Part shown: one piece after another, positions 1 to 64,000 of the stretch | Layout of the letters: each line of letters begins with the position of its first letter | Position numbering within the stretch: position 1 is the stretch's first letter | Origin: Elusimicrobiota bacterium | GTDB lineage: Bacteria; Elusimicrobiota; Elusimicrobia; Elusimicrobiales; UBA9959 | DNA: 64,000 bases | Direction: 5' to 3' | Assembly (NCBI GenBank): GCA_016208085.1 | Contig: JACQYT010000080.1 | Span: forward strand, 56,514 to 120,513 | Notes under the pieces: generated by a model | What the model saw: only the letters and a program-made list of their open reading frames with translations | The model's database searches: none | Told to the model about the DNA's origin: nothing | Made by a program: the position numbers and the translations under genes

Positions 1-1955
1 AGCCTGCTTTCATAAATGAAGCGGGAAGGCAGGTTCGAATAAGTAACGCCGAAAACCTTTCTCGTGTTCGCCCAGGTAAGGTATAGCCGCTCTTTCGCCC
101 GCGTCATGCCCACGTAAGCCAGCCTGCGCTCCTCTTCCAGCTCTTCGGCTGAAGTGTCGGCCGCGTTTATCGGAAAAAGGTTTTCTTCAAGGCCGGTCAG
201 GAAAGTCACCGGGAACTCCAGCCCCTTCGCCAGGTGCACCGTCATCAGCGTCACGGCGTAAGTGTCGGTGTTCAGCTCGTCCACCTGGGAGGCCAGCATC
301 ACTTCCTCAAGGTATTTATGCAGCGTCGGGGGCTCGTCCGAGCGTTTGGCGCGGTCCTCAAATTCTTTTACAGCGTTGACCAGTTCCTGCAGGTTGCCCA
401 GGCGGTTCAGCGCCGCTTGAGGGTCTTTTTCCGATTCATCCTCAATAAACTGCCAATAACCCGACTTGGTCAACATTTTTTCAAGCATCAGGTGCGGGGC
501 GGTGGAGCACAGGTCCGGCTTTATAGCGTCCTGGATGTTCAGGAAATCCTTTATTCCGCGCCGCGCCGCATTGGTCAGGTCCGGTATCCGGTCTTCTTTG
601 AGAAGGGCATCATAAAGCGACAGTTCATTTGCCAGTGCGTAAGCCGAAACCCTTTCCAGCGCGGTCTTGCCGATGCCGCGGGCCGGCGTGTTTATCACCC
701 GCAGTATGCTTACCGTGTCCCACGGGTTTACCAGTATCTTAAGATAGGACAGCGCGTCCTTTACTTCCTTCCTGTCGTAGAACCTGACCGAGCCGATCAG
801 CCGGTAGGGAATGCGCCCCGCGCGGAAAGTTTCTTCAAAAGAGCGGCTCTGGGCGTTGGTGCGGTAGAAAACGGCGATATCATTATAGGTGTGCGCCCCG
901 CGCGCGGTCAGCCGCTTTATCTTTTCAAGGATGGTCATTGCCTCTTCCGTTTCGGTGGCGCATTCCAGCAATTCAACCGGCTCGCCGTGTGGCTTTTCGG
1001 TCCAGAGGTTCTTGGGCTTGCGGCCTCTGTTATGCTTTATGACCTCGTTGGCGGCGTGCAGGATCTTCGCGGTAGACCGGTAGTTCTGCTCAAGCACTAT
1101 GGTCCGGGCGTCCTTAAAATCTTTTTCGAACTCCAGGATGTTCCTGATGTCCGCCCCGCGCCACCCGTACACGCTTTGATCAGGATCTCCGACCACGCAG
1201 AGGTTCCGATGCCTGGCCGAGAGGGTCTTTATCAGCACGTACTGCGCGTGGTTGGTGTCCTGGTACTCGTCCACCAGTAGGTATTTGAAATGTTCCTGGT
1301 AGTATTCCCTTATGTCTTCTTTTGCCGTCAGCAATTCCGCAGTCCGGATTATCAGGTCGCCGAAATCAAGCGCCCCGGCCTCGTTCAGCTTTTTCTGGTA
1401 GCGCAGGTATATCCGCGCCAGTTTCAGGCGGTTCTGCTCGCCGGAGGCCTCGGCGTTTATCAGGTAGGACTGCGCATCCAGCAGATCGTCCTTGGCCCTG
1501 GAGATAAGCGTGGTATAAAGCCCGGCCTTGTTCTTTTCGTCAAAGCCAAGCTCCTCAAGGCTGAGCTGTATGAGCTTCTTCTGGTCGTCCTCGTCGTATA
1601 TCGCGAAGTCCGGCTTGACGCCTATAAGCTTGCCGTGCCGGCGGAGCAGGCGGGCGCCGAGCGCGTGAAAAGTGTGTATCCACATCCCGCCGGAATTGTG
1701 GACCAGCCTGCCGACGCGGTGCAGCATTTCCTGCGCGGCCTTGTTCGTGAAGGTGATGGCAAGTATCCTGGACGGCGGGACTCCGGAAGCGATCAGTAGC
1801 GCAATCTTTGAGGTGAGCGTTTTTGTCTTGCCGGTGCCGGCCCCGGCCAGTATCAGCAGCGGCCCGCCGAAATACCGGACCGCCTCAAGCTGCTTGGAGT
1901 TCAGTTCCAGTTTCGGGAAGATGTCCGGGTTTATCTGTATGTCCAGAACGCTCAT
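1..1955 (-). CDS. UvrD/PcrA/Rep-family superfamily-1 DNA helicase, N-terminal ~650 aa (C-terminus lies beyond the left window edge)
   Basis: Absent from the ORF track because it has no stop inside the window. My reverse-complement translation from ATG 1955..1953 reads MSVLDIQINPDIFPKLELNSKQLEAVRYFGGPLLILAGAGTGKTKTLTSKIA (Walker A AGAGTGKT), and later FKYLLVDEYQDTNHAQ (motif II). Track ORFs 234..1280 and 1290..1799 (+) are its antisense shadows. Confidence 0.85.
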   Translation of the reverse strand, partial: MSVLDIQINPDIFPKLELNSKQLEAVRYFGGPLLILAGAGTGKTKTLTSKIALLIASGVPPSRILAITFTNKAAQEMLHRVGRLVHNSGGMWIHTFHALGARLLRRHGKLIGVKPDFAIYDEDDQKKLIQLSLEELGFDEKNKAGLYTTLISRAKDDLLDAQSYLINAEASGEQNRLKLARIYLRYQKKLNEAGALDFGDLIIRTAELLTAKEDIREYYQEHFKYLLVDEYQDTNHAQYVLIKTLSARHRNLCVVGDPDQSVYGWRGADIRNILEFEKDFKDARTIVLEQNYRSTAKILHAANEVIKHNRGRKPKNLWTEKPHGEPVELLECATETEEAMTILEKIKRLTARGAHTYNDIAVFYRTNAQSRSFEETFRAGRIPYRLIGSVRFYDRKEVKDALSYLKILVNPWDTVSILRVINTPARGIGKTALERVSAYALANELSLYDALLKEDRIPDLTNAARRGIKDFLNIQDAIKPDLCSTAPHLMLEKMLTKSGYWQFIEDESEKDPQAALNRLGNLQELVNAVKEFEDRAKRSDEPPTLHKYLEEVMLASQVDELNTDTYAVTLMTVHLAKGLEFPVTFLTGLEENLFPINAADTSAEELEEERRLAYVGMTRAKERLYLTWANTRKVFGVTYSNLPSRFIYESR

Positions 1956-2031
1956 TACAGTTAATTTTACAATTTTTGCCCCGCACTTTGGCTTTGTTGA
2001 ATAAATAACAGGAGTAAGAGAAGGCTCGTGC

Positions 2032-3105
2032 TCAATGCGGGCTGAACTTGAAGAAGCAGATATCGCCGTCCTTAATGACGTATTCCCTGCCCTCGGAGCG
2101 GATCAGGCCCTTTTCCTTCAGCGTCTTTTCGTCGCGGTATTTCTCTATGTCTTCAACAGAATAGACCTCGGTGCGGATAAAGCCTTTCTCCATGTCGGTG
2201 TGAACCCGGCCGGCGGCCTGCGGAGCCTTCAGCCCCTGCCTGAGCGTCCACGCCCGGACTTCGTCCTCCCCGACGGTGAAGAAATTTATTATTTTCAGCA
2301 GTTCCTTCCCAGCCAGTATCATCTTTTCAAGCCCGGTGTATTCCTCTCCCATATCCTTTAAAAAGGCCCGTTTTTCCTCTTCCGGCAGCTCGATAAGCTC
2401 CGACTCTATCTTTGCTGATATCTCCACAAGCTTTATGCCGCGGGCCTTGGCGAAATCGCGCAATTTGCCCAGCATGATCGGGTCGGGCTTCTCATCCGTG
2501 TTCGCCGCGTAAAAGACGGGCTTGGTGGTCAGCAGGTTGAAATCGCGCGTTTCTTCCGCCGTATAGCCGGCCTCGCCGGCGAACCTGCCTTCGGCGAGCA
2601 GGGCTTTTAGCTTTTCAAGCTTTTCCTGGCGCTCCTTTGCTTCTTTTTTCCCGCTTTTCAGGTCGCCGGAGTTCTTGTCCAGCATCTTTTCCACGGCCTC
2701 CAGATCGGCCAGCATCAGTTCGGTTTCCACTATCTCCGCATCGCGCAGCGGGTCCACGCTGTTCAGCACGTGCACCACGTTAGGGTCCCTGAAACAGCGC
2801 ACCACGTGAGCGATGACGTCCACTTCCCGTATCGTCCCGAGGAATTTGTTGCCCAACCCCTCGCCCCTGGAGGCGCCCTGGACCAGCCCGGCCACGTCCA
2901 CGAACTTTATATAGGAGGGGACCTTCTTCGGCGGCTTGAAGAGCTCAAAAAGCGCGTCCAGCCGCCGGTCCGGCACCTGCACCGTGCCGACGTTCGCGTC
3001 TTTGGTGCTGAACGGATAGCTGGACGAGGCCGCGCCGGCCCGTGTCAGCGCGTTGAACAGCGTAGATTTGCCGGAATTGGCCAGCCCTACAATGCCGATT
3101 TCCAT
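2032..3105 (-). CDS. ychF: Redox-regulated/ribosome-binding ATPase YchF (Obg-like GTPase family)
   Basis: MEIGIVGLANSGKSTLFNAL P-loop, coiled-coil insert, and C-terminal TGS-like GFIRTEVYSVEDI. The start is moved to the internal Met (MEIGIVG) because the first 20 aa of the track ORF are unrelated. Confidence 0.9.
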   Translation of the reverse strand: MEIGIVGLANSGKSTLFNALTRAGAASSSYPFSTKDANVGTVQVPDRRLDALFELFKPPKKVPSYIKFVDVAGLVQGASRGEGLGNKFLGTIREVDVIAHVVRCFRDPNVVHVLNSVDPLRDAEIVETELMLADLEAVEKMLDKNSGDLKSGKKEAKERQEKLEKLKALLAEGRFAGEAGYTAEETRDFNLLTTKPVFYAANTDEKPDPIMLGKLRDFAKARGIKLVEISAKIESELIELPEEEKRAFLKDMGEEYTGLEKMILAGKELLKIINFFTVGEDEVRAWTLRQGLKAPQAAGRVHTDMEKGFIRTEVYSVEDIEKYRDEKTLKEKGLIRSEGREYVIKDGDICFFKFSPH

Positions 3106-3337
3106 ATAAATGATTATATACAGATTCCGCCCGCGCCCGCCAGGGGATTTTTTCAGTTGTCGCAATTTTTTCAGTTAGAAATTCACTCGCAGCGCGGCCG
3201 CCGGGGCGGCGGTTTCTGTTATCTTCGTAGCACCTGTATGTTTTGTGACGCATGGCATGTTTTCAGGATTTAATATAAGATAAATAGTGTTATTGTATAG
3301 TCATTGATATAGTATAACTATAATCCATATGTAACTG

Positions 3338-3366
3338 TTTACAAACACAGGGACATTTGCTATACT
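3338..3366 (+). promoter_or_regulatory. Sigma70-like promoter for the type I R-M operon (TTTACA - 17 nt - TGCTATACT extended -10)
   Basis: TTTACA at 3338..3343, a 17-nt spacer and TATACT at 3361..3366 preceded by TGC. It sits in an AT-rich divergent intergenic region 42 nt upstream of the hsdM ATG, with an AAGGGGG RBS in between. Confidence 0.5.
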
Positions 3367-3407
3367 AGAAGTGTCTCCACAGCTTCAACGCAAGGGGGTT
3401 TACAATT

Positions 3408-4892
3408 ATGGAAAAACTTGATCTTGAAAAACTTACAGCCCATTTATGGGAATCCGCCAACATCCTGCGCGGCAGCATAGATTCCTCGGACTATAAAAAC
3501 TATATTTTCGGCCTGCTCTTTCTCAAGCGCATCTCGGATGTTTTTGAGGAAGAAGCTGAAAAAATAGTAAAGGAAACCGGCGATAAAAAAATTGCCTACG
3601 AAGACCCGGACGAGCATGAATTTTTTGTTCCGGCCAAGGCTAACTGGAAACATCTGGCATCCCTCACCCACAATCTGGGCGACGCCATAAACAAGGCTAA
3701 CGATATTCTTGAAGAGGAAAACCGTGTGCTTGAAGGCGTGCTTTCAGCCACGGACTTTAACGATAAAGAGCGCCTGCCGGATGAAACCCTTTCAAGGCTT
3801 ATCCTACATTTTTCCGGGCTCAGCCTTCGCAATGACAATCTGGCCGAGCCTGATATCCTTGGCCGGGCATATGAGTACCTTATCGCCCAGTTCGCCGATG
3901 ATGCCGGCAAGAAAGGCGGGGAATTTTACACGCCGAAGGAAGTGGTCACCCTGCTTGTGGAAATTCTGGACCCCAAAGCCGGCATGTATGTATGCGACCC
4001 AGCCTGTGGTTCCGGCGGTATGCTGGTGCAAACCGTCCATCATCTCAAGGCTATAAAGCAGAACCCCAAAAATATAGTTCTGCACGGCCAGGAACGCAAT
4101 ATCGGCACCTGGGCTATATGCAAAATGAACATGCTTTTGCACGGCATCTCCGGCGCGCGCATAGAAAAAGGCGACACAATCCGGGAGCCCAAGCTGCTTC
4201 AAAAGGGGAAGCTTATTGAATACGACATCGTTATAGCCAATCCGCCTTTTTCGCTCAAGAATTGGGGGATAGAATCGGCTGAAAACGACGGTTTTGGCCG
4301 GTTCCGCTATGGTGTACCACCGCAGAGCTATGGCGATTACGCTTTTGTCCAGCACATGATCGCCGTTCTTAAACCTTCCGGTAGGGCCGGCATCGTTCTG
4401 CCTCACGGCGTTCTATTCCGCGGCGGCGCCGAAGGCCGCATTCGCCAGGGGATACTGGAAGAGGACCTTGTGGAGGCCGTCATAGGTCTGCCGCAGAACT
4501 TGTTTTACGGCGCAAGCATCCCTGCCGCCCTGTTGATACTAAACAGGAACAAACCCGCCGACAGGAAGGGGAAAGTATTCTTTATCTACGGCGCGCGGGA
4601 CTTTGAACAACTTAAAAACAAAAACAAGCTGCGGCAGGAAGATATAGACAAGATACTTAACGCTTACCGCTCAACCTCCAATATTGAAAAGTATTCCCGC
4701 CAGGTCGGCTTGGACGAAATCAGGCGCAACGATTATAACCTGAACATTCCGCGCTACATTGACATAACTGAGGAAGAGGAAGCGATAGATGTCCAAACCG
4801 TAATAAATGACCTGGCCAGGCTGAAAAAAGAGCGCCAGGCCGCCGAGGACAAAGTTGAGGGTTATCTGAAAGCTCTCGGTTATAAAATATAA
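3408..4892 (+). CDS. hsdM: Type I restriction-modification system, DNA methyltransferase subunit HsdM (N6-adenine)
   Basis: HsdM N-terminal domain (LWESANILRG...YKNYIFGLLFLKRISD), AdoMet motif DPACGSGGML, catalytic IANPPFS. Confidence 0.95.
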   Translation: MEKLDLEKLTAHLWESANILRGSIDSSDYKNYIFGLLFLKRISDVFEEEAEKIVKETGDKKIAYEDPDEHEFFVPAKANWKHLASLTHNLGDAINKANDILEEENRVLEGVLSATDFNDKERLPDETLSRLILHFSGLSLRNDNLAEPDILGRAYEYLIAQFADDAGKKGGEFYTPKEVVTLLVEILDPKAGMYVCDPACGSGGMLVQTVHHLKAIKQNPKNIVLHGQERNIGTWAICKMNMLLHGISGARIEKGDTIREPKLLQKGKLIEYDIVIANPPFSLKNWGIESAENDGFGRFRYGVPPQSYGDYAFVQHMIAVLKPSGRAGIVLPHGVLFRGGAEGRIRQGILEEDLVEAVIGLPQNLFYGASIPAALLILNRNKPADRKGKVFFIYGARDFEQLKNKNKLRQEDIDKILNAYRSTSNIEKYSRQVGLDEIRRNDYNLNIPRYIDITEEEEAIDVQTVINDLARLKKERQAAEDKVEGYLKALGYKI

Positions 4893-4916
4893 CGCTGATT
4901 TTAAGGAGATGAATCA

Positions 4917-6431
4917 ATGGAAGAAAATAAACATCCGATAGAAAAAAATCCTCTGTTCGGGCAGTTGCCGCTTGAACTTTCAGAAAATATCCGGTCTCTC
5001 AACCCCTGGTGGAGCGATGAGGCCGCACCGACAGTGCCTTCCTTCCATCGTTGGATCTTCAAGCGTTTGAATCACATGCTCCATGAAGGGTTGACGCCTG
5101 CGACCGTACTTCGGGGTCCCCGCCGAGTCGGCAAAACGGTCATTCTCAGGCAAATCATCGAGGACTTGCTGGGATCTGCGGTCATTCCTTCACGCATACT
5201 CTATCTTCCCTTTGACGAGTTGCCCACGATGCAGGGCATCCAGGAACCCATTTTGACCGTCGCCCGGTGGTTCGAAAGGGAGGTTATGGGCTGTACTTTC
5301 AACACCTCGGCCCAACAAAATCAGCCGGCCTATCTGCTGTTGGATGAGGTGCAAAATTTGGAGTCCTGGGCTCCCCAGGTCAAGAATCTGGTGGATAACC
5401 ATTCCATGCGCATGCTCATCACTGGAAGCTCCTCGCTGCGCATAGAGGCTGGGCGCGACAGTCTTGCCGGACGAATCTCGACTGTGGATTTGGGCCCGCT
5501 GTCCACTAGGGAAATCGCCGAGATGCGCTTCGGGGCGCGAACAAAACCGATTTGGAACAACGGCCTCAATGGAATAGCGATTCCCGACTTTTGGCGGCAG
5601 GCCGTCGTCATCTGCCGCAAACAAACGGTTCTGCGCCGGAAAGCGTTCGCCGCTTTTTCCGATCGCGGCGCTTACCCGGTTGCTCATGAGAGGAAGGCTG
5701 CCCCGTGGTCCGAGATCGCGGATTATCTCAACGAAACCGTCATCCAGCGGGCTATCCGGCATGATCTACGCATGGGAGCGTGGGGCCAAAAACGGGATGA
5801 AAAGCTCTTGGAGGAAGTTTTCCGCTTGTGCTGCCGCTATGCGGGGCAGGCTCCGGGACAAAGGATCTTCGTCCCGGAAATCCATCAGGCGCTGTCCGTA
5901 AATATCGGCTGGAATAGGATACTTGACTACCTTCAATTTCTTGACAAGACGCTGCTCATCCGACTCATCAGACCGTTGGAGCTCAGATTAAAACGGCAAT
6001 CATCTCCGCCAAAGGTATGCTTGTGCGACCATTCCCTGCGCGCAAGTTGGCTTCAGGAGGTCGTTCCACTTGACCCTGACGGGCTTTCCAAGAATCCACA
6101 CCTTTCGGATTTGGCAGGACACTTGGCGGAAAGCGCGCTCGGCTACTTTCTGGCCTCGATCCCCAACCTGGATGTCGCATATTTTCCCGCGCGCGGCACG
6201 GAACCGGAGGTGGATTTTGTCATAACGGTGGGAACCAAACGGATTCCCATCGAGGTGAAATACCGCAAGTATATTGATCCCCACGACGACACTTTGGGAC
6301 TGCGCGCATTTTTGGAGAAATCCGTCTACAATGCGCCCTTTGGGCTTCTTGTGACCTTGGAGGATGATGTCACCGTGCTGGACCCGCGCATTATCCCCAT
6401 TTCATTGTCGGCTCTGTTATGGTTGAAATAG
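4917..6431 (+). CDS. AAA_14 / DUF4143-type ATPase with PD-(D/E)xK-like C-terminal region, nested in the R-M operon
   Basis: NPWW motif, Walker A GPRRVGKT, Walker B LLLDEVQ, LITGSSS...SLAGR, and C-terminal EVDFVITVG..IPIEVKYRK. There is a 24-nt gap after hsdM and the gene is on the same strand. Confidence 0.8.
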   Translation: MEENKHPIEKNPLFGQLPLELSENIRSLNPWWSDEAAPTVPSFHRWIFKRLNHMLHEGLTPATVLRGPRRVGKTVILRQIIEDLLGSAVIPSRILYLPFDELPTMQGIQEPILTVARWFEREVMGCTFNTSAQQNQPAYLLLDEVQNLESWAPQVKNLVDNHSMRMLITGSSSLRIEAGRDSLAGRISTVDLGPLSTREIAEMRFGARTKPIWNNGLNGIAIPDFWRQAVVICRKQTVLRRKAFAAFSDRGAYPVAHERKAAPWSEIADYLNETVIQRAIRHDLRMGAWGQKRDEKLLEEVFRLCCRYAGQAPGQRIFVPEIHQALSVNIGWNRILDYLQFLDKTLLIRLIRPLELRLKRQSSPPKVCLCDHSLRASWLQEVVPLDPDGLSKNPHLSDLAGHLAESALGYFLASIPNLDVAYFPARGTEPEVDFVITVGTKRIPIEVKYRKYIDPHDDTLGLRAFLEKSVYNAPFGLLVTLEDDVTVLDPRIIPISLSALLWLK

Positions 6432-6432
6432 T

Positions 6433-6457
6433 AAAAATTTTTGCGGCAAAAATTTTT
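6433..6457. repeat. Palindromic repeat AAAAATTTTTGCGGCAAAAATTTTT (copy 1 of 3)
   Basis: Perfect 10-bp arms around GCGGC, directly followed by AATG, the start of the next ORF. Near-identical copies lie at 32411..32435 and 56696..56720. Confidence 0.85.
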
Positions 6458-6458
6458 A

Positions 6459-7496
6459 ATGAAAGAATATAGAGAACAACTGCTGGACTTGATTCTTAAC
6501 TTCCTCTGGCGGCAGTGGTCCGCCCTGGGCGTATTGGGGACGTCCAGCTCGGAAGATGAATGGATCCTGGACCCGGAGCCTTTGCTTCTCTTCTCCCTTG
6601 AGACGGCGCGCTATGAGCCGCGCCTCTTTGACGAAATCCTTTCCTGGCTTTGGACCAACGGCGCCTTGCTTGATATCGCGCGCATCAAGAAGCTTTTATT
6701 GGAAAGAAATTCCGAGGAAACGGCCCGCGTCGTGGGCGGAACGCTTAATTACCTGGTTGATTTCGCGGACAATCGCAAGTGGCAGGGTATTGTGAAATTC
6801 GCGAATGAAAAGTTCCTGGTCAATTCCAAAGACAAGGCCGTCAGGGCGCTCTTCCGGCTTAGAACGGGCGAGCCTCATCCCATGGCGAAAGACGCGGATT
6901 GGCGGTTCATCCCCTTTAATCTTAACCGGCCGAAAATTTTAAGGATAAGAAGGGGCGCGGACGTCCCAGTAAACGCGCAGACGAATATCCGTTTTTTGTT
7001 AAGGCGGTTGTTCGGGGTCGGCGCGCGTTCCGAGGTGATTCTGTATCTGCTGACGCATGAATCCGGCGCTCCTGCCGAGATAGCCGATGCCACCGGCTAT
7101 TTTTGGCTTACCATACGCGACGTTCTGGAAGATTTGCGCGGCTCCAGGCAAATCCTTACAAAGCAGAAAGGCAAACGGATAGAATACTGGCTCTCGCAGA
7201 ATAAATGGTGGGATTTTATTTCCTCTTCCGCGCAGGAAACGCGGCGGCCCAAGTGGCTTAACTGGGCGGAGATTTATACGGCGTTATATATCCTCTGGAA
7301 TACCGTGGACGAAATAGCCGGGGGTTCGGAGTCCGAATATATGAAAAGCTCGCGCCTGCAGGACAGCCTTGAAAAGCTGTCGTCCGAGTTCGCGCAGGCG
7401 GGCATAGCTGTAGGCAATCCCCCGTCTCCGGGCCTTCCCGCTGAGATGCACCAGAGCGCCGCCTTGAAATTTATATCCGGAGCGCTTGGAGCATAA
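6459..7496 (+). CDS. Hypothetical protein (possible winged-helix segment), partner of the DUF4143 ATPase
   Basis: 345-aa ORF with protein-like composition. I recognise no catalytic motif. The segment RSEVILYLLTHESGAPAEIADATGYFWLTIRDVLEDLRGSRQILTKQKGKRIEYWL looks wHTH-like. The start is set at ATG 6459 because the TTG at 6441 lies inside a palindromic repeat. The 3' end overlaps the hsdS start by 11 nt. Confidence 0.6.
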   Translation: MKEYREQLLDLILNFLWRQWSALGVLGTSSSEDEWILDPEPLLLFSLETARYEPRLFDEILSWLWTNGALLDIARIKKLLLERNSEETARVVGGTLNYLVDFADNRKWQGIVKFANEKFLVNSKDKAVRALFRLRTGEPHPMAKDADWRFIPFNLNRPKILRIRRGADVPVNAQTNIRFLLRRLFGVGARSEVILYLLTHESGAPAEIADATGYFWLTIRDVLEDLRGSRQILTKQKGKRIEYWLSQNKWWDFISSSAQETRRPKWLNWAEIYTALYILWNTVDEIAGGSESEYMKSSRLQDSLEKLSSEFAQAGIAVGNPPSPGLPAEMHQSAALKFISGALGA

Positions 7497-8787
7497 AATG
7501 GGCAACCAGATAAACAGCCTGAAGATGGGCCAGAAGTTCAAAAAAACCCCCGCCGGAGAAATTCCGGTGGACTGGGGCGTTTCAACTGTCGGTGATTTGT
7601 GCCAGGTTAATCCGGAAGTTCTTGGGGAATCTACGCCGCCTGATACACGGTTAAAGTATATTGATATTTCATCAATAGAGCGCACAGGGAACATTTCGGC
7701 TGTTAAGGATATTGAATTTAAAGATGCGCCCTCGCGTGCCAAGCGAATTGTTAAAGCCGGGGATATAATAGTTTCCTCAGTCCGCCCATATCTTAGAGCT
7801 TTCGCCCGGATTATAGACCTGTCAAAGAATCTCATTGCCTCAACAGGTTTTACGGTTCTTCGTCCTCGCTCCAATGTGGATGGCGGCTATATATATCAAC
7901 ATATATTAAGCAGTTCTTTTGTGAAATACTTGGAAGGGCGGATGGTGGGGTCAAATTACCCCGCTGTCAATGCGAGCGATGTGGCAGAATACCAGATGCC
8001 AGTGCCAACAATTGTGGAACAGAAAAAAATCGGCCGAATATTGTCTGATATTGATGGATTAATTGACGCTACTCAAATTGAAATTGAAAAGACCAAAGAA
8101 CTTAAAAGAGGCCTGATGCGACAACTTCTCACCCGCGGCATCGGCCATAAAAAATTTAAAAAAACCGCTATAGGCAAAATTCCAGCGGATTGGGAGATAC
8201 GAAATCTTGACGAGCTTTCTACTGACATTTATCGATACCCGACGTATTTCAATATTAAATATGTCGAAAACGGGGTTCCAGAGGTAAGGGGCGAATTAAT
8301 CGGGGCAAATGGGCAGCTTGAAAAAGACACGAGCAGATATAGATACATTTCTTTGGAAACAGCGGCAAAATTCCCCCGTACGAAGCTAGAAGAGGGAGAT
8401 TTTGTCTTGTCGATCCGTGGAACAATGGGGAAAGTTGCCATTGTTACGAAAGAATTGAGTGGGGCCAACATGACGGCCAATCTTATACGCATTTCTCCAA
8501 ATAGAAAGTTGGTAATACCTCATTGGTTACTACATGTGCTTTTGGGTGAATCTTTTCAAAAAAAACTTGCTGCGGCATCTTCAAGCACAACAATAATGAC
8601 AATAACCACGCCAGAGTTGAAAAACATTAAATTCTTTTGCCCACCTTTAAAAGAGCAACAGAAGATGGTTGATGTTTTAGCAGGATTGGACACTCAATTC
8701 AGAACTGCTGTAAGTATTTGCGAGAAAACAGAAGAATTAAAAAAAGGTTTGATGAAAATGCTTTTAACCGGCAAAGTGCGGGTATAA
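7486..8787 (+). CDS. hsdS: Type I R-M specificity subunit HsdS (two target-recognition domains)
   Basis: Two TRDs, each followed by the conserved helical spacer (ELKRGLMRQLLTRGIGH and ELKKGLMKMLLTGKVRV). Visibly AT-richer than hsdM and hsdR. Confidence 0.9.
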   Translation: MEHKMGNQINSLKMGQKFKKTPAGEIPVDWGVSTVGDLCQVNPEVLGESTPPDTRLKYIDISSIERTGNISAVKDIEFKDAPSRAKRIVKAGDIIVSSVRPYLRAFARIIDLSKNLIASTGFTVLRPRSNVDGGYIYQHILSSSFVKYLEGRMVGSNYPAVNASDVAEYQMPVPTIVEQKKIGRILSDIDGLIDATQIEIEKTKELKRGLMRQLLTRGIGHKKFKKTAIGKIPADWEIRNLDELSTDIYRYPTYFNIKYVENGVPEVRGELIGANGQLEKDTSRYRYISLETAAKFPRTKLEEGDFVLSIRGTMGKVAIVTKELSGANMTANLIRISPNRKLVIPHWLLHVLLGESFQKKLAAASSSTTIMTITTPELKNIKFFCPPLKEQQKMVDVLAGLDTQFRTAVSICEKTEELKKGLMKMLLTGKVRV

Positions 8788-8791
8788 TTTT

Positions 8792-8940
8792 ATGGGTAAA
8801 TTCAACGAAGACACGCTTTCTGAAAAGCCGGCGATTGAGCAGTTGAGGCGGATGAAGTACGAGTTTATACCCGGCGACAAGCTGGACCCGCAGGAAACAG
8901 AAGATTGCGAGCGGACTTTGCGCCGTGAGGTTCAAGCATG
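8792..8940 (+). pseudogene. hsdR 5' stub (49 codons), a duplicated N-terminus of the HsdR gene at 10207
   Basis: MGKFNEDTLSEKPAIEQLRRMKYEFIPGDKLDPQETEDCERTLRRE compares with HsdR MTTPKFNEDTLSEKPAIEQLKRMKYEFLTGDKLDPQEAEECERTSRRD. Nucleotide similarity runs over 8798..8928 versus 10219..10349. Confidence 0.8.
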
Positions 8941-9447
8941 AAAGATTTGATTCCGGCGAAAATCGTTGAAAAGAAAATATTTTTAATACGCAGCCAAAAA
9001 GTAATGCTGGACGCCGATTTGGCGCGGATGTACGGGGTGCCGACAAAATCGCTGAATCTTGCTGTTAAACGGAACATACTGCGATTCCCCGGAGATTTTA
9101 TGTTTCAGTTGACCCCGGCAGAGGTCCAAAACTTGAGGTTTCAAATTGAAACCTCAAGTTGGGGCGGCCGGCGGTATGTGCCGTATGCCTTCACTGAGCA
9201 GGGTGTGGCAATGCTTTCAACCGTCCTGAAGAGCGAACGGGCTATTCTGGTCAATATTGCTATTATGCGGATTTTTGTGAGGTTGAGGGAAATGCTTCTC
9301 GCAAATAAGGAGCTTGCGGAAAAACTAAGACAGCTTGAGAATAAAATTGAAAAGCACGATACGGAAATCCAGGCGATATTTGAGGCAATTCACCGGTTGA
9401 TGAACCAGCCGGGGCAGCCCAAAAAGAAAATAGGTTTTATAAAGTGA
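8938..9447 (+). CDS. ORF6N (KilA-N-like) domain DNA-binding protein
   Basis: IFLIRSQKVMLDADLARMYGVPTKSLNLAVKRNILRFPGDFMFQLT...RYVPYAFTEQGVAMLSTVLKSERA is the typical ORF6N signature, followed by a C-terminal coiled coil. Confidence 0.8.
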   Translation: MKDLIPAKIVEKKIFLIRSQKVMLDADLARMYGVPTKSLNLAVKRNILRFPGDFMFQLTPAEVQNLRFQIETSSWGGRRYVPYAFTEQGVAMLSTVLKSERAILVNIAIMRIFVRLREMLLANKELAEKLRQLENKIEKHDTEIQAIFEAIHRLMNQPGQPKKKIGFIK

Positions 9448-9453
9448 GGAACC

Positions 9454-10203
9454 ATGAAAAAAATACTGGCTGAAATAGACAGGCTTCAGAAAGAGATAAA
9501 TAAACACCGGCCCATAAACAAAACCGTCCTTAAGCAGATCAGGGAGTATTACAAGGTGGGTCTTACCTACGCCTCCAATGCCATTGAGGGCAACTCGCTT
9601 ACCGAGAGCGAAACCAAAATAGTCCTGGAAGACGGCCTTACCATAAACGGCAAGCCGCTCAAGGATCATTTTGAAGCCCTTGGCCACGGCGAGGCCTACG
9701 ACCTGATGCATAACCTTTACAAGAATCAGGCTATGGCCGAGGCGGACATTAAAAAGCTGCACAAGCTGTTCTATTACAGGATAGACGCCAAAAACGCCGG
9801 CAAATACCGCAAGGTCAAGGTTTTCATAAGCGGCTCAAAGTACCCCCTGCCGCTGCCGGAAAATGTCCCCGGTCTTATGGCTGATTTTGTGCGCAAGCTT
9901 TTCGCCATGAAGAAACTACTTCACCCCGTTGAGCTCGCCGCGCGGGTGCACAAGGATTTTGTGTTTATCCACCCCTTTGTGGACGGTAACGGCAGGCTGG
10001 CCCGGCTTTTAATGAACCTGGCGCTGTTGCAGGTCGGCTATAACATAACAATAATCCCGCCGGTCCGCCGCGCGGATTACATAGACGCGCTTGAAAAGGC
10101 GCACGAAGACGACAAGCCATTTACCGCCTTTATAGCCGAGATGGCGCTGGAGACCCAGAAGGACTATATACGCCTGTTTGAGGAAAACAAAAAGATCAAA
10201 TAG
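9454..10203 (+). CDS. Fic/DOC family protein (AMPylase-type)
   Basis: Canonical Fic motif HPFVDGNGRLARLL. Confidence 0.9.
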   Translation: MKKILAEIDRLQKEINKHRPINKTVLKQIREYYKVGLTYASNAIEGNSLTESETKIVLEDGLTINGKPLKDHFEALGHGEAYDLMHNLYKNQAMAEADIKKLHKLFYYRIDAKNAGKYRKVKVFISGSKYPLPLPENVPGLMADFVRKLFAMKKLLHPVELAARVHKDFVFIHPFVDGNGRLARLLMNLALLQVGYNITIIPPVRRADYIDALEKAHEDDKPFTAFIAEMALETQKDYIRLFEENKKIK

Positions 10204-10206
10204 CAT

Positions 10207-13200
10207 ATGACCACACCTAAATTCAACGAAGACACGCTTTCTGAAAAGCCGGCTATTGAGCAGCTTAAGCGGATGAAGTATGAATTCTTGACCGGCGACA
10301 AGCTGGATCCGCAGGAAGCCGAGGAATGCGAGCGGACTTCGCGGCGTGATGTGATATTGGCGGATCGCCTGCGGGCCAAGCTTAAAGAATTGAATCCCAA
10401 TGCCGGCGAAATAGCCATTGAAAAAGCCATAAGGCAGGCAACCAATATACAGGGCACAAGCCTTATGGACGAGAACAAATTATTACATAAGGCGCTTGTT
10501 TCAAATATCTCCATAGAGCAGGAAGGTCCCGCCGGGCGCAGAAGCGTAACCATAAAATTTATAGACTTCGACGAGCCCAAAAACAACGACTTCCTTGCGG
10601 TCAACCAGTTCCGGGTCAAAGGCCCCAAGGTCGCGGACAGGCCGGACATAGTAATTTTCGTGAACGGCATCCCTCTGGCCGTTATTGAGTGCAAAAGCCC
10701 GGTTGCCCGTGAAACCGGCGTGGGCGACGCCATAGCACAGCTCCTGCGCTATCAAAAGGAAATTCCCGCGTTATTCAGGACCAACCAGATAGTTTTGGGG
10801 ACGAATCTGTTCGGCGCGAAATACGGCGTTATCGGCGCCGATTATGGCGCTTTCCATGAATGGAAAAACAAGCCGGAAGAAAAACTTCCGGATTTGACCG
10901 ACCATCCCGGCGTCAGGGAAATGCGGGACCTGGGCCTGCTGGAGGACGGGGAATTGCCTCGCGCGCCTGCGCAGCAGGACGTTACCATAGCGGCGCTTTT
11001 TAATAAGCGCAATTTTCTGGACATAATACGCAACTTTACCGTGTTCCAGGCGGACCAGGGCAAGGTCAGCAAAAAAATATGCCGCTACCAGCAGTTCGCG
11101 GCGGTGCAGCGTCTGAGCGCGCGCGTCCTGGCTGAAAAGGAAAAGAAAGGCATTATCTGGCACTGGCAGGGCTCCGGCAAGTCCCTGACCATGGTCTTCG
11201 CCGCCTTGAAACTCCGGCGGGAGGAGAGACGGCTGAAAAACCCGTATTTCCTGGTCGTAACCGACAGAAAAGACCTGGACAGGCAGATAACCAACACCTT
11301 TAACGACTGCGGTTTCCCCAATCCCATCAGGGCCGCGACCGGCCCGGAGCTTTACCGGATGCTGTCGGAGGGCGTGGGCCGCACCATTATGACCACGGTG
11401 CAGAAATTCCGCACGCCGCCGGACAAGCCGCTTTCCCCTGCCGACAATATTATTGTGCTTACCGACGAGGCCCACCGCACGCAGTACGGCAGTTTCGCCT
11501 TCAATCTGCGCAAAGCCCTGCCGAACGCCGCTTTCTTCGCTTTCACCGGCACGCCGCTGGACAAAAAAGATCGCAGCACCTATAAAGAATTCAGCCCCGC
11601 CGGCGAAAGCTACATGCACCGCTACGGCATAATGGAATCCGAGGCCGACAAAGCCACCGTGCCGATAAAATACATGGGCCGCCTGCCTTCGCTGCGCCTG
11701 GTCGGCGGGTCAATAGACGCGCTGCTGGCCTGCCTGTTCCCGGACAAGAGCAAAAGCGAACTGGCCGGGATCAAGAAGCAATACGCCGGCATGGAGGTCC
11801 TGCACGGCGCGCCTCAGAGAATAGAGCGCGTGGCCATGGATATAGTGGAGCATTACCATCAGGCCATACGCCCCAACGGCCTCAAAGCCATGATAGTGGC
11901 CAAAGACAGGGACGCCGCCGAGCTTTACAAAAACTGCCTGGACAAGCTTGTCCCGCCGGAGGCTTCGGCCGTTATCATGACGATAAACGAGCGCGGGGAT
12001 TGTGAAGAGCGCAAAAAGCGCTTCTCGCTTACCGACAAGGAAGAGGAAAACCTGAAAGAGCGCTTTAAGAATCCCGGCGACCCGCTTTCCTTCTTGATCG
12101 TCTGCGACAAACTGCTGACCGGCTTTGACGCGCCGCTTCTGCAGGCCATGTACCTGGACCAGCGGCTTATCGAGCACGGTTTGCTGCAGGCGGTCGCCCG
12201 CACCAACCGCTGCTATCCGGGCAAGAATTACGGGCTTGTGGTGGATTATGTCGGAATCGGAAGCGAATTGGCCGCTTCGCTCAAAAAATTCAATTCCGAG
12301 GATGTGGCCGGCATGTTCAGCGCCGAGGACGTGGAAAAAGAATTGAAGCAGTTGCCGCTTCTTCATAAGGCCGCGATGGTATTTTTCGCCGGCGTTTCTT
12401 TTGATGCCCAGCCCAGGACTATAATCCAGAAATGCCTTGAGGTTCTAAGGCCGCCCGCCGTAAGAGGCGGGTTTGATGAGGCCTACCGCGCCCTGGCAAA
12501 AAGCATGGATTTTCTGATGCCCGACCTGCGGATTGAGCCTTTCCTCAAGGATTTTAAGTTCCTGGGAGCCGTCCGCGAGGGCGCCAAAAACCTGTACCGC
12601 GATGAGCGTCTTAAGTCCGAGGATTTGAGCGCCAAGGTAAAGGCCCTGATACAAGCGCATATCGCCGCCGAAAAAATAGAAGAGCTTTTAAAGCCCCTGA
12701 CGATTACCGCGCCTGACTTTGCCGGGCAGCTTGCGGCCAAGGGTTCGGATAAAGCCAAGGCGGTGCACCTGGAATACGCTTTGCGCGACACGCTGCGCAG
12801 CGCGTCTGCGGAAAACCCGGCATTTTATGAAACCCTCCAAAAACGGCTGGAAGACGCGATTGCCGCGAATAAAAAAGAACGCCGCGACGACGCGGACCTG
12901 CTGTTGTCGCTTATGCGGATAAAGGAAATAGAGGCGCATAAAGACGAGACGGCGAAAAAACTAGGCCTGGCCGGCGGCAGGGAGTTCGCCTTCTTCGGCC
13001 TTATTGACCGGTCCGAAGACCTGCCGGGCTTGAAAAAGGAAGAGCGGGCCGTTCTCGCCAAAGAAATTATCGGCCTGATAGAAGAGCGGGCCGTAGCCGA
13101 GTGGGCCGAGCGGGAAGATATTCAAAAGGAAATGCGTCGTGAAATAAAACGCCTGCTCAGGCGCAAAGGCTGCGCCGAGGAAAAGCTCCCGGCCCTGACC

Positions 13201-13242
13201 AGGGAGTTGATTGAGCTGGCCCAGCAATGGGTAAAGCGTTAA
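10207..13242 (+). CDS. hsdR: Type I restriction enzyme R subunit HsdR (nuclease + SF2 translocase)
   Basis: PD-(D/E)xK region PDIVIFVNGIPLAVIECK, helicase motif I WQGSGKSLTM, and DEAH box LTDEAHRTQYG. 1011 aa. Confidence 0.95.
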   Translation: MTTPKFNEDTLSEKPAIEQLKRMKYEFLTGDKLDPQEAEECERTSRRDVILADRLRAKLKELNPNAGEIAIEKAIRQATNIQGTSLMDENKLLHKALVSNISIEQEGPAGRRSVTIKFIDFDEPKNNDFLAVNQFRVKGPKVADRPDIVIFVNGIPLAVIECKSPVARETGVGDAIAQLLRYQKEIPALFRTNQIVLGTNLFGAKYGVIGADYGAFHEWKNKPEEKLPDLTDHPGVREMRDLGLLEDGELPRAPAQQDVTIAALFNKRNFLDIIRNFTVFQADQGKVSKKICRYQQFAAVQRLSARVLAEKEKKGIIWHWQGSGKSLTMVFAALKLRREERRLKNPYFLVVTDRKDLDRQITNTFNDCGFPNPIRAATGPELYRMLSEGVGRTIMTTVQKFRTPPDKPLSPADNIIVLTDEAHRTQYGSFAFNLRKALPNAAFFAFTGTPLDKKDRSTYKEFSPAGESYMHRYGIMESEADKATVPIKYMGRLPSLRLVGGSIDALLACLFPDKSKSELAGIKKQYAGMEVLHGAPQRIERVAMDIVEHYHQAIRPNGLKAMIVAKDRDAAELYKNCLDKLVPPEASAVIMTINERGDCEERKKRFSLTDKEEENLKERFKNPGDPLSFLIVCDKLLTGFDAPLLQAMYLDQRLIEHGLLQAVARTNRCYPGKNYGLVVDYVGIGSELAASLKKFNSEDVAGMFSAEDVEKELKQLPLLHKAAMVFFAGVSFDAQPRTIIQKCLEVLRPPAVRGGFDEAYRALAKSMDFLMPDLRIEPFLKDFKFLGAVREGAKNLYRDERLKSEDLSAKVKALIQAHIAAEKIEELLKPLTITAPDFAGQLAAKGSDKAKAVHLEYALRDTLRSASAENPAFYETLQKRLEDAIAANKKERRDDADLLLSLMRIKEIEAHKDETAKKLGLAGGREFAFFGLIDRSEDLPGLKKEERAVLAKEIIGLIEERAVAEWAEREDIQKEMRREIKRLLRRKGCAEEKLPALTRELIELAQQWVKR

Positions 13243-13243
13243 T

Positions 13244-13996
13244 ATGACAGCTACGCTTACGGAGCCGATTGCCTATACCCTGCTTCCCTCTAAAGGGCGC
13301 AAAAGCGTTTTTTTGCGGGTAAACAGGGACGGTACGGTAACGGTGCGCGCCCCCAGGTTTGTGTCAAAGGCTTATATTGAACAGTTTGTGGCCAAACGCT
13401 CCGGCTGGATTACGGAGAAACAGAATTATTTTAACCAGCTTCTGACGCTCTATCCTCCAAAAGAATTTAAGAACGGCGAATCCTTCCAGTTTTTGGGCCG
13501 CAACTTAAGGCTTAGGCTGCGGCATATAGCGGGTTTGAAAATCCCGACGTGCAGGATTGAGGCGGGGCGGATTAAATTATTGCTGAACGGCCGGGCAGGT
13601 GCGGAACTTAAAGCCGCCGCTTCCGGAGCTGTACGCAATTTATATGCCAGGCATACCGCTTTGAGAACCGCCGCTTTTGTCCGCAGGCATTCCGCCGCTT
13701 TGGCTATAAAACCTGGGCGGATTTCAGTAGTGGGCCAGAAGAAACGTTGGGGAAGCTGTTCGCGTAAAGGCGACATCCGAATTAACTGGCGGCTGGCCAT
13801 GATGCCCCCGGCGGTTGTTGAGTATATCATCGTTCACGAGCTGTGCCATTTAAAAGTTCACGACCATTCGCTGAAATTCTGGAGCATCGTTAAATCCGTC
13901 CTCCCCGACTACGAAACCCGCCGCGCCTGGCTGCGCCGGCACGGCCCCGCTGTTTTTCTGATGGCTGATTGGCCGTCTGATGGCCATAGGCCTTGA
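13244..13996 (+). CDS. YgjP-like M48/DUF45 zinc metallohydrolase (commonly linked to type I R-M)
   Basis: HExxH motif in IIVHELCHLKVHDHS. The start is 1 nt after the hsdR stop. Confidence 0.8.
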   Translation: MTATLTEPIAYTLLPSKGRKSVFLRVNRDGTVTVRAPRFVSKAYIEQFVAKRSGWITEKQNYFNQLLTLYPPKEFKNGESFQFLGRNLRLRLRHIAGLKIPTCRIEAGRIKLLLNGRAGAELKAAASGAVRNLYARHTALRTAAFVRRHSAALAIKPGRISVVGQKKRWGSCSRKGDIRINWRLAMMPPAVVEYIIVHELCHLKVHDHSLKFWSIVKSVLPDYETRRAWLRRHGPAVFLMADWPSDGHRP

Positions 13997-14029
13997 TGCG
14001 GCACCCACACAGATATTGGGGGTAATATA

Positions 14030-14743
14030 ATGGATATAGACGAGGCACATATTAATCATCTACTTGCATTGGAGAATGATAAGGTCAAAGAAGCCTTAAT
14101 CAATTACTCCGCCTATCTCAAAATGGCGGACGACATGATATATTTCCTGTCTCGGGAGTTTTTGGATACGATAAAAGATGAAAATGTTATTTTCCTATCA
14201 TTTTTCGCCCAAATTTCCGTGGATCTTGAACTGGCGGTTTTGTCCACGCTAAGGCGGCATGATATACAGGCATGTTGCATGCTTAGACATGCGCTGGAAT
14301 CCACCTGTTTGGCGGCATATGCCTTGTTTTCCAAATCGGTGGCAGATGAGGATAAGGCCATGTCTGAGTACGGACACCCCGCAAAGAAGTTATATAAATG
14401 GATTGCTAAAGAATTTCCGGAACAGTCTGAAAATATCAAAAAGATAAAAGAGAAGATTAACGATAACTTTTCACATGCAAACATAAAAACATCAGCGGCG
14501 AATTTGATTGTGCGAAATGAGAAAATAAATCCCACCTTTTTTGATTCAAACAGCAATGAAACTGTCCCTAAACGGCTTTATGTAATTTCTGAAATAACAT
14601 GGCATGTCTTAGACCTGCTTGATCAAGCTATAAAAAAAGCGAATTGCGGGGTTGCCCTCAAAGAGGATTCCGTTAAAAAAATAAACGAGTTTTCCGGGCG
14701 GATGGATAAGGTGTTTGCCGAGTTTATAACAGCAAAGAATTGA
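14030..14743 (+). CDS. Hypothetical all-helical protein, AT-rich orphan at the end of the R-M island
   Basis: 237-aa ORF with clean coding composition and no recognisable catalytic motif. The segment TLRRHDIQACCMLRHALESTCLAAYAL loosely resembles the R...E/H helices of DUF5677/AbiV-like HEPN proteins, but this is a weak impression only. Confidence 0.5.
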   Translation: MDIDEAHINHLLALENDKVKEALINYSAYLKMADDMIYFLSREFLDTIKDENVIFLSFFAQISVDLELAVLSTLRRHDIQACCMLRHALESTCLAAYALFSKSVADEDKAMSEYGHPAKKLYKWIAKEFPEQSENIKKIKEKINDNFSHANIKTSAANLIVRNEKINPTFFDSNSNETVPKRLYVISEITWHVLDLLDQAIKKANCGVALKEDSVKKINEFSGRMDKVFAEFITAKN

Positions 14744-15163
14744 TGGGCGCGGGCGATAATTTTCGGGGCTGTACGGCGAAGCCGGGGGTGGAGCGAAGCG
14801 ACACAATTCAGGCTTCGAACAGGCGGCCAGCAGGCCGCGCAGAAGGAGGTGATGAGTATGAAACACCTCTTTTCTGCTGGAGCAGAGCGAGTCCGGATCC
14901 GGCCCACCAATGGGCCGGCGAGTGGGCGAGCCTGCGGCCCCTCCTGCGGCAAGGGGTGGACTATACCGCAGTCCTGCGCCACTATGGACACAATTCAGGC
15001 AATCAGGCGGTGGGCGGCCGCGCCGCGTGGCCGCGCCCACGACGGCTTCCCGCGGTTATGGGGGCTTTCAGGCTGCGGGGAAACGGACCGAAGCGGTATT
15101 TATAAAGTTTCCTCGGGATGTTCGGCAAAGCAGGTTCGAACTTTATCCTGAAAGGCCCGTAAT

Positions 15164-15195
15164 AAAAAACCCTTCTGTAAAGAAGGGTTTTTTAT
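15164..15195. terminator. Bidirectional rho-independent terminator
   Basis: AAAAAACCCTTCT-GTAA-AGAAGGGTTTTTT: a 9-bp stem flanked by an A-run and a T-run, immediately 3' of tRNA-Glu on the minus strand. Confidence 0.8.
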
Positions 15196-15196
15196 A

Positions 15197-15270
15197 CGGC
15201 CTGTACGGGATTTGAACCCGTGATCTCTGCCTTGAGAGGGCAGCGTCCTAGGCCGCTAGACGAACAGGCC
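15197..15270 (-). tRNA. tRNA-Glu (anticodon CUC)
   Basis: The reverse complement GGCCTGTTCGTCTAGCGGCCTAGGACGCTGCCCTCTCAAGGCAGAGATCACGGGTTCAAATCCCGTACAGGCCG folds as a cloverleaf. It has a 7-bp acceptor stem, anticodon loop CTCTCAA and T-loop GGTTCAAATCC. Confidence 0.9.
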
Positions 15271-15429
15271 GTAAAAAAACGATTTTTATTATTCTATCAA
15301 AATGGCGGCTTCTTCCTCAATTTAAACTGAAAAAATGTGGGCGAATTTTTTCATGCTCTTCCAGCCGGCGACACCAAAAACACACCGGCGTTTGCCGGCA
15401 CAATCGACCAGCCGGATGTTTTTCAAAAA

Positions 15430-15468
15430 CGAACGACGACCTGAAAATTGCACTGCGCAATTTTCAGG
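15430..15468. repeat. Conserved hairpin element CGAACGA-GACCYGAAAATTGC-loop-GCAATTTTCRGG (copy 1 of 3); acts as an inter-tRNA hairpin
   Basis: 12-bp stem 15440..15451 / 15457..15468. Related copies lie at 27096..27178 and 47715..47752, each with the same CGAACGA head. Confidence 0.75.
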
Positions 15469-15475
15469 TAAAAAC

Positions 15476-15547
15476 AGCCGACGGCCGGGATTGAACCGGC
15501 GACCTACCGCTTACAAGGCGGTTGCTCTACCGCTGAGCTACGTCGGC
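15476..15547 (-). tRNA. tRNA-Thr (anticodon UGU)
   Basis: The reverse complement GCCGACGTAGCTCAGCGGTAGAGCAACCGCCTTGTAAGCGGTAGGTCGCCGGTTCAATCCCGGCCGTCGGCT is a 72-nt cloverleaf with anticodon loop CTTGTAA. Confidence 0.9.
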
Positions 15548-15815
15548 GTTCTTCATTGACATTATAGGATTTTTAGCGGCAACTGTGTCGGCATTTGTGA
15601 CCAAACTGCGACCGTTTAAGCCTATTTCCCGTTCAATTTCTCTTGTGGCGGGAATACATGAATTAAAGGCTTGCCTCTCGGCCCAGAAGTATCCGGGTTC
15701 CTTTTTTTGCCGGATCCGCGGGTTAAAGGTTATAATACCAAAAAGGCGGTAAGCGGGTCAGGCCGGCTGCCGGCGCGGGGGCGTCAATTGCCGAAACATA
15801 TCTCAGGAGACAGAA

Positions 15816-16130
15816 ATGACCCTTAACGAAACGCTAAACAACCAGTACGAAGGATTTCAGGCTGAGTTCTATGACATCATGCATACGGACAGTTCTGACA
15901 TTAATTTCTATATCGAAATGGTTAAAAAAACTGACGGGAATTGTCTTGAAATCGGGAGTGGAACGGGAAGGATTTTAATCCCTGTCGCTAGAGCGGGCTA
16001 TAAAATTGGGTCTTGACGAAATGTCCGGCTTATTACGGGATAACGGATTTGAAATAAAAAACAGCTGGAGAAATTACCGCAAGGAGGCCGCGCAAAAGGA
16101 TGCCGATTTGCTTATAATTCAAGCCGGTTA
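15816..16130 (+). pseudogene. Class I SAM-dependent methyltransferase remnant (N-terminal 66 codons plus an out-of-frame C-terminal ~38 codons; the middle is deleted)
   Basis: Motif I LEIGSGTGRILIPVARAGYKI, then a stop at 16014. In the +1 frame from 16012 the sequence reads LDEMSGLLRDNGFEIKNSWRNYRKEAAQKDADLLIIQAG*, a typical methyltransferase C-terminus. About 150 aa of core are missing. Confidence 0.6.
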
Positions 16131-17017
16131 AAACCGCGCAAAAAATCGGGCGAAAGAGCATAAAAATAAAAAGTACTGCTGTCGCGTGTTTTAAATCCGG
16201 CTTTGCGGTAAATGTTCAACGCTGCGCGGTTGCGGTCATACACGCCAAGTCCGGCTTCAGAAAATGGTTTAACGCCGAATTGATTTATGGTGTGAATAAA
16301 CAAAGCCTTTCCCAGCCCTTTGCCGCGGTGAGCCGGATGTACGGCCAAAGAATTAAGCAATAGCAGTTTATTTTCTTTTTCCGCCAGATGATATCCCACC
16401 AGTTGATTTTTATGCCATAAAGTGTGTCCGCCGATAAATTTTTCATTTTTAATTAAACGCTGCAAATTTTCCAGGCAGCCTGGCGGGGTTTGTAAAGAGA
16501 TTGTTACTAATGAGCTAATGGTTTCTTTATTGCATAAAAAATTAAGTTTCGCGGCTTTGCCGGTATAACGGTTGTGCCAGGATTTAATTTTGTATGCTTC
16601 TGGAAGAAGAAACGTTCTTTTTTTAAAATTTTCAAGAGGCAAGATCATATTTAATTCTTTGAGAGGTTCAAATTTCAGTTTTCTCAATATCCGCGCCTCA
16701 CTGTGGGGTAATTTGGGATACCAAAGGATGCTTTTAGGCGACATATGTTTAAAGAGATGTCCCAGAGCCTGTCTTAGGAGAATTCCCTGGGCAATATTGG
16801 TTTCATGGGCGATTTCCCAATACCAGGCCTCCAGACTACGATTGATTCTTATCCCTCCAAGCAAAGCGATTATCCTGTTTTCTTTGATAAACCACAAAGA
16901 ATAGCGGTTTGCCTGCTTGTATAAATAATCAATTCTCCGCCGGCGGGTTGAAAGATTTTCTATAAACTTTTTCAACTCCGTCGGAGAGGGCGAACATGTT
17001 GAAATTGAAAAGTTCAT
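16112..17017 (-). CDS. GNAT-family N-acetyltransferase (two-domain)
   Basis: Acetyl-CoA motif A LAVHPAHRGKGLGKAL in the C-terminal half. The gene is AT-rich relative to its flanks. Confidence 0.75.
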   Translation of the reverse strand: MNFSISTCSPSPTELKKFIENLSTRRRRIDYLYKQANRYSLWFIKENRIIALLGGIRINRSLEAWYWEIAHETNIAQGILLRQALGHLFKHMSPKSILWYPKLPHSEARILRKLKFEPLKELNMILPLENFKKRTFLLPEAYKIKSWHNRYTGKAAKLNFLCNKETISSLVTISLQTPPGCLENLQRLIKNEKFIGGHTLWHKNQLVGYHLAEKENKLLLLNSLAVHPAHRGKGLGKALFIHTINQFGVKPFSEAGLGVYDRNRAALNIYRKAGFKTRDSSTFYFYALSPDFLRGFNRLEL

Positions 17018-17392
17018 GGTTTTTAATTATTCCAAACCCGTATTTCACGATCAGGATGCAGAACCGGCCGGTTTTTGCTCCAGGAGCCGGAAAATGAATT
17101 TAAGGTTATAATACAAAAAAGACAGTTCAAGAGTCAGATTGGCCGGGAAACATCGCCGTTGTGACTCTTGAATTCCAACTTCCGGCTTATGCTCTTTACG
17201 CTTGAATTTATGCATGTTCCACCCCTTTACTCACGCTGGTTTATCCTCTAAATCCGTTAAATTGCCGGGGATCACCACGACACTATGCTGTCGTGTTGTT
17301 CGGCTGCGCTATTTATGCGGCAATAGCCCGAAAACCCCGGGCCGGGTATGTAAAATGTTGCCGGGCAACATTTTATAGTAAAATTTAAACCG

Positions 17393-18298
17393 ATGAAAAA
17401 ACCTTTTCCGGCGTATCTTGAAAGTTTTGAAAGCGGAGAGCTGGGGAGAATAGCCGGAAAGCTCGGAAGCTTGCTTTCGGCCTGCCGCCTGTGTCCGCGC
17501 AAATGCGGCGCCGACAGGGCGCGCGGCGAGACGGGCTTTTGCGGCGCCGGAAAGAAGCTGAAAATCTCGTCCCATTTTCCGCATTTCGGCGAGGAACCCT
17601 GCCTTGTCGGGCGGAACGGCTCGGGCACGATATTTTTCGCGCACTGCAATCTTAAGTGCGCCTTCTGCCAGAATTACGAAATAAGCCATTCGGCCGAGGG
17701 ACGGGAGGCGGAGACCGAAGAACTTGTCGGCTGTATGCTGGAGCTTCAAAAGCTGGGCTGCCACAATATAAACCTCGTGACGCCCACGCATTTTGCGCCG
17801 CAGATAGTTTCTGCCTTGGAACTCGCTGCCGGCGGCGGGCTGCGGCTGCCGCTGGTTTACAACTGCGGCGGGTATGAATCCGCTGAGGTCCTGGAACTGC
17901 TGGCCGCCGTAGTGGACATTTACATGCCGGACGCGAAGTTCTCCGCTCCGGAGGTTTCGCGGAGATTCTGCGGCGCTCCGGATTATTTTGACGCGCTGAA
18001 GACCGCGCTGAAGATAATGCATTCGCAGGTCGGGGACCTGGCGATAGAGAACGGGCTTGCCAGGCGCGGGCTGCTGATAAGGCATCTCGTTATGCCGCAA
18101 GGCCTGGCTGGCACTGGGGAGATAATGAATTTCATCGCGAAGGAACTGTCGCCGGACGCTTATGTCAACATAATGGCCCAGTACAGGCCGTGCGGCGAAG
18201 CGCGCAAATTCCCGGAGATAAACAGGCCTGTCACGCCCGGTGAATACAGGGATGCGACGCGGCTGGCGGTTGCGGCAGGACTCCGCAGGGTTGACTAA
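17393..18298 (+). CDS. Radical SAM protein, PflX/pyruvate-formate-lyase-activase-like (COG1313-type)
   Basis: N-terminal CRLCPRKCGADR...GFCG cluster and the radical-SAM CX3CX2C motif in FFAHCNLKCAFCQN. Confidence 0.8.
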   Translation: MKKPFPAYLESFESGELGRIAGKLGSLLSACRLCPRKCGADRARGETGFCGAGKKLKISSHFPHFGEEPCLVGRNGSGTIFFAHCNLKCAFCQNYEISHSAEGREAETEELVGCMLELQKLGCHNINLVTPTHFAPQIVSALELAAGGGLRLPLVYNCGGYESAEVLELLAAVVDIYMPDAKFSAPEVSRRFCGAPDYFDALKTALKIMHSQVGDLAIENGLARRGLLIRHLVMPQGLAGTGEIMNFIAKELSPDAYVNIMAQYRPCGEARKFPEINRPVTPGEYRDATRLAVAAGLRRVD

Positions 18299-18594
18299 AA
18301 TTTCATTCCCGGAAGAGGCCCGGCTGCCTGCGAGCGCCGCGGCTTTAAGCCGGCGCGGGCTGTCAGGGGCAGCAGGTTTATCTTCCTTGCGCAGCAGCCG
18401 TACAGGTGATGCGCGCGGGCCCCCTGGGAGAGCAGGTCCAGCGCCAGGCCGGCGTTAAATATCTGCGCGCCGCTTACCATACCGACGCCTTCTTTAAAAA
18501 AAGCGTCGGGCAGGAAACTTGCCGTAGGCACGACAATGGCCGTCCGCGCGCCCGGCGTTATATGGCTTAAAAGCCCATCCACGGTCCCGTTCAT
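18295..18594 (-). pseudogene. Possible C-terminal fragment of a DUF364-like (Rossmann, putative metal-chelation) protein
   Basis: NGTVDGLLSHITPGARTAIVVPTASFLPDAFFKEGVGMVSGAQI resembles DUF364 C-termini. Only 99 codons remain and an in-frame stop lies immediately upstream, so the N-terminal two thirds are missing. Confidence 0.35.
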
Positions 18595-18618
18595 TATTTT
18601 TTATTCAGAGGCGGAGGC

Positions 18619-19152
18619 ATGAAAACAATCGCGATGTTCATCGCGTTCACCGGGTTCAGGGACGAAGAGTATACCGTGCCCAAAAAGCTGCTTGAAGCGG
18701 CGGGCGTCAAAGTGGTCACGGTCTCCACGGCGAAGGGCCTGGCGCGCGGAAAGTTCGGCGCTACGGCTTCGGTGGACAAGACCATTGCCGGGATAAACCC
18801 GGCGGATTATGACGCGCTGGCGCTTGTGGGGGGGCCGGGCGCGCTGGAGCAACTGGATAATCCGGAGGTCCACGGGCTTTTCAAAAAAGCCGCGGAGCTG
18901 GGCAAGGTCATAGGGGCCATCTGCATCTCGCCGGTGGCGCTGGCGCACGCGGGGCTTTTGAAAGGGAAAAAAGCCGCCTGCTGGCCGGACGGAGCAGGGG
19001 AGCTGAAAAAAGCCGGGGCGGATTATACGGGCGCGGAGGTTGAAACGGACGGGAAGCTTGTCACCGCCGGCGGTCCCGTAGCCGCAGAGAAATACGGACG
19101 GGCCCTGGTTGAACTTTTGAAGCCGGCTGGATATAGTAAAAACTACTTCTGA
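18619..19152 (+). CDS. DJ-1/PfpI family protein
   Basis: Nucleophile-elbow AICISPVALAHAGLL and LVGGPG, at a typical ~175-aa length. Confidence 0.85.
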   Translation: MKTIAMFIAFTGFRDEEYTVPKKLLEAAGVKVVTVSTAKGLARGKFGATASVDKTIAGINPADYDALALVGGPGALEQLDNPEVHGLFKKAAELGKVIGAICISPVALAHAGLLKGKKAACWPDGAGELKKAGADYTGAEVETDGKLVTAGGPVAAEKYGRALVELLKPAGYSKNYF

Positions 19153-19162
19153 ATAAATTTTA

Positions 19163-19516
19163 TTAAGGCTTGAACCTTGTCAGGATTTTTAACAGTTTGA
19201 GGACAATCAGCAGATTTTCTTTTTGTAAAGAGCTTTTTTTATGGAATAACGAGCGGAGCTGATGAAGGATTTTAGCATCAAAAAATTCCTCTTTTCTCGG
19301 CGGGTTTGTTTCCCTGAATAAATCCGATACCGGAACTTTTAAACCCCTGGCGATTTTTTCAACGGTAGCCAGACTGGGTGTTTTCTTGCCGTTCTCAATA
19401 TAATTCAGAAACCCGCCGTCAACTTCAGCCAATTCTGCAAGCTGGCTTATGGTCAAGCCCGCCTTTTTTCTTAAGGCGCGGATTCTTGCGCCCATTTTAG
19501 TGCATAAATCGTTCAT
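19163..19516 (-). CDS. XRE-family helix-turn-helix transcriptional regulator
   Basis: HTH segment LRKKAGLTISQLAELAEVDGGFLNYIENGKKTPSLATVEKIARGL. The start is trimmed to MNDLCTKMG. It is divergent from the giant surface-protein gene. Confidence 0.8.
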   Translation of the reverse strand: MNDLCTKMGARIRALRKKAGLTISQLAELAEVDGGFLNYIENGKKTPSLATVEKIARGLKVPVSDLFRETNPPRKEEFFDAKILHQLRSLFHKKSSLQKENLLIVLKLLKILTRFKP

Positions 19517-19711
19517 TTTGTCCTCCAGACATTGTACGCTTAATGTTATAAAGCACAAAATATCCATATGGACAATAAATACTATTGACATATATAGACA
19601 TTTTAAAAATAGAATATCCTTAGAACAAACCGAACAGAGACTTGCATAAAATCTATGATTTTACCATCTGTCTCTAATTTGCGAAATAACAAGCTTGCAG
19701 GAGGGGAATTT

Positions 19712-22700
19712 ATGAAACTTGGAAAAATTATTTCATATGTTTTGCTAATGTTTGTTTTAGCAGCAGTTTGTTCAGACAGGGCAGGGGCAGTTGACTGGAC
19801 ATTCAAAGTTACGGACACACTCCAGAATTACGGCTCTATTAGCACCTCAACAATACCAAACCCTGTCTATAACGACGGCTCAAAAATAATACGGGCGATT
19901 TCACCGGGCACAACCACAAGCTCCAATAACTGGTCTGCGTTCACCAACACCCTCTCAAATGTGACTTTCTACGCGCAATTGGAAGGAACAGCCCTTTCCA
20001 TTCTTGCCTCAGGCCCGACTGAAAGCGCGCTTCGCGCTCTTTGGGCAGGCTATTGGGATGATGAGCCTTACCTTGTAACGGATCCTGTTTCCGGTAACTC
20101 TCTATACCAAAGCTGGGCGGCCACCTACAGCGGGGGAAATTTTACAAGGCCATATGATAAATCGCGGACATTGTTATACCGTTTGGCAAAAGATACTTTA
20201 AGTCAGTTGAAGGGTTTGGGGGCAGTCGGCCAAAACTCGGCTCTAGCCGGCAATTACACTTACGATAGCGTCCAGCCAAAAAAGGTCTTTGTTATACATT
20301 ACAACGTAATGGCGAGCGAATATGGTTATCATGAATCGCTTTCGTCTCGACATTGGCCGTGGGGAAATGCAACCTCTCAATGCAAATACCATCCTTCTCT
20401 GTATGTCTGCGAATATTCCGACGGCGACGTAACCAAAATATTTAATTTTTCCTATCAGAATCCCGCCGCATTCAATTTGGCTGGTTATATCTCTAACGAC
20501 AATTCAGAATGGACAAAATTATACGCAGACTCAACACTATTAATTGAGCAGGTTAACTCTGGCGGTAAGTTAATCGGTATAAGCAGCGCCGCGGCCTTCC
20601 CATCGCAAATTAAGTGGCAGGGGCATAAGACTTGGTCAACCAATTGGGGAAATTTTTGGTACGCCGTCATGGCGGACTCTGTCAGCTACACAGGAACCTC
20701 GCAGGGGAACAGTGAGCCTGTCACCCCGGAATCACTGGATATTTTTGAACTTTTTAATTTTTCCGCCGGGCCGGTCAGCAGCGCGCCGATCGCCGCCATT
20801 CCCGGCAAAGGCTGGCAGATGCCCACCTACGATCTGGGCGCCACTAATTTCTACCCTTCCTCGTCCACGGCCTTTGCCGGCGGGCTTGGCCTTAAGTGGC
20901 AGGCATCCGCGTCAAAAGCGCTGACAGGGGATGTAAACGGCGACGGTTTCCTGGAGGTGGTTACAACCAATGGCAGCTTCCTGAAGGTGTTAGATAAGAA
21001 CGGCGCTGCGCTTGCGGCCGCAGCGACCCCTGCAACGTTGTCCGTTCTTGCGGACGTGACCGGTGACAATATCCCGGAGATATTCCTGTCTTACCGGGAC
21101 GGATTTAACAATCTGAAAATTGACATCTATCAGGGCAACGGGGCGTTTATCAAAACAATCAACCGGGGCGCAAGCGGATATGACAGCAGTTGGGAGGTAA
21201 GAGCGGTAATCGGAGACAAGATACTCACCGGCGAATATACGGGTTACAGCCTAATCCCCAGGGGCGCCGGCGCCTACAGCTATTCATCAGGCAACCAGCT
21301 TTGGTATTACGAAATAGGGCCCTGCTTTGCCGGAGGCGCGGCAAAAGGTTTCGGCATCGGCGACATCAACAGCGACGGGAAGCTGGAGGCGGGGCTTGGC
21401 GCTTACACCTGCCATAACGGAAAGTCGGCGAATGGGACGACTGACGGAGACATCTACAGCATAGTGATAAATGAAGACGGGCAGAATGTCTGGACAAAGA
21501 AAATCGCCGCTGATTGGGTAGCCGGCTGCGCTACGAACGGCTGGATTGAGCATACCTTTGCCGATATAAACGGCGACGGAAATTTAGAAGTCATCGCATT
21601 TGAGCAGCATGACCCGACATATTACCCGGGAACGAATCATATCCATTTAGTAAGCAATACCGGAGCAAACCTGGCGACTTTTGTCGGACCCGACAACGGC
21701 GAGAATTGGCTCTGGGCGATCGCCGATATGAACAATGACGGAAAAAAAGACATTGTTGTCTCCGCTAATAATGAGCAGCGAATTTATATTCTTGACAACC
21801 AGTTGGTCGTTCTGTCGTCAAGCGCTGCCGGCACGGGACAGGTGCTGGCGGTGAACGATATAAACGGCGACGGGAACAACGAAATAATCAGCTACCAGAC
21901 AAGCACATCTAAAATCAGGGTGCTTGGAAGCGATTTCACGGAACTGTATTCTTACGGTGTCAATAATGTGACTCCGTTCGGCAAGATAGTCTCGGATTTG
22001 GACAATGATGGCCAAAACGAGCTTATCGTTTTTACAACCGTAAATCAGATGTATGTTTTGGGGGCAATTGCGTCCGTTGCCACAATCTCCGGCAAGGTGA
22101 CAAAAGCCGACGGAACGACAGCCCTCCCCGGCGCAAAAGTTGAGGTTTTACAAAGTTCGGTTGTAAAGGCTTCGGCAACAGTGGACACAAGCGGCAATTA
22201 CTCTTTGACGATTGCCACCGGGACTTACGACATCAGGGCCTCGTCAAATGGGTATATCACCTCCACCCAAACCGGCAAAACCGTGGCATCAGGTCAAAAC
22301 CCTCCGGTTAATTTTACGCTGAACAGCGCTGTTATTATTGAAAAGATGGTCTTCAGCAAGAATGTCTCCGGCGACGACTATGATATTTACATAATGAATC
22401 CTGACGGCAACGGGCTTCAACAATTGACATCAGGAACTAACAGTGACCGGCGGCCGAGAATATCGCCTGACGGAGAGCTAATTGCTTTTGTAAGAGACGC
22501 GGGCGCAATATATGTAATGAACCCTGATGGCAGCGATGTCCATTCTATAGGTAATACATATTCATTATCATATGATCTGGCATGGTCAACCGACAGCAAA
22601 AAAATATATTACACAACAGGGGAAGGCAGCACCCAAATCCGCTCAATCGCAGTCTCGGGCGGAGCAGACACGCTTGTCTTAAGCAAGACTTCATACCGGT

Positions 22701-25700
22701 TTTTGTCGGTGGATGTGTCTTCCGACGGCAACCGGTTGGTATATATCCTGGACCCTTCAAACTGGACCCCGTACGCAGAACTTCACACGTTCAATCTTTC
22801 CACCCTGCAAGATGCCACTCTGCTGGGCAACGATGGTATTCGGGATTTTTACGCGCGATTTTCCCATGATGGCCAGAAAATAATATGGACAAAAGATACA
22901 AACTCCGAACCTTACGATTTCGGAATGCATATCTGGAAAATGAATACGGACGGTTCAGGCCAAACCGATCTGCACTCCGGGGCTAATTTTGAGGCTGACT
23001 ATCCTGTGGCTTCGCCTGATGACAGCCAAATCGTTTTTGCGCGCAGGGATTCGGCGTCGGGACCATGGAATCTCTGGAAGATGGGCTTTGACGGGACGAA
23101 TCAGGCTCAAATAACAACTATCGGAGGATGTATTGATACGGACTGGGGCCTGGCCGCCGCGCTATCTTCACCAACCGGCTTCATCTCAGGCAAGGTTACA
23201 AAGGCGGACGGGACAACGGCCATCCTGGGCGCAAAAATTGAAGCTTTGCAAAGCTCGGTTGTCAAAGCCTCGTCAACAGCGGACGCAAGCGGCAATTACT
23301 CTTTGACATTGGCCGCCGGAACTTATAACGTCCGTGCTTCTTCAACAGGTTATGTTGCCGCCGTCCAGACAGGTAAAACGGCAACAGCCGGCCAAACCGC
23401 CACGGTCAATTTCAACCTGGACACGGAGATCGTCGGCCAGCCTGACCTGGTTGTGTCAACTATTACCGTGGACTGTTCCACTCCGACAATCAACCAAACC
23501 GTTAATGTGATTATAAAGGTCAAAAACCAGGGCACGGCCGGCGCCAACGGGACTTTCTGGGTGGATTTCTACAAAAATCTCTCCCAGTCGCCGGCTGTGT
23601 CCCAACTGGGCAACGCTTACTGGTCTCAGAGCCCTCTGGAGGCCGGCGCGACAGCCCAATTGACTACGAGCTTCCATTATGACGGGGGCCAGTACAATCT
23701 TTACGCCCAGATTGACTCGGAAAACAACATAGCGGAAAGCAATGAAAGCAATAATATTTATGGACCGGTTTTAGTCAAAGAACAGATGGCAGGCGGGTGG
23801 ATCAGCGGCAAGGTTATTTCCAGGGCCGACGGCAAGGCCGTCCAGGGGGCGGCCATTGCCGCAAAACAGGGCGGGACAGCAATTAACAGTGCGGCGACAA
23901 ATATCGCCGGCAATTATGTTCTCGCTATTGCCTCAGGCGCTTATACGCTGGAAGCGACGGCTCCCGGTTATCTTTCCTCGTCAACGGCTGTTTCTATCCA
24001 GCTGGAGGAGACGAAATACAAAGACTTCGCCCTCTCGCCTATAACGGGTCAGGGCGTGATTACGGGATTTGTCACAAAAGCCGACGGGGTGACTCCCATT
24101 CCGAATGCCGCCATAAAATTGTCAATCGGAGCAATAGTCGTTGACACGAGGCTCGCAAACGCCATCGGCGCATACAGATTCATAACCTCCACCGGCACAT
24201 ACAATCTGGAGGCTAACGCCGCCGGTTATACAACAAAAGTTAACTCAAATATAACTATTTTGGACAACCAGGCGACAGCGGTTAATTTCGCCCTTGCTCT
24301 GGCCAATACGCCGCCGGAGCCTGTTTCTGAGCTTGCCGCTTTGCCTTTGGACAACCTGAAGGTCTTTTTGTCCTGGACCCCGTCCGTGTCCGGCGACGTT
24401 TTCTACTACCGCATTTATTACGCGGCCGGCGCGCTGGATTACCAGACGTTGTATGCCTCGGTAAAGGATACAATCAGCCATCTGGAGCGCTCCTGGACAA
24501 GCCCGGCTTTGAACCGCTCCCAAAATTACTATTTTTCTGTAAGGCCGGTGAATGTTTTTGAAGTGGAAAACCTTGATACCAACAATGAAGTGGAAAACCT
24601 TGATACCAACAATATCGTCAGCGCCGCTATCTCGGAAACCGTCTCCGGCGTCAAAGCGGCGATAAAAGTTCCACAAACAGGCAAAAAGGTCTCCGGCAAC
24701 AGGCTTACCATCGTTGCCGAAGCCGTCCAGGAGCCCTTAAATGTAAGCAAGATTAAATTCATGTACAAAGCGTCCCATCTTGAGGACTGGGAAAGCGTGC
24801 CCGCGGCCGACGCCAGGCATCCCAATCCCGCCGTTGTCTGGCCTTATTTTATCCACTGGGATCTTGCGGATGTTTCTGGCAATTCTTTGCCGGACGGCAA
24901 CTATGATTTAAAAGCCGTCGCATACGATAAAAATAATAACCCGGATCCGTCGCCGATGACCGTGACCATATCAATCAATCATGTGGATAAGGATATAGAG
25001 GAAAAACTGGTTGACGGAAGCCAGCGCAAGACGGAAAAGATACACAACGAGAAAGACAACACAATTAAGGTGGGTGGGGCGGAAGCGGACGCCCTTACCG
25101 AAGTGAAAGTGGCTGCCGGCGCTTTGAACCAGTCGTCGGATTATATCAATGTGACGATTAATCCCTCTCTGGCCTCAAGACCTATCGGAAATTTGGCGCA
25201 AGTGCTGGAATCGCGCGATGTCTTTTTGGACAGCGGCCAGAAAAATCTGTCCAAAGAATCGGAAATAACCATTCCCTATAACGACGCGAATAATGACGGT
25301 GTCGTTGACGGCACAAATATCAAGGCGGATGATTTGCAGGTTTGGTATTTTAATGAAGCGACAAAGTTATGGAAAAAGGAAGATCACTTCACAATAGACA
25401 AGACCAGAAAGGTCGCGACTGTGCTTGCAAGTCATTTCTCCACTTTTGCCCTGGTTTCTTCCCTGGGTGCGGATCTTTCCAATATTAAAGTATATCCCAG
25501 TCCCATCAAGGTTCATGACGGTCATGACAGGGCGACTTTCGCGGGGCTTACCGGCAAGGATGTGAAACTAAGGATATTCAACGTGGCCGGAGAGATCGTC
25601 TTTGAGAAAGAGCATATCTCGACCCCCACCTACGACTGGCTGCTGGTAAACAACAGCGGGAGAGCTGCGGCCGGCGGGGTTTATATATATGCGCTGACCG

Positions 25701-25747
25701 ACAATACCGGCGGGAAAGCCACCGGGAAATTCGGAGTAATAAGATAA
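19712..25747 (+). CDS. Giant (~2010 aa) secreted multidomain surface protein with a T9SS-type C-terminal sorting domain
   Basis: Signal peptide MKLGKIISYVLLMFVLAAVCSDRAGA after a GGAGGGG RBS. There are 7 FG-GAP/VCBS-like blades (GDVNGDGFLEVV, ADINGDGNLEVI, ADMNNDGKKDIV, NDINGDGNNEII, SDLDNDGQNELI ...). Four carboxypeptidase-regulatory-like domains (ISGKVTKADGTT...), TolB-like PD40 repeats, CARDB (PDLVVSTITVD...VKNQG), FN3 and Ig-like modules follow. The C-terminal tail VYPSPIKV...GVYIYALTDNTGGKATGKFGVIR resembles Por_Secre_tail. Confidence 0.85.
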   Translation: MKLGKIISYVLLMFVLAAVCSDRAGAVDWTFKVTDTLQNYGSISTSTIPNPVYNDGSKIIRAISPGTTTSSNNWSAFTNTLSNVTFYAQLEGTALSILASGPTESALRALWAGYWDDEPYLVTDPVSGNSLYQSWAATYSGGNFTRPYDKSRTLLYRLAKDTLSQLKGLGAVGQNSALAGNYTYDSVQPKKVFVIHYNVMASEYGYHESLSSRHWPWGNATSQCKYHPSLYVCEYSDGDVTKIFNFSYQNPAAFNLAGYISNDNSEWTKLYADSTLLIEQVNSGGKLIGISSAAAFPSQIKWQGHKTWSTNWGNFWYAVMADSVSYTGTSQGNSEPVTPESLDIFELFNFSAGPVSSAPIAAIPGKGWQMPTYDLGATNFYPSSSTAFAGGLGLKWQASASKALTGDVNGDGFLEVVTTNGSFLKVLDKNGAALAAAATPATLSVLADVTGDNIPEIFLSYRDGFNNLKIDIYQGNGAFIKTINRGASGYDSSWEVRAVIGDKILTGEYTGYSLIPRGAGAYSYSSGNQLWYYEIGPCFAGGAAKGFGIGDINSDGKLEAGLGAYTCHNGKSANGTTDGDIYSIVINEDGQNVWTKKIAADWVAGCATNGWIEHTFADINGDGNLEVIAFEQHDPTYYPGTNHIHLVSNTGANLATFVGPDNGENWLWAIADMNNDGKKDIVVSANNEQRIYILDNQLVVLSSSAAGTGQVLAVNDINGDGNNEIISYQTSTSKIRVLGSDFTELYSYGVNNVTPFGKIVSDLDNDGQNELIVFTTVNQMYVLGAIASVATISGKVTKADGTTALPGAKVEVLQSSVVKASATVDTSGNYSLTIATGTYDIRASSNGYITSTQTGKTVASGQNPPVNFTLNSAVIIEKMVFSKNVSGDDYDIYIMNPDGNGLQQLTSGTNSDRRPRISPDGELIAFVRDAGAIYVMNPDGSDVHSIGNTYSLSYDLAWSTDSKKIYYTTGEGSTQIRSIAVSGGADTLVLSKTSYRFLSVDVSSDGNRLVYILDPSNWTPYAELHTFNLSTLQDATLLGNDGIRDFYARFSHDGQKIIWTKDTNSEPYDFGMHIWKMNTDGSGQTDLHSGANFEADYPVASPDDSQIVFARRDSASGPWNLWKMGFDGTNQAQITTIGGCIDTDWGLAAALSSPTGFISGKVTKADGTTAILGAKIEALQSSVVKASSTADASGNYSLTLAAGTYNVRASSTGYVAAVQTGKTATAGQTATVNFNLDTEIVGQPDLVVSTITVDCSTPTINQTVNVIIKVKNQGTAGANGTFWVDFYKNLSQSPAVSQLGNAYWSQSPLEAGATAQLTTSFHYDGGQYNLYAQIDSENNIAESNESNNIYGPVLVKEQMAGGWISGKVISRADGKAVQGAAIAAKQGGTAINSAATNIAGNYVLAIASGAYTLEATAPGYLSSSTAVSIQLEETKYKDFALSPITGQGVITGFVTKADGVTPIPNAAIKLSIGAIVVDTRLANAIGAYRFITSTGTYNLEANAAGYTTKVNSNITILDNQATAVNFALALANTPPEPVSELAALPLDNLKVFLSWTPSVSGDVFYYRIYYAAGALDYQTLYASVKDTISHLERSWTSPALNRSQNYYFSVRPVNVFEVENLDTNNEVENLDTNNIVSAAISETVSGVKAAIKVPQTGKKVSGNRLTIVAEAVQEPLNVSKIKFMYKASHLEDWESVPAADARHPNPAVVWPYFIHWDLADVSGNSLPDGNYDLKAVAYDKNNNPDPSPMTVTISINHVDKDIEEKLVDGSQRKTEKIHNEKDNTIKVGGAEADALTEVKVAAGALNQSSDYINVTINPSLASRPIGNLAQVLESRDVFLDSGQKNLSKESEITIPYNDANNDGVVDGTNIKADDLQVWYFNEATKLWKKEDHFTIDKTRKVATVLASHFSTFALVSSLGADLSNIKVYPSPIKVHDGHDRATFAGLTGKDVKLRIFNVAGEIVFEKEHISTPTYDWLLVNNSGRAAAGGVYIYALTDNTGGKATGKFGVIR
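24560..24613 (+). repeat. Perfect 27-bp in-frame tandem duplication (EVENLDTNN x2) inside the giant gene
   Basis: GAAGTGGAAAACCTTGATACCAACAAT occurs twice back to back. Confidence 0.95.
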
Positions 25748-25765
25748 TCTCAGGAGGAAAGCCTT

Positions 25766-27067
25766 ATGGTAAAAAAAGGATTTGTCGTACTAGCTGTCCT
25801 GTCTATGCTTGGTTCAGGGAGCGTTTATGCCGGCCGGGAGGGAAGCACGATCGCCCAATTTCTGAAAATCGGAAGCGGCGCAAGGCTGGCTGCGCTGGGA
25901 GAAAGCTTCGTCGGAATCGCGGACGACGCCGATTCGCTTTATTGGAACCCGGCCGGGCTTGCCAATATTTCGTCTTTGGAAGCCACGGCAAGCGGCGCCA
26001 TGCTCTATGAGGGCATTTTTTACGGCTTCATCGGGGCGGCCGGCAAGGCCGAGAAACTGGGCGGCGCGGTCGGCCTGAGTGTGACCCATCTGGGCATGAG
26101 CGAAATGACGGGATTTGACGCGTCGGGCAACCCGGCGCCGGATTATGGCGCGCATGACCTCGCGGTGGCCATATCCTATGGCCGAAAAGTCAAGCCCGGC
26201 GTTCTGGTCGGCGGCAATATAAAGTCCATCCGCCAGAAAATTGAAAATGAATCCGCTGCCGGGTTTGGAGCGGATATAGGCGGGCTCTATGTTCTGGATA
26301 AAACAAGCGTTGGAATCGCAATCCGCAACATGGGTACATCCATGGGATTTCATGAAAAGTCCGCTCTGCCGCTTTTAATAACGCTCGGCGCCTCCCACAG
26401 GTTACGGCCGGATTTGCTGCTTTGTTCGGACCTTAACCTGCCTTTTGATTATCATGCCAGCCTCCATCTTGGGGGAGAATACTTGTACAGAGAGGCGGTT
26501 ACTTTTCGTGCAGGGCTAAGGACCACAAATATCAGCGCGCTGGGCCTGGTTTCCGCGCTTAGCGTTGGAGTAGGGCTGAAAATAAAGAGCGTAAACTTTG
26601 ATTACGCGCTTCTGCCTTATGGAAACCTGGGAACCGCCCACCGAATCTCAATCAGCAATAAATTCGGCCAGATTCATTCCGGCAGCGCAGATGCCCGGGG
26701 ATCAGCGCGGGCATCGGGAGGGTCCGAGCCCATGGAATCCAAGCCGAAAGCCCAATTCCCCCAGCAACCTGCAGCCGCCCGGCCCGCTGCTCCTGCCCAG
26801 CCTGTTGAACCGAAGACTTCCGATCAACCTGCCGCGGCTGCCGCCGAGACAGCCAAGCCGGAGGAACAAAAGTCTGCAGAACAAATTACACTGTCAACAC
26901 CGACCGTATCGGAGACTGAGATAACAAAGCCAGCCCCGGCCATACCACAAGTCACTCTGCCGGCAGAGCCTGAAAAACCACCAAAGCCTGTTGAAATACC
27001 CGCCGCCCCGGCAGAAGCATCGCCGTCTCCAGCTCCATCCCAGGCTCCAACAACTCCTGGCCAGTAG
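25766..27067 (+). CDS. PorV/PorQ-family outer-membrane beta-barrel protein with a long Pro/Ala/Glu-rich C-terminal tail
   Basis: Signal peptide, then FLKIGSGARLAALGESFVGIADDADSLYWNPAGLANI (the PorV-family N-terminal signature). Alternating beta-strand pattern up to ~aa 300. The last ~125 aa are low-complexity PAAAPAQPVEPK... Confidence 0.7.
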   Translation: MVKKGFVVLAVLSMLGSGSVYAGREGSTIAQFLKIGSGARLAALGESFVGIADDADSLYWNPAGLANISSLEATASGAMLYEGIFYGFIGAAGKAEKLGGAVGLSVTHLGMSEMTGFDASGNPAPDYGAHDLAVAISYGRKVKPGVLVGGNIKSIRQKIENESAAGFGADIGGLYVLDKTSVGIAIRNMGTSMGFHEKSALPLLITLGASHRLRPDLLLCSDLNLPFDYHASLHLGGEYLYREAVTFRAGLRTTNISALGLVSALSVGVGLKIKSVNFDYALLPYGNLGTAHRISISNKFGQIHSGSADARGSARASGGSEPMESKPKAQFPQQPAAARPAAPAQPVEPKTSDQPAAAAAETAKPEEQKSAEQITLSTPTVSETEITKPAPAIPQVTLPAEPEKPPKPVEIPAAPAEASPSPAPSQAPTTPGQ

Positions 27068-27106
27068 GGCGTCATTGGGAAGATTTTGTCGAAAAGCGAA
27101 CGAACA

Positions 27107-27178
27107 CCCGAAAATTTCAGAGGATATTTTTATTCCTCAAGTTGTCAATACAAATCGATATTAATTGAAATTTTCGGG
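27107..27178. terminator. Long hairpin between convergent genes (13-bp arms CCCGAAAATTTCA / TGAAATTTTCGGG)
   Basis: Arms at 27107..27119 and 27166..27178 enclose an inner GAGGA..TCCTC hairpin and are preceded by the GCGAACGAACA head of the repeat family. The element abuts the aroA stop. Confidence 0.5.
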
Positions 27179-28420
27179 TTAATGGAATATTTTTTTAAAG
27201 TCTTTGAAGAATGCCGGGTAGGATTTTTTTACGCAGCCGGGGTTCTTTATTTTAACGGGTTTCGCCGCAAGTATCGCCCCCACGGCGGCCGTCATCGCTA
27301 TGCGGTGGTCGTTGAACGTGTCAACGGCCCTGCCGCCGGCTATCGTCTGCGGGCCCTTGATCACAAGGCTGTCTTTGCCTGCTCCGGCCTTCAGGCCCAG
27401 GGACATGAAAAGCGCCAGGGTGGCCCGTATCCTGTCCGATTCTTTGAGTTTCAGTTCTCCGATCCCGTTTATGACGGTCGTGCCGCTGGCGCGGGCGGCT
27501 AAAAGCGCCAGCAGCGGCAACTCATCCACCATGGCCGGCACTTCGCCCGGCCGTATCCGGATGCCTTTGAGCCGTGAACTCAAAACCGTAAGGTCACCGG
27601 CCGGTTCAGGCGCATAATGCGTCTTTCTGACGGATATTTTCGCGCCCATTGCTTTAAGTATTTTTACCAGGCCGGTCCTGCCGGGGTTCAGTCCGACATT
27701 TTTTATCGTGAGCCTGAAGCCTTCCAGCAGGCAGGCCGCGGCCATAAAAGGCGCGGCCGAAGAGAGGTCTCCCGGCACGCGTATCTCTTTCGCCTTGAGC
27801 CGCCCCGGCTTTAAATAGATAGTCAGGCCGGCCGCCGAGATACGGGCGCCGAGATGTTTAAGCAGGCGCTCCGTATGGTCGCGGGTCCGGAAGCGCCCGG
27901 TTATGGAGGTGGCGCCTTGCGCGTAAAGAGCGGCCAGCAGTATCGCCGATTTTATCTGCGCGCTGGGGACCGTGAGCCTATGAGCCGCGCCTTTTAAAGC
28001 GGAGCCTGAGATATATATCGGCGCTCTGCCGCCGGAAAGGCGGATTTTGGCGCCCATAAGTTCAAGCGGCGCCGCTACCCTGGACATGGGTCTTTTTAAA
28101 AGGGAGTCTTCGCCGGTTATAGCCGAATCAAAATCCTGGCCGGCCAGCAGGCCGCTCAGCAGGCGCAGGGTAGTGCCGGACGCGCCGGCATTAAGAGTCC
28201 CTGTCGGTTTTTTCAGGCCGCCAAGCCCCAAGCCTTTTACCAGCAGGCGGTTTTTTGAAGCGGAAATCCCGACCCCGAGTTTTTTCAGGCAGGCGGCGGT
28301 GGCCAGCGTGTCTTCGCAGAGCGAGGGGTTGTCTACGCGCGTGTTCCCGTCCGCTATGGCGGCGAGTAGCAGCGCCCTGTGGGTTATGGCCTTGTCCGGC
28401 GGCGGAATATAAGGTTTCAT
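27179..28420 (-). CDS. aroA: 3-phosphoshikimate 1-carboxyvinyltransferase (EPSP synthase)
   Basis: MKPYIPPPDKAITHRALLLAAIADGNTRV, LNAGASGTTLRLL, and the C-terminal DHRIAMTAAV. The start is trimmed by 40 codons because the track extension is a read-through of the repeat 28421..28540. Confidence 0.9.
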   Translation of the reverse strand: MKPYIPPPDKAITHRALLLAAIADGNTRVDNPSLCEDTLATAACLKKLGVGISASKNRLLVKGLGLGGLKKPTGTLNAGASGTTLRLLSGLLAGQDFDSAITGEDSLLKRPMSRVAAPLELMGAKIRLSGGRAPIYISGSALKGAAHRLTVPSAQIKSAILLAALYAQGATSITGRFRTRDHTERLLKHLGARISAAGLTIYLKPGRLKAKEIRVPGDLSSAAPFMAAACLLEGFRLTIKNVGLNPGRTGLVKILKAMGAKISVRKTHYAPEPAGDLTVLSSRLKGIRIRPGEVPAMVDELPLLALLAARASGTTVINGIGELKLKESDRIRATLALFMSLGLKAGAGKDSLVIKGPQTIAGGRAVDTFNDHRIAMTAAVGAILAAKPVKIKNPGCVKKSYPAFFKDFKKIFH

Positions 28421-28601
28421 AAGTTGACAAGTTGATAAGTAGGGGAAGTTGATAAAGCGGGGGACAGTTGACAAGGCTGGGGAAGTTGATAAGTAAGGGA
28501 GTGATTTACTCTGTTCACTTATCAACTTGTTGTTTCCCACTTGTCAACTTATCAACCGCCGGTTTCACTTGCCAACTGTTGTTCCCCACTTTGTCAACTA
28601 G
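28421..28601. repeat. ~180-bp imperfect palindrome built from 5 + 5 inverted copies of AGTTGAYAA / TTRTCAACT
   Basis: The left arm has 5 copies of AGTTGA(C/T)AA separated by G-rich spacers. The right arm has 5 copies of the complement. The centre lies near 28505. Confidence 0.85.
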
Positions 28602-31448
28602 TCAATTGGAGCGAAGCAAAAACCTTGCACTAGATTTATAAAACGACTTACATATTATTAAAATAAGTCCAAGCAAAGTTATAAGTAAGATCAAACTTGG
28701 TTCTGTCATTCGTTGAGTGTCTTCTCCTAAGTCTAACGATTGGTTGCTTAAAAGCAATTTGTCCTGTTTTTGTTTCAGAATCGCTTTTTGTGCTTCGTTT
28801 TCAACTACAATATATGAAGTTATAGGTGTCATTATTTTTGAGATAAAACTATGCTTGACTAAATTAAGCCATTCTTTGCCGGATGTTTCAGGATGGAAGG
28901 TTTGTGAAATCCATTTGCCTTGCATTATCAAACCTGTCTGCCAACTTTTTTCAATTATTTCCGAATTATTAACTTCAAATAATGTCTCCTTTAAAACAAT
29001 ACTCGGTTTATTGTGATTTGGTAAATAAGCTATTGGTTTTTGTTTGTTGGGATATGCCAATACCTTATGATTAAAATTTAACTCTAATGTGCCGGTAAGC
29101 GGTATTTTAGGATTTGACAATAAAGAATGAGATTCCAAACCCCATTTTTGGTTAATCACGTAGAACAAATTATTTTCAGGATAAGCTATTTTAAAATCGG
29201 AAAAGTCTTTTTCAATTATTGCATTTTCAATACTATCAGTTACTACCACAATAACAGGATAAGCATTGTTCCTGTCTTTATATGAATTAAATAAAACCGT
29301 CCTAATTGCTCTATCCAAAAAAAACCCGCCATCAAAAATCTGTTGGTCAAATTTCTGTCTCCAATTATTGTCTAAAGGAAGGCTGCGGGTATATGTGTTT
29401 GCAAAACTTATTTTGGCATTCTCCTTGCCAATTAGATTTTTACTTAACAGCGATTTAATTCTTTGAGCAAAATCTTCCTTAAAATTTTCTTTTCCAGATG
29501 AAATGTCAACTATAAAGTGATAATACGGCTTTCTCTGAATTTTTTTCAACGTTGTCTTTTCTTTTGCTGAAACATATACAATATTTTCATTTGAACTGGT
29601 AGTAGTTCTTATTTCTGAGTGCTCTTTGTAATTTCCTAATCTTAATGTGGTTCCATCAATAGTAATTTTAACCGGCTCTTGATGGATAAATTCTATTCCT
29701 GTTTTTCGAGTTTCACCTTTAGAAAACGGAAAAACTCTGAAAACCACTTTATTGCCTGACAGATAATGTAAAATACCAGGGTCCCTATTTTCATTTCTGA
29801 TTTGTGAGAATACCCATATTGCAGATTTTTTCTCCGCTAATATACCCATTTCCTTTTTATTTCCAACATATAAGTAATAATCGCTAATCCAACATCCGAT
29901 GGGCAGTTCAATTGTTGTGGCATATTCTGAAAGCTGGGTGGTTTCACTATGATTTGTAATTTCTAAATCCATCCAACTTGTCCAAGCATTTTGTTTTTCG
30001 TCAAAAGTGCTGCTTGAATTTATCTTTGAGATTTTGACTTGAGTATTGCCGATGTTTTCAGCCCGCAATTTAAATGAGGTTTTGCCGTAAAAAACATTTT
30101 CAATAGTGTTAATCTTTGAATCAGACAGGGTAAGGTTGTCTAAAACCAGCCAATTAAAATAAGAAGACAGATAAGGGATTTGTTTTTCAAAAAGCAAATT
30201 TAAATTTCTGTCTTTGTGATATTTGACTACATCTAGTGTTTTTGAAAGAGAGATTTTGTCAATGTTATAGGTTTTAGAATAGTCCGGTTTATACAAGTAC
30301 TCAAGCGTTTCGTTTAATGCGCGTCTGTCCATTAAATAAGTGGCTGTGATAAATAGTGGTAATACAAAAAAACCTGCTACTGAAAGGAATACCGCTAATT
30401 TTTTAGATAGATAGGTTTGTGGGAATTTATAGTCATTTAAAAGTTCGTTTAAATGGATAATAAAAAGCGCCAACGGCGTAAGCATTAAGAAGCCTGTCCC
30501 GACAGCAGCAATTGCAATGATTGAAAATGGCAAAAAGGGCAGGAAAACCAAGAAAAAATAAAAGGTAAAAGCAAACGTTAAACTCCTTCCTGCAAAAAGA
30601 AATAGTCTATACAATTTATTCTGCGAATTCGGCAGGCAAATAAGCAATCCATTTATTACTGCAAGAATGTAAAACCAGATATTGCTAAAATCACCGAAAG
30701 TGCCTGAATTTTCAACTCCAAATTTATTAAAAAAATATTCCTTGTTATTTAATGCTAAACCTAAAAGTGGAAATATAAGAGCAATGGGGATTTTCCAAGC
30801 CAACTGATATTTAACCCACATAGCGGCTTTTTTAAGACCCAGGATGTAAATCCCCCTAATTAAAAAGAATAAGAAGATAAGTGTCGCGATAATTGCCAGA
30901 ATAACCATCGCGTGCATGCTAAAATTTGAATCAACAGGTTTCCACAAGGGGAATATTAGTTGGGTAAATAAATACCAGGAAATAGGAATAATTAGCGCTA
31001 TTAAAAAATTCTTCCAAACCTTTTGTTCTTTATTCTCAGGCGTTAGAAGTGCAACAAGTGTAAAGAGAGAATATGCAAGTGTCGGCATTAAGAAGGTTCC
31101 GACATACAAGATCATATTTGTTGGAACCATCCATTGCGGGATATCAAAAGGGATTATTACATCAAAATAATTTCCATAGAGATATAAGAATGATATGTAA
31201 CTTAACAATGCTGTAATGGAATAGAATGCCGAAACTTCTTTCTTCTTAATTACAAGGTCAACAGCATAAATAAAATTGAGCGTGCCCAATATCGCTAATG
31301 TGCCGCCAAATTTTTTCCAAAGACCTATGCTCTCAGCCGATAAAAGACTTTTGATAATATTGTATTCTCCCAAAAAGATAGCGAACAGTATTCCGATTGG
31401 AATAGCATTGATTATAAACAACCATTTTGGATTAAGTGAGTTTCGCAT
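28602..31448 (-). CDS. MSEP-CTERM-type exosortase substrate: polytopic membrane N-terminus plus a VIT-like/extracytoplasmic domain plus a C-terminal sorting signal
   Basis: 948 aa. There are ~12 predicted TM helices in the first ~370 aa. The C-terminus is MTEPSLILLITLLGLILIICKSFYKSSARFLLRSN (M-T/S-E-P, a TM helix, then a basic tail). Strongly AT-rich. Confidence 0.7.
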   Translation of the reverse strand: MRNSLNPKWLFIINAIPIGILFAIFLGEYNIIKSLLSAESIGLWKKFGGTLAILGTLNFIYAVDLVIKKKEVSAFYSITALLSYISFLYLYGNYFDVIIPFDIPQWMVPTNMILYVGTFLMPTLAYSLFTLVALLTPENKEQKVWKNFLIALIIPISWYLFTQLIFPLWKPVDSNFSMHAMVILAIIATLIFLFFLIRGIYILGLKKAAMWVKYQLAWKIPIALIFPLLGLALNNKEYFFNKFGVENSGTFGDFSNIWFYILAVINGLLICLPNSQNKLYRLFLFAGRSLTFAFTFYFFLVFLPFLPFSIIAIAAVGTGFLMLTPLALFIIHLNELLNDYKFPQTYLSKKLAVFLSVAGFFVLPLFITATYLMDRRALNETLEYLYKPDYSKTYNIDKISLSKTLDVVKYHKDRNLNLLFEKQIPYLSSYFNWLVLDNLTLSDSKINTIENVFYGKTSFKLRAENIGNTQVKISKINSSSTFDEKQNAWTSWMDLEITNHSETTQLSEYATTIELPIGCWISDYYLYVGNKKEMGILAEKKSAIWVFSQIRNENRDPGILHYLSGNKVVFRVFPFSKGETRKTGIEFIHQEPVKITIDGTTLRLGNYKEHSEIRTTTSSNENIVYVSAKEKTTLKKIQRKPYYHFIVDISSGKENFKEDFAQRIKSLLSKNLIGKENAKISFANTYTRSLPLDNNWRQKFDQQIFDGGFFLDRAIRTVLFNSYKDRNNAYPVIVVVTDSIENAIIEKDFSDFKIAYPENNLFYVINQKWGLESHSLLSNPKIPLTGTLELNFNHKVLAYPNKQKPIAYLPNHNKPSIVLKETLFEVNNSEIIEKSWQTGLIMQGKWISQTFHPETSGKEWLNLVKHSFISKIMTPITSYIVVENEAQKAILKQKQDKLLLSNQSLDLGEDTQRMTEPSLILLITLLGLILIICKSFYKSSARFLLRSN

Positions 31449-31977
31449 TATGTCGTGTTAATTCAGTAAGTGTAAAATTAACCCCTAAATAAAAGATTAT
31501 CAGAAAAAAAAGGTAGATAAAAGTCCCTTCGGCTTGGTGTAACCAGGAAATGTGTCCGTCTGCCAGTTTCGCTCCTGATCTGTGTATAAAAACAGAAAAT
31601 AAAATTCTGGAAGTATTTGCAAAAATTGTAAAAATGTATGCGGCAAGCAGCGTAATTGGTAAAGCGGCTATTTTTCTGTTTCTGTCTTGTAAGAATTTAA
31701 TAACCGCGAATGCAAGCATTATAAAACACAATATCCAAAAGTTGAAACCTGAACAAGATTTGTCAATTACAACGTTCAGTTTATCGTGAAAATATCCACC
31801 GTCATTGACACAAATCGAGTTTGAGTTTGTAATTATTTCAATGATTTTGTCGGTTGGTTTAAGTAGAAAATAAAGGTCGGTATTGTCGGCAAGCGTATAA
31901 GCGAATTTTAAAAGTATAAAAACCGCTATCACTGTAAAATAGTATGGTGTATTTCTGTTCGCAGTCATTTTTGTCAA
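31432..31977 (-). CDS. Small exosortase-family transpeptidase (XrtK-like)
   Basis: The exosortase catalytic triad motifs are visible: IDKSCSGFNFW (Cys), FANTSRILF (Arg) and WLHQAEGTFIY (His). 181 aa and polytopic. It overlaps the substrate gene by 17 nt. Confidence 0.75.
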   Translation of the reverse strand: MTKMTANRNTPYYFTVIAVFILLKFAYTLADNTDLYFLLKPTDKIIEIITNSNSICVNDGGYFHDKLNVVIDKSCSGFNFWILCFIMLAFAVIKFLQDRNRKIAALPITLLAAYIFTIFANTSRILFSVFIHRSGAKLADGHISWLHQAEGTFIYLFFLIIFYLGVNFTLTELTRHNAKLT

Positions 31978-32409
31978 CTAGAACTTTCTGTTAAGGCAAA
32001 AATCAATAGCTTTGATGTATGAAATGGGTCCCAGGCCGCGTATCTGTCCGGCGCAGGCGGCTTTTGTCACCGAGAGCCGGCGGAACGGTTCCCTTTTCTT
32101 TATGTCGGAAAGATGCACCTCAACGGCCGGGAGCCCGGAGGCTTTTATGGCGTCCCTTATGGCGTAGCTGTAATGGGTGTACGCGGCGGGGTTTATTATA
32201 AGAGAGTCCGCCCAGTTTAAATTCCGCGCTATCAGGTCTATTATGCGGCCTTCGCAATTTGACTGGAATATCCTTGTTTTTACGCGTTTTGAGGCGGCAT
32301 ATTTTCTGATAAGGGCGTTCAGCTCTTTAAGCGTGAGCCTGCCGTATATTTCGGGCTCCCTTAAGCCCAGGAAATTAAGATTGGGGCCGTGGATTATAAG
32401 TATGTTCAT
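31978..32409 (-). CDS. aroQ: Type II 3-dehydroquinate dehydratase
   Basis: MNILIIHGPNLNFLGLREPEIYG is the type II DHQase N-terminus, and INPAAYTHYSYAIRDA is also present. The start is trimmed to Met7 because the track extension MRQKFL is a translated palindromic repeat. Confidence 0.9.
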   Translation of the reverse strand: MNILIIHGPNLNFLGLREPEIYGRLTLKELNALIRKYAASKRVKTRIFQSNCEGRIIDLIARNLNWADSLIINPAAYTHYSYAIRDAIKASGLPAVEVHLSDIKKREPFRRLSVTKAACAGQIRGLGPISYIKAIDFCLNRKF

Positions 32410-33557
32410 TAAAAATTTTTGTCGCAAAAATTTTTACCATACCCCGCCCGCAAGCCGCGGGGTAACCTTAATGCGGTCAGCGTTCCTTTAAGTATGCCGG
32501 GCGCGATATTGTTCACGGCCTTTATCCGCCCGGGCCGTTCTATCAGCAGGAACCGGTTTTTACCGGCTCCGGCTTTTTTATCATAGCAAATCAGCCTGTG
32601 AAAAGCGCGGAAGTCAAAGCATTTCGCGGCGAGCGGCGGGGCCTGCGTTTTCCATAATATGCCGGATACGGTTTTTTGATGCGCGGGTTTGAGGATTTTA
32701 AGTTTTATGGATAACAGGCACGCGTAGCGCATACCCCACAGCACGGCAGCCCCGTGCGCGAGGCGTCCGCCTGAGGCGGATTCAAAAGCGTGGCCGGCCG
32801 TATGGCCGAAATTTAAGCGTTCCCTTACGCCGGTCTTGTCCCGCTCGTCGCGCGCCGTCAGCGACAGCTTGAAATCCGCGCAGGCGCTCACCAGTTTCAC
32901 AAGGGCCGCCGTTTCGCCTTTCAGGGCGCGTCCGAGATTTTTAAGAACGCGGCGCCGCAAAGCCGCCGGCCCGATCAGCGCGTATTTCACCAGTTCGCCC
33001 GCGCCCGCGCTCAGCTCGTCCCGGCCCAGGGTTTGAAGAAAAGCGGCGTCGCAGACGGTCAGAGCGGGCTGGTAAAATGCGCCGGCCATATTCTTAATCC
33101 CGGCGAGGTCCACGGCCGTCTTCCCGCCGAGGCCCGCATCTATCTGGCCCAGAAAAGTGGTCGGCACGCTTATCCAGCTTATGCCGCGCATATAAAGAGA
33201 AGCCGCCAGGCCCGCCAGGTCAGTGACCGAGCCCCCGCCCGCCGCGATCAAAAGGGAGTTTCTTGAAAAGCCGCGCTTCAGCATGAACGAGAGGAGTTCT
33301 TCAAGCGCGCGGAAAGTTTTGGCGGGGCGTCCCGCCGGCAGGACGAAAATATGCGTTCCGGCCCGCCGCCGTCCCAGCATTTTTTTAAAGGTTCTTTTAA
33401 ATTTCTTCAGGCAGCCCCGGTCGGTCGCCAGGCAGATATGGCCGGCCCTGGCGAAAAGCTCCGGCGCCAGATCGGTAAGCGGCGGCAGATCCCGGCCGCA
33501 GACGGCCCGGACGGTCTTAGCGGTCTTTATATCGCGCTTTAAAAAAGTTTTTGTCAT
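32409..33557 (-). CDS. aroB: 3-dehydroquinate synthase
   Basis: AAGGGSVTDLAGLAAS glycine-rich NAD motif and the metal-binding H residues in NFGHTAGHAFE. There is a 1-nt stop/start overlap (TAATG) with aroQ. Confidence 0.85.
   Translation of the reverse strand: MTKTFLKRDIKTAKTVRAVCGRDLPPLTDLAPELFARAGHICLATDRGCLKKFKRTFKKMLGRRRAGTHIFVLPAGRPAKTFRALEELLSFMLKRGFSRNSLLIAAGGGSVTDLAGLAASLYMRGISWISVPTTFLGQIDAGLGGKTAVDLAGIKNMAGAFYQPALTVCDAAFLQTLGRDELSAGAGELVKYALIGPAALRRRVLKNLGRALKGETAALVKLVSACADFKLSLTARDERDKTGVRERLNFGHTAGHAFESASGGRLAHGAAVLWGMRYACLLSIKLKILKPAHQKTVSGILWKTQAPPLAAKCFDFRAFHRLICYDKKAGAGKNRFLLIERPGRIKAVNNIAPGILKGTLTALRLPRGLRAGYGKNFCDKNF
32411..32470. repeat. Two-hairpin repeat element (AAAAATTTTTGTCGCAAAAATTTTT + CCCCGC..GCGGGGTAACCTTA), copy 2 of 3, embedded in the aroB 3' end
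   Basis: Same architecture as 56696..56753 in the opposite orientation. It encodes the last ~20 aa and the stop of aroB, and it abuts the aroQ start codon. Confidence 0.8.
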
Positions 33558-34065
33558 GTTTTTTGACCGCGGCTTCTATTTTGGCTGCCGTCTGCGCCGG
33601 GGTTAAGAAAGAAACGTTTATTTGAATATACGCGCGTTCGTAGTAAGGCCGGCGGCTTTTAAGCAGGCGGCTTATGAGCGCCGGCCTTTTTTCAGGGTCC
33701 GTTCCCAGAAGCGGCCTTGAGCCGGGAGCTTCGGCCAGCCTTTTTAAAAGCTCTCTTTCAGAGCAGGCCAGATAGACCGTGACACCGGTGCGCGTTAAAA
33801 AGCCCCGCTTTTTTGTAAGCGTCACCCCGCCGCCCATAGCTACCACCTGGTTATCGGCGCGCGAAACATCCTTGAGAACGGAGTCCTCAAGCCGCCGGAA
33901 CGCTTTAAGCCCGCGCTTACTTATTATATCCGCGGCGCTCAGGTCCGAGGCTTTCTTCACCTCGGCGTCGGTGTCTTTGAAGGCCAATCCCGTTTTCCCG
34001 GCCAGCCGCCGTCCGGCCGAATTCTTGCCGGCGCCCATAAAGCCGAGGAGATATATGTTCTTCAT
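33517..34065 (-). CDS. aroK: Shikimate kinase
   Basis: MKNIYLLGFMGAGKNSAGRRLA Walker A. The start is trimmed to give a 4-nt overlap with aroC. Confidence 0.85.
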   Translation of the reverse strand: MKNIYLLGFMGAGKNSAGRRLAGKTGLAFKDTDAEVKKASDLSAADIISKRGLKAFRRLEDSVLKDVSRADNQVVAMGGGVTLTKKRGFLTRTGVTVYLACSERELLKRLAEAPGSRPLLGTDPEKRPALISRLLKSRRPYYERAYIQINVSFLTPAQTAAKIEAAVKKHDKNFFKARYKDR

Positions 34066-35144
34066 GCCCCGCGTAAAAGTTTTTTTATCCGCCTGCGCCA
34101 CGCGTCCACCCTCGGCTTTATTTCCGAAAGGGAATCGCCGCCGAACTTCTCAAGCAGCGTGTTGGTTATTTCAAAAGCGGTCATGGCTTCGGCTATGACC
34201 GCCGCGGCCGGCACGGCGGTGACATCATGGCGGACCGGCCTGAACGCGGTTTTTTTCCCGGTTTTTAAATTAACGGAGGGGACCGGCCAGTCGAACGCGG
34301 GCGGCGGTTTCAGCCAGCAGCATATTACGAGCTGCGAGCCGTTGGTTATGCCGCCCTCTATTCCGCCGGCGCGGTTAGTGCGAAAAACCACCCTGCCGGA
34401 GTCTATTTCAGGGAAGTCCACCGTATTTTCGGTGCTGGCCGCCGCGAGCTGGAAACCGCCGCCTATTTCCACGCCTTTGACGGAATTAATGGCGAACATC
34501 GCGGAGGCAAGGCGCGCGCTGAGGCGCCGGTCGGCCTGCGCGTGCGACCCCAGCCCCGCCGGCACGCCGTCGGCGCAAATCTCAAAAGCTCCGCCAAGCG
34601 TGCGGCCTTGCCTGCGCGCTTTGTTTATTATAGCGAGCATTCCGGCGGCGACTGCCGGATCGGGAGAACGCGCCGAAGCGAGATTCACCCCCCCGTCGAT
34701 AATGGTCACGCGGCTCGTTATCTCTATGCCCAGAAGCTCCAGCAGCCGCAGCGGGAACGCGCCGAGGGCCGTACGCACAGCGGTCTCGCGGGCGCTGGCC
34801 CTTTCCCGGATGACGGCCGGGGGCACGTCATATTTGAGCGAACCGGCCAGATCCGCGTGTCCGGGCTTTACGATCCATGGATCCGCGTGGTCCGGCAGGC
34901 CGGCGGCGTTCGGGAGAAGGAGCGCTATCGGCGCGCCGGTGGTCAGGCCTTTGCTGACTCCGCCGGTTATTTCCACGGCGTCGGACTCGATTTCCTGGCG
35001 GGCGCTCCGCCCGGGCGCTCTCCGCCTGCGCTCAAGCCCCCGCGCTACGCGAGCGGCGTCTATCCTTACGCCCGCCGGGAATCCGTCCAGGATGCCGGTC
35101 AGGGTCTTGCCGTGCGATTCTCCGGCGGTCAGATATCTAAGCAT
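34062..35144 (-). CDS. aroC: Chorismate synthase
   Basis: MLRYLTAGESHGKTL N-terminal signature and RSARETA. The 412-aa + strand ORF 34159..35397 is its shadow. Confidence 0.9.
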   Translation of the reverse strand: MLRYLTAGESHGKTLTGILDGFPAGVRIDAARVARGLERRRRAPGRSARQEIESDAVEITGGVSKGLTTGAPIALLLPNAAGLPDHADPWIVKPGHADLAGSLKYDVPPAVIRERASARETAVRTALGAFPLRLLELLGIEITSRVTIIDGGVNLASARSPDPAVAAGMLAIINKARRQGRTLGGAFEICADGVPAGLGSHAQADRRLSARLASAMFAINSVKGVEIGGGFQLAAASTENTVDFPEIDSGRVVFRTNRAGGIEGGITNGSQLVICCWLKPPPAFDWPVPSVNLKTGKKTAFRPVRHDVTAVPAAAVIAEAMTAFEITNTLLEKFGGDSLSEIKPRVDAWRRRIKKLLRGA

Positions 35145-35959
35145 GCGTCCCTCGCCTTGTTTTTCAATTTTACAATTTCACCCGCGCTTAAACGCCTGCC
35201 GCTCCAAAGCGCCGCGCTCGCCAGCGCCTGGTAAATCAGCAGGTCAAGGCCGGTTATCGTTTTCCCCGGCCGGTCCTTCAAAAAAGGCGTGCCGCCCGGG
35301 GCGTAGGCGAAATCGCAATACAGTCCTGTTTTCAGGTCAGGGACTTTCAGGGCCGGCGGAAGCGGCTTATACATGCCCAGCGGCGTGGCGTTTATGAAAA
35401 CCGCGGCTTTTGCGGGAACCGGCGAAAAAAAGTTTCCGGCTTTAAATCTTACGCGCGGGAACTGTTTTGAAAAATACGAGGCCAGCGCCCGGGCTTTGGC
35501 GTAAGAACGGTTATATATGCGTATTTCCCCTGCGCCCCTGGCCGCCAGGGTCCAGGCTGCCGCCTTTGCCGCGCCCCCCGCGCCCCAGATGACGCAAGTC
35601 ACGCCCCTGACGCCGGCTTTGACTTCTTTTAACGAGTATTCAAGCGCTTTAGCGTCGGTGTTGAAGCCTTCCAGAGCGCCGTCCCGGATCAGCACCGCGT
35701 TGACCGCGCCTATGCCCTCGGCGTCTTTATGCGCTTTTGCCAGGAAGGGGGAGACGCGTTCTTTCAGCGGCAAAGTGACATTGAACCCGCGCCAGCCGGA
35801 TTTTTTAATTTCTTCTATCGCTTTTCCGAGGCCCGGCGGCCCGACTTCTTTAAGGGTATAGCTGAATTTTTCGTCCAGCAGGCCTGAAAATATGTTGAAC
35901 AGCCGCGGTGAAAGGGATCTTTTAAGGGGTTTGCCTATCAGACCTGTTTTAATGGCCAC
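35129..35959 (-). CDS. aroE: Shikimate 5-dehydrogenase
   Basis: GLIGKPLKRSLSPRLFN, GFNVTLPLK, and VIWGAGGAAKAAA (the NADP site). Confidence 0.9.
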   Translation of the reverse strand: MAIKTGLIGKPLKRSLSPRLFNIFSGLLDEKFSYTLKEVGPPGLGKAIEEIKKSGWRGFNVTLPLKERVSPFLAKAHKDAEGIGAVNAVLIRDGALEGFNTDAKALEYSLKEVKAGVRGVTCVIWGAGGAAKAAAWTLAARGAGEIRIYNRSYAKARALASYFSKQFPRVRFKAGNFFSPVPAKAAVFINATPLGMYKPLPPALKVPDLKTGLYCDFAYAPGGTPFLKDRPGKTITGLDLLIYQALASAALWSGRRLSAGEIVKLKNKARDACLDI

Positions 35960-35976
35960 TTGGGAGCCTCCGCCTG

Positions 35977-36963
35977 CTACCTCAGTTTCCTTATTTCTTT
36001 AAGCAGTCCGGCGAACGCGGGTATTGTAAGCGTCTGTCTGCCGTCCATAATGGCGGATTCGGGATTTAAGGCGGTTTCCAGCATAAGGCCGTCGGCGCCG
36101 GCCCTTACCGCGGCCAGGGCCTGCGCCGGCACGAGGTCATTGTCGCCGGCGGCGTGGCTCGGGTCGGCTATCACGGGCAAGGCGGCGGCTGTCAGAGCCC
36201 GGCGGATCATTTTCAGGTCCAGGCCGCGCGGGTCGGGCTTGGAGAAAGAATCGCCCCGCTCGCAAAGTATGATGTTTTCATTGCCGTATTTGATCAGGTA
36301 TTCCGCCGAAAGCAGCCATTCCTTAAGCGTCGCGCCGGGCGCGCGTTTTAAAAGGACCGGTTTTCCGGAGACGGCCGCCGCTTTTAAAAGCTCGTAATTG
36401 CGCATGTTCCGGGCGCCGATCTGGACGACGTCGCAGAAACGGCTGATATCCGCAAGCTGGGTTTCGGAGGTGGCTTCGGTGACGGCGGCAAGCCCCGTGC
36501 GGGACTTTGCCTTTTTGATTATGGCGAAACCTTTCCCGCCCACGCCCTGGAACGAGTAAGGCGAGGTGCGGGGCTTGAACAGGGCCGCCCTCAGGGCGCC
36601 GACGCCGGCGGCTTTAAGCCGGACCGCGGCGGCCAGATACGAAGCTTCGTCTTCTATCGCGCAGGGCCCGGCTATAATAATAAATTTTTTGGCGGCATTT
36701 TTTTTGAAGAGCCCGGCCAGTTCGGGAGGCGGGGCCGCGAGCGTCCGCGGGCAGGTCTCTTTAAGGCTGAGCTCGGTCTTGTGAACGCCGGGCAGGTTCT
36801 CTATAAGCGCCAGCCGCTCGCCCAGCAGTTCGGGCCGGCAGGTCCGCACTGAAATAAAACCGCGGCCGAGCGCCAGCGCGGCCCCGGGCAGCAGGTCTGC
36901 GATTTTATCCTGAATTCTATTAAGTTCCGCGGCCCGGCATCCCGGCTTAAACCGTATGATCAT
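35977..36963 (-). CDS. aroF: 3-deoxy-7-phosphoheptulonate (DAHP) synthase, type I-beta with an N-terminal regulatory (ferredoxin-like) domain
   Basis: IIAGPCAIEDE, FKPRTSPYSFQG and DPSHAAG are KdsA/DAHPS I-beta signatures. An ~80-aa N-terminal extension is present. Confidence 0.85.
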   Translation of the reverse strand: MIIRFKPGCRAAELNRIQDKIADLLPGAALALGRGFISVRTCRPELLGERLALIENLPGVHKTELSLKETCPRTLAAPPPELAGLFKKNAAKKFIIIAGPCAIEDEASYLAAAVRLKAAGVGALRAALFKPRTSPYSFQGVGGKGFAIIKKAKSRTGLAAVTEATSETQLADISRFCDVVQIGARNMRNYELLKAAAVSGKPVLLKRAPGATLKEWLLSAEYLIKYGNENIILCERGDSFSKPDPRGLDLKMIRRALTAAALPVIADPSHAAGDNDLVPAQALAAVRAGADGLMLETALNPESAIMDGRQTLTIPAFAGLLKEIRKLR

Positions 36964-37208
36964 TTTTGCATGCGCCTGCCCTGTCTGAAGATTTCTTTGT
37001 AAACGGCTGCGACGGCGAACCTTAGCTCTTTGCTTCCGGCAAGGCCGCCGGCTGTTTTGAGCACTGCCGCTTCGCGTTTGGGGTCCCGGATGGTTTTTTT
37101 AAGCCCGGCCAGCGATTTTACCAAGCCGAACCTTTTAACCAACAGGCCGGCCAGGCGCGAATCTATGGCGTCTATCTTTTTCCTCTTTTTCTCAAGGGCG
37201 CTTATCAT
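36960..37208 (-). CDS. Chorismate mutase (AroQ-class, monofunctional)
   Basis: RKKIDAIDSRLAGLLVKRFGLVKSLAGLK is the CM type 2 helix-1 pattern. 82 aa, with an ATGA overlap onto the DAHP synthase gene. Confidence 0.75.
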   Translation of the reverse strand: MISALEKKRKKIDAIDSRLAGLLVKRFGLVKSLAGLKKTIRDPKREAAVLKTAGGLAGSKELRFAVAAVYKEIFRQGRRMQK

Positions 37209-37289
37209 GGCAACCCTAATTCTATTAAATTTTCCCGTATATATCTATGGAAGCATTGTCCCCCCGGCGGAAATTGCTAAAATAAAGCT

Positions 37290-38417
37290 ATGGCGGAAAC
37301 GCTTGAATTAAAAGATATAGCCAATAAAATAGATCGGCTTGATAAATTTTTAGCGGATATAGCGGAGCTTTACGGCCTTGAAAGCAAGCGCGCGGAGCTG
37401 AAAAAGAAAGAGGACGCTTCCGCGGCTTTGGACTTCTGGAACAATACCGAAAAAGCCCAGGCTCATCTTAAAATAGTGAACGATATCAAAAAAGACGTAT
37501 CGCTGATGGACGCCGTAAAGGCGGAGCTGGAAGATTTCAAAGTGCATTTCGTCCTGGCCAGGGAGTCCGGCGACGCCGCGGAGCTCGCCCTTGTCATGGA
37601 GGGGCTCAGAGAAGTAGAAAAGAAACTGTCCGGGGTTGATTTTGAGCTGAAGCTGTCCGAACCGCTGGATAAAAACGACGCCATAATCAGCATCCACTCC
37701 GGCGCCGGCGGCACCGAGGCCTGCGACTGGGCGCAGATGCTGCTAAGGATGTACACCCGCTGGGCCCAGGCCAAGGGATTTCCGTTTGCGATAACCGATA
37801 TCCTGCAGGGCGACGAAGCCGGCGTGAAAAGCGTGACCGCCCTCGTCAAGGGCAAATACGCCTACGGCTACCTTAAAAGCGAGACAGGCGTGCACCGCCT
37901 GGTGCGCATCTCGCCGTTTGATTCCAATAAAAGAAGGCACACCTCTTTCGCGTCAATGGACGTGCTGGCCGACATAGAAGACCTTGTGGAGATAAAGATA
38001 GAGGATAAAGACCTGAAAGTGGACACCTACCGGGCCGGCGGCGCCGGCGGCCAGAACGTGAACAAGGTGGAGACCGCCGTGCGCATCACCCACGCCCCGT
38101 CCGGCATAGTGGTGGCCTGCCAGGTGGAGCGGTCGCAGCATCAGAACCGGGAAACGGCGATGAAGATGCTGAAAGCCAAACTGTATGAAGTGGAGATGGA
38201 TAAAAAGCGCTCCGAGATGGAGCGCCATTACGACGCAAAGGGCGACATCGGCTGGGGGCACCAGATACGCTCTTATGTTTTCATGCCTTACCAACTGGTA
38301 AAGGACCTGCGCACCGGTTACGAGACCTCCCAGGTGGACGCCGTCATGGACGGGAATCTCGACGGCTTCATGCATTCCTACCTGACCTGGCGCGCCGCCG
38401 GGAATAAAAAGAAATAA
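37290..38417 (+). CDS. prfB: Peptide chain release factor 2 (single uninterrupted frame)
   Basis: SPF tripeptide ([16 protein letters not shown]) and the GGQ motif ([21 protein letters not shown]). Confidence 0.9.
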
Positions 38418-38545
38418 CCCGGATTTTACAAGCAAAATGGGAATCTCTTTAGCCAATTGAAGTTCGCCGGTGATATTTTTCGCGATTGCCCAAAGAAATT
38501 CTTTTTTGCTGGACTCGGCAGCCTGCCTTTTGCTAATCTGGATGT

Positions 38546-39415
38546 ATGGACAGCGTCTATCGCATTCAGGGCCGGGACTTGCGGGAACAGGATATTGCCC
38601 AAATCAAATGTTTTCTAAACGACAATCCTGATTGGAGCCGCAATCGCCTTTCCATAGAATTAGCACAGGTTTGGAACTGGCGAACCCCAACTGGGCAGCT
38701 AAAGGATATGGCTGCTCGGAGCTTATTGCTCAAGCTGGAGCGATGTAATTTGATTGTCCTGCCGCCGCGTCGTCATAAAGCTTCCAAGCGCCTTCCCCAT
38801 GCGCCCGAGCTTGTCTTCCCAGAGTACGAAGCCTCTGTCACAGCCAAGCTCAGAGATCTGACTCCACTCTCCTTTGAGATAGTAGCCCCCAATCACACTA
38901 TATTCTCTCGACACCTTAAGCAACATCATTATCTCGGTTATCATGGGCCGGTCGGAGAAAGCATGGCCTACCTTGTTGGTGACCGATATGGACGCGACTT
39001 GGCATGCGTCCTTTTCGGCGCCGCGGCTTGGAAAGTAGCCGATCGTGACAATTACATTGGCTGGACTCCCGATGTACGGACATGTGGCCTCCATTGGCTG
39101 GCCAATAACACCCGCTTCTTGATTTTACCCTGGGTCAGAGTGGACCATCTGGCCAGTCACATCTTAGGCCGCATAGCCCGGCGCATAAGCGCAGACTGGG
39201 AACTCAAGTATGGCCACGGCATCTATTTGATTGAAACCTTTGTGGAGCGCGATCGTTTTAAAGGAACCTGCTACCGCGCAGCCAACTGGACATGCGTTGG
39301 ACAAACTCAGGGACGCAGCCGGCAGGATCGTAATCGGAAGCTGCATGTTCCCGTCAAAAACATTTACCTCTATCCCCTGCGTCGGGATTATAAGGAAGTC
39401 CTCTGCCATGGATAG
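38546..39415 (+). CDS. DUF4338 domain protein (DruA-like domain; commonly transposon-associated)
   Basis: Recognised from the overall pattern QIKCFLNDNPDWSRNRLSIELAQVWNWRTPTGQLKDMAARSLLLKLE...HHYLGY...FLILPWV...ETFVERDRFKGTCYRAANW. Its GC content is lower than that of the flanks. Confidence 0.6.
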   Translation: MDSVYRIQGRDLREQDIAQIKCFLNDNPDWSRNRLSIELAQVWNWRTPTGQLKDMAARSLLLKLERCNLIVLPPRRHKASKRLPHAPELVFPEYEASVTAKLRDLTPLSFEIVAPNHTIFSRHLKQHHYLGYHGPVGESMAYLVGDRYGRDLACVLFGAAAWKVADRDNYIGWTPDVRTCGLHWLANNTRFLILPWVRVDHLASHILGRIARRISADWELKYGHGIYLIETFVERDRFKGTCYRAANWTCVGQTQGRSRQDRNRKLHVPVKNIYLYPLRRDYKEVLCHG

Positions 39416-39734
39416 AAGCGAGGCGATTCAATTCTACCGTAGCGGCCAGGACATAACAGTGGAGAAGCTTTTGGAGTTGAGCGCGAAGGTTGACGCGCTT
39501 GAAAAAGAAAATGCCGCACTCAAAAAGAAATTTACCGTTCTGAACAATTACAGAAGCAAAAAATCTAAGAAGAATAAAAGTAAACCGTGGTGGCGATGGG
39601 GCAGGAAGAAAGGACATAAGGGGTCTTTCCGTCCCTTACCCGATCACATAGACCGCACGGTAAATGTAACAACCCGCAAGTGCCCGCAGTGTGAAGGCAA
39701 GCTGAGTGGTTGCCAAGAGGAATTCCCTGAATGA
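39408..39734 (+). mobile_element. IS66-family transposase, N-terminal fragment only (leucine zipper + zf-IS66), a decayed mobile element
   Basis: LEKENAALKKK coiled coil, basic stretch, then GSFRPLPDHIDRTVNVTTRKCPQCEGKL (the IS66 zinc-finger region). The ORF stops after 108 codons and no DDE core follows. Confidence 0.55.
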
Positions 39735-39794
39735 TTTGCTCTGTCATAGTGTCTCCTGTAGGGATCAAACTTAATTCTTACCAATTACTGTTTA

Positions 39795-40145
39795 CTAAAA
39801 TACCAGCACCTTGTCAGCCCAGGCGGTCCATTCGGTAAGGATGGCCATGGTGCCGCGCCTGGCGCTCTCGGCCAGCATGTCCTCGGCTATGCCGCGGGCG
39901 TCCATGCAGGAACCGCAGACGCTTATCTCGCCGCCCTGCTTGCCCACAAGTTTCAGCATGTGCTCTATGTTGTAATAGCCCTGCGGAGTTTTCTGGTTTT
40001 TAAGGCCGCAGGGGGCGCCGTCGCCCATAAGGAATACCCGGATCTTTTCATCCTGGCTTTTGCCGAGTGACACGGCCAGCCGCAGACCGTTATAACTTCT
40101 TTCACCGCCGTAGGGCTGCTCGTTGAGTATGAACAGGTTCTTCAT
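39795..40145 (-). CDS. DsrE/DsrF-like sulfur-relay family protein
   Basis: 116 aa. MKNLFILNEQPYGGERSYNGLRLA...VCGSCMDARGI follows the DsrE-family pattern. Confidence 0.7.
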   Translation of the reverse strand: MKNLFILNEQPYGGERSYNGLRLAVSLGKSQDEKIRVFLMGDGAPCGLKNQKTPQGYYNIEHMLKLVGKQGGEISVCGSCMDARGIAEDMLAESARRGTMAILTEWTAWADKVLVF

Positions 40146-40247
40146 TTGTTTCTCCTTAACCTTATCCGATCAAAATTCGTACCGCAGAATGAAAGACGCT
40201 GCTCTGTCTCAATTATACTGGACGGGATATTTACATGACCAACGTAA

Positions 40248-41561
40248 CTAGGAAACTTCCGCGAGGTGGTCTTTATTATTATTGACCGTGATGCGGGCTG
40301 TGCCGGCAACCGCCCCGGCGAATAAAGCGAGACCGGTAAACACAACGGCCCGCGGTTTATGCGCCCCCAGCCGCGCGAGGCGCGCGAGAAACCGGGAGAT
40401 ATGGCTGGACTGGGCGTCTTCGCTGCGAGAAGCCTTCTCGATGGACTTTTCCCCGACGAAGGTGAACATGGCCGGGATGAAACTGAAGCTCAGTATCCTC
40501 AATAGGACGGTGCCGAAGGCCACCAGGCCGCCGAAAATTTTGACCGGGACGATGTGCATGAACAGCAGGACGGAGGACCCGGCCGCGGTAGCCAGCGCAA
40601 TATAGCGCACTGGGCGTCCCACCGCCTCCATGGTTTTTATGATGGCGGTCTTTTTGTCCTTCTCTTCGCGGTAACGGAAGTAGAATTCATTGAAGATGTG
40701 GATAGAATCCGTGGCGATGGCCATCAGGAACACCGGGGCCATGGAGCTCATGACATGGATAGGGTAGCCCAGGGCGATAAGCAGGCCCATGCTCCAGACG
40801 GTGGCTATCATGGCGTCCAGCATAAGCGCGGCGGAGAGGAAAAGGTCGCCGAACATAAGATAGCGGGCCGCGAACATGAGCAGCCCGGCCATGGGCGCGA
40901 AGATGGCCATCAGTTTGAACATCTCCGCGCCGAAGGTGTCCCGCGCCACGGGATCGCCGGCAACGTGGTAATTTTCCGGACCGCCTTCGGTTTTGACTAG
41001 CTCGCGTATCTTGTCGGCGATGGATTTGCCGTTGGCGCCCTTTTCCAGGGGGATATAGATAGCCGCTGTTTTACTGTCCGGGGAAATAATACGTTCGACG
41101 AACATCGGGTTCTCGAAAAGCTGTTTGCGCAGCGCTTCCAGAGCGAGCGGGTCGCCGGGCGCTTCTGGCATGAGAGGGCCCACCTGGAGCGTCCCTTTGT
41201 CCACGGTGACATTGTCTATGGTGGAGAAGCCGGCTACGTCACGGGCGGCTACTCCGGGGATCAGGAGTATGCCGTCGCTGATGCGCTTTATTTTCTCAAG
41301 CGTGGACCTGTTCAGGACGGTGTCTTTGTGTGTGATGCCGACCACAATCATGTCCTCGTAGAGGCCGAAAGTTTTTTCCACCGCGTCGTTGGAAACCCGG
41401 ACCTCGGAGTCGGCCGAGAGCATGTTCTTGGGATTGGTGTCGGTCCGGACTTTAGGAAAAGCCGACAGGGCGATAGCGGTCACCAGGAGCGTGACGGCCA
41501 CCACCCGCAGGGGATGGTCTACGGAAAAGTGAACCAGGGAGAAGTCCCGCAGCTTACGCAT
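40248..41561 (-). CDS. RND-superfamily exporter (COG1033/MMPL-like), first half only, probably truncated
   Basis: An N-terminal TM helix, a periplasmic loop and a 5-helix SSD-like bundle are present. The ORF ends just after the next TM helix and the start of a second loop (ARITVNNNKDHLAEVS*). Family members are normally about twice this length. Confidence 0.6.
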   Translation of the reverse strand: MRKLRDFSLVHFSVDHPLRVVAVTLLVTAIALSAFPKVRTDTNPKNMLSADSEVRVSNDAVEKTFGLYEDMIVVGITHKDTVLNRSTLEKIKRISDGILLIPGVAARDVAGFSTIDNVTVDKGTLQVGPLMPEAPGDPLALEALRKQLFENPMFVERIISPDSKTAAIYIPLEKGANGKSIADKIRELVKTEGGPENYHVAGDPVARDTFGAEMFKLMAIFAPMAGLLMFAARYLMFGDLFLSAALMLDAMIATVWSMGLLIALGYPIHVMSSMAPVFLMAIATDSIHIFNEFYFRYREEKDKKTAIIKTMEAVGRPVRYIALATAAGSSVLLFMHIVPVKIFGGLVAFGTVLLRILSFSFIPAMFTFVGEKSIEKASRSEDAQSSHISRFLARLARLGAHKPRAVVFTGLALFAGAVAGTARITVNNNKDHLAEVS

Positions 41562-41904
41562 GTGGTTTGCCTCCTATCCGATCCGCCACGTTCCCCTGCT
41601 CCCGCAGGCGCTCGATGAGGACCTGCCTTAACAGGTCGTAAGCTTTGAGCATTTTTGGGAAAGACAGGCGGTAGTAGATGCGCTGGCCCTCGCGGCGGGA
41701 CGCCAGGATTCCCTTGTGCCGCAGGATGGTCAGTTGCTGCGAGACGTTGGGTTTGGGGATTTCCATCTCCCTTGTGAGGTCGCCGGCGGTTTTTTCGCCC
41801 GAGCGCAGCAGGTCGATGATTTCAAGGCGTTTGGCGTTGGAGAGCACGGAACAGACCTGCGCGTGCATACCGTAAATGAGCCGCCGGGTTTCCTTCTTTG
41901 TCAT
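41554..41904 (-). CDS. ArsR/SmtB-family metalloregulatory transcriptional repressor
   Basis: VLSNAKRLEIIDLLRSGEKTAGDLTREMEIPKPNVSQQLTILRHKGIL is a wHTH. The start is trimmed to MTKKETRR behind a GGAGGGG RBS. Confidence 0.85.
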   Translation of the reverse strand: MTKKETRRLIYGMHAQVCSVLSNAKRLEIIDLLRSGEKTAGDLTREMEIPKPNVSQQLTILRHKGILASRREGQRIYYRLSFPKMLKAYDLLRQVLIERLREQGNVADRIGGKPHA

Positions 41905-41921
41905 GACGCCCCTCCGTAATA

Positions 41922-41943
41922 TAGTTGCGTAGTTTCGCAACTA
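41922..41943. promoter_or_regulatory. Candidate ArsR operator: inverted repeat TAGTTGCG-N6-CGCAACTA
   Basis: Perfect 8-bp arms 18 nt upstream of the arsR-like start codon. ArsR/SmtB repressors typically autoregulate through such 12-2-12-like palindromes. Confidence 0.5.
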
Positions 41944-42195
41944 CATTATAAGCATTACGTATTTAACCTGTCAAGGAGCACCTTAGAATATAAAGATTTG
42001 CCTTTACAAGGGGCCGCGGTTGTTGGCGCGGCCGCTTCCAGCCTGCAGGATGGGCGCGCTTGCGAGCGTCTATGGATGGGGCGGAGAGTTGTTTCCCGCC
42101 TTTTCCATATTTTATTTGCAAGTAGACAGGTTATCTTTTTAAATAAAAGCCTGTTAGGCTTTCATGGGGGGCCGGGAAATGATTTAATATTGATA

Positions 42196-43014
42196 ATGTT
42201 CATTGAAACGCACGCGCATCTGAACGACAAAGCGTTTGACGCGGACCGGGACGCCGTGCTGGATAAATGCCGCGCCGCCGGCGTGGACAAGCTGGTGGAA
42301 ATAGCCTGCGCCGCGGGGGAATGGGGGGCAGGGGAAAAACTCGCGGCCGCGCGGCAAGGGGCCGTGTTCTGCGCCTTCGGCCTGCACCCGGAAAACATTG
42401 AAGACGCCGGGCCCCGGCAGCTGGCAGAACTGCCGGCCTGGCTTGAGAAGAAATGCTGCGTGGCGCTGGGCGAGATAGGCCTTGACTACTGGTGGAAGCC
42501 GGAAAAGAAAACCGAACAGCTCCGCCTGCTGGCCGAGCTGCTGCCGCTCTCGGTAAAATTCTCAAAGCCGGTGGTTTTTCATACGCGCAACGGCCGGGAT
42601 TTGAAAACCGGCAACGCATATTTTGAGCTGGCGCAGGAACTTAAAGATTGGACGTTCAATAATAAAAAAAAGGCGCGCGGAGTTTTACACTGCTTTTCCG
42701 GCGGCTGGGAAGACGCCAAAGCAGCTCTGGACCTGGGCCTGCTGCTGGGCATAAACGGCACGTTCACCTATAAAAACAACGGGCCGCTGCGCGAGATAGT
42801 GAAAAAGGCCGGGCTTGAAAATATCGTGCTTGAGACCGATTGCCCGTACCTGAGCGTCCAGAGCATGCGGGGCAAAAGGAACGACCCGTCATATATACCG
42901 GAGATAGCCCGGGCCGCGGCAGAATATCTGAATATTAAAGTTGAGGCGCTGGCTGTTGCCACCACCGCCAACGCGGTTGAACTGTTTTTCCGGAATTGCA
43001 AAAATCTCCCCTAA
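42196..43014 (+). CDS. tatD: TatD-family metal-dependent hydrolase/DNase
   Basis: MFIETHAHLND (HxH), FHTRN and ETDCPYL motifs. The start is trimmed from the 338-aa track ORF to the conserved N-terminus. Confidence 0.85.
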   Translation: MFIETHAHLNDKAFDADRDAVLDKCRAAGVDKLVEIACAAGEWGAGEKLAAARQGAVFCAFGLHPENIEDAGPRQLAELPAWLEKKCCVALGEIGLDYWWKPEKKTEQLRLLAELLPLSVKFSKPVVFHTRNGRDLKTGNAYFELAQELKDWTFNNKKKARGVLHCFSGGWEDAKAALDLGLLLGINGTFTYKNNGPLREIVKKAGLENIVLETDCPYLSVQSMRGKRNDPSYIPEIARAAAEYLNIKVEALAVATTANAVELFFRNCKNLP

Positions 43015-43047
43015 CCCCTCTTTTCAAAAGAGGGGAATACTCGCACA

Positions 43048-43287
43048 ATGAACAAGGAGCTGAAAAAAGCGGTAAAAGAGCGCATCCTGATCTTTGACGG
43101 GGCGCTGGGCACCTATCTGGGAAAGTTCGGACTTGTCCACGGAGATTTTAAAGGCCACGAGGGATTGAACGAATATCTTTCCGTTTCAAGGCCCGAGGTC
43201 ATAAAACAAACACATTCCGATTACCTCGCCGCGGGCGCCGACGTCGTGGAAACCAACACCCAATATCTCCTCGGTGAAACTGGCTAA
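43048..43287 (+). pseudogene. metH: metH 5' fragment (first ~70 codons of the homocysteine-binding domain), separated from the rest by a frameshift and small deletion
   Basis: ILIFDGALGTYL...HSDYLAAGADVVETNT is a MetH/BHMT N-terminus. The frame then runs QYLLGETG* instead of the expected FGAN... Confidence 0.7.
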
Positions 43288-46200
43288 AGAGGCCGTCGCG
43301 CGCTGTCGGACCGCGGGCAAGCCCAGGTTCGTGGCAGGCGCGGTGGGCCCCACCAACAAGGCGCTGTTCGTGACCGGCGGAACCGATTTTGACGAATTCA
43401 CAGAAGTCTATTTTGAGCAGATAACGGCCCTGCTGGAAGGGGGGGCGGACCTGCTTTTAATAGAGACCGCGCACGATATCCTGAACATCAAGGCCGCGCT
43501 GGCCGCCGCCTCAAAAGCTTTTGCGGCTGCCTGCCGCAAATTGCCGGTGATAGTTTCGGTAACCATGGACAGGAAAAATACCATGCTGAGCGGCCAGGAC
43601 CCCCGGGCCGTCCATGTGGCCCTGGAGCATTTCCCGCTTTTCGCGCTGGGTTTCAACTGTTCCACCGGCCCCGAAGACATGGCCTTGCGGCTTGAAGAAC
43701 TGTCCGGGATGTCCGGCTTCCCCGTTTTGGCCATGCCCAACGCCGGGCTGCCTGATGAGAACGGCAGGTATAATGAAACCCCGGAGAAATTCGCCCGGAC
43801 CATTAAAAATTATGCCCTTGGCGGGTTTATCAATATCGCCGGCGGCTGCTGCGGCACCACCCCCGCTCATATAAAAGCGCTGGCCGAAGCGCTGAAGGGC
43901 GTTGCGCCCCGGCGTCATAAGAGCGGCCAGGCCTGGGCGGTTTCCGGCATAGAGCCGCTGTTCTATTCGGAGATTGACCCGCCGCTCCTGGCCGGCGAGC
44001 GCAACAATTCCATAGGGTCAAAAAAATTCCGCGACGTCGTGGCCGCCGGCGGGTGGGACCAGGCCGTGGAAATGGCGAAAGCGCAGGTGCGCGCCGGCGC
44101 GCATATCCTGGACGTCTGCCTCTCAAACCCCGACAGGAACGAGCCGGCGGACGTCAAAATATTCCTGCCGATGCTCTTCCGCGCCGTAAGGGCGCCGGTG
44201 ATGATAGATACCACGGATATCAAAGTGATGGAAGAGGTTTTGAAGCTGGCGCCGGGCAAGTGCGTATTAAATTCGGTCAATTTTGAGTTCGGTCCCCAAA
44301 AGCCCGCGAAGGCCGCAGAGCTTGTGAAACTCTACGGCGCGAAACTCGTCGTTGGGCTTATAGACGAGGCTAAAGAACAAGGCCTGCCGCTGACCGCCGG
44401 ACGCAAGCTCGCTATAGCGCGCAGGGCGTATGACTTTTTCACCAACAAGTGCGCGCTCCGTCCCGAAGACATAATATTCGACGCCCTGGTGTTCCCGGTC
44501 GGGGTCGGCGGGGAATACGCCCGGAGCGCCGGCGAAACGCTTAAAGCCGTGGAACTGATAAAAAAAGAATTCCCGCTTACAAAAACGGCGCTGGGAGTGA
44601 GCAACGTGTCTTTCGGCCTGCCGCCCGAAAGCAGGGAGATCTTGAACGCCGTTTTCCTGCATCACGCCATAAAGGCCGGGCTGGACATCGCCATCGTCAA
44701 TGTCGAGAAACATAAACGATATTCCCTGATACCCGCGCGCGAGCTGGAACTGGCCGAAAACCTGATATTCGCCCGCGCGCAGGACGGAGCAGCGGTATTT
44801 GCCGGCTATTTCAGGGAGAAAAAGAAGCGCGCGCCCGCTCAAGGCGCCGCCGCGCCGCCAGGCTTCGGCTTCATCCCTCATCCTTCATCCCTCATACCTC
44901 ACTTTGGAGCTCAGGCCGCGCCTTCTTCCCCCCAAGAAAAGCTTTACCGGCTGATAATGGACGGTTCAAAAGCGGAGGTGCAGGACACCGTGCGCGAACT
45001 GCTGGCCGCCCGGAGCCCGCTTGAGATAATAAACGGCCCGGTGCTTAAAGCCATGGCCGAAGTGGGAAAATTATTCGCCGAAGGCGAGCTGATAATAACC
45101 GAAGTCCTGCAGAGCGCCGAAGCGACTGCATCCGCCGTGTCCGTTTTAGGGCCGGCGCTGAAGGCGGGGAATGTCCCCAGGCGGGGAAAACTCCTGCTTG
45201 CCACCGTGAAGGGAGATGTGCACGATATAGGGAAGAATCTTGTCCATATTATTTTTGAATCCAACGGCTTTGAGGTGATAGACCTGGGCGTTAAAGCCGC
45301 CCCCGAGACCATAACGGCTTCGGCCCTGGCCGAAAAACCGGATTTTATAGGGCTTTCCGGCCTGCTGGTCCGCTCCACGGAGCAGATGGCGATAACGGCC
45401 AGGGAACTGGCCAAAGCCGGCGTTTCGGCGCCGTTGCTGGCCGGCGGGGCCGCGCTGACCGAAAAGTTCGTCGCCGCCGGTATGGCGCCGCTGTATAAGG
45501 GGCCGGTGTTTTATGCGCCGGACGCGATGGACGGCCTTAACACCGCGCTGAAACTTATCATGGATAAGGGTATAGGGGATAGGGTAGAGGGTATAGGGTG
45601 CGGATGGCAGGGGAAGGGACCGGAGATACAAGACGAAAAAATCAAGTTGAAAAGGGCGCGGGCCAACGCCGGTTTCCGGCCCGAGGAACTGCCCGAGCCC
45701 AAAGACCTCGCGCGGCACTTTTTCGGGGAATACCCCCTGCCGGAGTTGTTCGCCTGGCTGGACGAGGACCTTTTCAACCTGCGGTTTCTGAAGCTTAAAA
45801 AGACCGACGGGAAGAAGGCCGGCGGCGCAAAAAAGCTTCTGGCGGGTATAAAGGACGAAATAATAAAGGGTGGGATAATAAAACCACGCGGCGTGTACCG
45901 GTTCTTCCCGGCGGCCGCGGACGGAGACAGCCTGCTGTTCTACGGTCCGGACGGCAGGGCCATGGAGACGATAAATTTTCCGAGGCAGCACGACGGCGAG
46001 CGGCTCTGCATAGCCGATTTCATCGCGCTTCACGGCGGGCAAAAGGACCACGTGGCCCTGCTGGCCGTATCCTGCGGCGAAGGGATCTCAGAATTTTCCC
46101 GCGGCGAAAGGGAGAAAGGCAACTATTTAAAATCATATATCGTCGAGGCGCTGGCCTTGAGCCTGACGGAAGCCTTCGCCGAGGTCCTGCATCACAGAAT

Positions 46201-46450
46201 ACGCGCCGACTGGGGCTTTGCCGAACCAAAAACAGGCGGGCCGTTGCACCGCTCGCATTACCGCGGCAGAAGATATTCGTTCGGCTGGCCGCCCTGCCCG
46301 GACCTCTCCGGCCAGAGGAAGCTTTTCAATATGCTGAAGCCCGAAGGCGATGTGGGAATAAAACTGACGGAGCATTACATGATGGAGCCGGAGGCATCCG
46401 TTTCCGCTTTCGCGCTGCATAATCCGAAAGCGAAGTATTTTAATATATAG
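43274..46450 (+). CDS. metH: Cobalamin-dependent methionine synthase MetH (remainder: Hcy domain C-part, pterin-binding, B12 cap + B12-binding, AdoMet-activation domains)
   Basis: GGCCGTTPAHI (Zn site), a pterin-binding barrel, GDVHDIGKNL (DxHxxG), GLSGLL (SxL), and the activation domain RYSFGWPPCPDL. It is in a different frame from 43048..43287. Confidence 0.9.
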   Translation: MKLAKEAVARCRTAGKPRFVAGAVGPTNKALFVTGGTDFDEFTEVYFEQITALLEGGADLLLIETAHDILNIKAALAAASKAFAAACRKLPVIVSVTMDRKNTMLSGQDPRAVHVALEHFPLFALGFNCSTGPEDMALRLEELSGMSGFPVLAMPNAGLPDENGRYNETPEKFARTIKNYALGGFINIAGGCCGTTPAHIKALAEALKGVAPRRHKSGQAWAVSGIEPLFYSEIDPPLLAGERNNSIGSKKFRDVVAAGGWDQAVEMAKAQVRAGAHILDVCLSNPDRNEPADVKIFLPMLFRAVRAPVMIDTTDIKVMEEVLKLAPGKCVLNSVNFEFGPQKPAKAAELVKLYGAKLVVGLIDEAKEQGLPLTAGRKLAIARRAYDFFTNKCALRPEDIIFDALVFPVGVGGEYARSAGETLKAVELIKKEFPLTKTALGVSNVSFGLPPESREILNAVFLHHAIKAGLDIAIVNVEKHKRYSLIPARELELAENLIFARAQDGAAVFAGYFREKKKRAPAQGAAAPPGFGFIPHPSSLIPHFGAQAAPSSPQEKLYRLIMDGSKAEVQDTVRELLAARSPLEIINGPVLKAMAEVGKLFAEGELIITEVLQSAEATASAVSVLGPALKAGNVPRRGKLLLATVKGDVHDIGKNLVHIIFESNGFEVIDLGVKAAPETITASALAEKPDFIGLSGLLVRSTEQMAITARELAKAGVSAPLLAGGAALTEKFVAAGMAPLYKGPVFYAPDAMDGLNTALKLIMDKGIGDRVEGIGCGWQGKGPEIQDEKIKLKRARANAGFRPEELPEPKDLARHFFGEYPLPELFAWLDEDLFNLRFLKLKKTDGKKAGGAKKLLAGIKDEIIKGGIIKPRGVYRFFPAAADGDSLLFYGPDGRAMETINFPRQHDGERLCIADFIALHGGQKDHVALLAVSCGEGISEFSRGEREKGNYLKSYIVEALALSLTEAFAEVLHHRIRADWGFAEPKTGGPLHRSHYRGRRYSFGWPPCPDLSGQRKLFNMLKPEGDVGIKLTEHYMMEPEASVSAFALHNPKAKYFNI

Positions 46451-46462
46451 GTAAGGAACCAT

Positions 46463-47665
46463 ATGAAAAACGATCATTCGCCGGATAAGACAGGGAACGA
46501 AGAAAATTTCGCGCAAATGCTGGAGGCCAATTACAAAGAACCAGCGAGACTCTGTCCGGGCCAGAGCATAATGGCGGCTATCGTCAAGATAACGGCGGAC
46601 TGGGTTTTGATCGAAGTGGGTGGCAAAGGCGAGGGGTATCTGGACAAGGCGGAACTGCTGGACGCCGGCGGTAACCTGACCGCCAAAGAGGGCGACAAGC
46701 TCCGGGCCTGGTTTGTGTTCTCGGAAAACGGCGAAATGCATTTTACCTCAAAGATCGGCTCCGGTCCTTCGGCGCATGTCCAACTGGCGGAGGCCATGCG
46801 CGGCGGCGTCCTGGTGGACGGGACGGTGGCCAAAGAGCTGAAGGGCGGATTTGAGATCATCATCAGCGGCGGCGCGCGCGCCTTCTGTCCTTTTTCGCAG
46901 ATGGGCCTCCGGCGGGAAGACAATAAAGAAAACTATATCGGCAGGTCCCTGGCGTTCGAGATAATCGAGTGCGCCGAGCGCAACGTAGTCCTTTCCCGCA
47001 AGGGCATCCTGGCTGCGGAGCGGCAGGAAAAAGCGCGGGTTTTGAAAGGCGCGCTGGAAGAGGGGGCGAGGATAAAGGGAATTGTGACCTCCATCCGGAA
47101 ATTCGGCGCTTTTGTGGACATCGGCGGCGTGGAAGGCCTGCTTCCCGTCTCCGAGATCGCCTGGGACCGGACCGAGAACGTCGGCGACAGGCTTTCGGTC
47201 GGCCAGGCGGTGGAAGTGGTCGTCAAAAAGCTGGACTGGGAGAACGAACGGATATCTTTCAGCCTGAGGGAGATCCTGCCCAATCCCTGGGACAGCGCTG
47301 AGCGGACCTGGCCCCCCGGTTCCTATCATACGGGGACGGTTACCCGGCTTGCCCCGTTCGGCGCGTTCGTCGCTCTTGGCGAAGGGGTGGAGGGGCTTAT
47401 CCATATTTCACGGCTGGGAGGGGATAAAAGGATACAGCATCCGGAGCAAGCGCTTAAGGCGGGACAGGCTATAGAGGTGAAGGTGGAGGCGGTGGACCGG
47501 GAAAACAAAAAGATCTCGCTTGTTCCGGCGGCCGCGGCGCGGGAAGAAGACGAGGACGCCGCCGCCGTAAAAAAATATCAGCAGCCGGATTCGCCGGAGG
47601 CGGAAAGCCTGGGCACGCTGGGGGAGATCCTTAAAAAACAGCTGGAGAAGAAAAAGGGGCAATAA
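46463..47665 (+). CDS. rpsA: 30S ribosomal protein S1 (four S1 domains)
   Basis: Repeated S1 OB-fold motifs, e.g. GIVTSIRKFGAFVDIGGVEGLLPVSEI and GTVTRLAPFGAFVALGEGVEGLIHISRL. Confidence 0.85.
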   Translation: MKNDHSPDKTGNEENFAQMLEANYKEPARLCPGQSIMAAIVKITADWVLIEVGGKGEGYLDKAELLDAGGNLTAKEGDKLRAWFVFSENGEMHFTSKIGSGPSAHVQLAEAMRGGVLVDGTVAKELKGGFEIIISGGARAFCPFSQMGLRREDNKENYIGRSLAFEIIECAERNVVLSRKGILAAERQEKARVLKGALEEGARIKGIVTSIRKFGAFVDIGGVEGLLPVSEIAWDRTENVGDRLSVGQAVEVVVKKLDWENERISFSLREILPNPWDSAERTWPPGSYHTGTVTRLAPFGAFVALGEGVEGLIHISRLGGDKRIQHPEQALKAGQAIEVKVEAVDRENKKISLVPAAAAREEDEDAAAVKKYQQPDSPEAESLGTLGEILKKQLEKKKGQ

Positions 47666-47721
47666 CCCGTAAAATTTAGCCGGTAAAACCTATTGGCCCC
47701 AGGTTGATAGACAAGCGAACG

Positions 47722-47766
47722 AAGACCCGAAAATTGCTCCGCAATTTTCGGGATAGGTCTTTTTTG
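47722..47766 (+). terminator. rpsA terminator hairpin (copy 3 of the CGAACGA..CCCGAAAATTGC family)
   Basis: 12-bp stem CCCGAAAATTGC / GCAATTTTCGGG (47726..47752) followed by a TCTTTTTT run. Confidence 0.7.
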
Positions 47767-47770
47767 GGTC

Positions 47771-47798
47771 TTGACAACCGGGAACCGTCTGCTATACT
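47771..47798 (+). promoter_or_regulatory. Orphan near-consensus sigma70 promoter (TTGACA - 16 nt - TGCTATACT)
   Basis: TTGACA at 47771..47776 and TATACT at 47793..47798 with a TGC extended -10, the same TGCTATACT as the hsdM promoter. No + strand CDS lies downstream. Confidence 0.45.
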
Positions 47799-47895
47799 AT
47801 AAACGTCGCCGCGCCTCCGGGCCCGGCACAAGAGCCCGCGGCTCCATTAAACGGAGATTTCGCGGGTTCTGCTTTTAGTAGCCTCCTTAGGGCGG

Positions 47896-48882
47896 TTATT
47901 TTTTGAAATATTCCTTTCCACGCCGGTCTATATAGAAAACTTTCCCTTTCAGGACGACTCTGGCAATGCCGCCTTTAAACGAGGCGACCTCGTCATATTT
48001 GAAAGGTATCAGCTCTTTTCCGGTCTTGTCTATAAAGCCCCATTTGCCGCTTAAAGTCTTTAATACCGGGGCCAGGCCTTCGCTGAAAGAACCGCACATG
48101 AAGTAATTAAAGGGCAGCCGCCCGGCGCCATTCACGTCTATATAGCCGCAGCGCCCCGGGTCGCCGGCCAGCTTTTCGGCATGGGCCAGCCCCTCGCTGA
48201 CAGGCCCGATGTTAAAAAATTCCCTGGCCTTAAAAATTTTTGTTTCCCTGTTTATAAATCCGAAAGTCCGGCGGAACTGCGCGGCGGCGAAACCGCCGTC
48301 AAAGGGAAACGCCGCCTCATAAACCGGCGGCAGGGCCTCCGCGCCCTGTTTGTCTATATAGCCGTAGAACCCGCCGGACTTTACCCTGGCCAGGCCTTCG
48401 CTGAAAGGGTATATTTCGTCATACTTCGTCGGGATGAACTGTTTGGTTCCAAGCGGTATTATGCCCCAGCGTTTGTCCTTTTTCGCAGCGGCCATGCCGT
48501 CGTTGACGGTCAACGCTTCTTCATACTCAAACGGTATCGCGGATGCCCCGTCTTTATCTATGTAGCCCCAGCGCCCTTTTGATTTAGCCGGCGCCAATCC
48601 TTCGCTGAAAGCCCCGGCCGACTGGTAAGACGCCTTTATTGCAAACCGCCCCGAAACGTCAATGTAGCCGTATTTGCCGCCGGACATAACAAGGGCCAGG
48701 CCTTCGCTGAACGGCTTGGCCGCGTTATAGCGCGGGGAAATAATTATTTTCCCGTCCTGGTCCGCGTAGCCCCATTTTGAGCCGGCACGGTACGGAATAA
48801 GTTCCTTGTCCGGGCTTTGGGCCGGCGCGGCGGAAAGGCAGAATGCCGCGGAAAGAAGCGAAAGCGACAGTTTTTTTAGCAT
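47896..48882 (-). CDS. Secreted WG-repeat (KWG) protein
   Basis: Signal peptide MLKKLSLSLLSAAFCLSAAPAQ and about 9 repeats of the form KWGYID..G...IP.KYD.A..FSEGLA.V. Confidence 0.8.
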   Translation of the reverse strand: MLKKLSLSLLSAAFCLSAAPAQSPDKELIPYRAGSKWGYADQDGKIIISPRYNAAKPFSEGLALVMSGGKYGYIDVSGRFAIKASYQSAGAFSEGLAPAKSKGRWGYIDKDGASAIPFEYEEALTVNDGMAAAKKDKRWGIIPLGTKQFIPTKYDEIYPFSEGLARVKSGGFYGYIDKQGAEALPPVYEAAFPFDGGFAAAQFRRTFGFINRETKIFKAREFFNIGPVSEGLAHAEKLAGDPGRCGYIDVNGAGRLPFNYFMCGSFSEGLAPVLKTLSGKWGFIDKTGKELIPFKYDEVASFKGGIARVVLKGKVFYIDRRGKEYFKK

Positions 48883-48987
48883 ATGCCGGGTAAGGTTATT
48901 GTATGCCTTTATCGGGTTTTAAGCAATATCCCCCTTTTAAAAAGGGGGAAAGAGGGGGATTTTTTTATAGGCGGGCTGAAATTTCAG

Positions 48988-49037
48988 CTAGTGTAGCGTC
49001 CCGCAAATAACTAGACATTTGCGGGACGCTACACTAG
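48988..49037. repeat. REPIN-like perfect 21-bp inverted repeat with GTAG head (CTAGTGTAGCGTCCCGCAAAT / ATTTGCGGGACGCTACACTAG)
   Basis: Arms at 48988..49008 and 49017..49037. The 9-bp direct repeat TAGGCGGGC lies at 48968..48976 and 49035..49043. Confidence 0.8.
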
Positions 49038-49104
49038 GCGGGCGGTTGCCGGATGAACCGTTATAATGTTTTTGTATAATGGGGGTTAAGGATTAAGGAG
49101 CTTT

Positions 49105-49581
49105 ATGAAAATTAAAACAGCTATTTACCCCGGCAGTTTTGACCCGATCACGTTCGGCCACCTGGACATAATAAGGCGGGCTGGAAAGATCTTTGACCGG
49201 CTTATCGTAAGCGTTTTCACCCATAGCGCCAAGAAGCCGATGTTCACGGTGGAGGAGCGGGTGGACATGCTCAGGAGCGCGCTCAAAGGAAATAAAAAGG
49301 TGAAGATAGAGCGCTTTGAGGGCCTGCTGGTGGATTATCTCAGGAAAAAGAAGGTGAACGTGGTGATAAGGGGCCTGCGGGCCATCTCCGATTTGGAGTA
49401 CGAATTCCAGATAGCGGCCATAAACCGCACGCTTTACGGCGGCGTTGAAACGGTTTTCTTCATGCCGCGCCAGCGTTACACCTACCTGTCCTCCAGCGTG
49501 GTGCGCGACATAGCCCATTTCGGCGGCGACGTTTCCAAGCTAGTCCCGCCCTACGTGATAAAAAAAATAAAATCAAGATAA
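49105..49581 (+). CDS. coaD: Phosphopantetheine adenylyltransferase
   Basis: AIYPGSFDPITFGHLDIIRRA (T/HxGH motif), ISDLEYE, and a length of 158 aa. Confidence 0.9.
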   Translation: MKIKTAIYPGSFDPITFGHLDIIRRAGKIFDRLIVSVFTHSAKKPMFTVEERVDMLRSALKGNKKVKIERFEGLLVDYLRKKKVNVVIRGLRAISDLEYEFQIAAINRTLYGGVETVFFMPRQRYTYLSSSVVRDIAHFGGDVSKLVPPYVIKKIKSR

Positions 49582-49784
49582 CCAACCAAGTCAAAAACCC
49601 GGAAAACAGCCTTTGACAAACCTACGAATCGGCGCGTATTTCCACGCCCGGAGAACAGATACGGCCTGTCTGCGCGGCGTGGAAATCCGGTCCGAAAAGC
49701 GGGGTTTCCGCCGTGTCCATGCGCATATTATAAAGGCTGTCCGCGACAGCATAGGCTTGATTTTTGGAGAAAATAGTGGTACAC

Positions 49785-49815
49785 TATAATGCGATAAGTT
49801 ATCACTATAGATAAC
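49785..49815 (+). promoter_or_regulatory. Candidate abiE promoter -10 (TATAAT) plus operator-like inverted repeats GATAAGTTATC-ACTATA-GATAAC
   Basis: TATAAT at 49785..49790. Interlocking GATAA/TTATC palindromes at 49793..49815 end 8 nt before the AbiEi start. AbiEi antitoxins are known autorepressors that bind inverted repeats. Confidence 0.4.
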
Positions 49816-49823
49816 AAAATGCT

Positions 49824-50465
49824 ATGAAATGGGGAGAGTTTCTTGGTTTGGTAGCTGAGCAACCGATTTTTTCGGCGGAAATGCTGCGTGTCGGGAAGGC
49901 CGCCCCCGGAGCCGTAAATGTGCAGCTTAGCCGCTGGAAAAAGGCGGGCAAAATCACACAATTCAGAAGAGGTGTGTATATGGTAAACCCGCCATATGCC
50001 AAACTGCTTCCCGGCTATGACCTGTATACTGCCGCGCTGCTGCAATCTCCCTCTTATTTAAGCCTGGAAAAAGCGCTGGAACATCACGGCCTTATCCCGG
50101 AGGGCGTAGCTGTTTACACTTCAGTAACCACGCGAAGGCCGGTTGAGCTGAAAACTCCGGCGGGCAGGTATTCGTACAGGCATCTTGCGCGAAATTTGTT
50201 CTGGGGTTACGAGCGGCTTGCCGCCGGCGGCGGAGCGACCTTTATGGCCCTGCCTGAAAAAGCCGTTCTGGATATGTTTTATCTTAACGGGGTTAATATT
50301 ACGGCGGCTTATCTGGAGGAACTGCGGCTTCAGAATCTGGATAATATTGACTTGCCGCGCCTGGCCGCTTTCGCCGACAGGTTCGGCAAGCCTGGAGTGA
50401 AGCGGGCCGCCCAAAAACTTGCCGAATACGTACTGACGCGCGGCCGCGAAAGAAAATCATTATGA
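49824..50465 (+). CDS. Type IV toxin-antitoxin / abortive infection antitoxin AbiEi
   Basis: N-terminal wHTH LSRWKKAGKITQFRRGVYMV plus a C-terminal AbiEi_4-like domain. There is a 4-nt overlap with the toxin gene. Confidence 0.75.
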   Translation: MKWGEFLGLVAEQPIFSAEMLRVGKAAPGAVNVQLSRWKKAGKITQFRRGVYMVNPPYAKLLPGYDLYTAALLQSPSYLSLEKALEHHGLIPEGVAVYTSVTTRRPVELKTPAGRYSYRHLARNLFWGYERLAAGGGATFMALPEKAVLDMFYLNGVNITAAYLEELRLQNLDNIDLPRLAAFADRFGKPGVKRAAQKLAEYVLTRGRERKSL

Positions 50466-51268
50466 AAGACTATATTGTTGACTTGGTTTTAAAGCAGGCC
50501 GGCCATAACGCGCGGCTTAACCTCCTGCGAGAATATCTGCAGGCGTACATCCTGCGCGTAATGCATGACGCCGGCGTTTTCCGGTCTACCGCTTTTCTGG
50601 GGGGAACCGCCCTGCGGTTTTTATACGGCCTGCCGAGGTTCTCGGAAGACCTTGATTTCTCCGCGGTTGAAGGCGAGGGGATGCCTTTTCCCGTGCTTCT
50701 CAAAAAAATCAAGGGGGAACTTGTCCTGGCCGGGTATGATGTCGCCGTGGATTATGATGACGAAAAAACCGTGCGCAGCGCCTTTGTGAAATTTGCCGGC
50801 TTGTTGCTGGCGGCGGGGCTTTCCGGGCATAAAAACCAGCGGCTTTTAATTAAAATCGAAATTGATTCCAGGCCTCCCGCCGGCGCGAGGCTTGAGGTCC
50901 GCGTAGTGAACAAGTATTTCCCTATCGCCTTTCAATCATATGACGTGCCCTCGCTGTTTGCCGGCAAGGTTCATTGCGTTTTCTCGCGCAAGTATATTAA
51001 AGGCAGGGATTTTTTTGATATCGGCTGGTACTTATCCAAATGGCCCGGGCTCAAGCCGAACATTGTCCTGTTGAATAACGCCCTGGCGCAGACAGGCTGG
51101 AAAGGCGAATTTCCGGGGGAAAATAACTGGCGGGATATGCTTTATGAAAAAACGGCCCGGACCGATTGGGAAAAAGTCAGGCGCGATGTGGAAAATTTTC
51201 TGGAAAACCCGTCCGACCGGGAGATCTTTACCAAAGAAAATATTCTGGGCCTTATAAAACATCCGTAA
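50462..51268 (+). CDS. AbiEii/AbiGii nucleotidyltransferase toxin (DUF1814)
   Basis: FLGGTALRFLYGLPRFSEDLDFS, the NTase motif of AbiEii. Confidence 0.85.
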   Translation: MKDYIVDLVLKQAGHNARLNLLREYLQAYILRVMHDAGVFRSTAFLGGTALRFLYGLPRFSEDLDFSAVEGEGMPFPVLLKKIKGELVLAGYDVAVDYDDEKTVRSAFVKFAGLLLAAGLSGHKNQRLLIKIEIDSRPPAGARLEVRVVNKYFPIAFQSYDVPSLFAGKVHCVFSRKYIKGRDFFDIGWYLSKWPGLKPNIVLLNNALAQTGWKGEFPGENNWRDMLYEKTARTDWEKVRRDVENFLENPSDREIFTKENILGLIKHP

Positions 51269-51270
51269 TA

Positions 51271-51303
51271 AAAACAGCCCGGAGGGATTCCGGGCTGCTT
51301 TAT
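51271..51303. terminator. Bidirectional terminator between convergent abiEii and the clostripain-like gene
   Basis: AAAACAGCCCGG-AGGGATT-CCGGGCTGCTTTATT. Confidence 0.7.
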
Positions 51304-51320
51304 TGAGGCGCGGGGTAAAA

Positions 51321-52757
51321 TCAGTTCTGCCAGACCTTGTCGGTCCAGACCATAAACTCGTCCCACTGCGAGGTCTGCGACAGCTCAAGGTCGGAATACT
51401 TCGTCTCGTAGATATCGGCCAGTTGCGGCGGGGGTTTCTTTATTTTCATGGTCATGTTTATCGCGATGCCGCCGACCCTGGAATAGTCGTAGCCGTTCTC
51501 GGAGTCCGCGTTGAGGCCGACGCTCCTGAAGACCAGCCCGGACTTTATGAAGCCCATAAGCTCTTCAGCCGCCTGTCTGGCCGCCCGGGACGCGGCGTTG
51601 GCGCCCGTTATTGCGGCGAAATCATACAGGTCTACGTAGGGCGCCAGCATTTTTTTCTTGTCGTTCTTCGGGTCCAGGCTTGAGAACCTGACGGCTTTTT
51701 CAATGGCGATCTTGACCGCCCCGGTCTCATTGTTTTCCATGACCGCGCCGGCGAAAGCGTTAAGATACCCCGGCAGCTCATTCAAAGCCTGGGGCCTCAC
51801 CGTGGACATCGTAGCGGTTATTGAGCCCAGCGGGATGTGTATGGGGCCCACCGGCGCGCCTTCGGAGAAGAACTGCTTCTGCCAGTTGATGAAAAAATCG
51901 CTTATCCGTTCGTTCGTCGCGGCGGGCTCGGTGTTCATGAAGCCGAGCAGCTTCTGGTAATCAAAGCCGTAGGCCAGCATGCTCTCTTCGGAGGCGACTA
52001 TAAGCCCGGCGTTGTCTCTGACCTCGTAGGCCACTTCCGCCATCTGCATCAGGCAGGCATTCATCACGAACACATCCATGTAGCCGGAGGCCCGCAGGAT
52101 CTCGCCGAGCTGCTTCGTGCGCACGTAATTCTTGGTTTCGTCGTCAAAAAGTATGCCCTTGTTCCCGCCTGTGCCGGTGCCGGCGGAATGGTTCTGAAGG
52201 TTCGGGTCTATCCAGCCGAGCCCGTGGTTCCACAGGATGAGCATGTACTTTTTGGCCGGGAAATTGGTCTTGGCCCATTTGGCGAACTCTATAACCCGTT
52301 TATAATCGCCCATGTCGGCGTTCGGGTCCTGGCTGTAGACGGTCTCGCCGTTTGAAAGCAGGCTTTTTTTGCCTACAAGCAGCCGCTTGGCGCCTTTGCC
52401 CGCGGTACCGTAATCCACGACGACATTGACCTTATCGGTGGTGCCGACCTTCTTCATCTCGGCCAGGTCTTTCTCGGCCCATTTGCCCGCGAGGCCGAAA
52501 AGGGCGCTGTCGGCCAGATCGTTCTTGGCGTTCATAAAGACCATGACGGTCCATTCTTTAGCGGCGGCGGGTTTGGCCGGTTCGTCGGGCTTTATCCAGT
52601 CCAGGATGCCCTTCTGTCCACCTAAGGCGGACGAATTTTGAATATCTTCGGCATTAAGGGAGTTCAGGTTGAAGGGTTCTCCGGCTTTAAGGGATAAGGC
52701 GTTAAAAAATAAAAAGGACGCGGTAAACAGGGCGAGTCCGGCGGCTGTTTTCTTCAT
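51321..52757 (-). CDS. Secreted clostripain-family (peptidase C11) cysteine protease
   Basis: Signal peptide MKKTAAGLALFTASFLFFNALSL after a GGAGGGA RBS. WTVMVFMNAKNDL, the catalytic His in ILWNHGLGW, and the catalytic Cys in VFVMNACLM. The start is trimmed by 105 codons. Confidence 0.85.
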   Translation of the reverse strand: MKKTAAGLALFTASFLFFNALSLKAGEPFNLNSLNAEDIQNSSALGGQKGILDWIKPDEPAKPAAAKEWTVMVFMNAKNDLADSALFGLAGKWAEKDLAEMKKVGTTDKVNVVVDYGTAGKGAKRLLVGKKSLLSNGETVYSQDPNADMGDYKRVIEFAKWAKTNFPAKKYMLILWNHGLGWIDPNLQNHSAGTGTGGNKGILFDDETKNYVRTKQLGEILRASGYMDVFVMNACLMQMAEVAYEVRDNAGLIVASEESMLAYGFDYQKLLGFMNTEPAATNERISDFFINWQKQFFSEGAPVGPIHIPLGSITATMSTVRPQALNELPGYLNAFAGAVMENNETGAVKIAIEKAVRFSSLDPKNDKKKMLAPYVDLYDFAAITGANAASRAARQAAEELMGFIKSGLVFRSVGLNADSENGYDYSRVGGIAINMTMKIKKPPPQLADIYETKYSDLELSQTSQWDEFMVWTDKVWQN

Positions 52758-53094
52758 TAATCCCTCCGTAACAATATAAATCAATATATACATGATAGTA
52801 AGTATTTGTCCGTTCCGTAAGGGGCCTGCGGCCCAGAGGGGGGAAGAATTTAGGCCTATACGGGGATAGGCCCTTTTGTCACTCCCGGTTGCTCGGCGCC
52901 ATAAGAAGATATAATGCCAAAAAAACGCGAGGCGCAAAAAATTGCCGGTTCCGGGTTCAGGAAAAGTGGTTCCGTCTACCGCCTTGCCTCTCATGGCGCG
53001 CGCCGGTAAAAAAATAAAGTATAATGATAGCTGAATTTTATGGCTAAAGAGCGCATCCTTATAGCCGGTCAATACGAACGATCTTTATAAATTA

Positions 53095-53277
53095 GTGGAA
53101 GGCGTGGATAACACAGGCCTGTCAAAGGCGCTTGATATTCTTTTGAACCGGTTAAGGAAGGCTCTCCCCAACGAGGTATCAAAAAATATTATAAATGTTA
53201 AAAATTTCGGTTATGTGTATATTTCCGCCGGTTCCAGCGAGCCTCCCGCAGAACACCAGCCTGAAAAACTCAACTGA
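53095..53277 (+). pseudogene. Possible remnant of an OmpR-type response-regulator C-terminal (winged-helix) domain
   Basis: LDILLNRLRKALPNEVSKNIINVKNFGYVY resembles the trans_reg_C pattern VDVHI.RLRKKL....I.TVRG.GY. Only 60 codons remain, with no receiver domain. Confidence 0.3.
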
Positions 53278-53313
53278 ATTTCTGTAAATATTCGGTGAAC
53301 CCATCATTTGCTC

Positions 53314-53458
53314 CTGTAGTGGCAAAGCTTGCTTTGCCTCTTTTCCCTGTAGCGGTCGCATTTATGCGACCTGTTCACTCCAATTGTGTCGCTTTGCTCC
53401 ACCCTTTCCTGGCGGATAAATCCGCCCGCTACAGGCAGAGCAAGCTCTGCGACTACAT
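53314..53458. repeat. Nested REP/REPIN-like cluster: four ~25-bp GTAG-headed hairpin units in the order A, B, B-inverted, A-inverted
   Basis: A is 53314..53338, CTGTAGTGGCAAAGCTTGCTTTGCC. B is 53347..53371, CTGTAGCGGTCGCATTTATGCGACC. B' is 53411..53434 and A' is 53435..53458. By hand alignment A/A' match 20 of 24 and B/B' 20 of 24. The outer 8-bp inverted repeat is GTGAACCC / GGGTTCAC at 53295..53302 and 53488..53495. Confidence 0.8.
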
Positions 53459-53589
53459 ACCGGGCGGAGAACCCACGAAGGATACACGGGTTCACTGAAA
53501 GTTTACGAATTTTTCGGGTTGGTTTTCCCCAATTGCCTCTTGGAGCCGTGCCGGCCGGGCAACTCATTTGCCCGTTAAAACAGTAAACA

Positions 53590-56500
53590 ATGAACGGAGA
53601 CGGCAGGCCGGAGATGCTGGGGGGTACTACTTCCGGCAACCAGATACAGGCCTTTGACCGTTTTGCCAGGTGGGTCTGGAGATACATACTGGGCAGTCAT
53701 GCTATCTCCACACCGGCGGTTGAACGGCTGACGGCTGACGGAACTCCTGCGGTGTTTGCAGGCAGTTTTGACAGGTATTTACGTTCCATTGACGGGAAAA
53801 CCGGGGTTTTGAACTGGGCATTCCCCGCTTATAACTGGATCTGGTCCTCTCCCGCTGTGGCGGATCTGGATGGCGATGGAGGCAAAGAAGTGGTGTTTGC
53901 GTCAGATACAGGCGCGCCGAACTTATACGTATTAAACGCATCTCAGGGGGCCCTGAAATGGAGCGCGTCCATCGGAGGTTCAGCGCGGGCTTCCGCAGGC
54001 ATTGCGGATTTGAATTCCGACGGCATCAAAGAGGTATTGATCGGCTCGGCCGGCGGCGCTTTCTATTGCCTGAACGGCAAGACAGGAGCGGTTCAATGGA
54101 CCTTCCAGACAGGCGGCGAAATCGTTTCCTCGGCTGCTATCGGAGACCTGGACGGAGACGGGGATTTGGAGGTGGTATTCGGTTCTACCGACGGTTTCCT
54201 CTACGTTCTGGATGGAAAAGGCGTTTTGCTTTGGAAGACGAACCTTGGGAGCCCGGTTTACTCTTCACCGGCTCTGGCCCGGCGGGGCAGCGATACGAGA
54301 CTGGATATCTATATAACCACCCTGGCCGGGAGACTGGCTATTTTGAGGGGAACTGACGGGTTCCTGCTGGGAGGATTTCAGGTGGATGCCCAGGTGGTGT
54401 CCTCGCCTGTCGTAGCAGACATAGACGGAGACGGAAAACTGGAGATATTCTTCCATGACCGCAAAGGGGACACCAACTCTGTAATGTCGGGCGACAGGTT
54501 CTGGGCGGTCCGGGACGTAAATTCCTCGGTTTCTCCGTATGCGCGGGAATGGCCCATGTTCAGGCGGGATTCAGCACATACCGGCGTCTATCCTTTGCCT
54601 GATTCGCCTCCGGCAAAAGTCACCGGTCTTTCAGTGAACGCTCCGGCCGAGGGCGGCAGGCTTGAACTTCTCTGGACCGCGAATGCCGAGCCCGACATCG
54701 CTTCGTACAGAATCTACCGGAACGGGGAATTTAAAATTCAATTAAGCTCCTTATCATACACGGACACGGGGCTTGTCGATGGAACGACCTGCACCTATCA
54801 GGTCGGCGCCGTTGACAGGTCGGGCAATGAAGGGCCGAAGTCCGATTCGGTATCCGGCATGCCAAAGGACCGATTAGCGCCTGTTTCAAGGATCGTGTCG
54901 CCTTCAGACGGGACAAAACTTTCCGCTGCAAGCGTGACTATTTCCGGCACAGCCCGGGATAACGGCGTTGCAGGGGTAAAAAAGGTTGAAATCCGCATAT
55001 TTGATTTACAGGAGGGCGCCACGTGGTTTTTGGCATCTGAAACATCTGCCATATTTAATTTTGAAATGACTGGTTTAAAGGATAACCGCACGTATCAGAT
55101 TGATTCAAGGGCTGAGGATTGGGAAGGCAACCGGGAACAGACGCCTGTTGAGGTTCAGTTCAATGTGATTCTGCCCCCGCTCGCAATAACCGGGCTTACA
55201 GCAATCGTACATGCAACCGGCAATTCAGCAACACTTAGCTGGAACCCTGTGTCTGAAGCGGATATTGCAGGATATAGAATTTATTCCGGAGACGGGAATT
55301 TAATTGCAACAATTTCGACAACAACTTTTGAATTGACAAACCTGACCTATGGCGCCGGCTATACTTATTATGTAAGCGCCGTGGATGCAACCGGACTGGA
55401 AAGCCCGCGAGCCGGTGTTTCATTTACAACGCCTGTGAACGGTTCAGCCAGGGCCGTTATAGGGGTACCTAAAGACGGCAAAAAAATCTGGGGCAATGCA
55501 GTGACCATTAAGGCTGACGCTACGGATTCCGCTTCCAAAGTTCAGTTCCAGTGCCGGAAGGAAGGAGAAGCTGTTTACACAGACATCTCGTCCGCCGACT
55601 CAAACGCGCCGTATGCCGTTTATTGGAATGTGAGCGATGCCCGGATCAGCACCGGCACTTACTATCTGAGAGCGGTGGCTTTTGACTCAGACGGCCTGCC
55701 GGATTTGTCTCCTCCCGAGATTCGCGTACTCGTGGATGACGCAAATGCGGACATTGTGGAAGACGGAAACCCGGAAGTGGATCCAAATGCGCAGCACAGG
55801 AAGATGGAAAAACTCATCTCAGACAATAACGCGCAGAAAATCGAGACTCTGGACGGCACGAATATTGTCATTCCGCCGGGAGCAGTGCCGGAAGGCGAAC
55901 AAATCCAGATCCAGGTTGTCGGCAATGTTGAAGCCTCTCTTCAAGCCGGCGGCAAGATTTTAAAACCTGCGGGCGTATTCCGCAGGTTTACGTTCATCAG
56001 CGGCGCCACGCAATTCAAAGGGAAACTGACTCTAACCCTTCCTGTGCCCGACGGGAATGGAGACGGCATTGTGGACGGGACGGACATCAAGATAAGCTTG
56101 CTGAAGGTTTATTTCTTTTCAGAATCCAAAGGAGAATGGGTTGCCGTGGAATCTTTGAATTCAAATACTCCGGCGCCTTTGTCGGCTGTCGTAACTTCGG
56201 CATCTCCTGCGCAGAATCAGAAATCTGTTTCCGTTCAGGTGGATCACTTTACGCTTTTCGGTCTGTTCCAGGAACAGCTGGTTTCGGAGGAGTTGCGGTT
56301 AGGCGAGCTGTATGTCTACCCGAACCCGGTCCGGGGCAATGACCGGCCGACTTTGCATATAGAAGCCGGAAAGGCGGACCGGCTGGAAATCCGGATTCAT
56401 GACCTTGCAGGGGATCTGATTCACTCCATAGACATAAATTCTCTTCCTTCCATTGTAGATGGTAAGTATGTCTACAGATATCAATGGGACACAGCCGGCG

Positions 56501-56592
56501 TTCCCAGCGGAATATACATCTTCCTGGTGAAGGCTGTCAAAGCCGGCCAGGGAAGCGTGAAAGGAAAAGGCAAGATAGCCTTGATTAAATAA
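53590..56592 (+). CDS. PQQ/FG-GAP beta-propeller + FN3/Ig surface protein with a T9SS-type C-terminal domain; it lacks a signal peptide and is probably 5'-truncated
   Basis: ADLDGDGGKEVVF, ADLNSDGIKEVLI, GDLDGDGDLEVVF and ADIDGDGKLEIFF, with BamB-like G..KW strands. FN3 modules are present. The segment AVIGVPKDGKKIWGNAVTIKADA... is paralogous to 24650..24990 of the giant gene. The C-terminal tail is VYPNPVRGNDRPTLHI...GIYIFLVKAVKAG...GKIALIK. Confidence 0.75.
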   Translation: MNGDGRPEMLGGTTSGNQIQAFDRFARWVWRYILGSHAISTPAVERLTADGTPAVFAGSFDRYLRSIDGKTGVLNWAFPAYNWIWSSPAVADLDGDGGKEVVFASDTGAPNLYVLNASQGALKWSASIGGSARASAGIADLNSDGIKEVLIGSAGGAFYCLNGKTGAVQWTFQTGGEIVSSAAIGDLDGDGDLEVVFGSTDGFLYVLDGKGVLLWKTNLGSPVYSSPALARRGSDTRLDIYITTLAGRLAILRGTDGFLLGGFQVDAQVVSSPVVADIDGDGKLEIFFHDRKGDTNSVMSGDRFWAVRDVNSSVSPYAREWPMFRRDSAHTGVYPLPDSPPAKVTGLSVNAPAEGGRLELLWTANAEPDIASYRIYRNGEFKIQLSSLSYTDTGLVDGTTCTYQVGAVDRSGNEGPKSDSVSGMPKDRLAPVSRIVSPSDGTKLSAASVTISGTARDNGVAGVKKVEIRIFDLQEGATWFLASETSAIFNFEMTGLKDNRTYQIDSRAEDWEGNREQTPVEVQFNVILPPLAITGLTAIVHATGNSATLSWNPVSEADIAGYRIYSGDGNLIATISTTTFELTNLTYGAGYTYYVSAVDATGLESPRAGVSFTTPVNGSARAVIGVPKDGKKIWGNAVTIKADATDSASKVQFQCRKEGEAVYTDISSADSNAPYAVYWNVSDARISTGTYYLRAVAFDSDGLPDLSPPEIRVLVDDANADIVEDGNPEVDPNAQHRKMEKLISDNNAQKIETLDGTNIVIPPGAVPEGEQIQIQVVGNVEASLQAGGKILKPAGVFRRFTFISGATQFKGKLTLTLPVPDGNGDGIVDGTDIKISLLKVYFFSESKGEWVAVESLNSNTPAPLSAVVTSASPAQNQKSVSVQVDHFTLFGLFQEQLVSEELRLGELYVYPNPVRGNDRPTLHIEAGKADRLEIRIHDLAGDLIHSIDINSLPSIVDGKYVYRYQWDTAGVPSGIYIFLVKAVKAGQGSVKGKGKIALIK

Positions 56593-56675
56593 TTGTTCTT
56601 TGTTTTCTCCTTGACCCGCCGCTTTCATCGGTAAATCCCGCATTATTTACGAGAGCAAACCCGGAAGCCCCCCGA

Positions 56676-56895
56676 CTGTAGCGGCAGAGTTTACTAAAAA
56701 TTTTTGCGGCAAAAATTTTTATAATGCCCCGACCTTTGGTCGGGGTAACCTTAGGGCAAGAGGGAGTTTGAGGGAGAAAGAAATTTCTCCCTCATCCCCG
56801 GCAAGGTGTTGAAGAAAACCCCGTGCCGGGTACGATAAAATGTTGCTTCAACATTTTATTCTGTCCAAAAAGGCAAGGCAAGCTTTGCCGCTACA
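56676..56895. repeat. 220-bp array of six different short hairpins bracketed by inverted GTAG-headed units (CTGTAGCGG ... CCGCTACA)
   Basis: Contains the two-hairpin element 56696..56753 and GAGGGAGAAA-GAAA-TTTCTCCCTC (56771..56794). It also holds a CCCGGCA..TGCCGGG hairpin, AAAATGTTG-CTT-CAACATTTT (56837..56857), and unit A in inverted orientation (56872..56895, 22 of 25 matches to 53314..53338). Confidence 0.8.
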
Positions 56896-56934
56896 ATGTA
56901 TAATATTAAGTACGATTTCGCGGACGGAGGATTT

Positions 56935-58896
56935 ATGGACAAGGAAGCGCCTGTTTTTGACTATACTGCTGAAAATATCGGAACCCTGGCCGGCAAAGCT
57001 ATCGCCGATTTTGAAGCGGACGTTAAAAATCTGGCGGACCTGCCCGGAGAAAAACGCACTTTTGCCAACACCGTGCTGGCTTTTGAGCGCGCGGTCGGGA
57101 ATTTGAGCGAAGCGGTCAATATCCCCGTAATTTTAGCCTATGTCTCGGACAACGCCGAAGTGCGCAAGGCCGCCCAGGAGCTTGAACTCAAGATCAACCA
57201 GTACTCGGTGGACATCTACACCAGAGAAGATATATTCAACGCTTTGACCGGATACGCCGCGAAAAACGAAAAACTGGGCGAAGTGGAAAGCCGGCTGCTG
57301 GCCAAAACCCTGCTTGACTTCAAAAAAAACGGGCTGGGTCTGGAACCCCGCAAAAAAAACAAGGTAAAAAAACTGCTTAAAGCGCTTGTTGAATTGGAAC
57401 TTCAGTTTTCCAAAAATCTGCGCGAAGTGACCGACAGCGTTGAAGTGACGGAGGAAGAGCTTAAAGGCCTGCCGCAGGATTACATCGAGCGGCTCAAGAA
57501 GACCCCGGACGGGAAATATACGGTTACGATGAACTATCCCGATTATATTCCGTTCATGGACAACGCCGAATCGGACGGGGCGCGCAAGCGGCTTGAGGCC
57601 GTCTTCAACAACCGCTGCGCGGCCCAGAATTTGAAGCTGATGGAAGACGCCATAGCCCTGCGGCGCAAAACAGCGAAACTCATCGGCTATCCGAATTTTG
57701 CCGATTACATGCTGGACGACCGCATGGCCAAAAACAGCGCCACCGTCATGGATTTCCTGGGGCGAACCTGGGCCAAACTCAAAAAGAAGGGCCGCAAGGA
57801 GCTTCGCCAGAGGGCAAAGCTTAAAAACAAAAAAACCGGCGGCGCCGACATTACGCTGAACGCCTGGGAGTGGCGCTATTACAACAATCAGCTCAAAAAA
57901 GAGAAGTACGCGCTGGACCACGAGAAGATAAAGGAATATTTTCCGCTTGAGACCGTCATCGGCGGGATGTTCGGCATTTTCGGGCGCGTGCTCGCCGTAA
58001 AGTTCGAGCCGGCGGATCTGAGCGTCTGGCACAAGGACGTGCGCGCCTTTTCGGTCAGGAATGCGGACGGCTCCCTGGCGGCTTATTTCTACTTTGACCT
58101 ATTCCCGCGCGACGGCAAGTACAAGCACGCGGCCTGCTTCGCCTTGCGCCGCGGGCGCGAACTGAGCGACGGCTCCTATGCGCTGCCCGCAGCGGCCATC
58201 GTGGCCAATTTTCCCGGCCCTTCCGGGGGCGCGCCGTCGCTGATGAAATTCGACGATGTGGTTACGCTTTTCCATGAATTCGGCCACGTGACGCACCAGC
58301 TTCTTACAAAGGCCAAATACTGCAAATTCTCCGGCACCAGCGTCTCCCGGGACTTCGTGGAAGTGCCGTCCAAAATATTCGAGAACTGGGCTTATTACGG
58401 AGAGGTCCTGAAGGCTGTTTCCGGGCATTACAAAAACCCGGCCGAGAAGCTGCCGGACAAACTGATAAAGAAACTTATAGACACTAAAAATATGGATTCC
58501 GGGCTGGTTTACCTGCGGCAGCTCTTCTTCAGCCTGCTGGATATGAAATACCACATGGCCAAAGGCAAGGCGGACACCACCAGGCTTTATGGGAAGATGA
58601 TGAAGAAAATCTCCCTTATTCCGATGAGCGAGGGCACCCATCCGCAGGCAAGCTTCGGTCACCTGATGGGCGGCTATGAGGCCGGCTATTACAGCTACCT
58701 GTGGTCCGAAGTGATAGCGGCGGATCTCTTTTCTGTCTTTCAGGAAAAAGGCGTTATGGACCCGGAAACCGGCGCCCGCTACCGGGAACTGATACTGGCG
58801 CCCGGCCGGAGCTATGACGAGGCGGGGCAAGTGGAGAAATTCCTCGGCCGAGCGTCGGCTGAAGACGCGTTTTTAAAAAGCATAGGCGCGGCGTAA
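56935..58896 (+). CDS. M3-family zinc metallopeptidase (thimet oligopeptidase / Dcp-like)
   Basis: HEFGH zinc motif in TLFHEFGHVTHQLL, and downstream EVPSKIFENW. The start is set at the ATG behind a GGACGGAGGA RBS; the alternative start is 56896. Confidence 0.85.
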   Translation: MDKEAPVFDYTAENIGTLAGKAIADFEADVKNLADLPGEKRTFANTVLAFERAVGNLSEAVNIPVILAYVSDNAEVRKAAQELELKINQYSVDIYTREDIFNALTGYAAKNEKLGEVESRLLAKTLLDFKKNGLGLEPRKKNKVKKLLKALVELELQFSKNLREVTDSVEVTEEELKGLPQDYIERLKKTPDGKYTVTMNYPDYIPFMDNAESDGARKRLEAVFNNRCAAQNLKLMEDAIALRRKTAKLIGYPNFADYMLDDRMAKNSATVMDFLGRTWAKLKKKGRKELRQRAKLKNKKTGGADITLNAWEWRYYNNQLKKEKYALDHEKIKEYFPLETVIGGMFGIFGRVLAVKFEPADLSVWHKDVRAFSVRNADGSLAAYFYFDLFPRDGKYKHAACFALRRGRELSDGSYALPAAAIVANFPGPSGGAPSLMKFDDVVTLFHEFGHVTHQLLTKAKYCKFSGTSVSRDFVEVPSKIFENWAYYGEVLKAVSGHYKNPAEKLPDKLIKKLIDTKNMDSGLVYLRQLFFSLLDMKYHMAKGKADTTRLYGKMMKKISLIPMSEGTHPQASFGHLMGGYEAGYYSYLWSEVIAADLFSVFQEKGVMDPETGARYRELILAPGRSYDEAGQVEKFLGRASAEDAFLKSIGAA

Positions 58897-58908
58897 GGGC
58901 GCCGCGCC

Positions 58909-59050
58909 CGCCATAAGCCGTATGCTTTAGGCCATAGGCAGAAAGGCTGCCATAAGCTTTAAGCCGTAAGCCATAAGCTTTATTAAGAAAGGTTCTTTAC
59001 GGCTTAAGATATCGGTTTCTGCGTATGGCATATGGCATATTGCCTACGGC
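58909..59050. repeat. Imperfect palindrome built from GCCATAAGC / TTAAGCCGTAAG words
   Basis: The left arm GGCCATAGGCAGAAAGGC...TTTAAGCCGTAAGCC pairs with the right arm TTTACGGCTTAAG...GGTTTCTGCGTATGGC. It is preceded by the GC-rich hairpin GGCGCGGCG-TAAGGG-CGCCGCGCC, which spans the M3 stop codon (58885..58908). Confidence 0.7.
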
Positions 59051-59071
59051 AAAAAAGACGAAGTCTTTTTT
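59051..59071. terminator. A/T-flanked hairpin AAAAAAGAC-GAA-GTCTTTTTT
   Basis: 9-bp stem with symmetric A and T runs, 3 nt before the next start codon. Confidence 0.4.
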
Positions 59072-59074
59072 ATT

Positions 59075-60121
59075 ATGAAAACCAAATTATCCATACTTAT
59101 CGGCCTGCTGGTGAGCGCGGCGCTCCTCTATTTCGCTTTCAGGAACGTGGATTTCAGAAAACTCTGCGTTATCTACGGCGGCGTGAATAATATTTTTATC
59201 ATCCCCATAGCGGCGGTGATCATGCTGGAGCTTTTTTTGAGGGGGTTGAGATGGAAGCTGTTGCTTGATCCGGGCGCGCGGCACCCCTTCCGGGGGATTA
59301 AGCCACAGGTGGACACCGCACTAGCGGTTTCCCCTGCGGTGCGGGTCTGGGACGCGTTCCGCCTTGAGACCGCCGGCCTTGCTTTGAATAATATCCTGCC
59401 CCTGCGCCTCGGCGAGATAATGAGGGGCACTTCCGGGGCGGGATTCTTTCAGATCCCGATGATGACGGTTTTTGCGACCATCCTGGTGGAGCGCGCGCTG
59501 GATACCATCGTGCTTTTCGCCCTGTTCGCGGCGGCGGCCGGGCTGGGCGGCGTCACGGGCGGGCTCGGCGCCTATAGCGGATATTTCTGGACCCTTCTGG
59601 GAGGCCTGGCGGCCGTCATAGCCGCGCTGATCTTTATAGACGAGATAACGGCCCAGCGCTTTTTTTCCGGTTTTTTCGGGAAATTTCCGCGCGTTAAAAA
59701 AGGCCTTGCCAATCTCGCGCTGGGCATAAAGGCTTTTCATTCTTTTAAGACCGGCTGCGCCGTTATCGCCCTTGCAATCCTGCAGTGGCTTCTGGACGCC
59801 CTCAACTTTTACCTGGTGGCCCTGGCTTTCGGCATAGAGGGCGTCATAAACCTGTATAAATGCGTTGTTGTGCTGTTCACCACGGCGATGGCGGCTTCAA
59901 TACCGGGAGTGCCGGGCTATTTCGGCAATTTTGAGTTCGCGGTAGCCAGGGTGTTGAATACCTGGGGAGTGGCGGACGAAGTCGGCTTCGCCTTTGCCGC
60001 CTATATCCATATGCTTACGTATCTGATAGTAACGGTTCTCGGCCTGATATTCGTCTATCAAATGGGCCAGTCGCTCGGCAAGGTGTGGGCGCAGTTCCGC
60101 GGGAAAACAGCGGTGCGGTAA
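59075..60121 (+). CDS. Lysylphosphatidylglycerol-synthase-TM-like / UPF0104 flippase-like membrane protein
   Basis: 8 predicted TM helices and a conserved LRGLRWKLLL ... NNILPLRLGE pattern. Confidence 0.65.
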   Translation: MKTKLSILIGLLVSAALLYFAFRNVDFRKLCVIYGGVNNIFIIPIAAVIMLELFLRGLRWKLLLDPGARHPFRGIKPQVDTALAVSPAVRVWDAFRLETAGLALNNILPLRLGEIMRGTSGAGFFQIPMMTVFATILVERALDTIVLFALFAAAAGLGGVTGGLGAYSGYFWTLLGGLAAVIAALIFIDEITAQRFFSGFFGKFPRVKKGLANLALGIKAFHSFKTGCAVIALAILQWLLDALNFYLVALAFGIEGVINLYKCVVVLFTTAMAASIPGVPGYFGNFEFAVARVLNTWGVADEVGFAFAAYIHMLTYLIVTVLGLIFVYQMGQSLGKVWAQFRGKTAVR

Positions 60122-60125
60122 GGAA

Positions 60126-60202
60126 GTAAATAGGTAGATACTGTTGATAAGGTGATACAGAAAAACTCCGTATTAACGTATTCACGTATAAACGTATCAA
60201 CG
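60126..60202. repeat. Word-repeat hairpin region including 4 tandem 8-mers CGTATNAA
   Basis: CGTATTAA CGTATTCA CGTATAAA CGTATCAA lie at 60169..60200. Upstream, GTAGATACTGTTGATAAGGTGATACAG carries the complementary GTTGATA / TGATAC words. Confidence 0.7.
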
Positions 60203-60210
60203 CTTTAATA

Positions 60211-61368
60211 ATGGGCAAAATAAATTCGGTTCTGATGCTCAGCCAGACTTTTTATCCGGCCATAGGCGGCTCGGAAAAACAGGCCCTGGAGCTTTCGCGC
60301 GCGCTCGCGGCCAGGGGCATCAAGGTCGTCGTGCTGACCCGCCGCATAGAGAACGCGCCGCCGCGGGAAACGATCGACGGCGTGGCGGTCCGCAGGCTCC
60401 GGACGCTGGGTTCCGGGGCCGTGGATTCCATCGTATTCATGATAAAAAGCTTTTTCTATCTGCTGAAGAACGCCGCCGATTACGATGTCGTGCACGTCCA
60501 CCTGGCCTCCTCGCCCGCCGTGGCGGCGTCGCTGGCTTCCATGGTAACCGGCAAAAGGTCGGTCGTCAAACTGGGCGGGGGCAGGGGGGTGGACGAGATA
60601 ACGCTGTCCATGAAGACGCTGCTCGGCCGGCTTAAGCTCAAATTTTTCCAGTTTGCCGGGCCTGAATTGCTGGTAATGAACAACGAAGTCTATAACTGGC
60701 TTAAAAACGAGCCCGCTTTTTCGGGTTTAAAGCTCCGGCACTTCCGGAACGGCGTGGACACGGGCAAATACTCGCCGCTCTCCTATCAGGAGAAGATAAG
60801 CGCTAAAAGCGCCCTGGGCTTTGAAAATTTCACCATTTTCCTGTTCGTCGGACGGCTGTCTCCCGAGAAAAGGATAAAGGAATTCGTGGAGACCTGGGCG
60901 GAAGTGTTCTTGGAAGAGCGTGTAAAGCCCAGGATGAGGCTGGTCATAGTGGGCAAGGGACCGGAAAGCGAAAATATAAGAAAAGCGGTCAATGACCTGG
61001 GAGTAAGCGAAACCGTGACGTTGGCCGGCGCCAGGGACGACCTTAAGCCGTATTACGGCGCAGCCGATGTCTTTGTGTTGCCGTCCATCTCCGAAGGCCT
61101 GTCCAACTCCATGCTTGAGGCCATGGCTTGCGGCGACGCCATCATGGCGGGGCGGGTGGGCGGAGCGAGGGAGGCCGTGGTTGAAGGTGTAAACGGCTGT
61201 CTTTTTGACCCGCAAAGCCGCCAGGAAATAAAGGCCTGCATCAAAAAACTGATGTCGGATAAGACCATGCCGCTTAAGATGGGCGAAAAATCCAGAGAGA
61301 TAGCGGTAAATAAATACTCCATGGCCAAAGTCACAGAAGAACTGCTGAAGATTTACGAGGAGGCATAG
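60211..61368 (+). CDS. Glycosyltransferase family 4 (GT-B, EX7E)
   Basis: GGSEKQALELSRALAARG N-terminus, and VLPSISEGLSNSMLEAMACG with the EX7E motif. Confidence 0.85.
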   Translation: MGKINSVLMLSQTFYPAIGGSEKQALELSRALAARGIKVVVLTRRIENAPPRETIDGVAVRRLRTLGSGAVDSIVFMIKSFFYLLKNAADYDVVHVHLASSPAVAASLASMVTGKRSVVKLGGGRGVDEITLSMKTLLGRLKLKFFQFAGPELLVMNNEVYNWLKNEPAFSGLKLRHFRNGVDTGKYSPLSYQEKISAKSALGFENFTIFLFVGRLSPEKRIKEFVETWAEVFLEERVKPRMRLVIVGKGPESENIRKAVNDLGVSETVTLAGARDDLKPYYGAADVFVLPSISEGLSNSMLEAMACGDAIMAGRVGGAREAVVEGVNGCLFDPQSRQEIKACIKKLMSDKTMPLKMGEKSREIAVNKYSMAKVTEELLKIYEEA

Positions 61369-61369
61369 G

Positions 61370-61415
61370 CTGTAGAAGTCAGAAGTAAGATGTCAGAGGT
61401 CAGAAATAGGAAGTT
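61370..61415. repeat. GTAG-headed word repeat upstream of asnB (CTGTAGAAGTCAGAAGTAAGATGTCAGAGGTCAG...)
   Basis: 32 nt (61372..61403) match the reverse complement of 63409..63440 at 28 of 32 positions by hand count. Confidence 0.85.
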
Positions 61416-63323
61416 ATGTGCGGAATCTGCGGAATATATAACTACAAAACGGACGAACCGGTCGAGCGCGAAGAACTTGAAAAAATGAACAGTCTTCTCG
61501 TCCACCGCGGGCCGGACGACGCGGGCTTTTACCAGCAGGACGGGATAGGCCTGGCCATGCGGCGCCTGTCCATAATAGACCTTTCAAGCGGGCATCAGCC
61601 GATCCCGAACGAGGACGGTTCCGTCTGGATTGTCTTTAACGGCGAGATATACAATTTTCAAACCCTGCGCGAAGAATTGCTGGCCACGGGCCACCGGTTC
61701 AAAACAAAGTCCGACACTGAAACCATAGTGCATCTTTACGAGGAAAAAGGGCTTGCCTTTGTCACATATCTGCGGGGTATGTTCGCCATAGCGCTCTGGG
61801 ACTCCCGAAGAAAGCGCCTGGCGCTCGCCCGCGACCAGGTCGGCAAGAAACCGCTTTACTACGCCGTGAACGGCTCTTCAATAGCTTTCGCTTCCGAATT
61901 GCGCCCGCTTACGACCGTCAAATGGTTCATGCGCGACCTGGACCCGGCAGCCGTGGACGCCTATCTCACTTTGCAGTATATACCGAGCCCGCTCAGCATA
62001 TTTAAGAACGTCAGGAAGCTCGAGCCCGCCTCCATGCTGGTGGTTTCGGACGGCGCGGTCAAGAGCGAGAAATACTGGGACCTGCCGCTTGCGGCCGAGA
62101 AGCTGGACTATATGCCGCTCGCTGAGATAAAGGAGCGGCTTTACAGCGAGCTTTTTGAGGCCACAAAGATAAGGCTGATCTCTGAAGTGCCGCTCGGGGC
62201 GTTCCTGTCCGGCGGGATAGATTCCTCCATCGTGACGGCGCTTATGGCAAAGAGTTCGCCGGACCCGGTCAAAACCTTCTCAATAGGCTTCAAGGAGGCG
62301 GAGTTCTCGGAGCTCGGCTACGCCAGGCAGGTCGCGCGGATGTACGGCACAAAGCACACCGAGTTCATAGTGGAAGCCAATATGGCGGACGTCTTTGAGA
62401 AGCTGGTCGCGCATTACGGCGAACCTTACGCCGACGCCAGCGCTCTGCCTTCTTATTTTGTCTCAAGAGAGACGCGCAAAGCCGTCACTGTGGCTTTAAA
62501 CGGCGACGGCGGCGACGAGAATTTCGGCGGCTACCTGCGCTATATGGCCATAAAAATAGATTCCGTCTGGGGACGCACGCCGGCGGCCCTGAAAAGAGCG
62601 CTGCTGAACTTCACGTACTTGTTCCCGAAGAAGGCCCCTTACAACGTGTTCTGGCGCGCGGAAAAGTTCATGAAAGCGTCGCTGCTCGAAAGCCTGCCCC
62701 TGCGCTATCTCTCGACGGTCGCGTTTTTCGGCCCGAACGACAAGGCAGGGCTGTTCAGCAGGGAATTCATCAACGCGCGCTGCGGCAGCGCCGATTACGC
62801 GGAAAAATATATAGCCGGTCTGTTCGAAATACCGGCGGGGCAGGACCTGCTTAATAAGCTCATATACGTCGACTTCCGTTCCTATCTGCCGGAATGCCTG
62901 ATGACAAAAATGGACATAGCCTCTATGGCGAATTCGCTGGAAACCAGATCGCCTTTCCTGGACCAGAAGGTGATAGAGTTCGCTTTCAGGCTGCCTGGCA
63001 GCCTGAAACTTAGGGGCTTGAGGGGAACCAAGTGGATACTTAAGGAAACTTTTAAGGATATGCTTCCGGCGCGGATTTACAAAAGGGGCAAGATGGGCTT
63101 CGGCATACCGCTGGGCCCGTGGTTCAAGGGAGAGCTGAAAGACCGCTGGGCCGGGACCTGCCTGTCCGAGAAGGCGCTCTCGCGCGGCTATTTCAACAGG
63201 GAGCACCTGTTCAGGATCTGGGACGAACATCAGAACGGCTCGCGCGACCACGGCTATCACCTGTGGGCGCTGCTGATGCTTGAACTATGGCATAATCAAT
63301 TCGCCGACGATTTTAAGCTGTAG
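61416..63323 (+). CDS. asnB: Asparagine synthase (glutamine-hydrolysing)
   Basis: N-terminal nucleophile MCGICGI and the PP-loop FLSGGIDSS. 635 aa. Confidence 0.9.
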   Translation: MCGICGIYNYKTDEPVEREELEKMNSLLVHRGPDDAGFYQQDGIGLAMRRLSIIDLSSGHQPIPNEDGSVWIVFNGEIYNFQTLREELLATGHRFKTKSDTETIVHLYEEKGLAFVTYLRGMFAIALWDSRRKRLALARDQVGKKPLYYAVNGSSIAFASELRPLTTVKWFMRDLDPAAVDAYLTLQYIPSPLSIFKNVRKLEPASMLVVSDGAVKSEKYWDLPLAAEKLDYMPLAEIKERLYSELFEATKIRLISEVPLGAFLSGGIDSSIVTALMAKSSPDPVKTFSIGFKEAEFSELGYARQVARMYGTKHTEFIVEANMADVFEKLVAHYGEPYADASALPSYFVSRETRKAVTVALNGDGGDENFGGYLRYMAIKIDSVWGRTPAALKRALLNFTYLFPKKAPYNVFWRAEKFMKASLLESLPLRYLSTVAFFGPNDKAGLFSREFINARCGSADYAEKYIAGLFEIPAGQDLLNKLIYVDFRSYLPECLMTKMDIASMANSLETRSPFLDQKVIEFAFRLPGSLKLRGLRGTKWILKETFKDMLPARIYKRGKMGFGIPLGPWFKGELKDRWAGTCLSEKALSRGYFNREHLFRIWDEHQNGSRDHGYHLWALLMLELWHNQFADDFKL

Positions 63324-63440
63324 AAGTAAGAAATCAGAAGTAAGAAAAGCAAAACTTAAAACCGATAAAGCAAACTATTGGATTTATAAAGTGCGGTTTC
63401 CACAGAATCTTACCTCTGACATCTTACCTCTTACTTCTAT
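63318..63440. repeat. REPIN-like pair downstream of asnB: a direct unit CTGTAGAAGTAAGAAATCAGAAGTAAGAAAAG and an inverted unit CTTACCTCTGACATCTTACCTCTTACTTCTAT
   Basis: The units lie at 63318..63349 and 63409..63440, separated by ~60 nt. The first unit contains the asnB stop codon (TAG of CTGTAG). Confidence 0.8.
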
Positions 63441-63445
63441 TCCCT

Positions 63446-63895
63446 ATGAAAATCGTCCTGATAAACCCCGACATCCCCTGGAACGTAGGCAACATCGGGC
63501 GCACCTGCGTCGCTACAGATACGGCGCTGGTTTTTGTGGGGAAAATGGGCTTTGAGATAAACTCAAAAGAGATACGACGGTCCGGCCTGGATTACTGGCG
63601 GTTTTTGAAATATTCCGTCCATAAGAATTTTGACGATTTCCTGGATACGCTCGGGGAAAACCCTTCGCTTATATTTTTATCCACCCGCGGCAAAAAGCTG
63701 TATTGGAACGCGCCGTATAAAAAGGATTCCTGCCTTATTTTCGGCAGCGAGGGCACCGGCCTTCCACGGGCGATGTACGGGAAATACGCGGATAAACTTT
63801 ACCGCATACCGATGTCCTCCGACCACACCCGCTCGTTGAACCTGTCCACCGCCGCCGGCGTAGTCCTGTACGAAGCCCTCCGTCAGACAAGGTAA
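63446..63895 (+). CDS. trmL: tRNA (cytidine/uridine-2'-O)-methyltransferase TrmL (SpoU family)
   Basis: MKIVLINPDIPWNVGNIGRTC, LIFGSEGTGLP, and the SLNLSTAAGVVLYEALRQ trefoil-knot motifs. Confidence 0.85.
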   Translation: MKIVLINPDIPWNVGNIGRTCVATDTALVFVGKMGFEINSKEIRRSGLDYWRFLKYSVHKNFDDFLDTLGENPSLIFLSTRGKKLYWNAPYKKDSCLIFGSEGTGLPRAMYGKYADKLYRIPMSSDHTRSLNLSTAAGVVLYEALRQTR

Positions 63896-64000
63896 ACCGA
63901 ACTGATTCGCTGACGCTGGCTGAACAATCGGCGCAGGGCCTGCCGACCCCGTCGTCACCCGTGCAGCCAATCACCTAGTCCTTCGCTTTTATATAAATAT

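Follow-up and report, generated by a model that had tools for sequence, protein, structure and literature searches.

Word-built hairpins with stop-codon-rich repeats at operon junctions in a group of uncultured Elusimicrobia

Based on the sequence, folding and comparative evidence presented here, we describe a class of word-built hairpins seen in this group of Elusimicrobia, in which short, stop-codon-rich words are arrayed at operon junctions, the words usually varying from locus to locus and between lineages. For the 180-base palindrome in front of aroA, our preferred though tentative reading is that it may be an operon-internal structured mRNA spacer, grown in place, which couples aroA translation by RNA unfolding. 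The preliminary description of this DNA had proposed that such intergenic elements form a class specific to the lineage and may diversify in place, and this proposal is strengthened by the occurrence of the same design, with other words, at co-directional junctions of related Elusimicrobia contigs. What that description had missed is the operon-internal, ancestrally overlapping nature of the junctions, the stop-carrying non-triplet periods of the words, and the insertion of a cassette into the first word of the aroA palindrome.

The palindrome upstream of aroA

The source organism is an uncultured member of the Elusimicrobia, and the closest relatives of its aroA come from Elusimicrobia/Elusimicrobiaceae MAGs (84, 80 and 67% identity). 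The window, i.e. the whole 64-kb stretch of DNA analysed, carries the palindrome within the following setting, given in the order of transcription:

36963-35977, minus strand: DAHP synthase (aromatic amino acid operon)
35144-34062, minus strand: chorismate synthase (aromatic amino acid operon)
34101-33517, minus strand: shikimate kinase (aromatic amino acid operon)
33557-32409, minus strand: aroB (aromatic amino acid operon)
32427-31978, minus strand: aroQ, stop TAG at 31978-31980 (aromatic amino acid operon)
31970..31981, minus strand: left copy of the 12-nt direct repeat CTAGTTGACAAA, overlapping the aroQ stop codon
28602..31969, minus strand: inserted cassette, 3.4 kb, 32-34% GC, with an exosortase-like fragment and a 948-aa ORF
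28602..28604, minus strand: stop codon TGA of the cassette ORF; pairing of the hairpin starts here, at its 5' foot (ORF list; stop-anchored fold)
28590..28601, minus strand: right copy of the 12-nt direct repeat CTAGTTGACAAA; the two copies bracket the cassette
28510..28601, minus strand: 5' arm of the aroA-sense transcript, five TTGAYAAG-type words with G-rich spacers
28495..28517, minus strand: hairpin apex, small terminal stem-loop GAGTGATTTACTC (MFE and centroid structures)
28421..28500, minus strand: 3' arm of the transcript, CTTRTCAACT words with C-rich spacers and no stop trinucleotides
27179..28420, minus strand: aroA (EPSP synthase; Pfam PF00275, E=1.8e-97), true ATG at 28418-28420

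The letters at 28421-28601 are those of the 180-base imperfect palindrome originally described. Ten copies of a 9-10-nt word are placed about 18-22 bp apart, five in each orientation. The original count of five plus five AGTTGAYAA words holds for the plus strand, where all five are exact (28422, 28430, 28447, 28466 and 28484), but the inverted set consists of three exact words (28519, 28541 and 28591, minus strand) and two with one mismatch, TTATCAACC at 28548 and TTGCCAACT at 28570. Nine exact matches to AGTTGAYAA are present in the 64-kb window against 0.50 expected, a number reached in 0 of 100 shuffles; the ninth lies on the minus strand at the aroQ stop codon (31971-31979), and within the window the word is confined to the palindrome and this stop codon. 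At 28429-28493, a tandem repeat search (TRF) detects 3.6 copies of an 18-nt unit with an 8-10-nt word at its core, and a repeat search identifies 14 inverted pairs in several registers within the palindrome. Units of the 5' arm (28510..28601) are about 8-22 nt long and each contains TGA, TAA or TAG, the palindrome as a whole having 11 stop trinucleotides in its 5' half and 0 in its 3' half. A single GTAG is found inside the left arm, away from the unit starts.

As had been described, the palindrome lies between aroA and the inserted cassette; it abuts both the cassette ORF stop (TGA, 28604-28602) and the aroA ATG (28420-28418) and so fills the entire gap. A 453-aa ORF (27179-28540) opens at a GTG inside the palindrome, and the 40 additional residues, already suspected to be a false extension of aroA, are indeed false: the EPSP synthase Pfam match places the start at the ATG at 28420, as does a 413-aa database protein that is identical from end to end. 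The extension exists because the pyrimidine-rich arm is free of stops, and word hairpins with such an open arm mislead gene callers. The 20 nt upstream of aroA contain no AGGA, GGAG or GAGG core, and they lie within the predicted stem.

A long bulged hairpin, suggested in the preliminary description, is predicted from 28421-28601 on either strand with z of about -7. On the minus strand, which is the sense strand of aroA, the predicted RNA fold has an energy of -71 kcal/mol (z=-7.2 versus shuffles), and on the plus strand -84.8 kcal/mol (z=-6.8), i.e. the antisense folds better. Across fold computations z is about -7 to -9, and the structure spans from the stop codon to a last paired base 4 nt before the aroA AUG, the sequence after the stem being ACTTATG. 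The same junction is present on two independent Logan contigs, the palindrome itself being read on L001 only; the palindrome is not an assembly artefact.

The cassette, which separates aroQ from the palindrome, does not belong to the hairpin element. It is absent in the related contigs L003 and L004, and its 948-aa ORF has no Pfam match. Since it is bracketed by the 12-nt repeat, it would have been inserted into the first word of a pre-existing palindrome, and the left CTAGTTGACAAA copy appears to mark where the array of words began prior to this insertion. The bracketing copies themselves look like a target duplication, or like the result of an insertion between two array words. A type I restriction-modification cluster (HsdM, HsdS, HsdR) and a homologue of DruA (Druantia), at 3408-13242 and 38546-39415, are also present in the window; these are defence genes and unrelated to the palindrome.

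The preliminary description had also called for a comparison of orthologous junctions, which among the relatives reveals a hairpin of the same word in L003 and no spacer in distant ones. In L003 (AroA 84% identical; 79% identity to the window at 4-fold synonymous sites), the aroQ stop is directly followed by a hairpin of about 105 nt, with the same TTGATAAG words and the same ...CTTGTCAACTTATG ending at the aroA start. By eye, about the outer 45 nt on each side are common to the two spacers, and the window copy has some 90 extra nt in its middle. L004 (80% AroA identity) has 8 nt between aroQ and aroA, L105 (78%) an unrelated spacer of 79 nt, and relatives at 70-72% identity show an aroQ-aroA overlap of 14-20 nt. 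The hairpin spacer is absent in L004 and in L106-L109, the more distant relatives lacking it because their aroQ and aroA overlap. This distribution suggests that the palindrome dates from the last ancestor shared by the window organism and L003, in which it would have formed at a previously spacer-free junction, and its length seems to have changed since by whole units. Protein look-ups with SpoU returned only junctions with the spacer length of the window, and a look-up with AroQ, for which an over-long start was used, returned no match.

Two further observations concern related contigs. L104, whose aroA is 79% identical, ends 51 nt upstream of aroA, perhaps because a repeat or palindrome interrupted the assembly at this point. 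Operon spacers at L106 6560-6830 and L005 16369-16654 are occupied by tandem repeats whose units measure, by eye, roughly 50-95 nt; they include the aroE-aroC spacer of L106, where L108 has only 30 nt, and seem to be a third kind of junction filler in the lineage.

Sister elements in the window and in related contigs

The same design had been reported to recur at four other sites of the window. This is borne out for 58909-59050 and 63318-63440 and partly for 60126-60202, where the fold is weak, but not for 61370-61415, which has one arm. All four sister elements lie at co-directional junctions and are arrays of 7-8-nt words:

58897..59074, plus strand: M3 peptidase/LPG synthase junction element, GCCATAAGC words, then the inverse GCGTATGGCATATGGC
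60122..60210, plus strand: LPG synthase/glycosyltransferase junction element, 8-nt stop-first words, then CGTATTAA x4.2
61369..61415, plus strand: glycosyltransferase/asnB junction array, one-armed heptamer array, AGAAGTC x4.6
63321..63445, plus strand: asnB/SpoU methylase junction element, in which the asnB stop TAG is the first word

In the M3 peptidase/LPG synthase element, TRF finds GCCATAA x4.3 and TATGGCA x4.0 at 58909-59050 (fold z=-4.7); the element at 58897-59074 ends in an A6-stem-T6 hairpin just before the ATG, and the end of the M3 peptidase gene, AGCATAGGCGCGGCGTAAG, holds two word variants. At 60126-60202 the words are present and the fold is no better than that of shuffles (z=-0.9). 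The element at 63318-63440 (z=-4.0) has 7-nt arrays on both arms, the heptamers of the 5' arm facing TCTTACC x4.4 on the 3' arm, and its stem ends 7 nt before the ATG. No inverted partner was found for the 61370-61415 array, and the array at 61369-61415 has words in common with the asnB/SpoU element. Period-7/8 arrays of 3.7-4.7 copies (TRF) start at 58949, 59024, 60169, 61374, 63322 and 63408, and each word tested is confined to its own locus within the 64-kb window. Direct copies of the same words (GCTGTAGAAGT.AGAAGTAAGA) flank asnB on both sides (61369-61395 and 63317-63346), possibly through duplication or gene conversion between the junctions, and the one-armed array upstream of asnB could also pair with the 3' arm 2 kb downstream.

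Among the related contigs, the aroB|aroQ junction of L003 has CCGGTATCCGGTGG x4 followed by CCGGTTA x11, and three consecutive junctions of L005 have CGTAAG/AGTAAG words followed by CTTACG/TTTACG; word-built hairpin elements are also carried by L032, L034, L036, L038 and L040. At the orthologous asnB|spoU junction, the genes of relatives overlap or abut (ATGA or GTGA), or are separated by hairpins of unrelated words: GTAGAAGTAAGA in the window, GGTGACATAATAC in L032 (85% protein identity), GTAAAGA or TGGTAAGC elsewhere. In L036, asnB is flanked by a hairpin on either side, and L035, whose asnB DNA is 93% identical, has none or a short remnant. The M3|LPG element is homologous in the window, L036 and L038, where the GCCATAAGC and GCGTATGGCATATGGC words are kept (with a 19-nt identical stretch common to the window and L036) although 4-fold sites of the window are only 42-43% identical to those of L036/L038. 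Local alignment of this element scores 49 and 42 for L036 and L038, respectively, against shuffle maxima of 34 and 26; for covariation, the repetition of the words makes its alignment ambiguous, and few of the pairs vary at all. At this junction the genes of other relatives overlap (ATGA or GTGA). Taken at the level of sequence, these comparisons show fast turnover of word hairpins at some junctions and constraint at one (M3|LPG), and that the elements fill junctions that ancestrally overlapped. The words are of local origin, the first unit being the upstream gene end in some cases; in L040, for instance, the last 8 coding nt of the upstream gene, GGTACGCT, match the array unit GGTAAGCT.

The elements have several properties in common. 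The element makes up the whole spacer, with 0-5 nt separating the upstream stop codon from the beginning of the hairpin. Units are 7, 8, 20 or 22 nt long and each holds TAA, TAG or TGA; since these lengths are not multiples of three, stops occur in all three frames. In 18 curated spacers, a set partly picked by eye, the 5' halves contain 108 stop trinucleotides and the 3' halves 34; 16 of the 18 have a purine-rich 5' arm. Because either strand of a palindrome shows this polarity, the transcribed strand cannot be told from it, and the purine-to-pyrimidine polarity was dropped as a strand test on this logic; one-armed arrays alone are informative, and the five checked by eye (61374, L065 4423, L083 14758, L084 4340 and L086 1294) have their stop-containing words on the sense strand. 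Of 17 AT-type arrays with a period of 7-9 outside ORFs, 16 are flanked by co-directional genes, a gap type that makes up only 56% of those of at least 40 nt (binomial estimate of about 7e-4, the cases not being all independent). Long unbranched hairpins with z<-3 after gene stops number 26/639 in Elusimicrobia loci versus 5/360 in controls.

Four other detectors were discarded. Clustering by exact 7-mer inverted seeds chained everything through background seeds; an einverted-like dynamic programme missed the bulged aroA hairpin at strict scores and, when relaxed, found about half as many hits in shuffles as in real sequence; 6-mer/7-mer word counts were swamped by codon-biased high-GC coding sequence in the control loci and were unusable across genomes; and a sliding-window fold scan picked mainly G+C-rich hairpins of other kinds.

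The elements could also be a functionless by-product of a high rate of 7-9-nt slippage combined with palindrome formation by template switching, kept where harmless as long as they are compact hairpins, an explanation that we regard as somewhat less likely than the preferred one. It is favoured by the density of period-7 arrays (3 copies or more): the Elusimicrobia loci have 21 in 864 kb, about five times the density of the unrelated control loci (2 in 425 kb), and 7 of the 21 are in this window. Two of the latter lie inside metH (43274-46450), TCATCCC x4.4 at 44871-44901 and AGGGTAT x4.7 at 45567-45599, in inter-domain linkers. The rapid gain or loss between L035 and L036, the different words at the same junction in relatives 85% identical, and the first array unit that equals an upstream gene end (L040) point the same way. 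So does the absence of a sense-strand folding bias: between sense and antisense MFE (G.U asymmetry), sense is better in 12 of the 18 spacers and the means are equal. Against this explanation, the words of the M3|LPG element have persisted although synonymous divergence is saturated, the two arms remain complementary with as much as a 60-nt loop between them, and the elements are almost confined to co-directional junctions, whereas neutral junk should be commonest between convergent genes. We regard it as a serious rival that fits the M3|LPG conservation and the near absence from non-operon gaps poorly. The metH arrays, as such, lie in linkers on either side of the B12-binding domains, where the reading frame avoids their stop triplets, and the word-expansion process seems to reach protein linkers too.

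Candidate roles at the operon junction

In the coupling model, the palindrome would be transcribed in the aro operon mRNA and would fold as one long bulged stem-loop bridging the upstream stop to the aroA start. It may have originated in place, where aroQ and aroA formerly overlapped or abutted, short words beside the upstream stop having been expanded by slipped-strand duplication and a mirror-image arm having formed; growth and shrinkage by whole units would have followed, to about 105 nt in the relative and 180 nt here. With stop codons in all three frames of the 5' arm, no ribosome would read into the spacer. The stem would keep this long untranslated spacer double-stranded and place the upstream stop at the foot of a helix covering the aroA start region, and translation of aroA would then need a ribosome that reaches the upstream stop and opens the helix foot. 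The helix may also serve as an RNase barrier or processing site.

The predicted fold, in which the upstream stop codon pairs with bases ending 4 nt before the AUG, has the geometry of a coupling hairpin. In our view, translational coupling is the most likely role, with an RNase barrier or processing as a close second that does not exclude it. Several observations run counter to coupling. Folding energy shows no preference for the sense strand, and the aroA element folds better as antisense, which counts against RNA-specific selection; the heptamer arrays in the metH linkers indicate a mutational process that needs no function; and the fast turnover at some junctions (L036 versus L035) would also count against a coupling spacer. 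Several elements have a stem that stops 20-35 nt short of the start codon and leaves an SD-like motif free, and masking of the start site is therefore not universal. As for SD cores in general, they are present in 4 of 16 genes after hairpins versus 20 of 64 control short-gap junctions; they are rare in the lineage as a whole, and their absence after hairpins is thus nothing special.

The stem-loop might instead act on mRNA fate without translational coupling, as an RNase III site or a barrier to 3'-5' exonucleases, polycistronic segments being split or differentially stabilised as by REP sequences in E. coli operons. We consider this unlikely as the sole role. The variable distance to the next start codon and the SD-like motifs left free in some elements fit a function linked to the upstream cistron's 3' end, but the foot of the stem is AU-rich and bulged, and roughly half of the elements have a stem that abuts the downstream AUG, a feature for which this model has no need.

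A further variant, which we rate as improbable, is that a ribosome ending at the 5' foot could resume translation from the AUG of the 3' foot and leave the 100-180-nt spacer wound, a bacterial counterpart of shunting. The three-frame stop arrays and the start-free pyrimidine arm would then be design features of a bridge, and formerly overlapping NTGA pairs could gain long spacers and yet stay translationally coupled.

If the spacers do act on mRNA, as in the preferred coupling reading, a whole bacterial lineage would be remodelling its operon junctions in a novel fashion: long self-folding spacers of local words would, repeatedly and independently, be taking the place of overlapping stop/start pairs. 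The natural series at one junction (no spacer, a short hairpin, a long hairpin, hairpins of unrelated sequence) could then be used to study how coupling, or the stability of mRNA segments, is maintained once a spacer has been inserted. If they are functionless, they would mark an unusual mutational regime of slippage and palindrome formation in uncultured Elusimicrobia.

Known systems and other repeats of the window

The view, offered in the preliminary description, that no described family has this design stands: none was found in Rfam or in the literature searched. At gathering score, Rfam yields only two tRNAs in the whole window, and a permissive search of 28300-28750 gives two chance matches to miRNA precursors (20-21 bits versus cut-offs of 60-72); full-text searches on Elusimicrobia repeats or palindromes and on heptamer hairpins in operons yielded no description of this kind. 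Each of the systems considered below resembles the word hairpins in part, but by our comparison none appears to combine locus-specific words, a mirrored second arm and the replacement of overlapping junctions.

REP/BIME sequences and REPINs of proteobacteria are likewise imperfect palindromes in transcribed intergenic regions, often after stops in operons, and form stable stem-loops in mRNA. However, each such family is spread over the genome, has 20-40 nt of conserved sequence and is linked to RAYT, while each word hairpin has its own word per locus, no family consensus and arms that are tandem arrays. The suggested REPIN-like mobility, i.e. a mobile hairpin copied by a RAYT (IS200/IS605-type Y1 transposase) and diverging after insertion, would be in keeping with the imperfect palindrome, its intergenic position and the one internal GTAG, and other intergenic hairpins of the window begin with CTGTAGCGG. 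Nevertheless, we consider it very improbable. Within the 64-kb window AGTTGAYAA occurs only here and at the aroQ stop, and the other words only at their own loci; there is no consensus across elements, and orthologous junctions carry unrelated words. A GTAG-type head is absent from the unit starts and the sister elements have no head in common. Moreover, a Pfam scan of 37 ORFs of the window found no RAYT or other Y1 transposase, no integrase and no other transposase.

The second suggestion, that the words are protein-binding sites or an array of TTGACA promoters, has fared no better, and a DNA-level binding array (a DnaA-box-like cluster, iterons or multiple -35-like TTGACA sites) can hardly be maintained. 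The ten copies of a 9-10-nt word, five in each orientation at intervals of about 18-22 bp, would suit such an array, and the word (TTATCAACT versus TTATCCACA) matches the E. coli DnaA box at 7 of 9 positions. Yet the cumulative GC skew rises steadily through the site without a turn, and the sister elements use unrelated words, so that each locus would need its own binding protein. That L004 and L106-L109 lack the spacer shows that it is no essential origin; an oriC/DnaA-box cluster was rejected on the 7/9 match, the lack of a skew turn and the absence from close relatives. The scan for sigma-70-like promoters is empty inside the aroA element and not above chance in the sister elements. An intrinsic terminator was also rejected, there being no terminator-like site in 28300-28720 and none above chance in the sister elements.

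Integron attC sites are similarly imperfect palindromes of variable sequence and length at gene boundaries, and here a foreign cassette lies at the edge of the palindrome. They are defined by RYYYAAC...GTTRRRY cores and the IntI integrase, however, and attC was rejected: the arms of the palindrome read GTTGA... then ...TCAAC, which is the opposite order, the cores do not fit, and no integrase was found among the scanned ORFs.

Cyanobacterial STRR heptamers are tandem heptamer arrays comparable to long simple sequence repeats (SSRs). The latter, with units of 5-11 nt (Mrazek 2007, as summarised in PMC4679880), resemble the word elements in their tandem 7-9-nt units, lineage-specific abundance and mostly intergenic location, and are thought to stem from polymerase slippage; likewise, period-7 arrays are more frequent in the Elusimicrobia loci than in the control loci. 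SSRs and STRRs are direct arrays, often of a few heptamers genome-wide, whereas the word elements are degenerate, locus-specific and usually completed by an inverted array to form a hairpin. The TAACTGA heptamers of marine Beggiatoaceae, for which a role in translation has been proposed, are also stop-rich and placed just upstream of start codons, but consist of one conserved heptamer genome-wide, common to several phyla, in direct orientation only and with no predicted secondary structure (PMC4679880).

Closest to the proposed role is coupling by RNA unfolding, which, like coupling through NTGA overlaps, is established (f1 genes VII/IX, rpmI-rplT, MS2; reviewed in PMC12548453). There, too, a stem-loop over the downstream start is opened by the upstream ribosome, and the gene pairs considered here are otherwise of the overlapping NTGA type. 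The known coupling stem-loops are short and individual, whereas the word-built hairpins are recurrent, 100-180 nt long and cover the whole spacer, their coupling being a prediction.

The window also contains other repeats. The motif CTGTAGCGG occurs three times, and the intergenic hairpins at 48988-49037, 53309-53460, 56676-56690 and 56885-56895 begin or end with (C)TGTAGCGG or its complement; with their variable stems, they may form a GTAG-headed REP-like class and would be better REPIN candidates than the word hairpins. A 21-nt motif, GCGAACGAAGACCCGAAAATT, is present in three copies with 0-3 mismatches (15429-15449, 27096-27116 and 47715-47735) where none is expected. Each copy is followed by an inverted stem of the GAAAATT...AATTTTC type, one of them just downstream of aroA, and this set is a true multi-copy family, terminator-like or REP-like, distinct from the word hairpins.

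Follow-up and report, generated by a model that had tools for sequence, protein, structure and literature searches.

An exosortase K/MSEP-CTERM module of Bacteroidota type within the shikimate operon of Elusimicrobia

Exosortases act through a catalytic triad and can form dedicated one-to-one systems in which the target and enzyme genes are consecutive (Haft 2023, bioRxiv 10.1101/2023.06.07.544157). The closest described counterpart of the locus reported here is the XrtK/MSEP-CTERM system of Bacteroidota (TIGR04287 plus TIGR04286); no experimental study of any XrtK or MSEP-CTERM protein was found in the literature searched. The window, the whole 64-kb stretch of DNA that was analysed, derives from an Elusimicrobia metagenome-assembled genome, and all close homologs of its AroA are from Elusimicrobia. 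It contains the same system: gene order, the 17-nt gene overlap, protein lengths (~178 aa and ~940–950 aa), Cys/Arg/His motifs and the tripartite C-terminal signal are those of the Bacteroidota pairs, and the HMM scores lie far over their cutoffs (Table 1). Unlike the Bacteroidota pairs, the module is located in Elusimicrobia, within a shikimate operon and with no separate promoter region. The host is new, but the system is one already known.

The two-gene island and its Bacteroidota relatives

The island is a 3.37-kb AT-rich segment (28602..31969) that constitutes a self-contained module of xrtK and a single dedicated MSEP-CTERM substrate. It is placed precisely between the stop codon of aroQ and a palindrome of the host located upstream of aroA. 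The compositional break described in the earlier note is evident, with a G+C content of 0.31–0.35 over positions 28600–32000 compared with 0.55–0.66 in the aro genes, and no 1-kb bin of the window outside the island falls below 0.41. The operon overlaps given there (4, 16, 4, 41 and 1 nt) are confirmed as well; the DAHP synthase gene and aroE do not overlap but have a gap of 17 nt between them. The gene order of the upstream part of the operon recurs in a relative, L078.

Table 1. Features of the interrupted aro operon and of the island, in operon order (window positions).
Feature	Coordinates	Strand	Profile score
Chorismate mutase, DAHP synthase, aroE, aroC, aroK, aroB; upstream operon part, tightly coupled	32409..37208	-	
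aroQ, type II 3-dehydroquinate dehydratase, 143 aa, ORF intact; stop TAG at 31978–31980	31978..32409	-	TIGR01088, 173.7 bits (cutoff 169.85)
12-mer, upstream (aroQ-proximal) copy; CTAGTTGACAAA on the gene strand; keeps the upstream (aroQ) context	31970..31981	.	
xrtK, exosortase K, 178 aa from the conserved ATG	31432..31968	-	TIGR04287, 139.2 bits (cutoff 55)
MSEP-CTERM protein, 948 aa; stop TGA at 28602–28604	28602..31448	-	TIGR04286, 916.3 bits (cutoff 150)
12-mer, downstream (aroA-proximal) copy; abuts the MSEP-CTERM stop and runs on into GTGGGGAAC, the palindrome arm	28590..28601	.	
Host palindromic array, TTGAYAAG-(T/C)GGGRAAC units, about four per arm; insertion site	28421..28601	.	
aroA, EPSP synthase, 413 aa, last gene of the interrupted operon; ATG at 28420	27179..28420	-	TIGR01356, 371.9 bits (cutoff 287.25)

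The exosortase assignment proposed earlier passes the curated NCBIfam cutoffs, covering profile positions 2–160 of 163, and the exosortase/archaeosortase signature TIGR04178 (39.1 bits; cutoff 23) and PF09721 (36.8 bits) are also recognised. The length of 181 aa originally given is right for the maximal ORF (31432..31977, minus strand), but conservation places the start at the ATG of 31968, 9 nt downstream of the aroQ stop, for a product of 178 aa. All three motifs that had been picked out, KSCSGFNFW, NTSRILF and WLHQAEG, are present and supply the candidate catalytic residues Cys (KSCSG), Arg (NTSRI) and His (WLHQAEG). KSCSGFNF, NTSRI and H..(E/A).G are common to the window XrtK, to the XrtK of a second occupied Elusimicrobia locus (L005) and to three Bacteroidota XrtK proteins, and they agree with the triad described by Haft (2023).

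The 948-aa protein belongs to the MSEP-CTERM family, as had been suggested, and matches profile positions 2–915 of 920. It comprises about 11–12 N-terminal TM helices (residues 1–372), a VIT-like beta domain (~471–604), an alpha/beta vWA-like region (~643–740) and a C-terminal sorting signal of MTEP, TM helix and basic tail; the domain limits derive partly from the secondary structure of a poor AF2 model (pLDDT 49.5). The signal, likewise recognised earlier, reads MTEP-SLILLITLLGLILIIC-KSFYKSSARFLLRSN. MTEP stands in place of the MSEP of Bacteroidota, and among 120 MSEP-CTERM homologs the signature is MSEP in 107 and MTEP in 10. The tail is less basic than those of Bacteroidota and is not of their K/R-rich W(F/I)K.KRKR type, yet the tripartite signal is retained.

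Residues 163–585, which span membrane region and VIT domain, exhibit weak but significant similarity (E 1.4e-15) to the VIT domain protein of the XrtN system (TIGR04477), and in XrtN-type and other one-to-one exosortase/substrate pairs the enzyme and target are likewise encoded by consecutive genes. The protein is not itself a TIGR04477 member, scoring 56.6 bits, far under the cutoff of 250. Weak Pfam matches (VIT, E 1e-4; VWA, E 0.097) agree with the best Foldseek match of the extracytoplasmic part, the inter-alpha-inhibitor heavy chain ITIH1 (VIT plus vWA; 6fpy; E 1.2e-4), which was obtained with the low-confidence model at TM-scores of 0.13–0.19; no PDB entry matches at the sequence level. 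ITIH chains undergo C-terminal cleavage and covalent transfer onto an acceptor (glycan), a parallel to the predicted MSEP-CTERM processing that is a suggestive analogy only, and they have no counterpart of the N-terminal polytopic domain.

Homolog taxonomy, composition and codon usage support the horizontal origin put forward in the earlier note, with a Bacteroidota-like donor, and the module appears to have originated in Bacteroidota. First, the next nearest MSEP-CTERM homologs outside this Elusimicrobia clade are from Saprospiraceae, Chitinophagaceae and Flavobacterium (60–67% identity), and the window XrtK is 48–60% identical to Bacteroidota XrtK. Second, the G+C content of the pair is 0.33 in the window and 0.29–0.33 in Bacteroidota. 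Third, the suggested codon-usage comparison gives an RSCU correlation of 0.81 with the Bacteroidota pairs as against -0.18 with host genes. The 17-nt overlap by which xrtK adjoins the MSEP-CTERM gene is identical in L006, L075 and L076, which lie in mutually unrelated gene neighbourhoods.

Border repeats, palindrome and empty sites

The island is bordered by the 12-bp direct repeat first reported from the window, TTTGTCAACTAG, which occurs exactly twice in 64 kb; the aroQ stop codon lies inside one copy, and the other is flush with the stop of the 948-aa gene. At up to one mismatch 0.13 matches are expected by chance, and two or more occur in 0 of 100 shuffles. The 9-mer core of the 12-mer, TTGTCAACT, is the unit that the local palindrome repeats, and because all five window copies of this core fall either within the palindrome or at the borders of the island, the 12-mer repeat is not a chance match. 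Nor is it an arbitrary target-site duplication, since it is the first unit of the host repeat array. The array takes up the entire spacer between the MSEP-CTERM gene and aroA, and RNA folding gives a long hairpin (-71 kcal/mol, z -7.0); seven of the eight window matches to GTTGAYAAG lie inside it, the sole cluster in 64 kb.

The empty site predicted from these borders exists. In the closest relative (L007/L036; AroQ of L007 is 93.7% identical to that of the window), the aroQ stop is followed by a single TTGATAAAG-GGGAAAC palindrome and then by aroA. Further empty sites are found in L008/L037 and L078/L079, and aroQ and aroA are adjacent or overlapping in more distant relatives. The empty L007 site has a shorter version of the palindrome, which is therefore a feature of the host rather than of the cassette; L008 and L078 lack it. 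The same cassette occupies the same site in another, more distantly related Elusimicrobia clade (L005/L080, from a separate study), and these two island-bearing clades are the only ones known. The L005/L080 copy retains a leader of 85 bp that carries a terminator-like hairpin, a trailer of 88 bp and a palindrome arm duplicated over ~43 bp. This second cassette, its longer borders and the low divergence of the cassette relative to its flanks are new observations. An alignment of five junctions bears out insertion into a word of the neighbouring palindrome and places it at the first TTGAYAAAG word. The 12-bp repeat is a trimmed remnant of the ~43-bp duplicated arm seen in L005/L080.

The composition change is abrupt and the sequence is from a MAG, as would be expected had a Bacteroidota fragment been joined to an Elusimicrobia contig during assembly or binning. 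However, all seven contigs with the window AroQ are occupied, the same junctions are recovered in independent assemblies of at least five sequencing runs and in two contigs that belong to another host lineage and come from another study, and the island, embedded between aroQ and aroA, has host repeats on both sides and ORFs that are intact. An artefact thus deserves hardly any credence.

The island holds its two genes only and encodes no recombinase in cis. Among the called genes no mobility gene is present within about 10 kb of the site, no tRNA occurs at the site (the nearest are 13 kb away), and the longer L005 form has no terminal inverted repeats. An integrase-mediated genomic island or an IS/transposon does not fit a locus with two genes, neither tRNA nor inverted repeats, and a flanking repeat that is a 12 to ~43 bp host array. 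Recombinase-less cassettes (integron attC cassettes, and IMEX that use host Xer at dif) share several properties with the island: they are compact, promoterless and of foreign composition, have an imperfect palindrome alongside and direct repeats of the site, and encode no recombinase. In contrast to these, the palindrome here is part of the host and occurs at the empty site as well, and the site is not dif. An integron gene cassette is not indicated either, as the unit GTTGAYAAG misfits the attC core GTTRRRY (core sites RYYYAAC...GTTRRRY), no integron integrase or cassette array is seen in the window, and no integrase is among the genes called around the site. A more far-reaching proposal, which seems distinctly unlikely, is that the aroQ-aroA palindrome is a recombination hot spot at which diverged Elusimicrobia lineages repeatedly capture and exchange a promoterless cassette that lacks a recombinase, through either a trans-acting site-specific recombinase or unit-mediated short-homology recombination. 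If so, an essential biosynthetic operon would harbor an integron-like or IMEX-like cassette dock and would supply its transcription.

Divergence and history of the cassette

Comparison of the two occupied clades reveals a cassette that is 3–4 times less diverged than its surroundings. Between the window and L005, dS is 0.22–0.28 in the island and 0.60–1.25 in the flanks; flank dS between the window and L007 is 0.24–0.49. Exactly at the island borders, nucleotide identity rises from about 0.77 outside to about 0.92 inside, and the flanks show no recombination tract. Host proteins are 81–94% identical between the window and L007 and 73–85% identical between the window and L005, compared with 90–92% for the island proteins. 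Both island genes are under purifying selection (dN/dS 0.17, window versus L005). The earlier description of the insertion as recent holds in a relative sense; it does not extend further, given the occupied site of the more distant clade and the dS that separates the copies. The island is barely ameliorated, with GC4 values of 0.32 and 0.41 compared with 0.82 and 0.91 in the hosts. The island differences are directional (173 versus 94, p = 1.5e-6), and amelioration is faster in the GC-richer host (51 versus 19 at fourfold sites).

The favored history, to which we assign a probability of roughly two in three, is one capture from Bacteroidota followed by lateral spread among Elusimicrobia via the palindrome units. 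A Bacteroidota donor would have contributed the cassette once, into the first TTGAYAAAG-GGGAAAC palindrome unit, leaving unit copies on both sides. The cassette and adjacent units would then have spread between Elusimicrobia lineages, the likely route being short-homology recombination (Campbell-type or double-crossover) at the units. Because neither a recombinase nor a circular form was seen, the mechanism of transfer can only be inferred. In the window lineage, two small deletions may have taken the 5' leader, with its terminator-like hairpin, and the 3' trailer, so that the xrtK ATG now follows the aroQ stop by 9 nt and the MSEP-CTERM stop is flush with the repeat. With both segments deleted, the cassette would have to be read through from the aro operon promoter; no convincing terminator is present within the window's island.

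It is possible, though doubtful, that the insertion is instead a single old one, dating back to the common ancestor of the clade that bears the palindrome (window, L007 and L005/L080), with vertical descent thereafter and clean loss in L007 via the flanking direct repeats. Such a history implies a cassette whose rate of evolution is about a third of that of host genes and which is resistant to amelioration. If the island is that much slower, the window–L005 divergence fits vertical inheritance followed by the L007 loss, and the island/flank dS ratio is indeed about 0.3 at both depths, L080–L005 and window–L005; for the closely related L080 and L005 themselves, vertical descent is the simplest reading. 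The right junction shared by the window and L005/L080 (TCCA[A/G]TTGACTAGTTGACAAAG, 21 of 22 bases, host-like) implies a single origin, the flanking direct repeats ease precise excision, and the flanks carry no recombination tract. However, no neutral model slows AT-rich DNA threefold in a host with a GC4 of 0.82–0.91; from simple considerations of mutation and fixation bias, its rate should be equal or higher. Amelioration is under way, yet island GC4 has not reached the roughly 0.5–0.6 that a two-state model predicts for residence since the host split. The dN ratio also differs across depths (about 0.74 versus about 0.3, from small counts), and an extra loss event is needed in the sister lineage.

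Two independent captures from related Bacteroidota donors, made by two Elusimicrobia lineages at one shared hot spot, would accommodate the occupation of one site in non-sister lineages, each with an empty-site relative, and the different anatomy of the borders (repeats of 12 bp in one copy and of ~43 bp in the other, which alone has a leader and a trailer). Against this, both copies possess the same right junction and the same atypical C-terminal tail, ...KSFYKSSA[RG]FLLR.., which is not found in the Bacteroidota homologs. Moreover, no donor above 67% identity is found among 5.8 billion proteins, whereas the window and L005 copies are 90% identical to each other. Two captures are highly improbable, and a single capture with later lateral spread accounts best for the data.

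Predicted function and biological meaning

By homology, XrtK is predicted to be an intramembrane Cys/Arg/His peptidase or transpeptidase. It would recognise the MTEP, TM helix and basic tail of its neighbour, cut off the C-terminal anchor and probably attach the extracytoplasmic VIT/vWA-like domain, through its newly formed C-terminus, to an acceptor in the envelope. The N-terminal polytopic domain would keep the cleaved MSEP-CTERM protein anchored.

The locus provides a clean, datable cross-phylum gene transfer and a natural experiment with an empty site and two occupied states, one 'raw' (leader, trailer and terminator-like hairpin) and one 'compacted' (flush with the ORFs), together with measurable amelioration in hosts of differing G+C and purifying selection. 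An essential operon tolerates the insertion, and the cassette appears to have been streamlined afterwards, not removed. The XrtK/MSEP-CTERM pair is a portable, self-sufficient unit. Its maintenance outside Bacteroidota argues that its acceptor and function are independent of Bacteroidota-specific envelope machinery, and such independence narrows the hypotheses on what XrtK and MSEP-CTERM proteins do.

The exosortase K/MSEP-CTERM pair

The aro operon runs on the minus strand from chorismate mutase through DAHP synthase, aroE, aroC, aroK, aroB and aroQ to two additional ORFs and then aroA, and its overlaps of 4, 16, 4, 41 and 1 nt are as an earlier note on this DNA had quoted them. The strikingly low G+C content which that note saw in the two ORFs is borne out, at 0.31–0.35 over 28600–32000 versus 0.55–0.66 in the aro genes; every other 1-kb bin of the 64-kb window is at or above 0.41. 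The small protein, proposed to be an exosortase, scores 139.2 bits on the exosortase K model TIGR04287 (cutoff 55) and 39.1 bits on the exosortase/archaeosortase signature model (cutoff 23). Its Cys, Arg and His motifs (KSCSGFNF, NTSRI and WLHQAEG) are conserved with Bacteroidota XrtK proteins, and its start is set by homologs and independent gene calls. The large protein covers the whole length of the MSEP-CTERM model TIGR04286 (916.3 bits, cutoff 150) and has the described C-terminus of MTEP, hydrophobic helix and basic tail; MTEP is the minority form, present in 10 of the 120 best homologs, with MSEP in 107. The XrtK/MSEP-CTERM system is already known, and the automatic NCBI name is correct. 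Sequence and profile searches of the PDB return no match.

Coordinates of the operon features and of the palindrome between aroQ and aroA
Feature	Coordinates	Strand	Length	Remark
Chorismate mutase	36960..37208	-		First gene of the coupled aro operon
aroQ	31978..32409	-		Last gene before the two extra ORFs
First extra ORF (xrtK)	31432..31977 (maximal); start ATG 31968	-	181 aa (maximal); 178 aa from ATG 31968	
Second extra ORF (MSEP-CTERM)	28602..31448	-	948 aa	
aroA	27179..28420	-		Downstream of both extra ORFs
Palindrome of TTGAYAAG-(T/C)GGGRAAC units	Window 28421-28601; L007 4148-4246; L005 6833-6926		Units of ~21 bp	Between aroQ and aroA

NCBI lists an identical 948-aa protein under 'MAG: Elusimicrobia bacterium', and the close homologs of AroA all belong to Elusimicrobia or Elusimicrobiales MAGs. 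Four comparisons support the horizontal, Bacteroidota-type origin previously proposed for the pair. First, setting aside one 90%-identical protein (P0002), the best MSEP-CTERM homologs are 60–67% identical, and those named come from Saprospiraceae, Chitinophagaceae, Flavobacterium and Aequorivita; XrtK is 92% identical to that of the relative carrying P0002, with the next best at or below 61% and a Saprospiraceae XrtK at 60%. Second, three Bacteroidota loci exhibit the same pair order and the same 17-nt overlap as the window, within gene neighbourhoods that differ in each. Third, the Bacteroidota pairs have a G+C content of 0.29–0.33, within genomes of 0.30–0.36. Fourth, island codon usage correlates with that of the Bacteroidota pairs (r = 0.81) and their flanking genes (r = 0.70), and shows no correlation with host genes (r = -0.18). 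On these sequence comparisons, the module is an import of Bacteroidota type, its actual donor being unsampled.

Several other genes are present in the window. A peptide chain release factor gene (37290-38417) is closely followed by one (38546-39415, plus strand) whose 289-aa product matches the Druantia DruA domain (PF14236, E 5e-36). The patch that ranks second for low G+C in the window (0.41) contains the gene (7486-8787, plus strand) for a type I restriction-modification specificity subunit with two Methylase_S domains. Convergent with aroA is a pair of plus-strand genes (19655-27067): the first encodes a 2030-aa predicted surface protein with CarboxypepD_reg, FG-GAP, PD40, PEGA and CARDB repeats, and the next a 433-aa protein for which UPF0164 is the only match, and a weak one.

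Occupied sites, empty sites and junctions

The cassette is present in all seven contigs that encode the window's exact AroQ; these come from the NCBI record and no fewer than five sequencing runs (SRR12113399-405), and an assembly artefact is thus rejected. The empty site that the earlier note predicted is found in L007/L036, which of all entries in the searched genome and metagenome collections is most closely related to the window (AroA 84% identical, other aro proteins 81–94%), where the aroQ TAA is directly followed by a 99-bp palindrome, reading TTGATAAAGTGGGAAACGACAGTTGATAAGTAGGAAACGGCAG, loop and inverted units, and then by aroA. Two farther Elusimicrobia relatives are also empty and have no palindrome, with 4 bp between aroQ and aroA in L008/L037 and a 14-nt overlap of the two genes in L078/L079. 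P0002 is encoded between aroQ and aroA on L005 (SRR29054606), from a more G+C-rich Elusimicrobia relative (flanks 0.62–0.74, island 0.32–0.38), and L080 (SRR29054610), a close relative of L005, has the same left junction. Neither a metagenome scan nor an AroA homolog search adds an occupied site or a relative nearer than L007. The contig of a relative with a 79%-identical AroA, L077, ends 51 bp upstream of aroA and is uninformative; its positions 1-51 are unlike both the 3' end of aroQ and the palindrome, which may reflect a different arrangement or an assembly break at the site.

The palindrome fills the interval between the upstream stop codon and the aroA ATG exactly, so that in the window it forms the whole MSEP–aroA spacer, and no T-run follows it. 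Each arm contains two units in L007 and about four in the window, where the predicted fold has an energy of -71 kcal/mol (z = -7.0). The unit cluster occurs once within the 64 kb, and an Rfam search over 27000–33000, palindrome included, identifies no known RNA family. Its presence at the L007 empty site and its absence from the two farther empty sites mark the palindrome as a feature of a host sub-clade, with the cassette sitting at the first palindrome unit. The palindrome could be an operator array, or an mRNA hairpin that controls the processing or translation of aroA.

Beyond the aroQ stop, L005 has two host-type units (~43 bp), an 85-bp AT-rich leader, xrtK and the MSEP gene, then an 88-bp trailer, CTAGTTGACAAAG and the full palindrome. 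Inside the leader, at L005 3335-3364 and also in L080, lies a terminator-like hairpin followed by GCATTTTTCA. Compared with this arrangement, the window has ~119 bp fewer upstream and ~88–90 bp fewer downstream. The deletions, whose ends show short microhomologies, leave 9 nt from the aroQ stop to the xrtK ATG and a new MSEP stop flush with the repeat. Alignment places all five junction sequences in register at CTA[AG][AT]TGA[TC]AAAG[TC]GGG[AG]AAC. The window and L005 have in common the right junction TCCA[A/G]TTGACTAGTTGACAAAG and an atypical MSEP C-terminal tail that is absent from the Bacteroidota homologs. Shared junction and shared tail make two separate captures very unlikely and indicate that both cassettes descend from a single insertion.

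The 12-mer TTTGTCAACTAG, reported as a direct repeat at both island borders, is real: it has exactly two copies in the window, at 28590 and 31970, relative to a chance expectation of 0.13 matches with at most one mismatch, and two copies arise in no shuffle. As described, the stop codon of aroQ falls within the upstream copy, and the downstream copy adjoins the TGA of the 948-aa gene. What changes is its meaning: given the L005 arrangement and the flank deletions, the repeat is what trimming has left of a longer duplication, which covered the first unit or units of the palindrome (~43 bp in L005). An apparent similarity of the aroQ and MSEP 3' ends (the TTTTTGC run), which might have pointed to a duplicated aroQ 3' end, is attributed to chance, as the L005 MSEP segment is 88 bp from the junction. 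The compacted window copy would leave no space for its own promoter and lacks the leader hairpin, which could have been polar; its loss may be the outcome of selection for renewed read-through to aroA. Matches in promoter and terminator scans are dominated by AT-richness.

The cassette contains neither a mobility gene nor terminal inverted repeats, there is no tRNA at the insertion site and no recombinase among the neighbouring genes, and a tblastn search of plasmids and phages with the MSEP protein finds no relative, hence no vector. Host units flank the cassette on both sides at both occupied sites, and the most economical model is recombination at TTGAYAAAG-GGGAAAC units, in which a circular or linear fragment with one unit would integrate and be trimmed afterwards. 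Use of the palindrome by a site-specific recombinase acting in trans is improbable. Unlike an integron attC, whose features it does not match, the palindrome is host-borne.

Divergence and mode of spread

By host proteins, the window groups with L007 and L005 is clearly farther (73–85% identity), whereas the cassette proteins of the window and L005 are 90–92% identical. Nucleotide identity between the two steps from ~0.77 to ~0.92 exactly at the island borders, and their flanks contain no extended tract of raised identity indicative of recombination. Nei-Gojobori dS between the window and L005 is 0.22–0.28 in the island versus 0.60–1.25 in the flanking aro genes, which give 0.24–0.49 between the window and L007. 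G+C at fourfold-degenerate sites (GC4) is 0.82 and 0.91 in the two hosts and 0.32 and 0.41 in the island. Island differences at these sites are nearly all strong/weak and directional (51 vs 19), as they are over the whole island (173 vs 94, p = 1.5e-6). Amelioration is thus under way, and proceeds more quickly in the host with the higher G+C. Calibrated on host genes, a two-state model predicts a GC4 of ~0.5–0.6 for a cassette in place from the host split onward. Low divergence, low GC4 and the empty site in the sister L007 thus favour arrival after the window–L007 split, and we assign a probability of roughly 0.6–0.7 to lateral spread of the cassette among Elusimicrobia, at the same site, after that split. 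The earlier description of the insertion as recent holds in a relative sense: the cassette also occupies the same site in the more distant L005/L080 clade. The observation made in that note stands, as does most of its interpretation.

Vertical descent followed by a clean repeat-mediated loss in L007 is less likely, and would be tenable if the cassette evolved unusually slowly. Between the close relatives L080 and L005, cassette dS is 0.06–0.07 versus 0.19–0.20 in the flanks, on small counts, so that the cassette is ~3x less diverged there too; lateral sweeps at both depths would have the same effect, and a flank identity of 94% makes homologous recombination plausible. The cassette/flank ratio of synonymous divergence is ~0.3 at both the shallow (L080–L005) and the deep (window–L005) comparison, and reflects either recurrent sweeps or an AT-rich island that evolves unusually slowly.

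Predicted function

Exosortases and archaeosortases are deeply membrane-embedded putative cysteine peptidases/transpeptidases with a Cys/Arg/His triad that remove tripartite C-terminal sorting signals. Dedicated systems have one gene for the enzyme and, directly next to it, one for its only target (Haft 2023, bioRxiv 10.1101/2023.06.07.544157). Our literature searches returned no papers on MSEP-CTERM or exosortase K and no experimental work on either. By analogy, XrtK most likely cleaves the neighbouring protein at MTEP.

The AlphaFold2 model of the MSEP-CTERM protein is poor (mean pLDDT 49.5, pTM 0.30, 25-sequence alignment); in its secondary structure, residues 1-372 form ~11–12 helices, residues 471-604 are rich in beta strands and residues 643-740 combine alpha and beta elements. 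Pfam gives weak matches to VIT (E 1e-4) and VWA (E 0.097), and the best Foldseek match, inter-alpha-inhibitor heavy chain 1 (VIT+vWA; E 1.2e-4, low TM-score), is a weak pointer only, given the quality of the model. Secondary structure, Pfam and Foldseek agree on a tentative VIT/vWA-like assignment for the extracytoplasmic part. The N-terminal polytopic domain would hold the protein in the membrane, and XrtK would probably attach the C-terminal end of this extracytoplasmic VIT/vWA-like domain to an acceptor in the envelope. The cytoplasmic tail reads CKSFYKSSA[RG]FLLR.. in the Elusimicrobia copies (window 28602-28650; L005 6700-6745), in contrast to the K/R-rich tail of the Bacteroidota homologs, and the final two codons and stop of the window gene appear to derive from once non-coding trailer sequence.

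Between the window and L005, the island has a dN of 0.04–0.05 and a dN/dS of 0.17; this signature of purifying selection, from two hosts, shows that the two genes are in use. The present comparison adds to the known XrtK/MSEP-CTERM system an Elusimicrobia host, a cassette position within the shikimate operon at a host palindrome, and a comparative series of empty, raw and compacted sites.

Follow-up and report, generated by a model that had tools for sequence, protein, structure and literature searches.

Heptanucleotide repeat arrays in two inter-domain linkers of an Elusimicrobiota metH gene, probable passengers related to intergenic simple-sequence repeats

The short tandemly repeated repetitive (STRR) sequences of cyanobacteria are heptanucleotide arrays, found in Calothrix PCC 7601 and in Nostoc/Anabaena, whose classical words are CCCCAGT, TTGGTCA and CAACAGT. 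Several bacterial lineages show an excess of heptamer arrays, the origin and function of which are unexplained (PMC4692102; PMC4679880). Such arrays typically count about four units and are located between aligned ORFs, seldom in coding sequence, and those of GGGNATC type form G-quadruplex (G4) structures in vitro (PMC4692102). The ORF-internal TAACTGA arrays sit at protein peripheries (PMC4679880). In the literature searched, no report of heptamer arrays was found either for Elusimicrobia, which represent a further phylum carrying them, or for the linkers of MetH.

In the window analyzed here, i.e., the whole 64-kb stretch of DNA from the MAG of an uncultured Elusimicrobia bacterium, two heptamer arrays lie inside metH. 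The first one (array 1, 44872-44902, + strand, CATCCCT CATCCTT CATCCCT CATACCT CAC) is of CATCCCT type and encodes IPHPSSLIPH, with a period of 7, 4.4 copies and 87% matches according to TRF. The second one (array 2, 45562-45600, + strand, GGATAA GGGTATA GGGGATA GGGTAGA GGGTATA GGGTG) is of GGGTATA type and encodes DKGIGDRVEGIGC with about 5 units, for which TRF gave a period of 7, 4.7 copies and 84% matches. Both consist of head-to-tail 7-nt units in at least 3-4 copies, by TRF as well as by a lag-7 scan, in which their scores of 15 and 14 are the two highest of all period-7 arrays in the window. A sequence-only reading of this DNA had reported two arrays in metH: both are real and array 2 was correctly positioned, but array 1 had been set one base off, and the translations that it gave, FIPHPSSLIPHF and DKGIGDRVEGIGCG, are right in the metH frame. 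Once translated, a 7-nt period results in a peptide periodicity of 7 residues (3 x 7 nt = 21 nt). Selection at the protein level was considered as the source of this periodicity and rejected, 7 nt not being a multiple of 3; identical words also occur in non-coding spacers, and the peptides fall in predicted-disordered segments.

Pfam confirmed the five successive modules of MetH, i.e., Hcy, Fol, Cap, Cob and AdoMet, in agreement with the full-length MetH structures 8g3h and 8ssc. The main ORF (43274-46450, + strand, 1058 aa) encodes the remainder of the Hcy module followed by Fol, Cap, Cob and AdoMet-activation (PF02574, PF00809, PF02607, PF02310, PF02965), and its product is 100% identical to an Elusimicrobia MAG protein (P0001). 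Upstream of it, an N-terminal fragment (43048-43287, + strand, MNKELKK...DVVETNT) carries the start of the Hcy-binding domain (positions 1-53 of the Pfam S-methyl_trans profile) and is out of frame thereafter, up to a TAA. The Hcy module is broken by a 59-nt deletion, the junction of which was placed at 43260-43261 (+ strand) by DNA alignment with the closest relative (L001, 10214-10272); about 20 codons are lost, the frame is shifted and profile positions 54-78 are absent. The B12-binding_2 cap domain spans residues 554-625 and the B12-binding domain starts at residue 639. Array 1 lies before the former and array 2 after the latter, so that the arrays do bracket the B12 module as had been read from the sequence.

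These arrays resemble STRR sequences in their tandem 7-nt units, in copy numbers from a few to a dozen, and in their many, mainly intergenic, loci per genome. Their density, 9-12 per 100 kb here, is similar to the 18 of Nostoc/Anabaena control loci, and a Nostoc MetH (L039) has an array, ACACCCC x5, in the Cob-to-AdoMet linker too. They differ from STRR sequences in belonging to another phylum, in their words and in their more degenerate units. None of the strict STRR words CCCCAGT, TTGGTCA and CAACAGT was among the consensus words of the window or of its Elusimicrobia relatives, TTGGTCA-type words being found in the Nostoc control locus only. The intergenic arrays of the window do have the STRR-like placement near stop and start codons of co-directional genes. 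The GGGAATC and GGGGA(C/T)T arrays of Xanthomonas and Nostoc, which are of G4 type (Rehm et al., 2015, PMC4692102), are close to array 2, itself made of GGG followed by 4 nt with five G tracts, and four to five units are typical of both. Further likenesses are the intergenic relatives between aligned ORFs near stop and start codons, in some cases in inverted orientation, and the wide differences in array length and sequence among close relatives. However, G-tract words are not found in most arrays here, including array 1 and the arrays that relatives have at the position of array 2; a minimum of four G3 tracts at 4-nt spacing is present in array 2 and not in the complement of array 1. The TAACTGA repeats of Beggiatoaceae, Cyanobacteria and Bacteroidetes (MacGregor, 2015, PMC4679880) are likewise heptamer arrays, of 2-6 copies and mostly intergenic, just upstream of start codons, and their rare ORF cases lie outside defined domains in a stop-constrained orientation and encode 7-residue-period peptides. 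Nevertheless, one word dominates there whereas many occur here, and their ORF cases sit at protein termini, while those of metH occupy internal inter-domain linkers in a conserved enzyme of five modules, one of these linkers being affected repeatedly in different lineages.

The 64-kb window was scanned for period-7 arrays at score thresholds of 11 and 9, with 30 dinucleotide shuffles as null. At the higher threshold, 4 arrays were found vs. 0.03 in the shuffles, and 7 vs. 0.5 at the lower one, whereas periods 4-6 and 8-12 were near chance except for one period-8 array. Heptamer-array density reached 9.4 per 100 kb in the window, 11.8 in five Elusimicrobia relatives and 18 in the Nostoc/Anabaena controls, vs. 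1.7 in other phyla; in the Elusimicrobia relatives, the 11.8 arrays per 100 kb of period 7 compare with 0-1.8 at other periods, this over-representation resting on the 64 kb of the window plus 110 kb sampled. Scanning window and relatives for short-period arrays thereby revealed an enrichment of period 7, the metH arrays scoring highest in the window. Intergenic arrays occupy consecutive spacers of a + strand gene cluster, according to TRF and the ORF layout: an inverted heptamer pair, GCCATAA-type vs. TATGGCA-type, between co-directional genes (58910-59051, duplex z = -5.9), an 8-nt array of CGTATTAA type directly upstream of a start codon (60169-60202), an AGAAGTC/AGAGGTC heptamer array filling the spacer from a stop to the next start (61374-61405), and a second inverted heptamer pair, AGAAGTA-type vs. 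TCTTACC-type (63322-63438, duplex z = -5.3). An ACGGCTG array of 2.6 units within an ORF (53724-53741) was judged too short to interpret. At gathering thresholds over the window, Rfam returned two tRNAs only and no match at any array. Between genomes, near-identical array words recurred in 12 of 170 pairs vs. 3.5 expected.

Array 1 is contained in an insert of 58 nt (GCCAGGCTTCGG..CTTTGGAGCTCAG, 44857-44914, + strand) with no counterpart in the DNA of L001 or L087. It is flanked by a perfect 8-bp direct duplication, GCCGCGCC, the left copy of which lies at 44849-44856 and the right copy at 44915-44922 (both + strand), a single copy standing at the site in L001. The insert and one copy of the duplication make up a 66-nt in-frame insertion of 22 codons (AAPPGFGFIPHPSSLIPHFGAQ), missing from L001 and L087 DNA and from 20/20 aligned MetH orthologues, and without an aligned counterpart in the MetH structures 8g3h and 8ssc of Thermus. 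Accordingly, the Fol-to-Cap linker counts 71 residues here vs. 47-55 in every other measurable MetH. This comparison shows that array 1 was gained through one 66-nt insertion, in frame and flanked by an 8-bp duplication, which postdates the divergence from the nearest known relative. No lineage closer to the window than 87% was found when metagenome contigs were scanned with a 24-mer beside the insertion site, which retrieved one contig, 99.99% identical to L001. The invasion of the coding sequence by repeats, as formerly proposed, is thus borne out for array 1; across the orthologue alignment, its linker carries a lineage-specific insertion, whereas array 2 is common to the nearest relative.

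This insert is reminiscent of MITE/REP-like elements in its perfect 8-bp duplication, as is a 126-nt heptamer hairpin located after metH in L001, which ends in GTAACT/AGTTAC and has ATATAAGA, a perfect 8-bp duplication, on both sides; presence and absence also vary between genomes that are 87% identical. Instead of a conserved element, its interior is a degenerate tandem array, and the multiple near-identical copies expected of a MITE were lacking, as the 58-nt insert had no second copy, and no donor, in the 64-kb window or in the 87 loci compared. No transposase was linked to the insert. Its ends, compared by eye on the sequence, match 5/9 with mismatches that are all transitions, without amounting to a convincing terminal inverted repeat, and the sense strand folds at only -7.4 kcal/mol. 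Clean insertions with an 8-bp duplication were seen twice only, for the array-1 insert and for the L001 hairpin, and GTAACT...AGTTAC termini, with one perfect case, do not constitute a general family signature. The best lead for a donor is an intergenic hairpin of L001 with AAGGATA/AAGGATG words (19130-19290). Such a cleanly polarized insertion with an 8-bp duplication in an essential-type gene argues that at least some arrays arrive pre-formed and not by local slippage.

The DNA of array 2 is conserved in L001 (12513-12544), with an equal unit count and 87% nucleotide identity. Because only array 2 is common to L001, it is older than array 1. The Cob-to-AdoMet linker that contains it held a heptamer array in 5/5 Elusimicrobia loci, with a different word in each, namely AGGGTAT, CAGTGGT+CGAGCCA, ACAAGTC/ACAGGTC, AGAGGTC and GCCATAA, and arrays were also present there in the MetH of an Anaerolineales (L048) and in that of Nostoc. 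The control loci, as well as the Anaerolineales and Nostoc ones, came from a contig scan with MetH alignment using the universal patterns GDVHDIGK and ETNTFG; the matches listed were mostly from distant phyla, with one Elusimicrobia locus at 45% identity. Among 47 orthologues, residue identity within this linker was 0.134 at lag 7 and 0.124 at lag 14 vs. about 0.08, and the linker is hypervariable, with 12-44% identity in pairs of proteins whose remaining parts are about 80% identical. A hypervariable segment filled with differently worded heptamer arrays at five related loci gives further weight to the idea of repeats invading the coding sequence. L001 and L002 are identical, with no unit-number variation between them. 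With different words per lineage in three phyla, this linker constitutes a natural experiment on array turnover, i.e., mobility vs. slippage, and is usable for its measurement because coding arrays must stay in frame and stop-free.

In this protein, the AF2 model contains three segments only with pLDDT below 50, two of which hold the array peptides: the insertion of array 1 lies in segment 520-550 and the peptide of array 2 opens segment 766-796. Both array peptides are therefore predicted to be in disordered segments, in line with the tolerance in inter-domain linkers that the sequence-only reading had suggested. At the DNA level, the frame stays open owing to the orientation of the array, or else to a point substitution that removes the one stop otherwise expected. 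The sense word is stop-free in 9 of the 12 coding arrays, while in the other three a substitution (TAG>GAG or TAA>TAT) falls precisely where an in-frame stop would have stood. This is illustrated by array 1, the word of which is free of stops in the sense direction but not in the antisense one, and by array 2, where GAG stands at the place of the in-frame TAG that a perfect array would give.

From these results, the metH arrays belong to the heptamer repeats common in the intergenic spacers of this genome and are most likely carried as tolerated passengers, and we consider it very probable that they are STRR-like heptamer simple-sequence arrays that have colonized permissive linkers. In a lineage with about 10 heptamer arrays per 100 kb, mostly in short co-directional spacers and often as inverted pairs, those of metH would be near-neutral passengers of a genome-wide generation of arrays, through insertion of pre-formed elements or through slippage. 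Selection would purge the insertions that are out of frame, contain stops or disrupt domains, and arrays inside metH would survive only where arbitrary sequence is accepted, i.e., in the Fol-to-Cap linker (array 1) and in the Cob-to-AdoMet linker (array 2). A purely neutral passenger model leaves two observations unexplained, the occupation of the Cob-to-AdoMet linker in every Elusimicrobia lineage examined and the recurrence of words between genomes above chance (12/170 vs. 3.5). More tentatively, with perhaps one chance in a few, the arrays could travel with small mobile hairpin elements, or be produced in the form of such elements, which would duplicate 8 bp of their target on insertion and repeatedly write new 7-residue-period linkers into proteins. 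The Cob-to-AdoMet linker of MetH would then be a site where they have landed time and again, in no fewer than three phyla (Elusimicrobia, Anaerolineales and Nostoc). If so, inter-domain linkers would be remodeled by mobile or simple-sequence elements, and the word repertoire would be common to genomes owing to the involvement of sequence-specific machinery.

Other explanations of the arrays are considerably less probable than their carriage as passengers. Array 2 contains the only canonical G4 motif (G3N1-7 x4) of the 64-kb window (45568-45598), with five GGG tracts and 4-nt loops and a predicted G4-enabled MFE of -14.9 vs. -6.4 kcal/mol (ViennaRNA), and on this predicted folding the motif might have a structural role in DNA or mRNA. 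Both arrays could accordingly be imagined as structured elements, a G4 in array 2 and a C-rich tract in array 1, that pause ribosomes or polymerases at domain boundaries and aid co-translational folding or the loading of the cofactor into the B12 module. Both do lie at domain boundaries, array 2 is conserved in L001, and G4 formation by GGGNATC-type arrays in vitro (PMC4692102) lends this some plausibility. However, the words of the other Elusimicrobia in the same linker (ACAAGTC, AGAGGTC, GCCATAA, CGAGCCA, CAGTGGT) are devoid of G tracts, the complement of array 1 has two GGG runs only and folds no G4, and array 1 is limited to one lineage, making such pausing improbable. It is similarly improbable that the arrays are tolerated for want of a functional gene, metH being a decaying pseudogene or a misassembly of the MAG. 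With its 59-nt frameshifting deletion in the Hcy domain, this copy may indeed have become a pseudogene recently or else result from misassembly of the contig, but the other 1058 codons are open and the insertion of array 1 is stop-free and a multiple of 3. Moreover, metH is under constraint, with a dN/dS vs. L001 of 0.09-0.20 whichever of its three segments is considered; array 2 is in frame within the intact gene of L001, independent assemblies concur, and arrays are found within intact MetH genes at seven other loci.

The sequence-only reading had also described the arrays as approximate reverse complements, and as possibly the two sides of a long-range stem, in RNA or DNA, enclosing the B12-module coding segment in the manner of the intergenic word hairpins. 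The intergenic arrays of this window do form inverted pairs, and the two metH arrays are mutually best duplex partners in the metH mRNA (-34 to -38 kcal/mol, ranked 0-10 among about 1080 windows). Their best-partner status follows from composition alone. In contrast with what a stem would require, the duplex of -34.2 kcal/mol does not differ from the -30.7 +/- 3.9 kcal/mol of composition-matched shuffles (z = -0.9), 19% of which equal it, and the best ungapped Watson-Crick match is 16/31 vs. 16.3 +/- 1.5 in shuffles, 67% of which are as good. The complementarity is thus at the random level for G/A-rich vs. C/T-rich sequence, whereas the true inverted pairs of the window reach 20/27 and 20/24 (0/1000 shuffles), with z = -5.9 and -5.3. 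In addition, the nearest relative has array 2 without array 1, and the array pair is not conserved because array 2 predates array 1; words in the Cob-to-AdoMet linker are unrelated between lineages in which the Fol-to-Cap linker carries no array, and the arrays are separated by 650 nt inside a translated ORF. Stop avoidance accounts for the orientation of array 1: the AGGGATG orientation puts TGA in frame, therefore only the C-rich orientation is translatable, and this provides a simpler cause than a stem for the opposite composition of the two arrays. A long-range stem between them, to which we attach hardly any probability, is largely refuted by these data, and the arrays would have neither mutual pairing nor a role specific to the B12 module. 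New regulatory RNA structure is not what the metH arrays reveal. In other bacteria such as Haemophilus, heptamer simple-sequence repeats drive phase variation, and many Elusimicrobia naturally encode a MetH of about 838 aa without the AdoMet domain, an architecture that truncation at the Cob-to-AdoMet linker would mimic; still, contingency loci in which the change of a 7-nt unit flips MetH between full-length and truncated forms, e.g., without the AdoMet reactivation domain, are highly improbable here, as imperfect units (84-87% matches) suppress slippage, array 2 counts as many units in L001 as in the window (87% nucleotide identity), the L001 organism gave identical sequences in independent assemblies, and the sole metH frameshift sits away from the arrays. 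For MetH itself, both linkers beside the Cap and Cob modules accommodate 10-22 arbitrary residues.

The main metH ORF (43274-46450, plus strand, 1058 codons), encoding a cobalamin-dependent methionine synthase, contains both heptamer arrays. Array 1 (44872-44902, plus strand) reads CATCCCT CATCCTT CATCCCT CATACCT CAC (TRF period 7, 4.4 copies, 87% matches) and array 2 (45562-45600, plus strand) reads GGATAA GGGTATA GGGGATA GGGTAGA GGGTATA GGGTG (4.7 copies of the same period, 84% matches). Both were thus present as described in the sequence-only reading, except that array 1 starts one base further right, and the translations proposed there are correct in the metH frame. Pfam matches on the ORF were S-methyl_trans, Pterin_bind, B12-binding_2 (residues 554-625), B12-binding (from residue 639) and Met_synt_B12, whose positions confirm that the arrays bracket the Cap and Cob modules. 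The protein is 100% identical to P0001 (Elusimicrobia MAG), the same truncated 1058-aa product being found in the deposited annotation, and its nearest orthologue, P0002, is 85% identical. Across metH, dN/dS against L001, the contig encoding P0002, was 0.09-0.20, indicating that purifying selection has acted on the gene. An N-terminal fragment (43048-43287) is split from the main ORF at 43260/43261, where 59 nt of the Hcy-binding domain (L001 10214-10272; Pfam profile positions 54-78) are missing and the frame is shifted. Given the dN/dS of the remainder, this split represents a recent lesion or, alternatively, an error of assembly.

Among 21 aligned MetH sequences, only the window protein carried 22 additional residues (AAPPGFGFIPHPSSLIPHFGAQ) in its Fol-to-Cap linker (linker 1), which reaches 71 residues vs. 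47-55 in all other orthologues where it could be delimited. DNA alignment with L001, which is syntenic and 87% identical at the nucleotide level, showed that the 66 additional bases are those of a 58-nt segment (44857-44914) plus one extra GCCGCGCC, an 8-bp duplication (44849-44856 and 44915-44922, plus strand) that is single-copy in L001. Because the 58-nt segment is missing from every outgroup, it was inserted in the window's lineage rather than deleted elsewhere. The earlier proposal that repeat elements have invaded the metH coding sequence is therefore supported. A second copy of the segment was not found in the window or the 87 loci compared; an intergenic hairpin of L001 is made of array-1-type words (AAGGATA/AAGGATG).

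Array 2 is conserved in L001 (12513-12544) and is older than array 1. All four further Elusimicrobia orthologue loci examined have a heptamer array at the corresponding point of the Cob-to-AdoMet linker (linker 2), each made of different words: CAGTGGT and CGAGCCA (L083), ACAAGTC and ACAGGTC (L084), AGAGGTC (L085) and GCCATAA/GCCGTAA (L086). Intergenic arrays of the window use two of these word types as well. Over 47 Elusimicrobia orthologues, residue identity within linker 2 was 0.134 at lag 7 and 0.124 at lag 14, vs. about 0.08 at other lags, which is the mark of 7-nt units translated in each of the three frames. This linker is just 12-44% identical between MetH proteins whose remaining sequence is about 80% identical, and slippage with rapid word turnover is a possible origin of its arrays. 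The pattern reaches beyond the phylum. In-frame metH arrays were found in an Anaerolineales locus (L048 11648-11679 and 12324-12355; words CAACGTT and AGCGGTC), in a cap-domain loop and the Cob-to-AdoMet linker, and in Nostoc sp. FACHB-110 (L039 12348-12383; ACACCCC x5), two of the three lying within linker 2. Besides, many Elusimicrobia have a MetH of about 838 aa without the AdoMet reactivation domain (protein matches P0054-P0108), ending at about the start of linker 2 in the long form.

Two clean events separate the window from L001: the array-1 insertion with its 8-bp duplication, and a 126-nt hairpin made of GGTTCAN heptamers that directly follows the metH stop of L001 (13399-13524; MFE -44.6 kcal/mol). 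With GTAACT/AGTTAC at its termini and a perfect flanking duplication of 8 bp (ATATAAGA), the latter has a MITE-like footprint; in the window, which lacks it, 12 nt separate metH from the S1-domain gene. At other intergenic sites, one genome has heptamer hairpins where the other has unrelated ones, and near-identical words were shared between genomes in 12 of 170 pairs vs. 3.5 expected. Taken together, the two events, the differing hairpins and the recurring words suggest that pre-formed array elements may have been inserted.

AlphaFold2 on the orthologue alignment gave a mean pLDDT of 80 for MetH, with values below 50 in three segments only (244-249, 520-550 and 766-796). The whole array-1 insertion lies inside the second, and the array-2 peptide (764-777) at the start of the third. 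In a comparison with full-length Thermus MetH (structures 8g3h and 8ssc), the array-1 insertion falls opposite a gap, and linker 2 cannot be aligned. The reading frame was checked on 12 coding arrays from the window, its relatives, L048 and L039. In nine, a perfect tandem of the word is stop-free on the sense strand, and seven of these would contain stops in antisense orientation; the other three carry a substitution exactly at the in-frame stop position of the perfect array (TAG>GAG in the window and L001, TAA>TAT in L086). As AGGGATG tandems contain TGA, array 1 is translatable only in its C-rich orientation. This constraint explains the complementary composition of the two metH arrays, which are most likely tolerated, translated passengers in disordered linkers.

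Over both strands of the 64-kb window, the sole canonical G3N1-7 x4 motif is that of array 2 (45568-45598), and the predicted MFE of the array-2 neighbourhood fell from -6.4 to -14.9 kcal/mol once quadruplexes were allowed. It resembles GGGAATC-type arrays, which form G4 in vitro (PMC4692102), its own G4 being a prediction. Since linker-2 arrays of other lineages are without G tracts, a quadruplex cannot be the common property of the site. The long-range stem suggested around the B12 module is refuted: complementarity is no better than composition alone would give, array 2 predates array 1 and no relative compared carries both. Against composition-matched shuffles, the RNA duplex energy was -34.2 kcal/mol vs. 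-30.7 +/- 3.9 (z = -0.9; 19% as good), and the best ungapped Watson-Crick match, 16/31 vs. 16.3 +/- 1.5 (67% as good), so that these alleged approximate reverse complements pair at the level of random G/A-rich against C/T-rich sequence. True inverted pairs of the window (58910-59051 and 63322-63438) reached z = -5.9 and -5.3, with matches of 20/27 and 20/24 equalled by 0/1000 shuffles. Within the metH mRNA, each array is the best duplex partner of the other, but solely through composition (array 1 C/U-rich, array 2 G/A-rich).

Heptamer arrays, among them the STRRs of heterocystous cyanobacteria, form a class known from earlier work but unexplained. A self-match scan (periods 4-12, 30 dinucleotide-preserving shuffles) found seven period-7 arrays in the window vs. 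0.5 expected at the lower threshold and four vs. 0.03 at the higher one, the top two being those of metH; other periods were at chance level, one 8-nt array excepted. Period-7 density was 9.4 per 100 kb in the window, 11.8 in five Elusimicrobia relatives, 18 in Nostoc/Anabaena control loci (classical STRR organisms) and 1.7 over 1.4 Mb of other phyla, where arrays clustered in some Acidobacteriota and one Anaerolineales locus. GGGAATC and GGGGA(C/T)T arrays of Xanthomonas and Nostoc favour four units, are situated between aligned ORFs, at times in inverted form, differ from one close relative to the next and are depleted within ORFs (PMC4692102), and TAACTGA arrays of Beggiatoaceae have rare ORF-internal copies outside domains, their orientation limited by stop codons (PMC4679880). 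The arrays of metH and the window have the generic features that define the class, although their words are not those of the described sets. A literature search found no published report of heptamer arrays in Elusimicrobia or in MetH linkers. The metH arrays thus belong to a known class, to which they add the recurrent occupation of one inter-domain linker; what they contribute is the clean insertion footprint and the cross-phylum recurrence, not a new regulatory structure. The heptamer-rich Acidobacteriota loci (L013 1717-7227, L028 4154-4359) use AAGGACT, AGGGGCT, CAGTGGC and CAAAGAC, with inverted array pairs just downstream of metH in L028. A CAGTGG-type word is common to Acidobacteriota and Elusimicrobia (L083), and its variant CAGCGGT occurs in L048.

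The arrays of the window outside metH are intergenic. In the co-directional gene cluster at 56.9-63.9 kb, each successive spacer is filled by an array with 7- or 8-nt units: the inverted pairs at 58910-59051 and 63322-63438, and the arrays at 60169-60202 and 61374-61405. The arrays at 61374 and 63322 share a left end (GCTGTAGAAGT) on either side of gene 61416-63323. A different class of intergenic hairpin is found at 42998-43047, where a 50-nt insert containing CCCCTCTTTTCAAAAGAGGGG and missing from L001 directly precedes the metH ATG, at 48935-48960, where CCCCCTTTTAAAAAGGGGG is similar to CCCCTCTTTTCAAAAGAGGGG, and at 48990-49040, a perfect inverted repeat of about 21 bp (CTAGTGTAGCGTCCCGCAAAT...). 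At the orthologous spot, L001 instead has a heptamer hairpin of GCCATAA type. Between two minus-strand genes, 28420-28600 forms a large hairpin of AAGTTGAYAAG words with a period of about 18 nt (TRF 28429-28493, 3.6 copies) and an inverted partner with CTTATCAACTT words. A segment of about 3.5 kb (28457-31970), missing at the syntenic L001 position, codes for a 181-aa fragment similar to exosortase (EpsH) and for a 948-aa ORF that Pfam did not match. Finally, TRF detected a perfect 27-nt tandem duplication at 24559-24613 (TGAAGTGGAAAACCTTGATACCAACAA x2).
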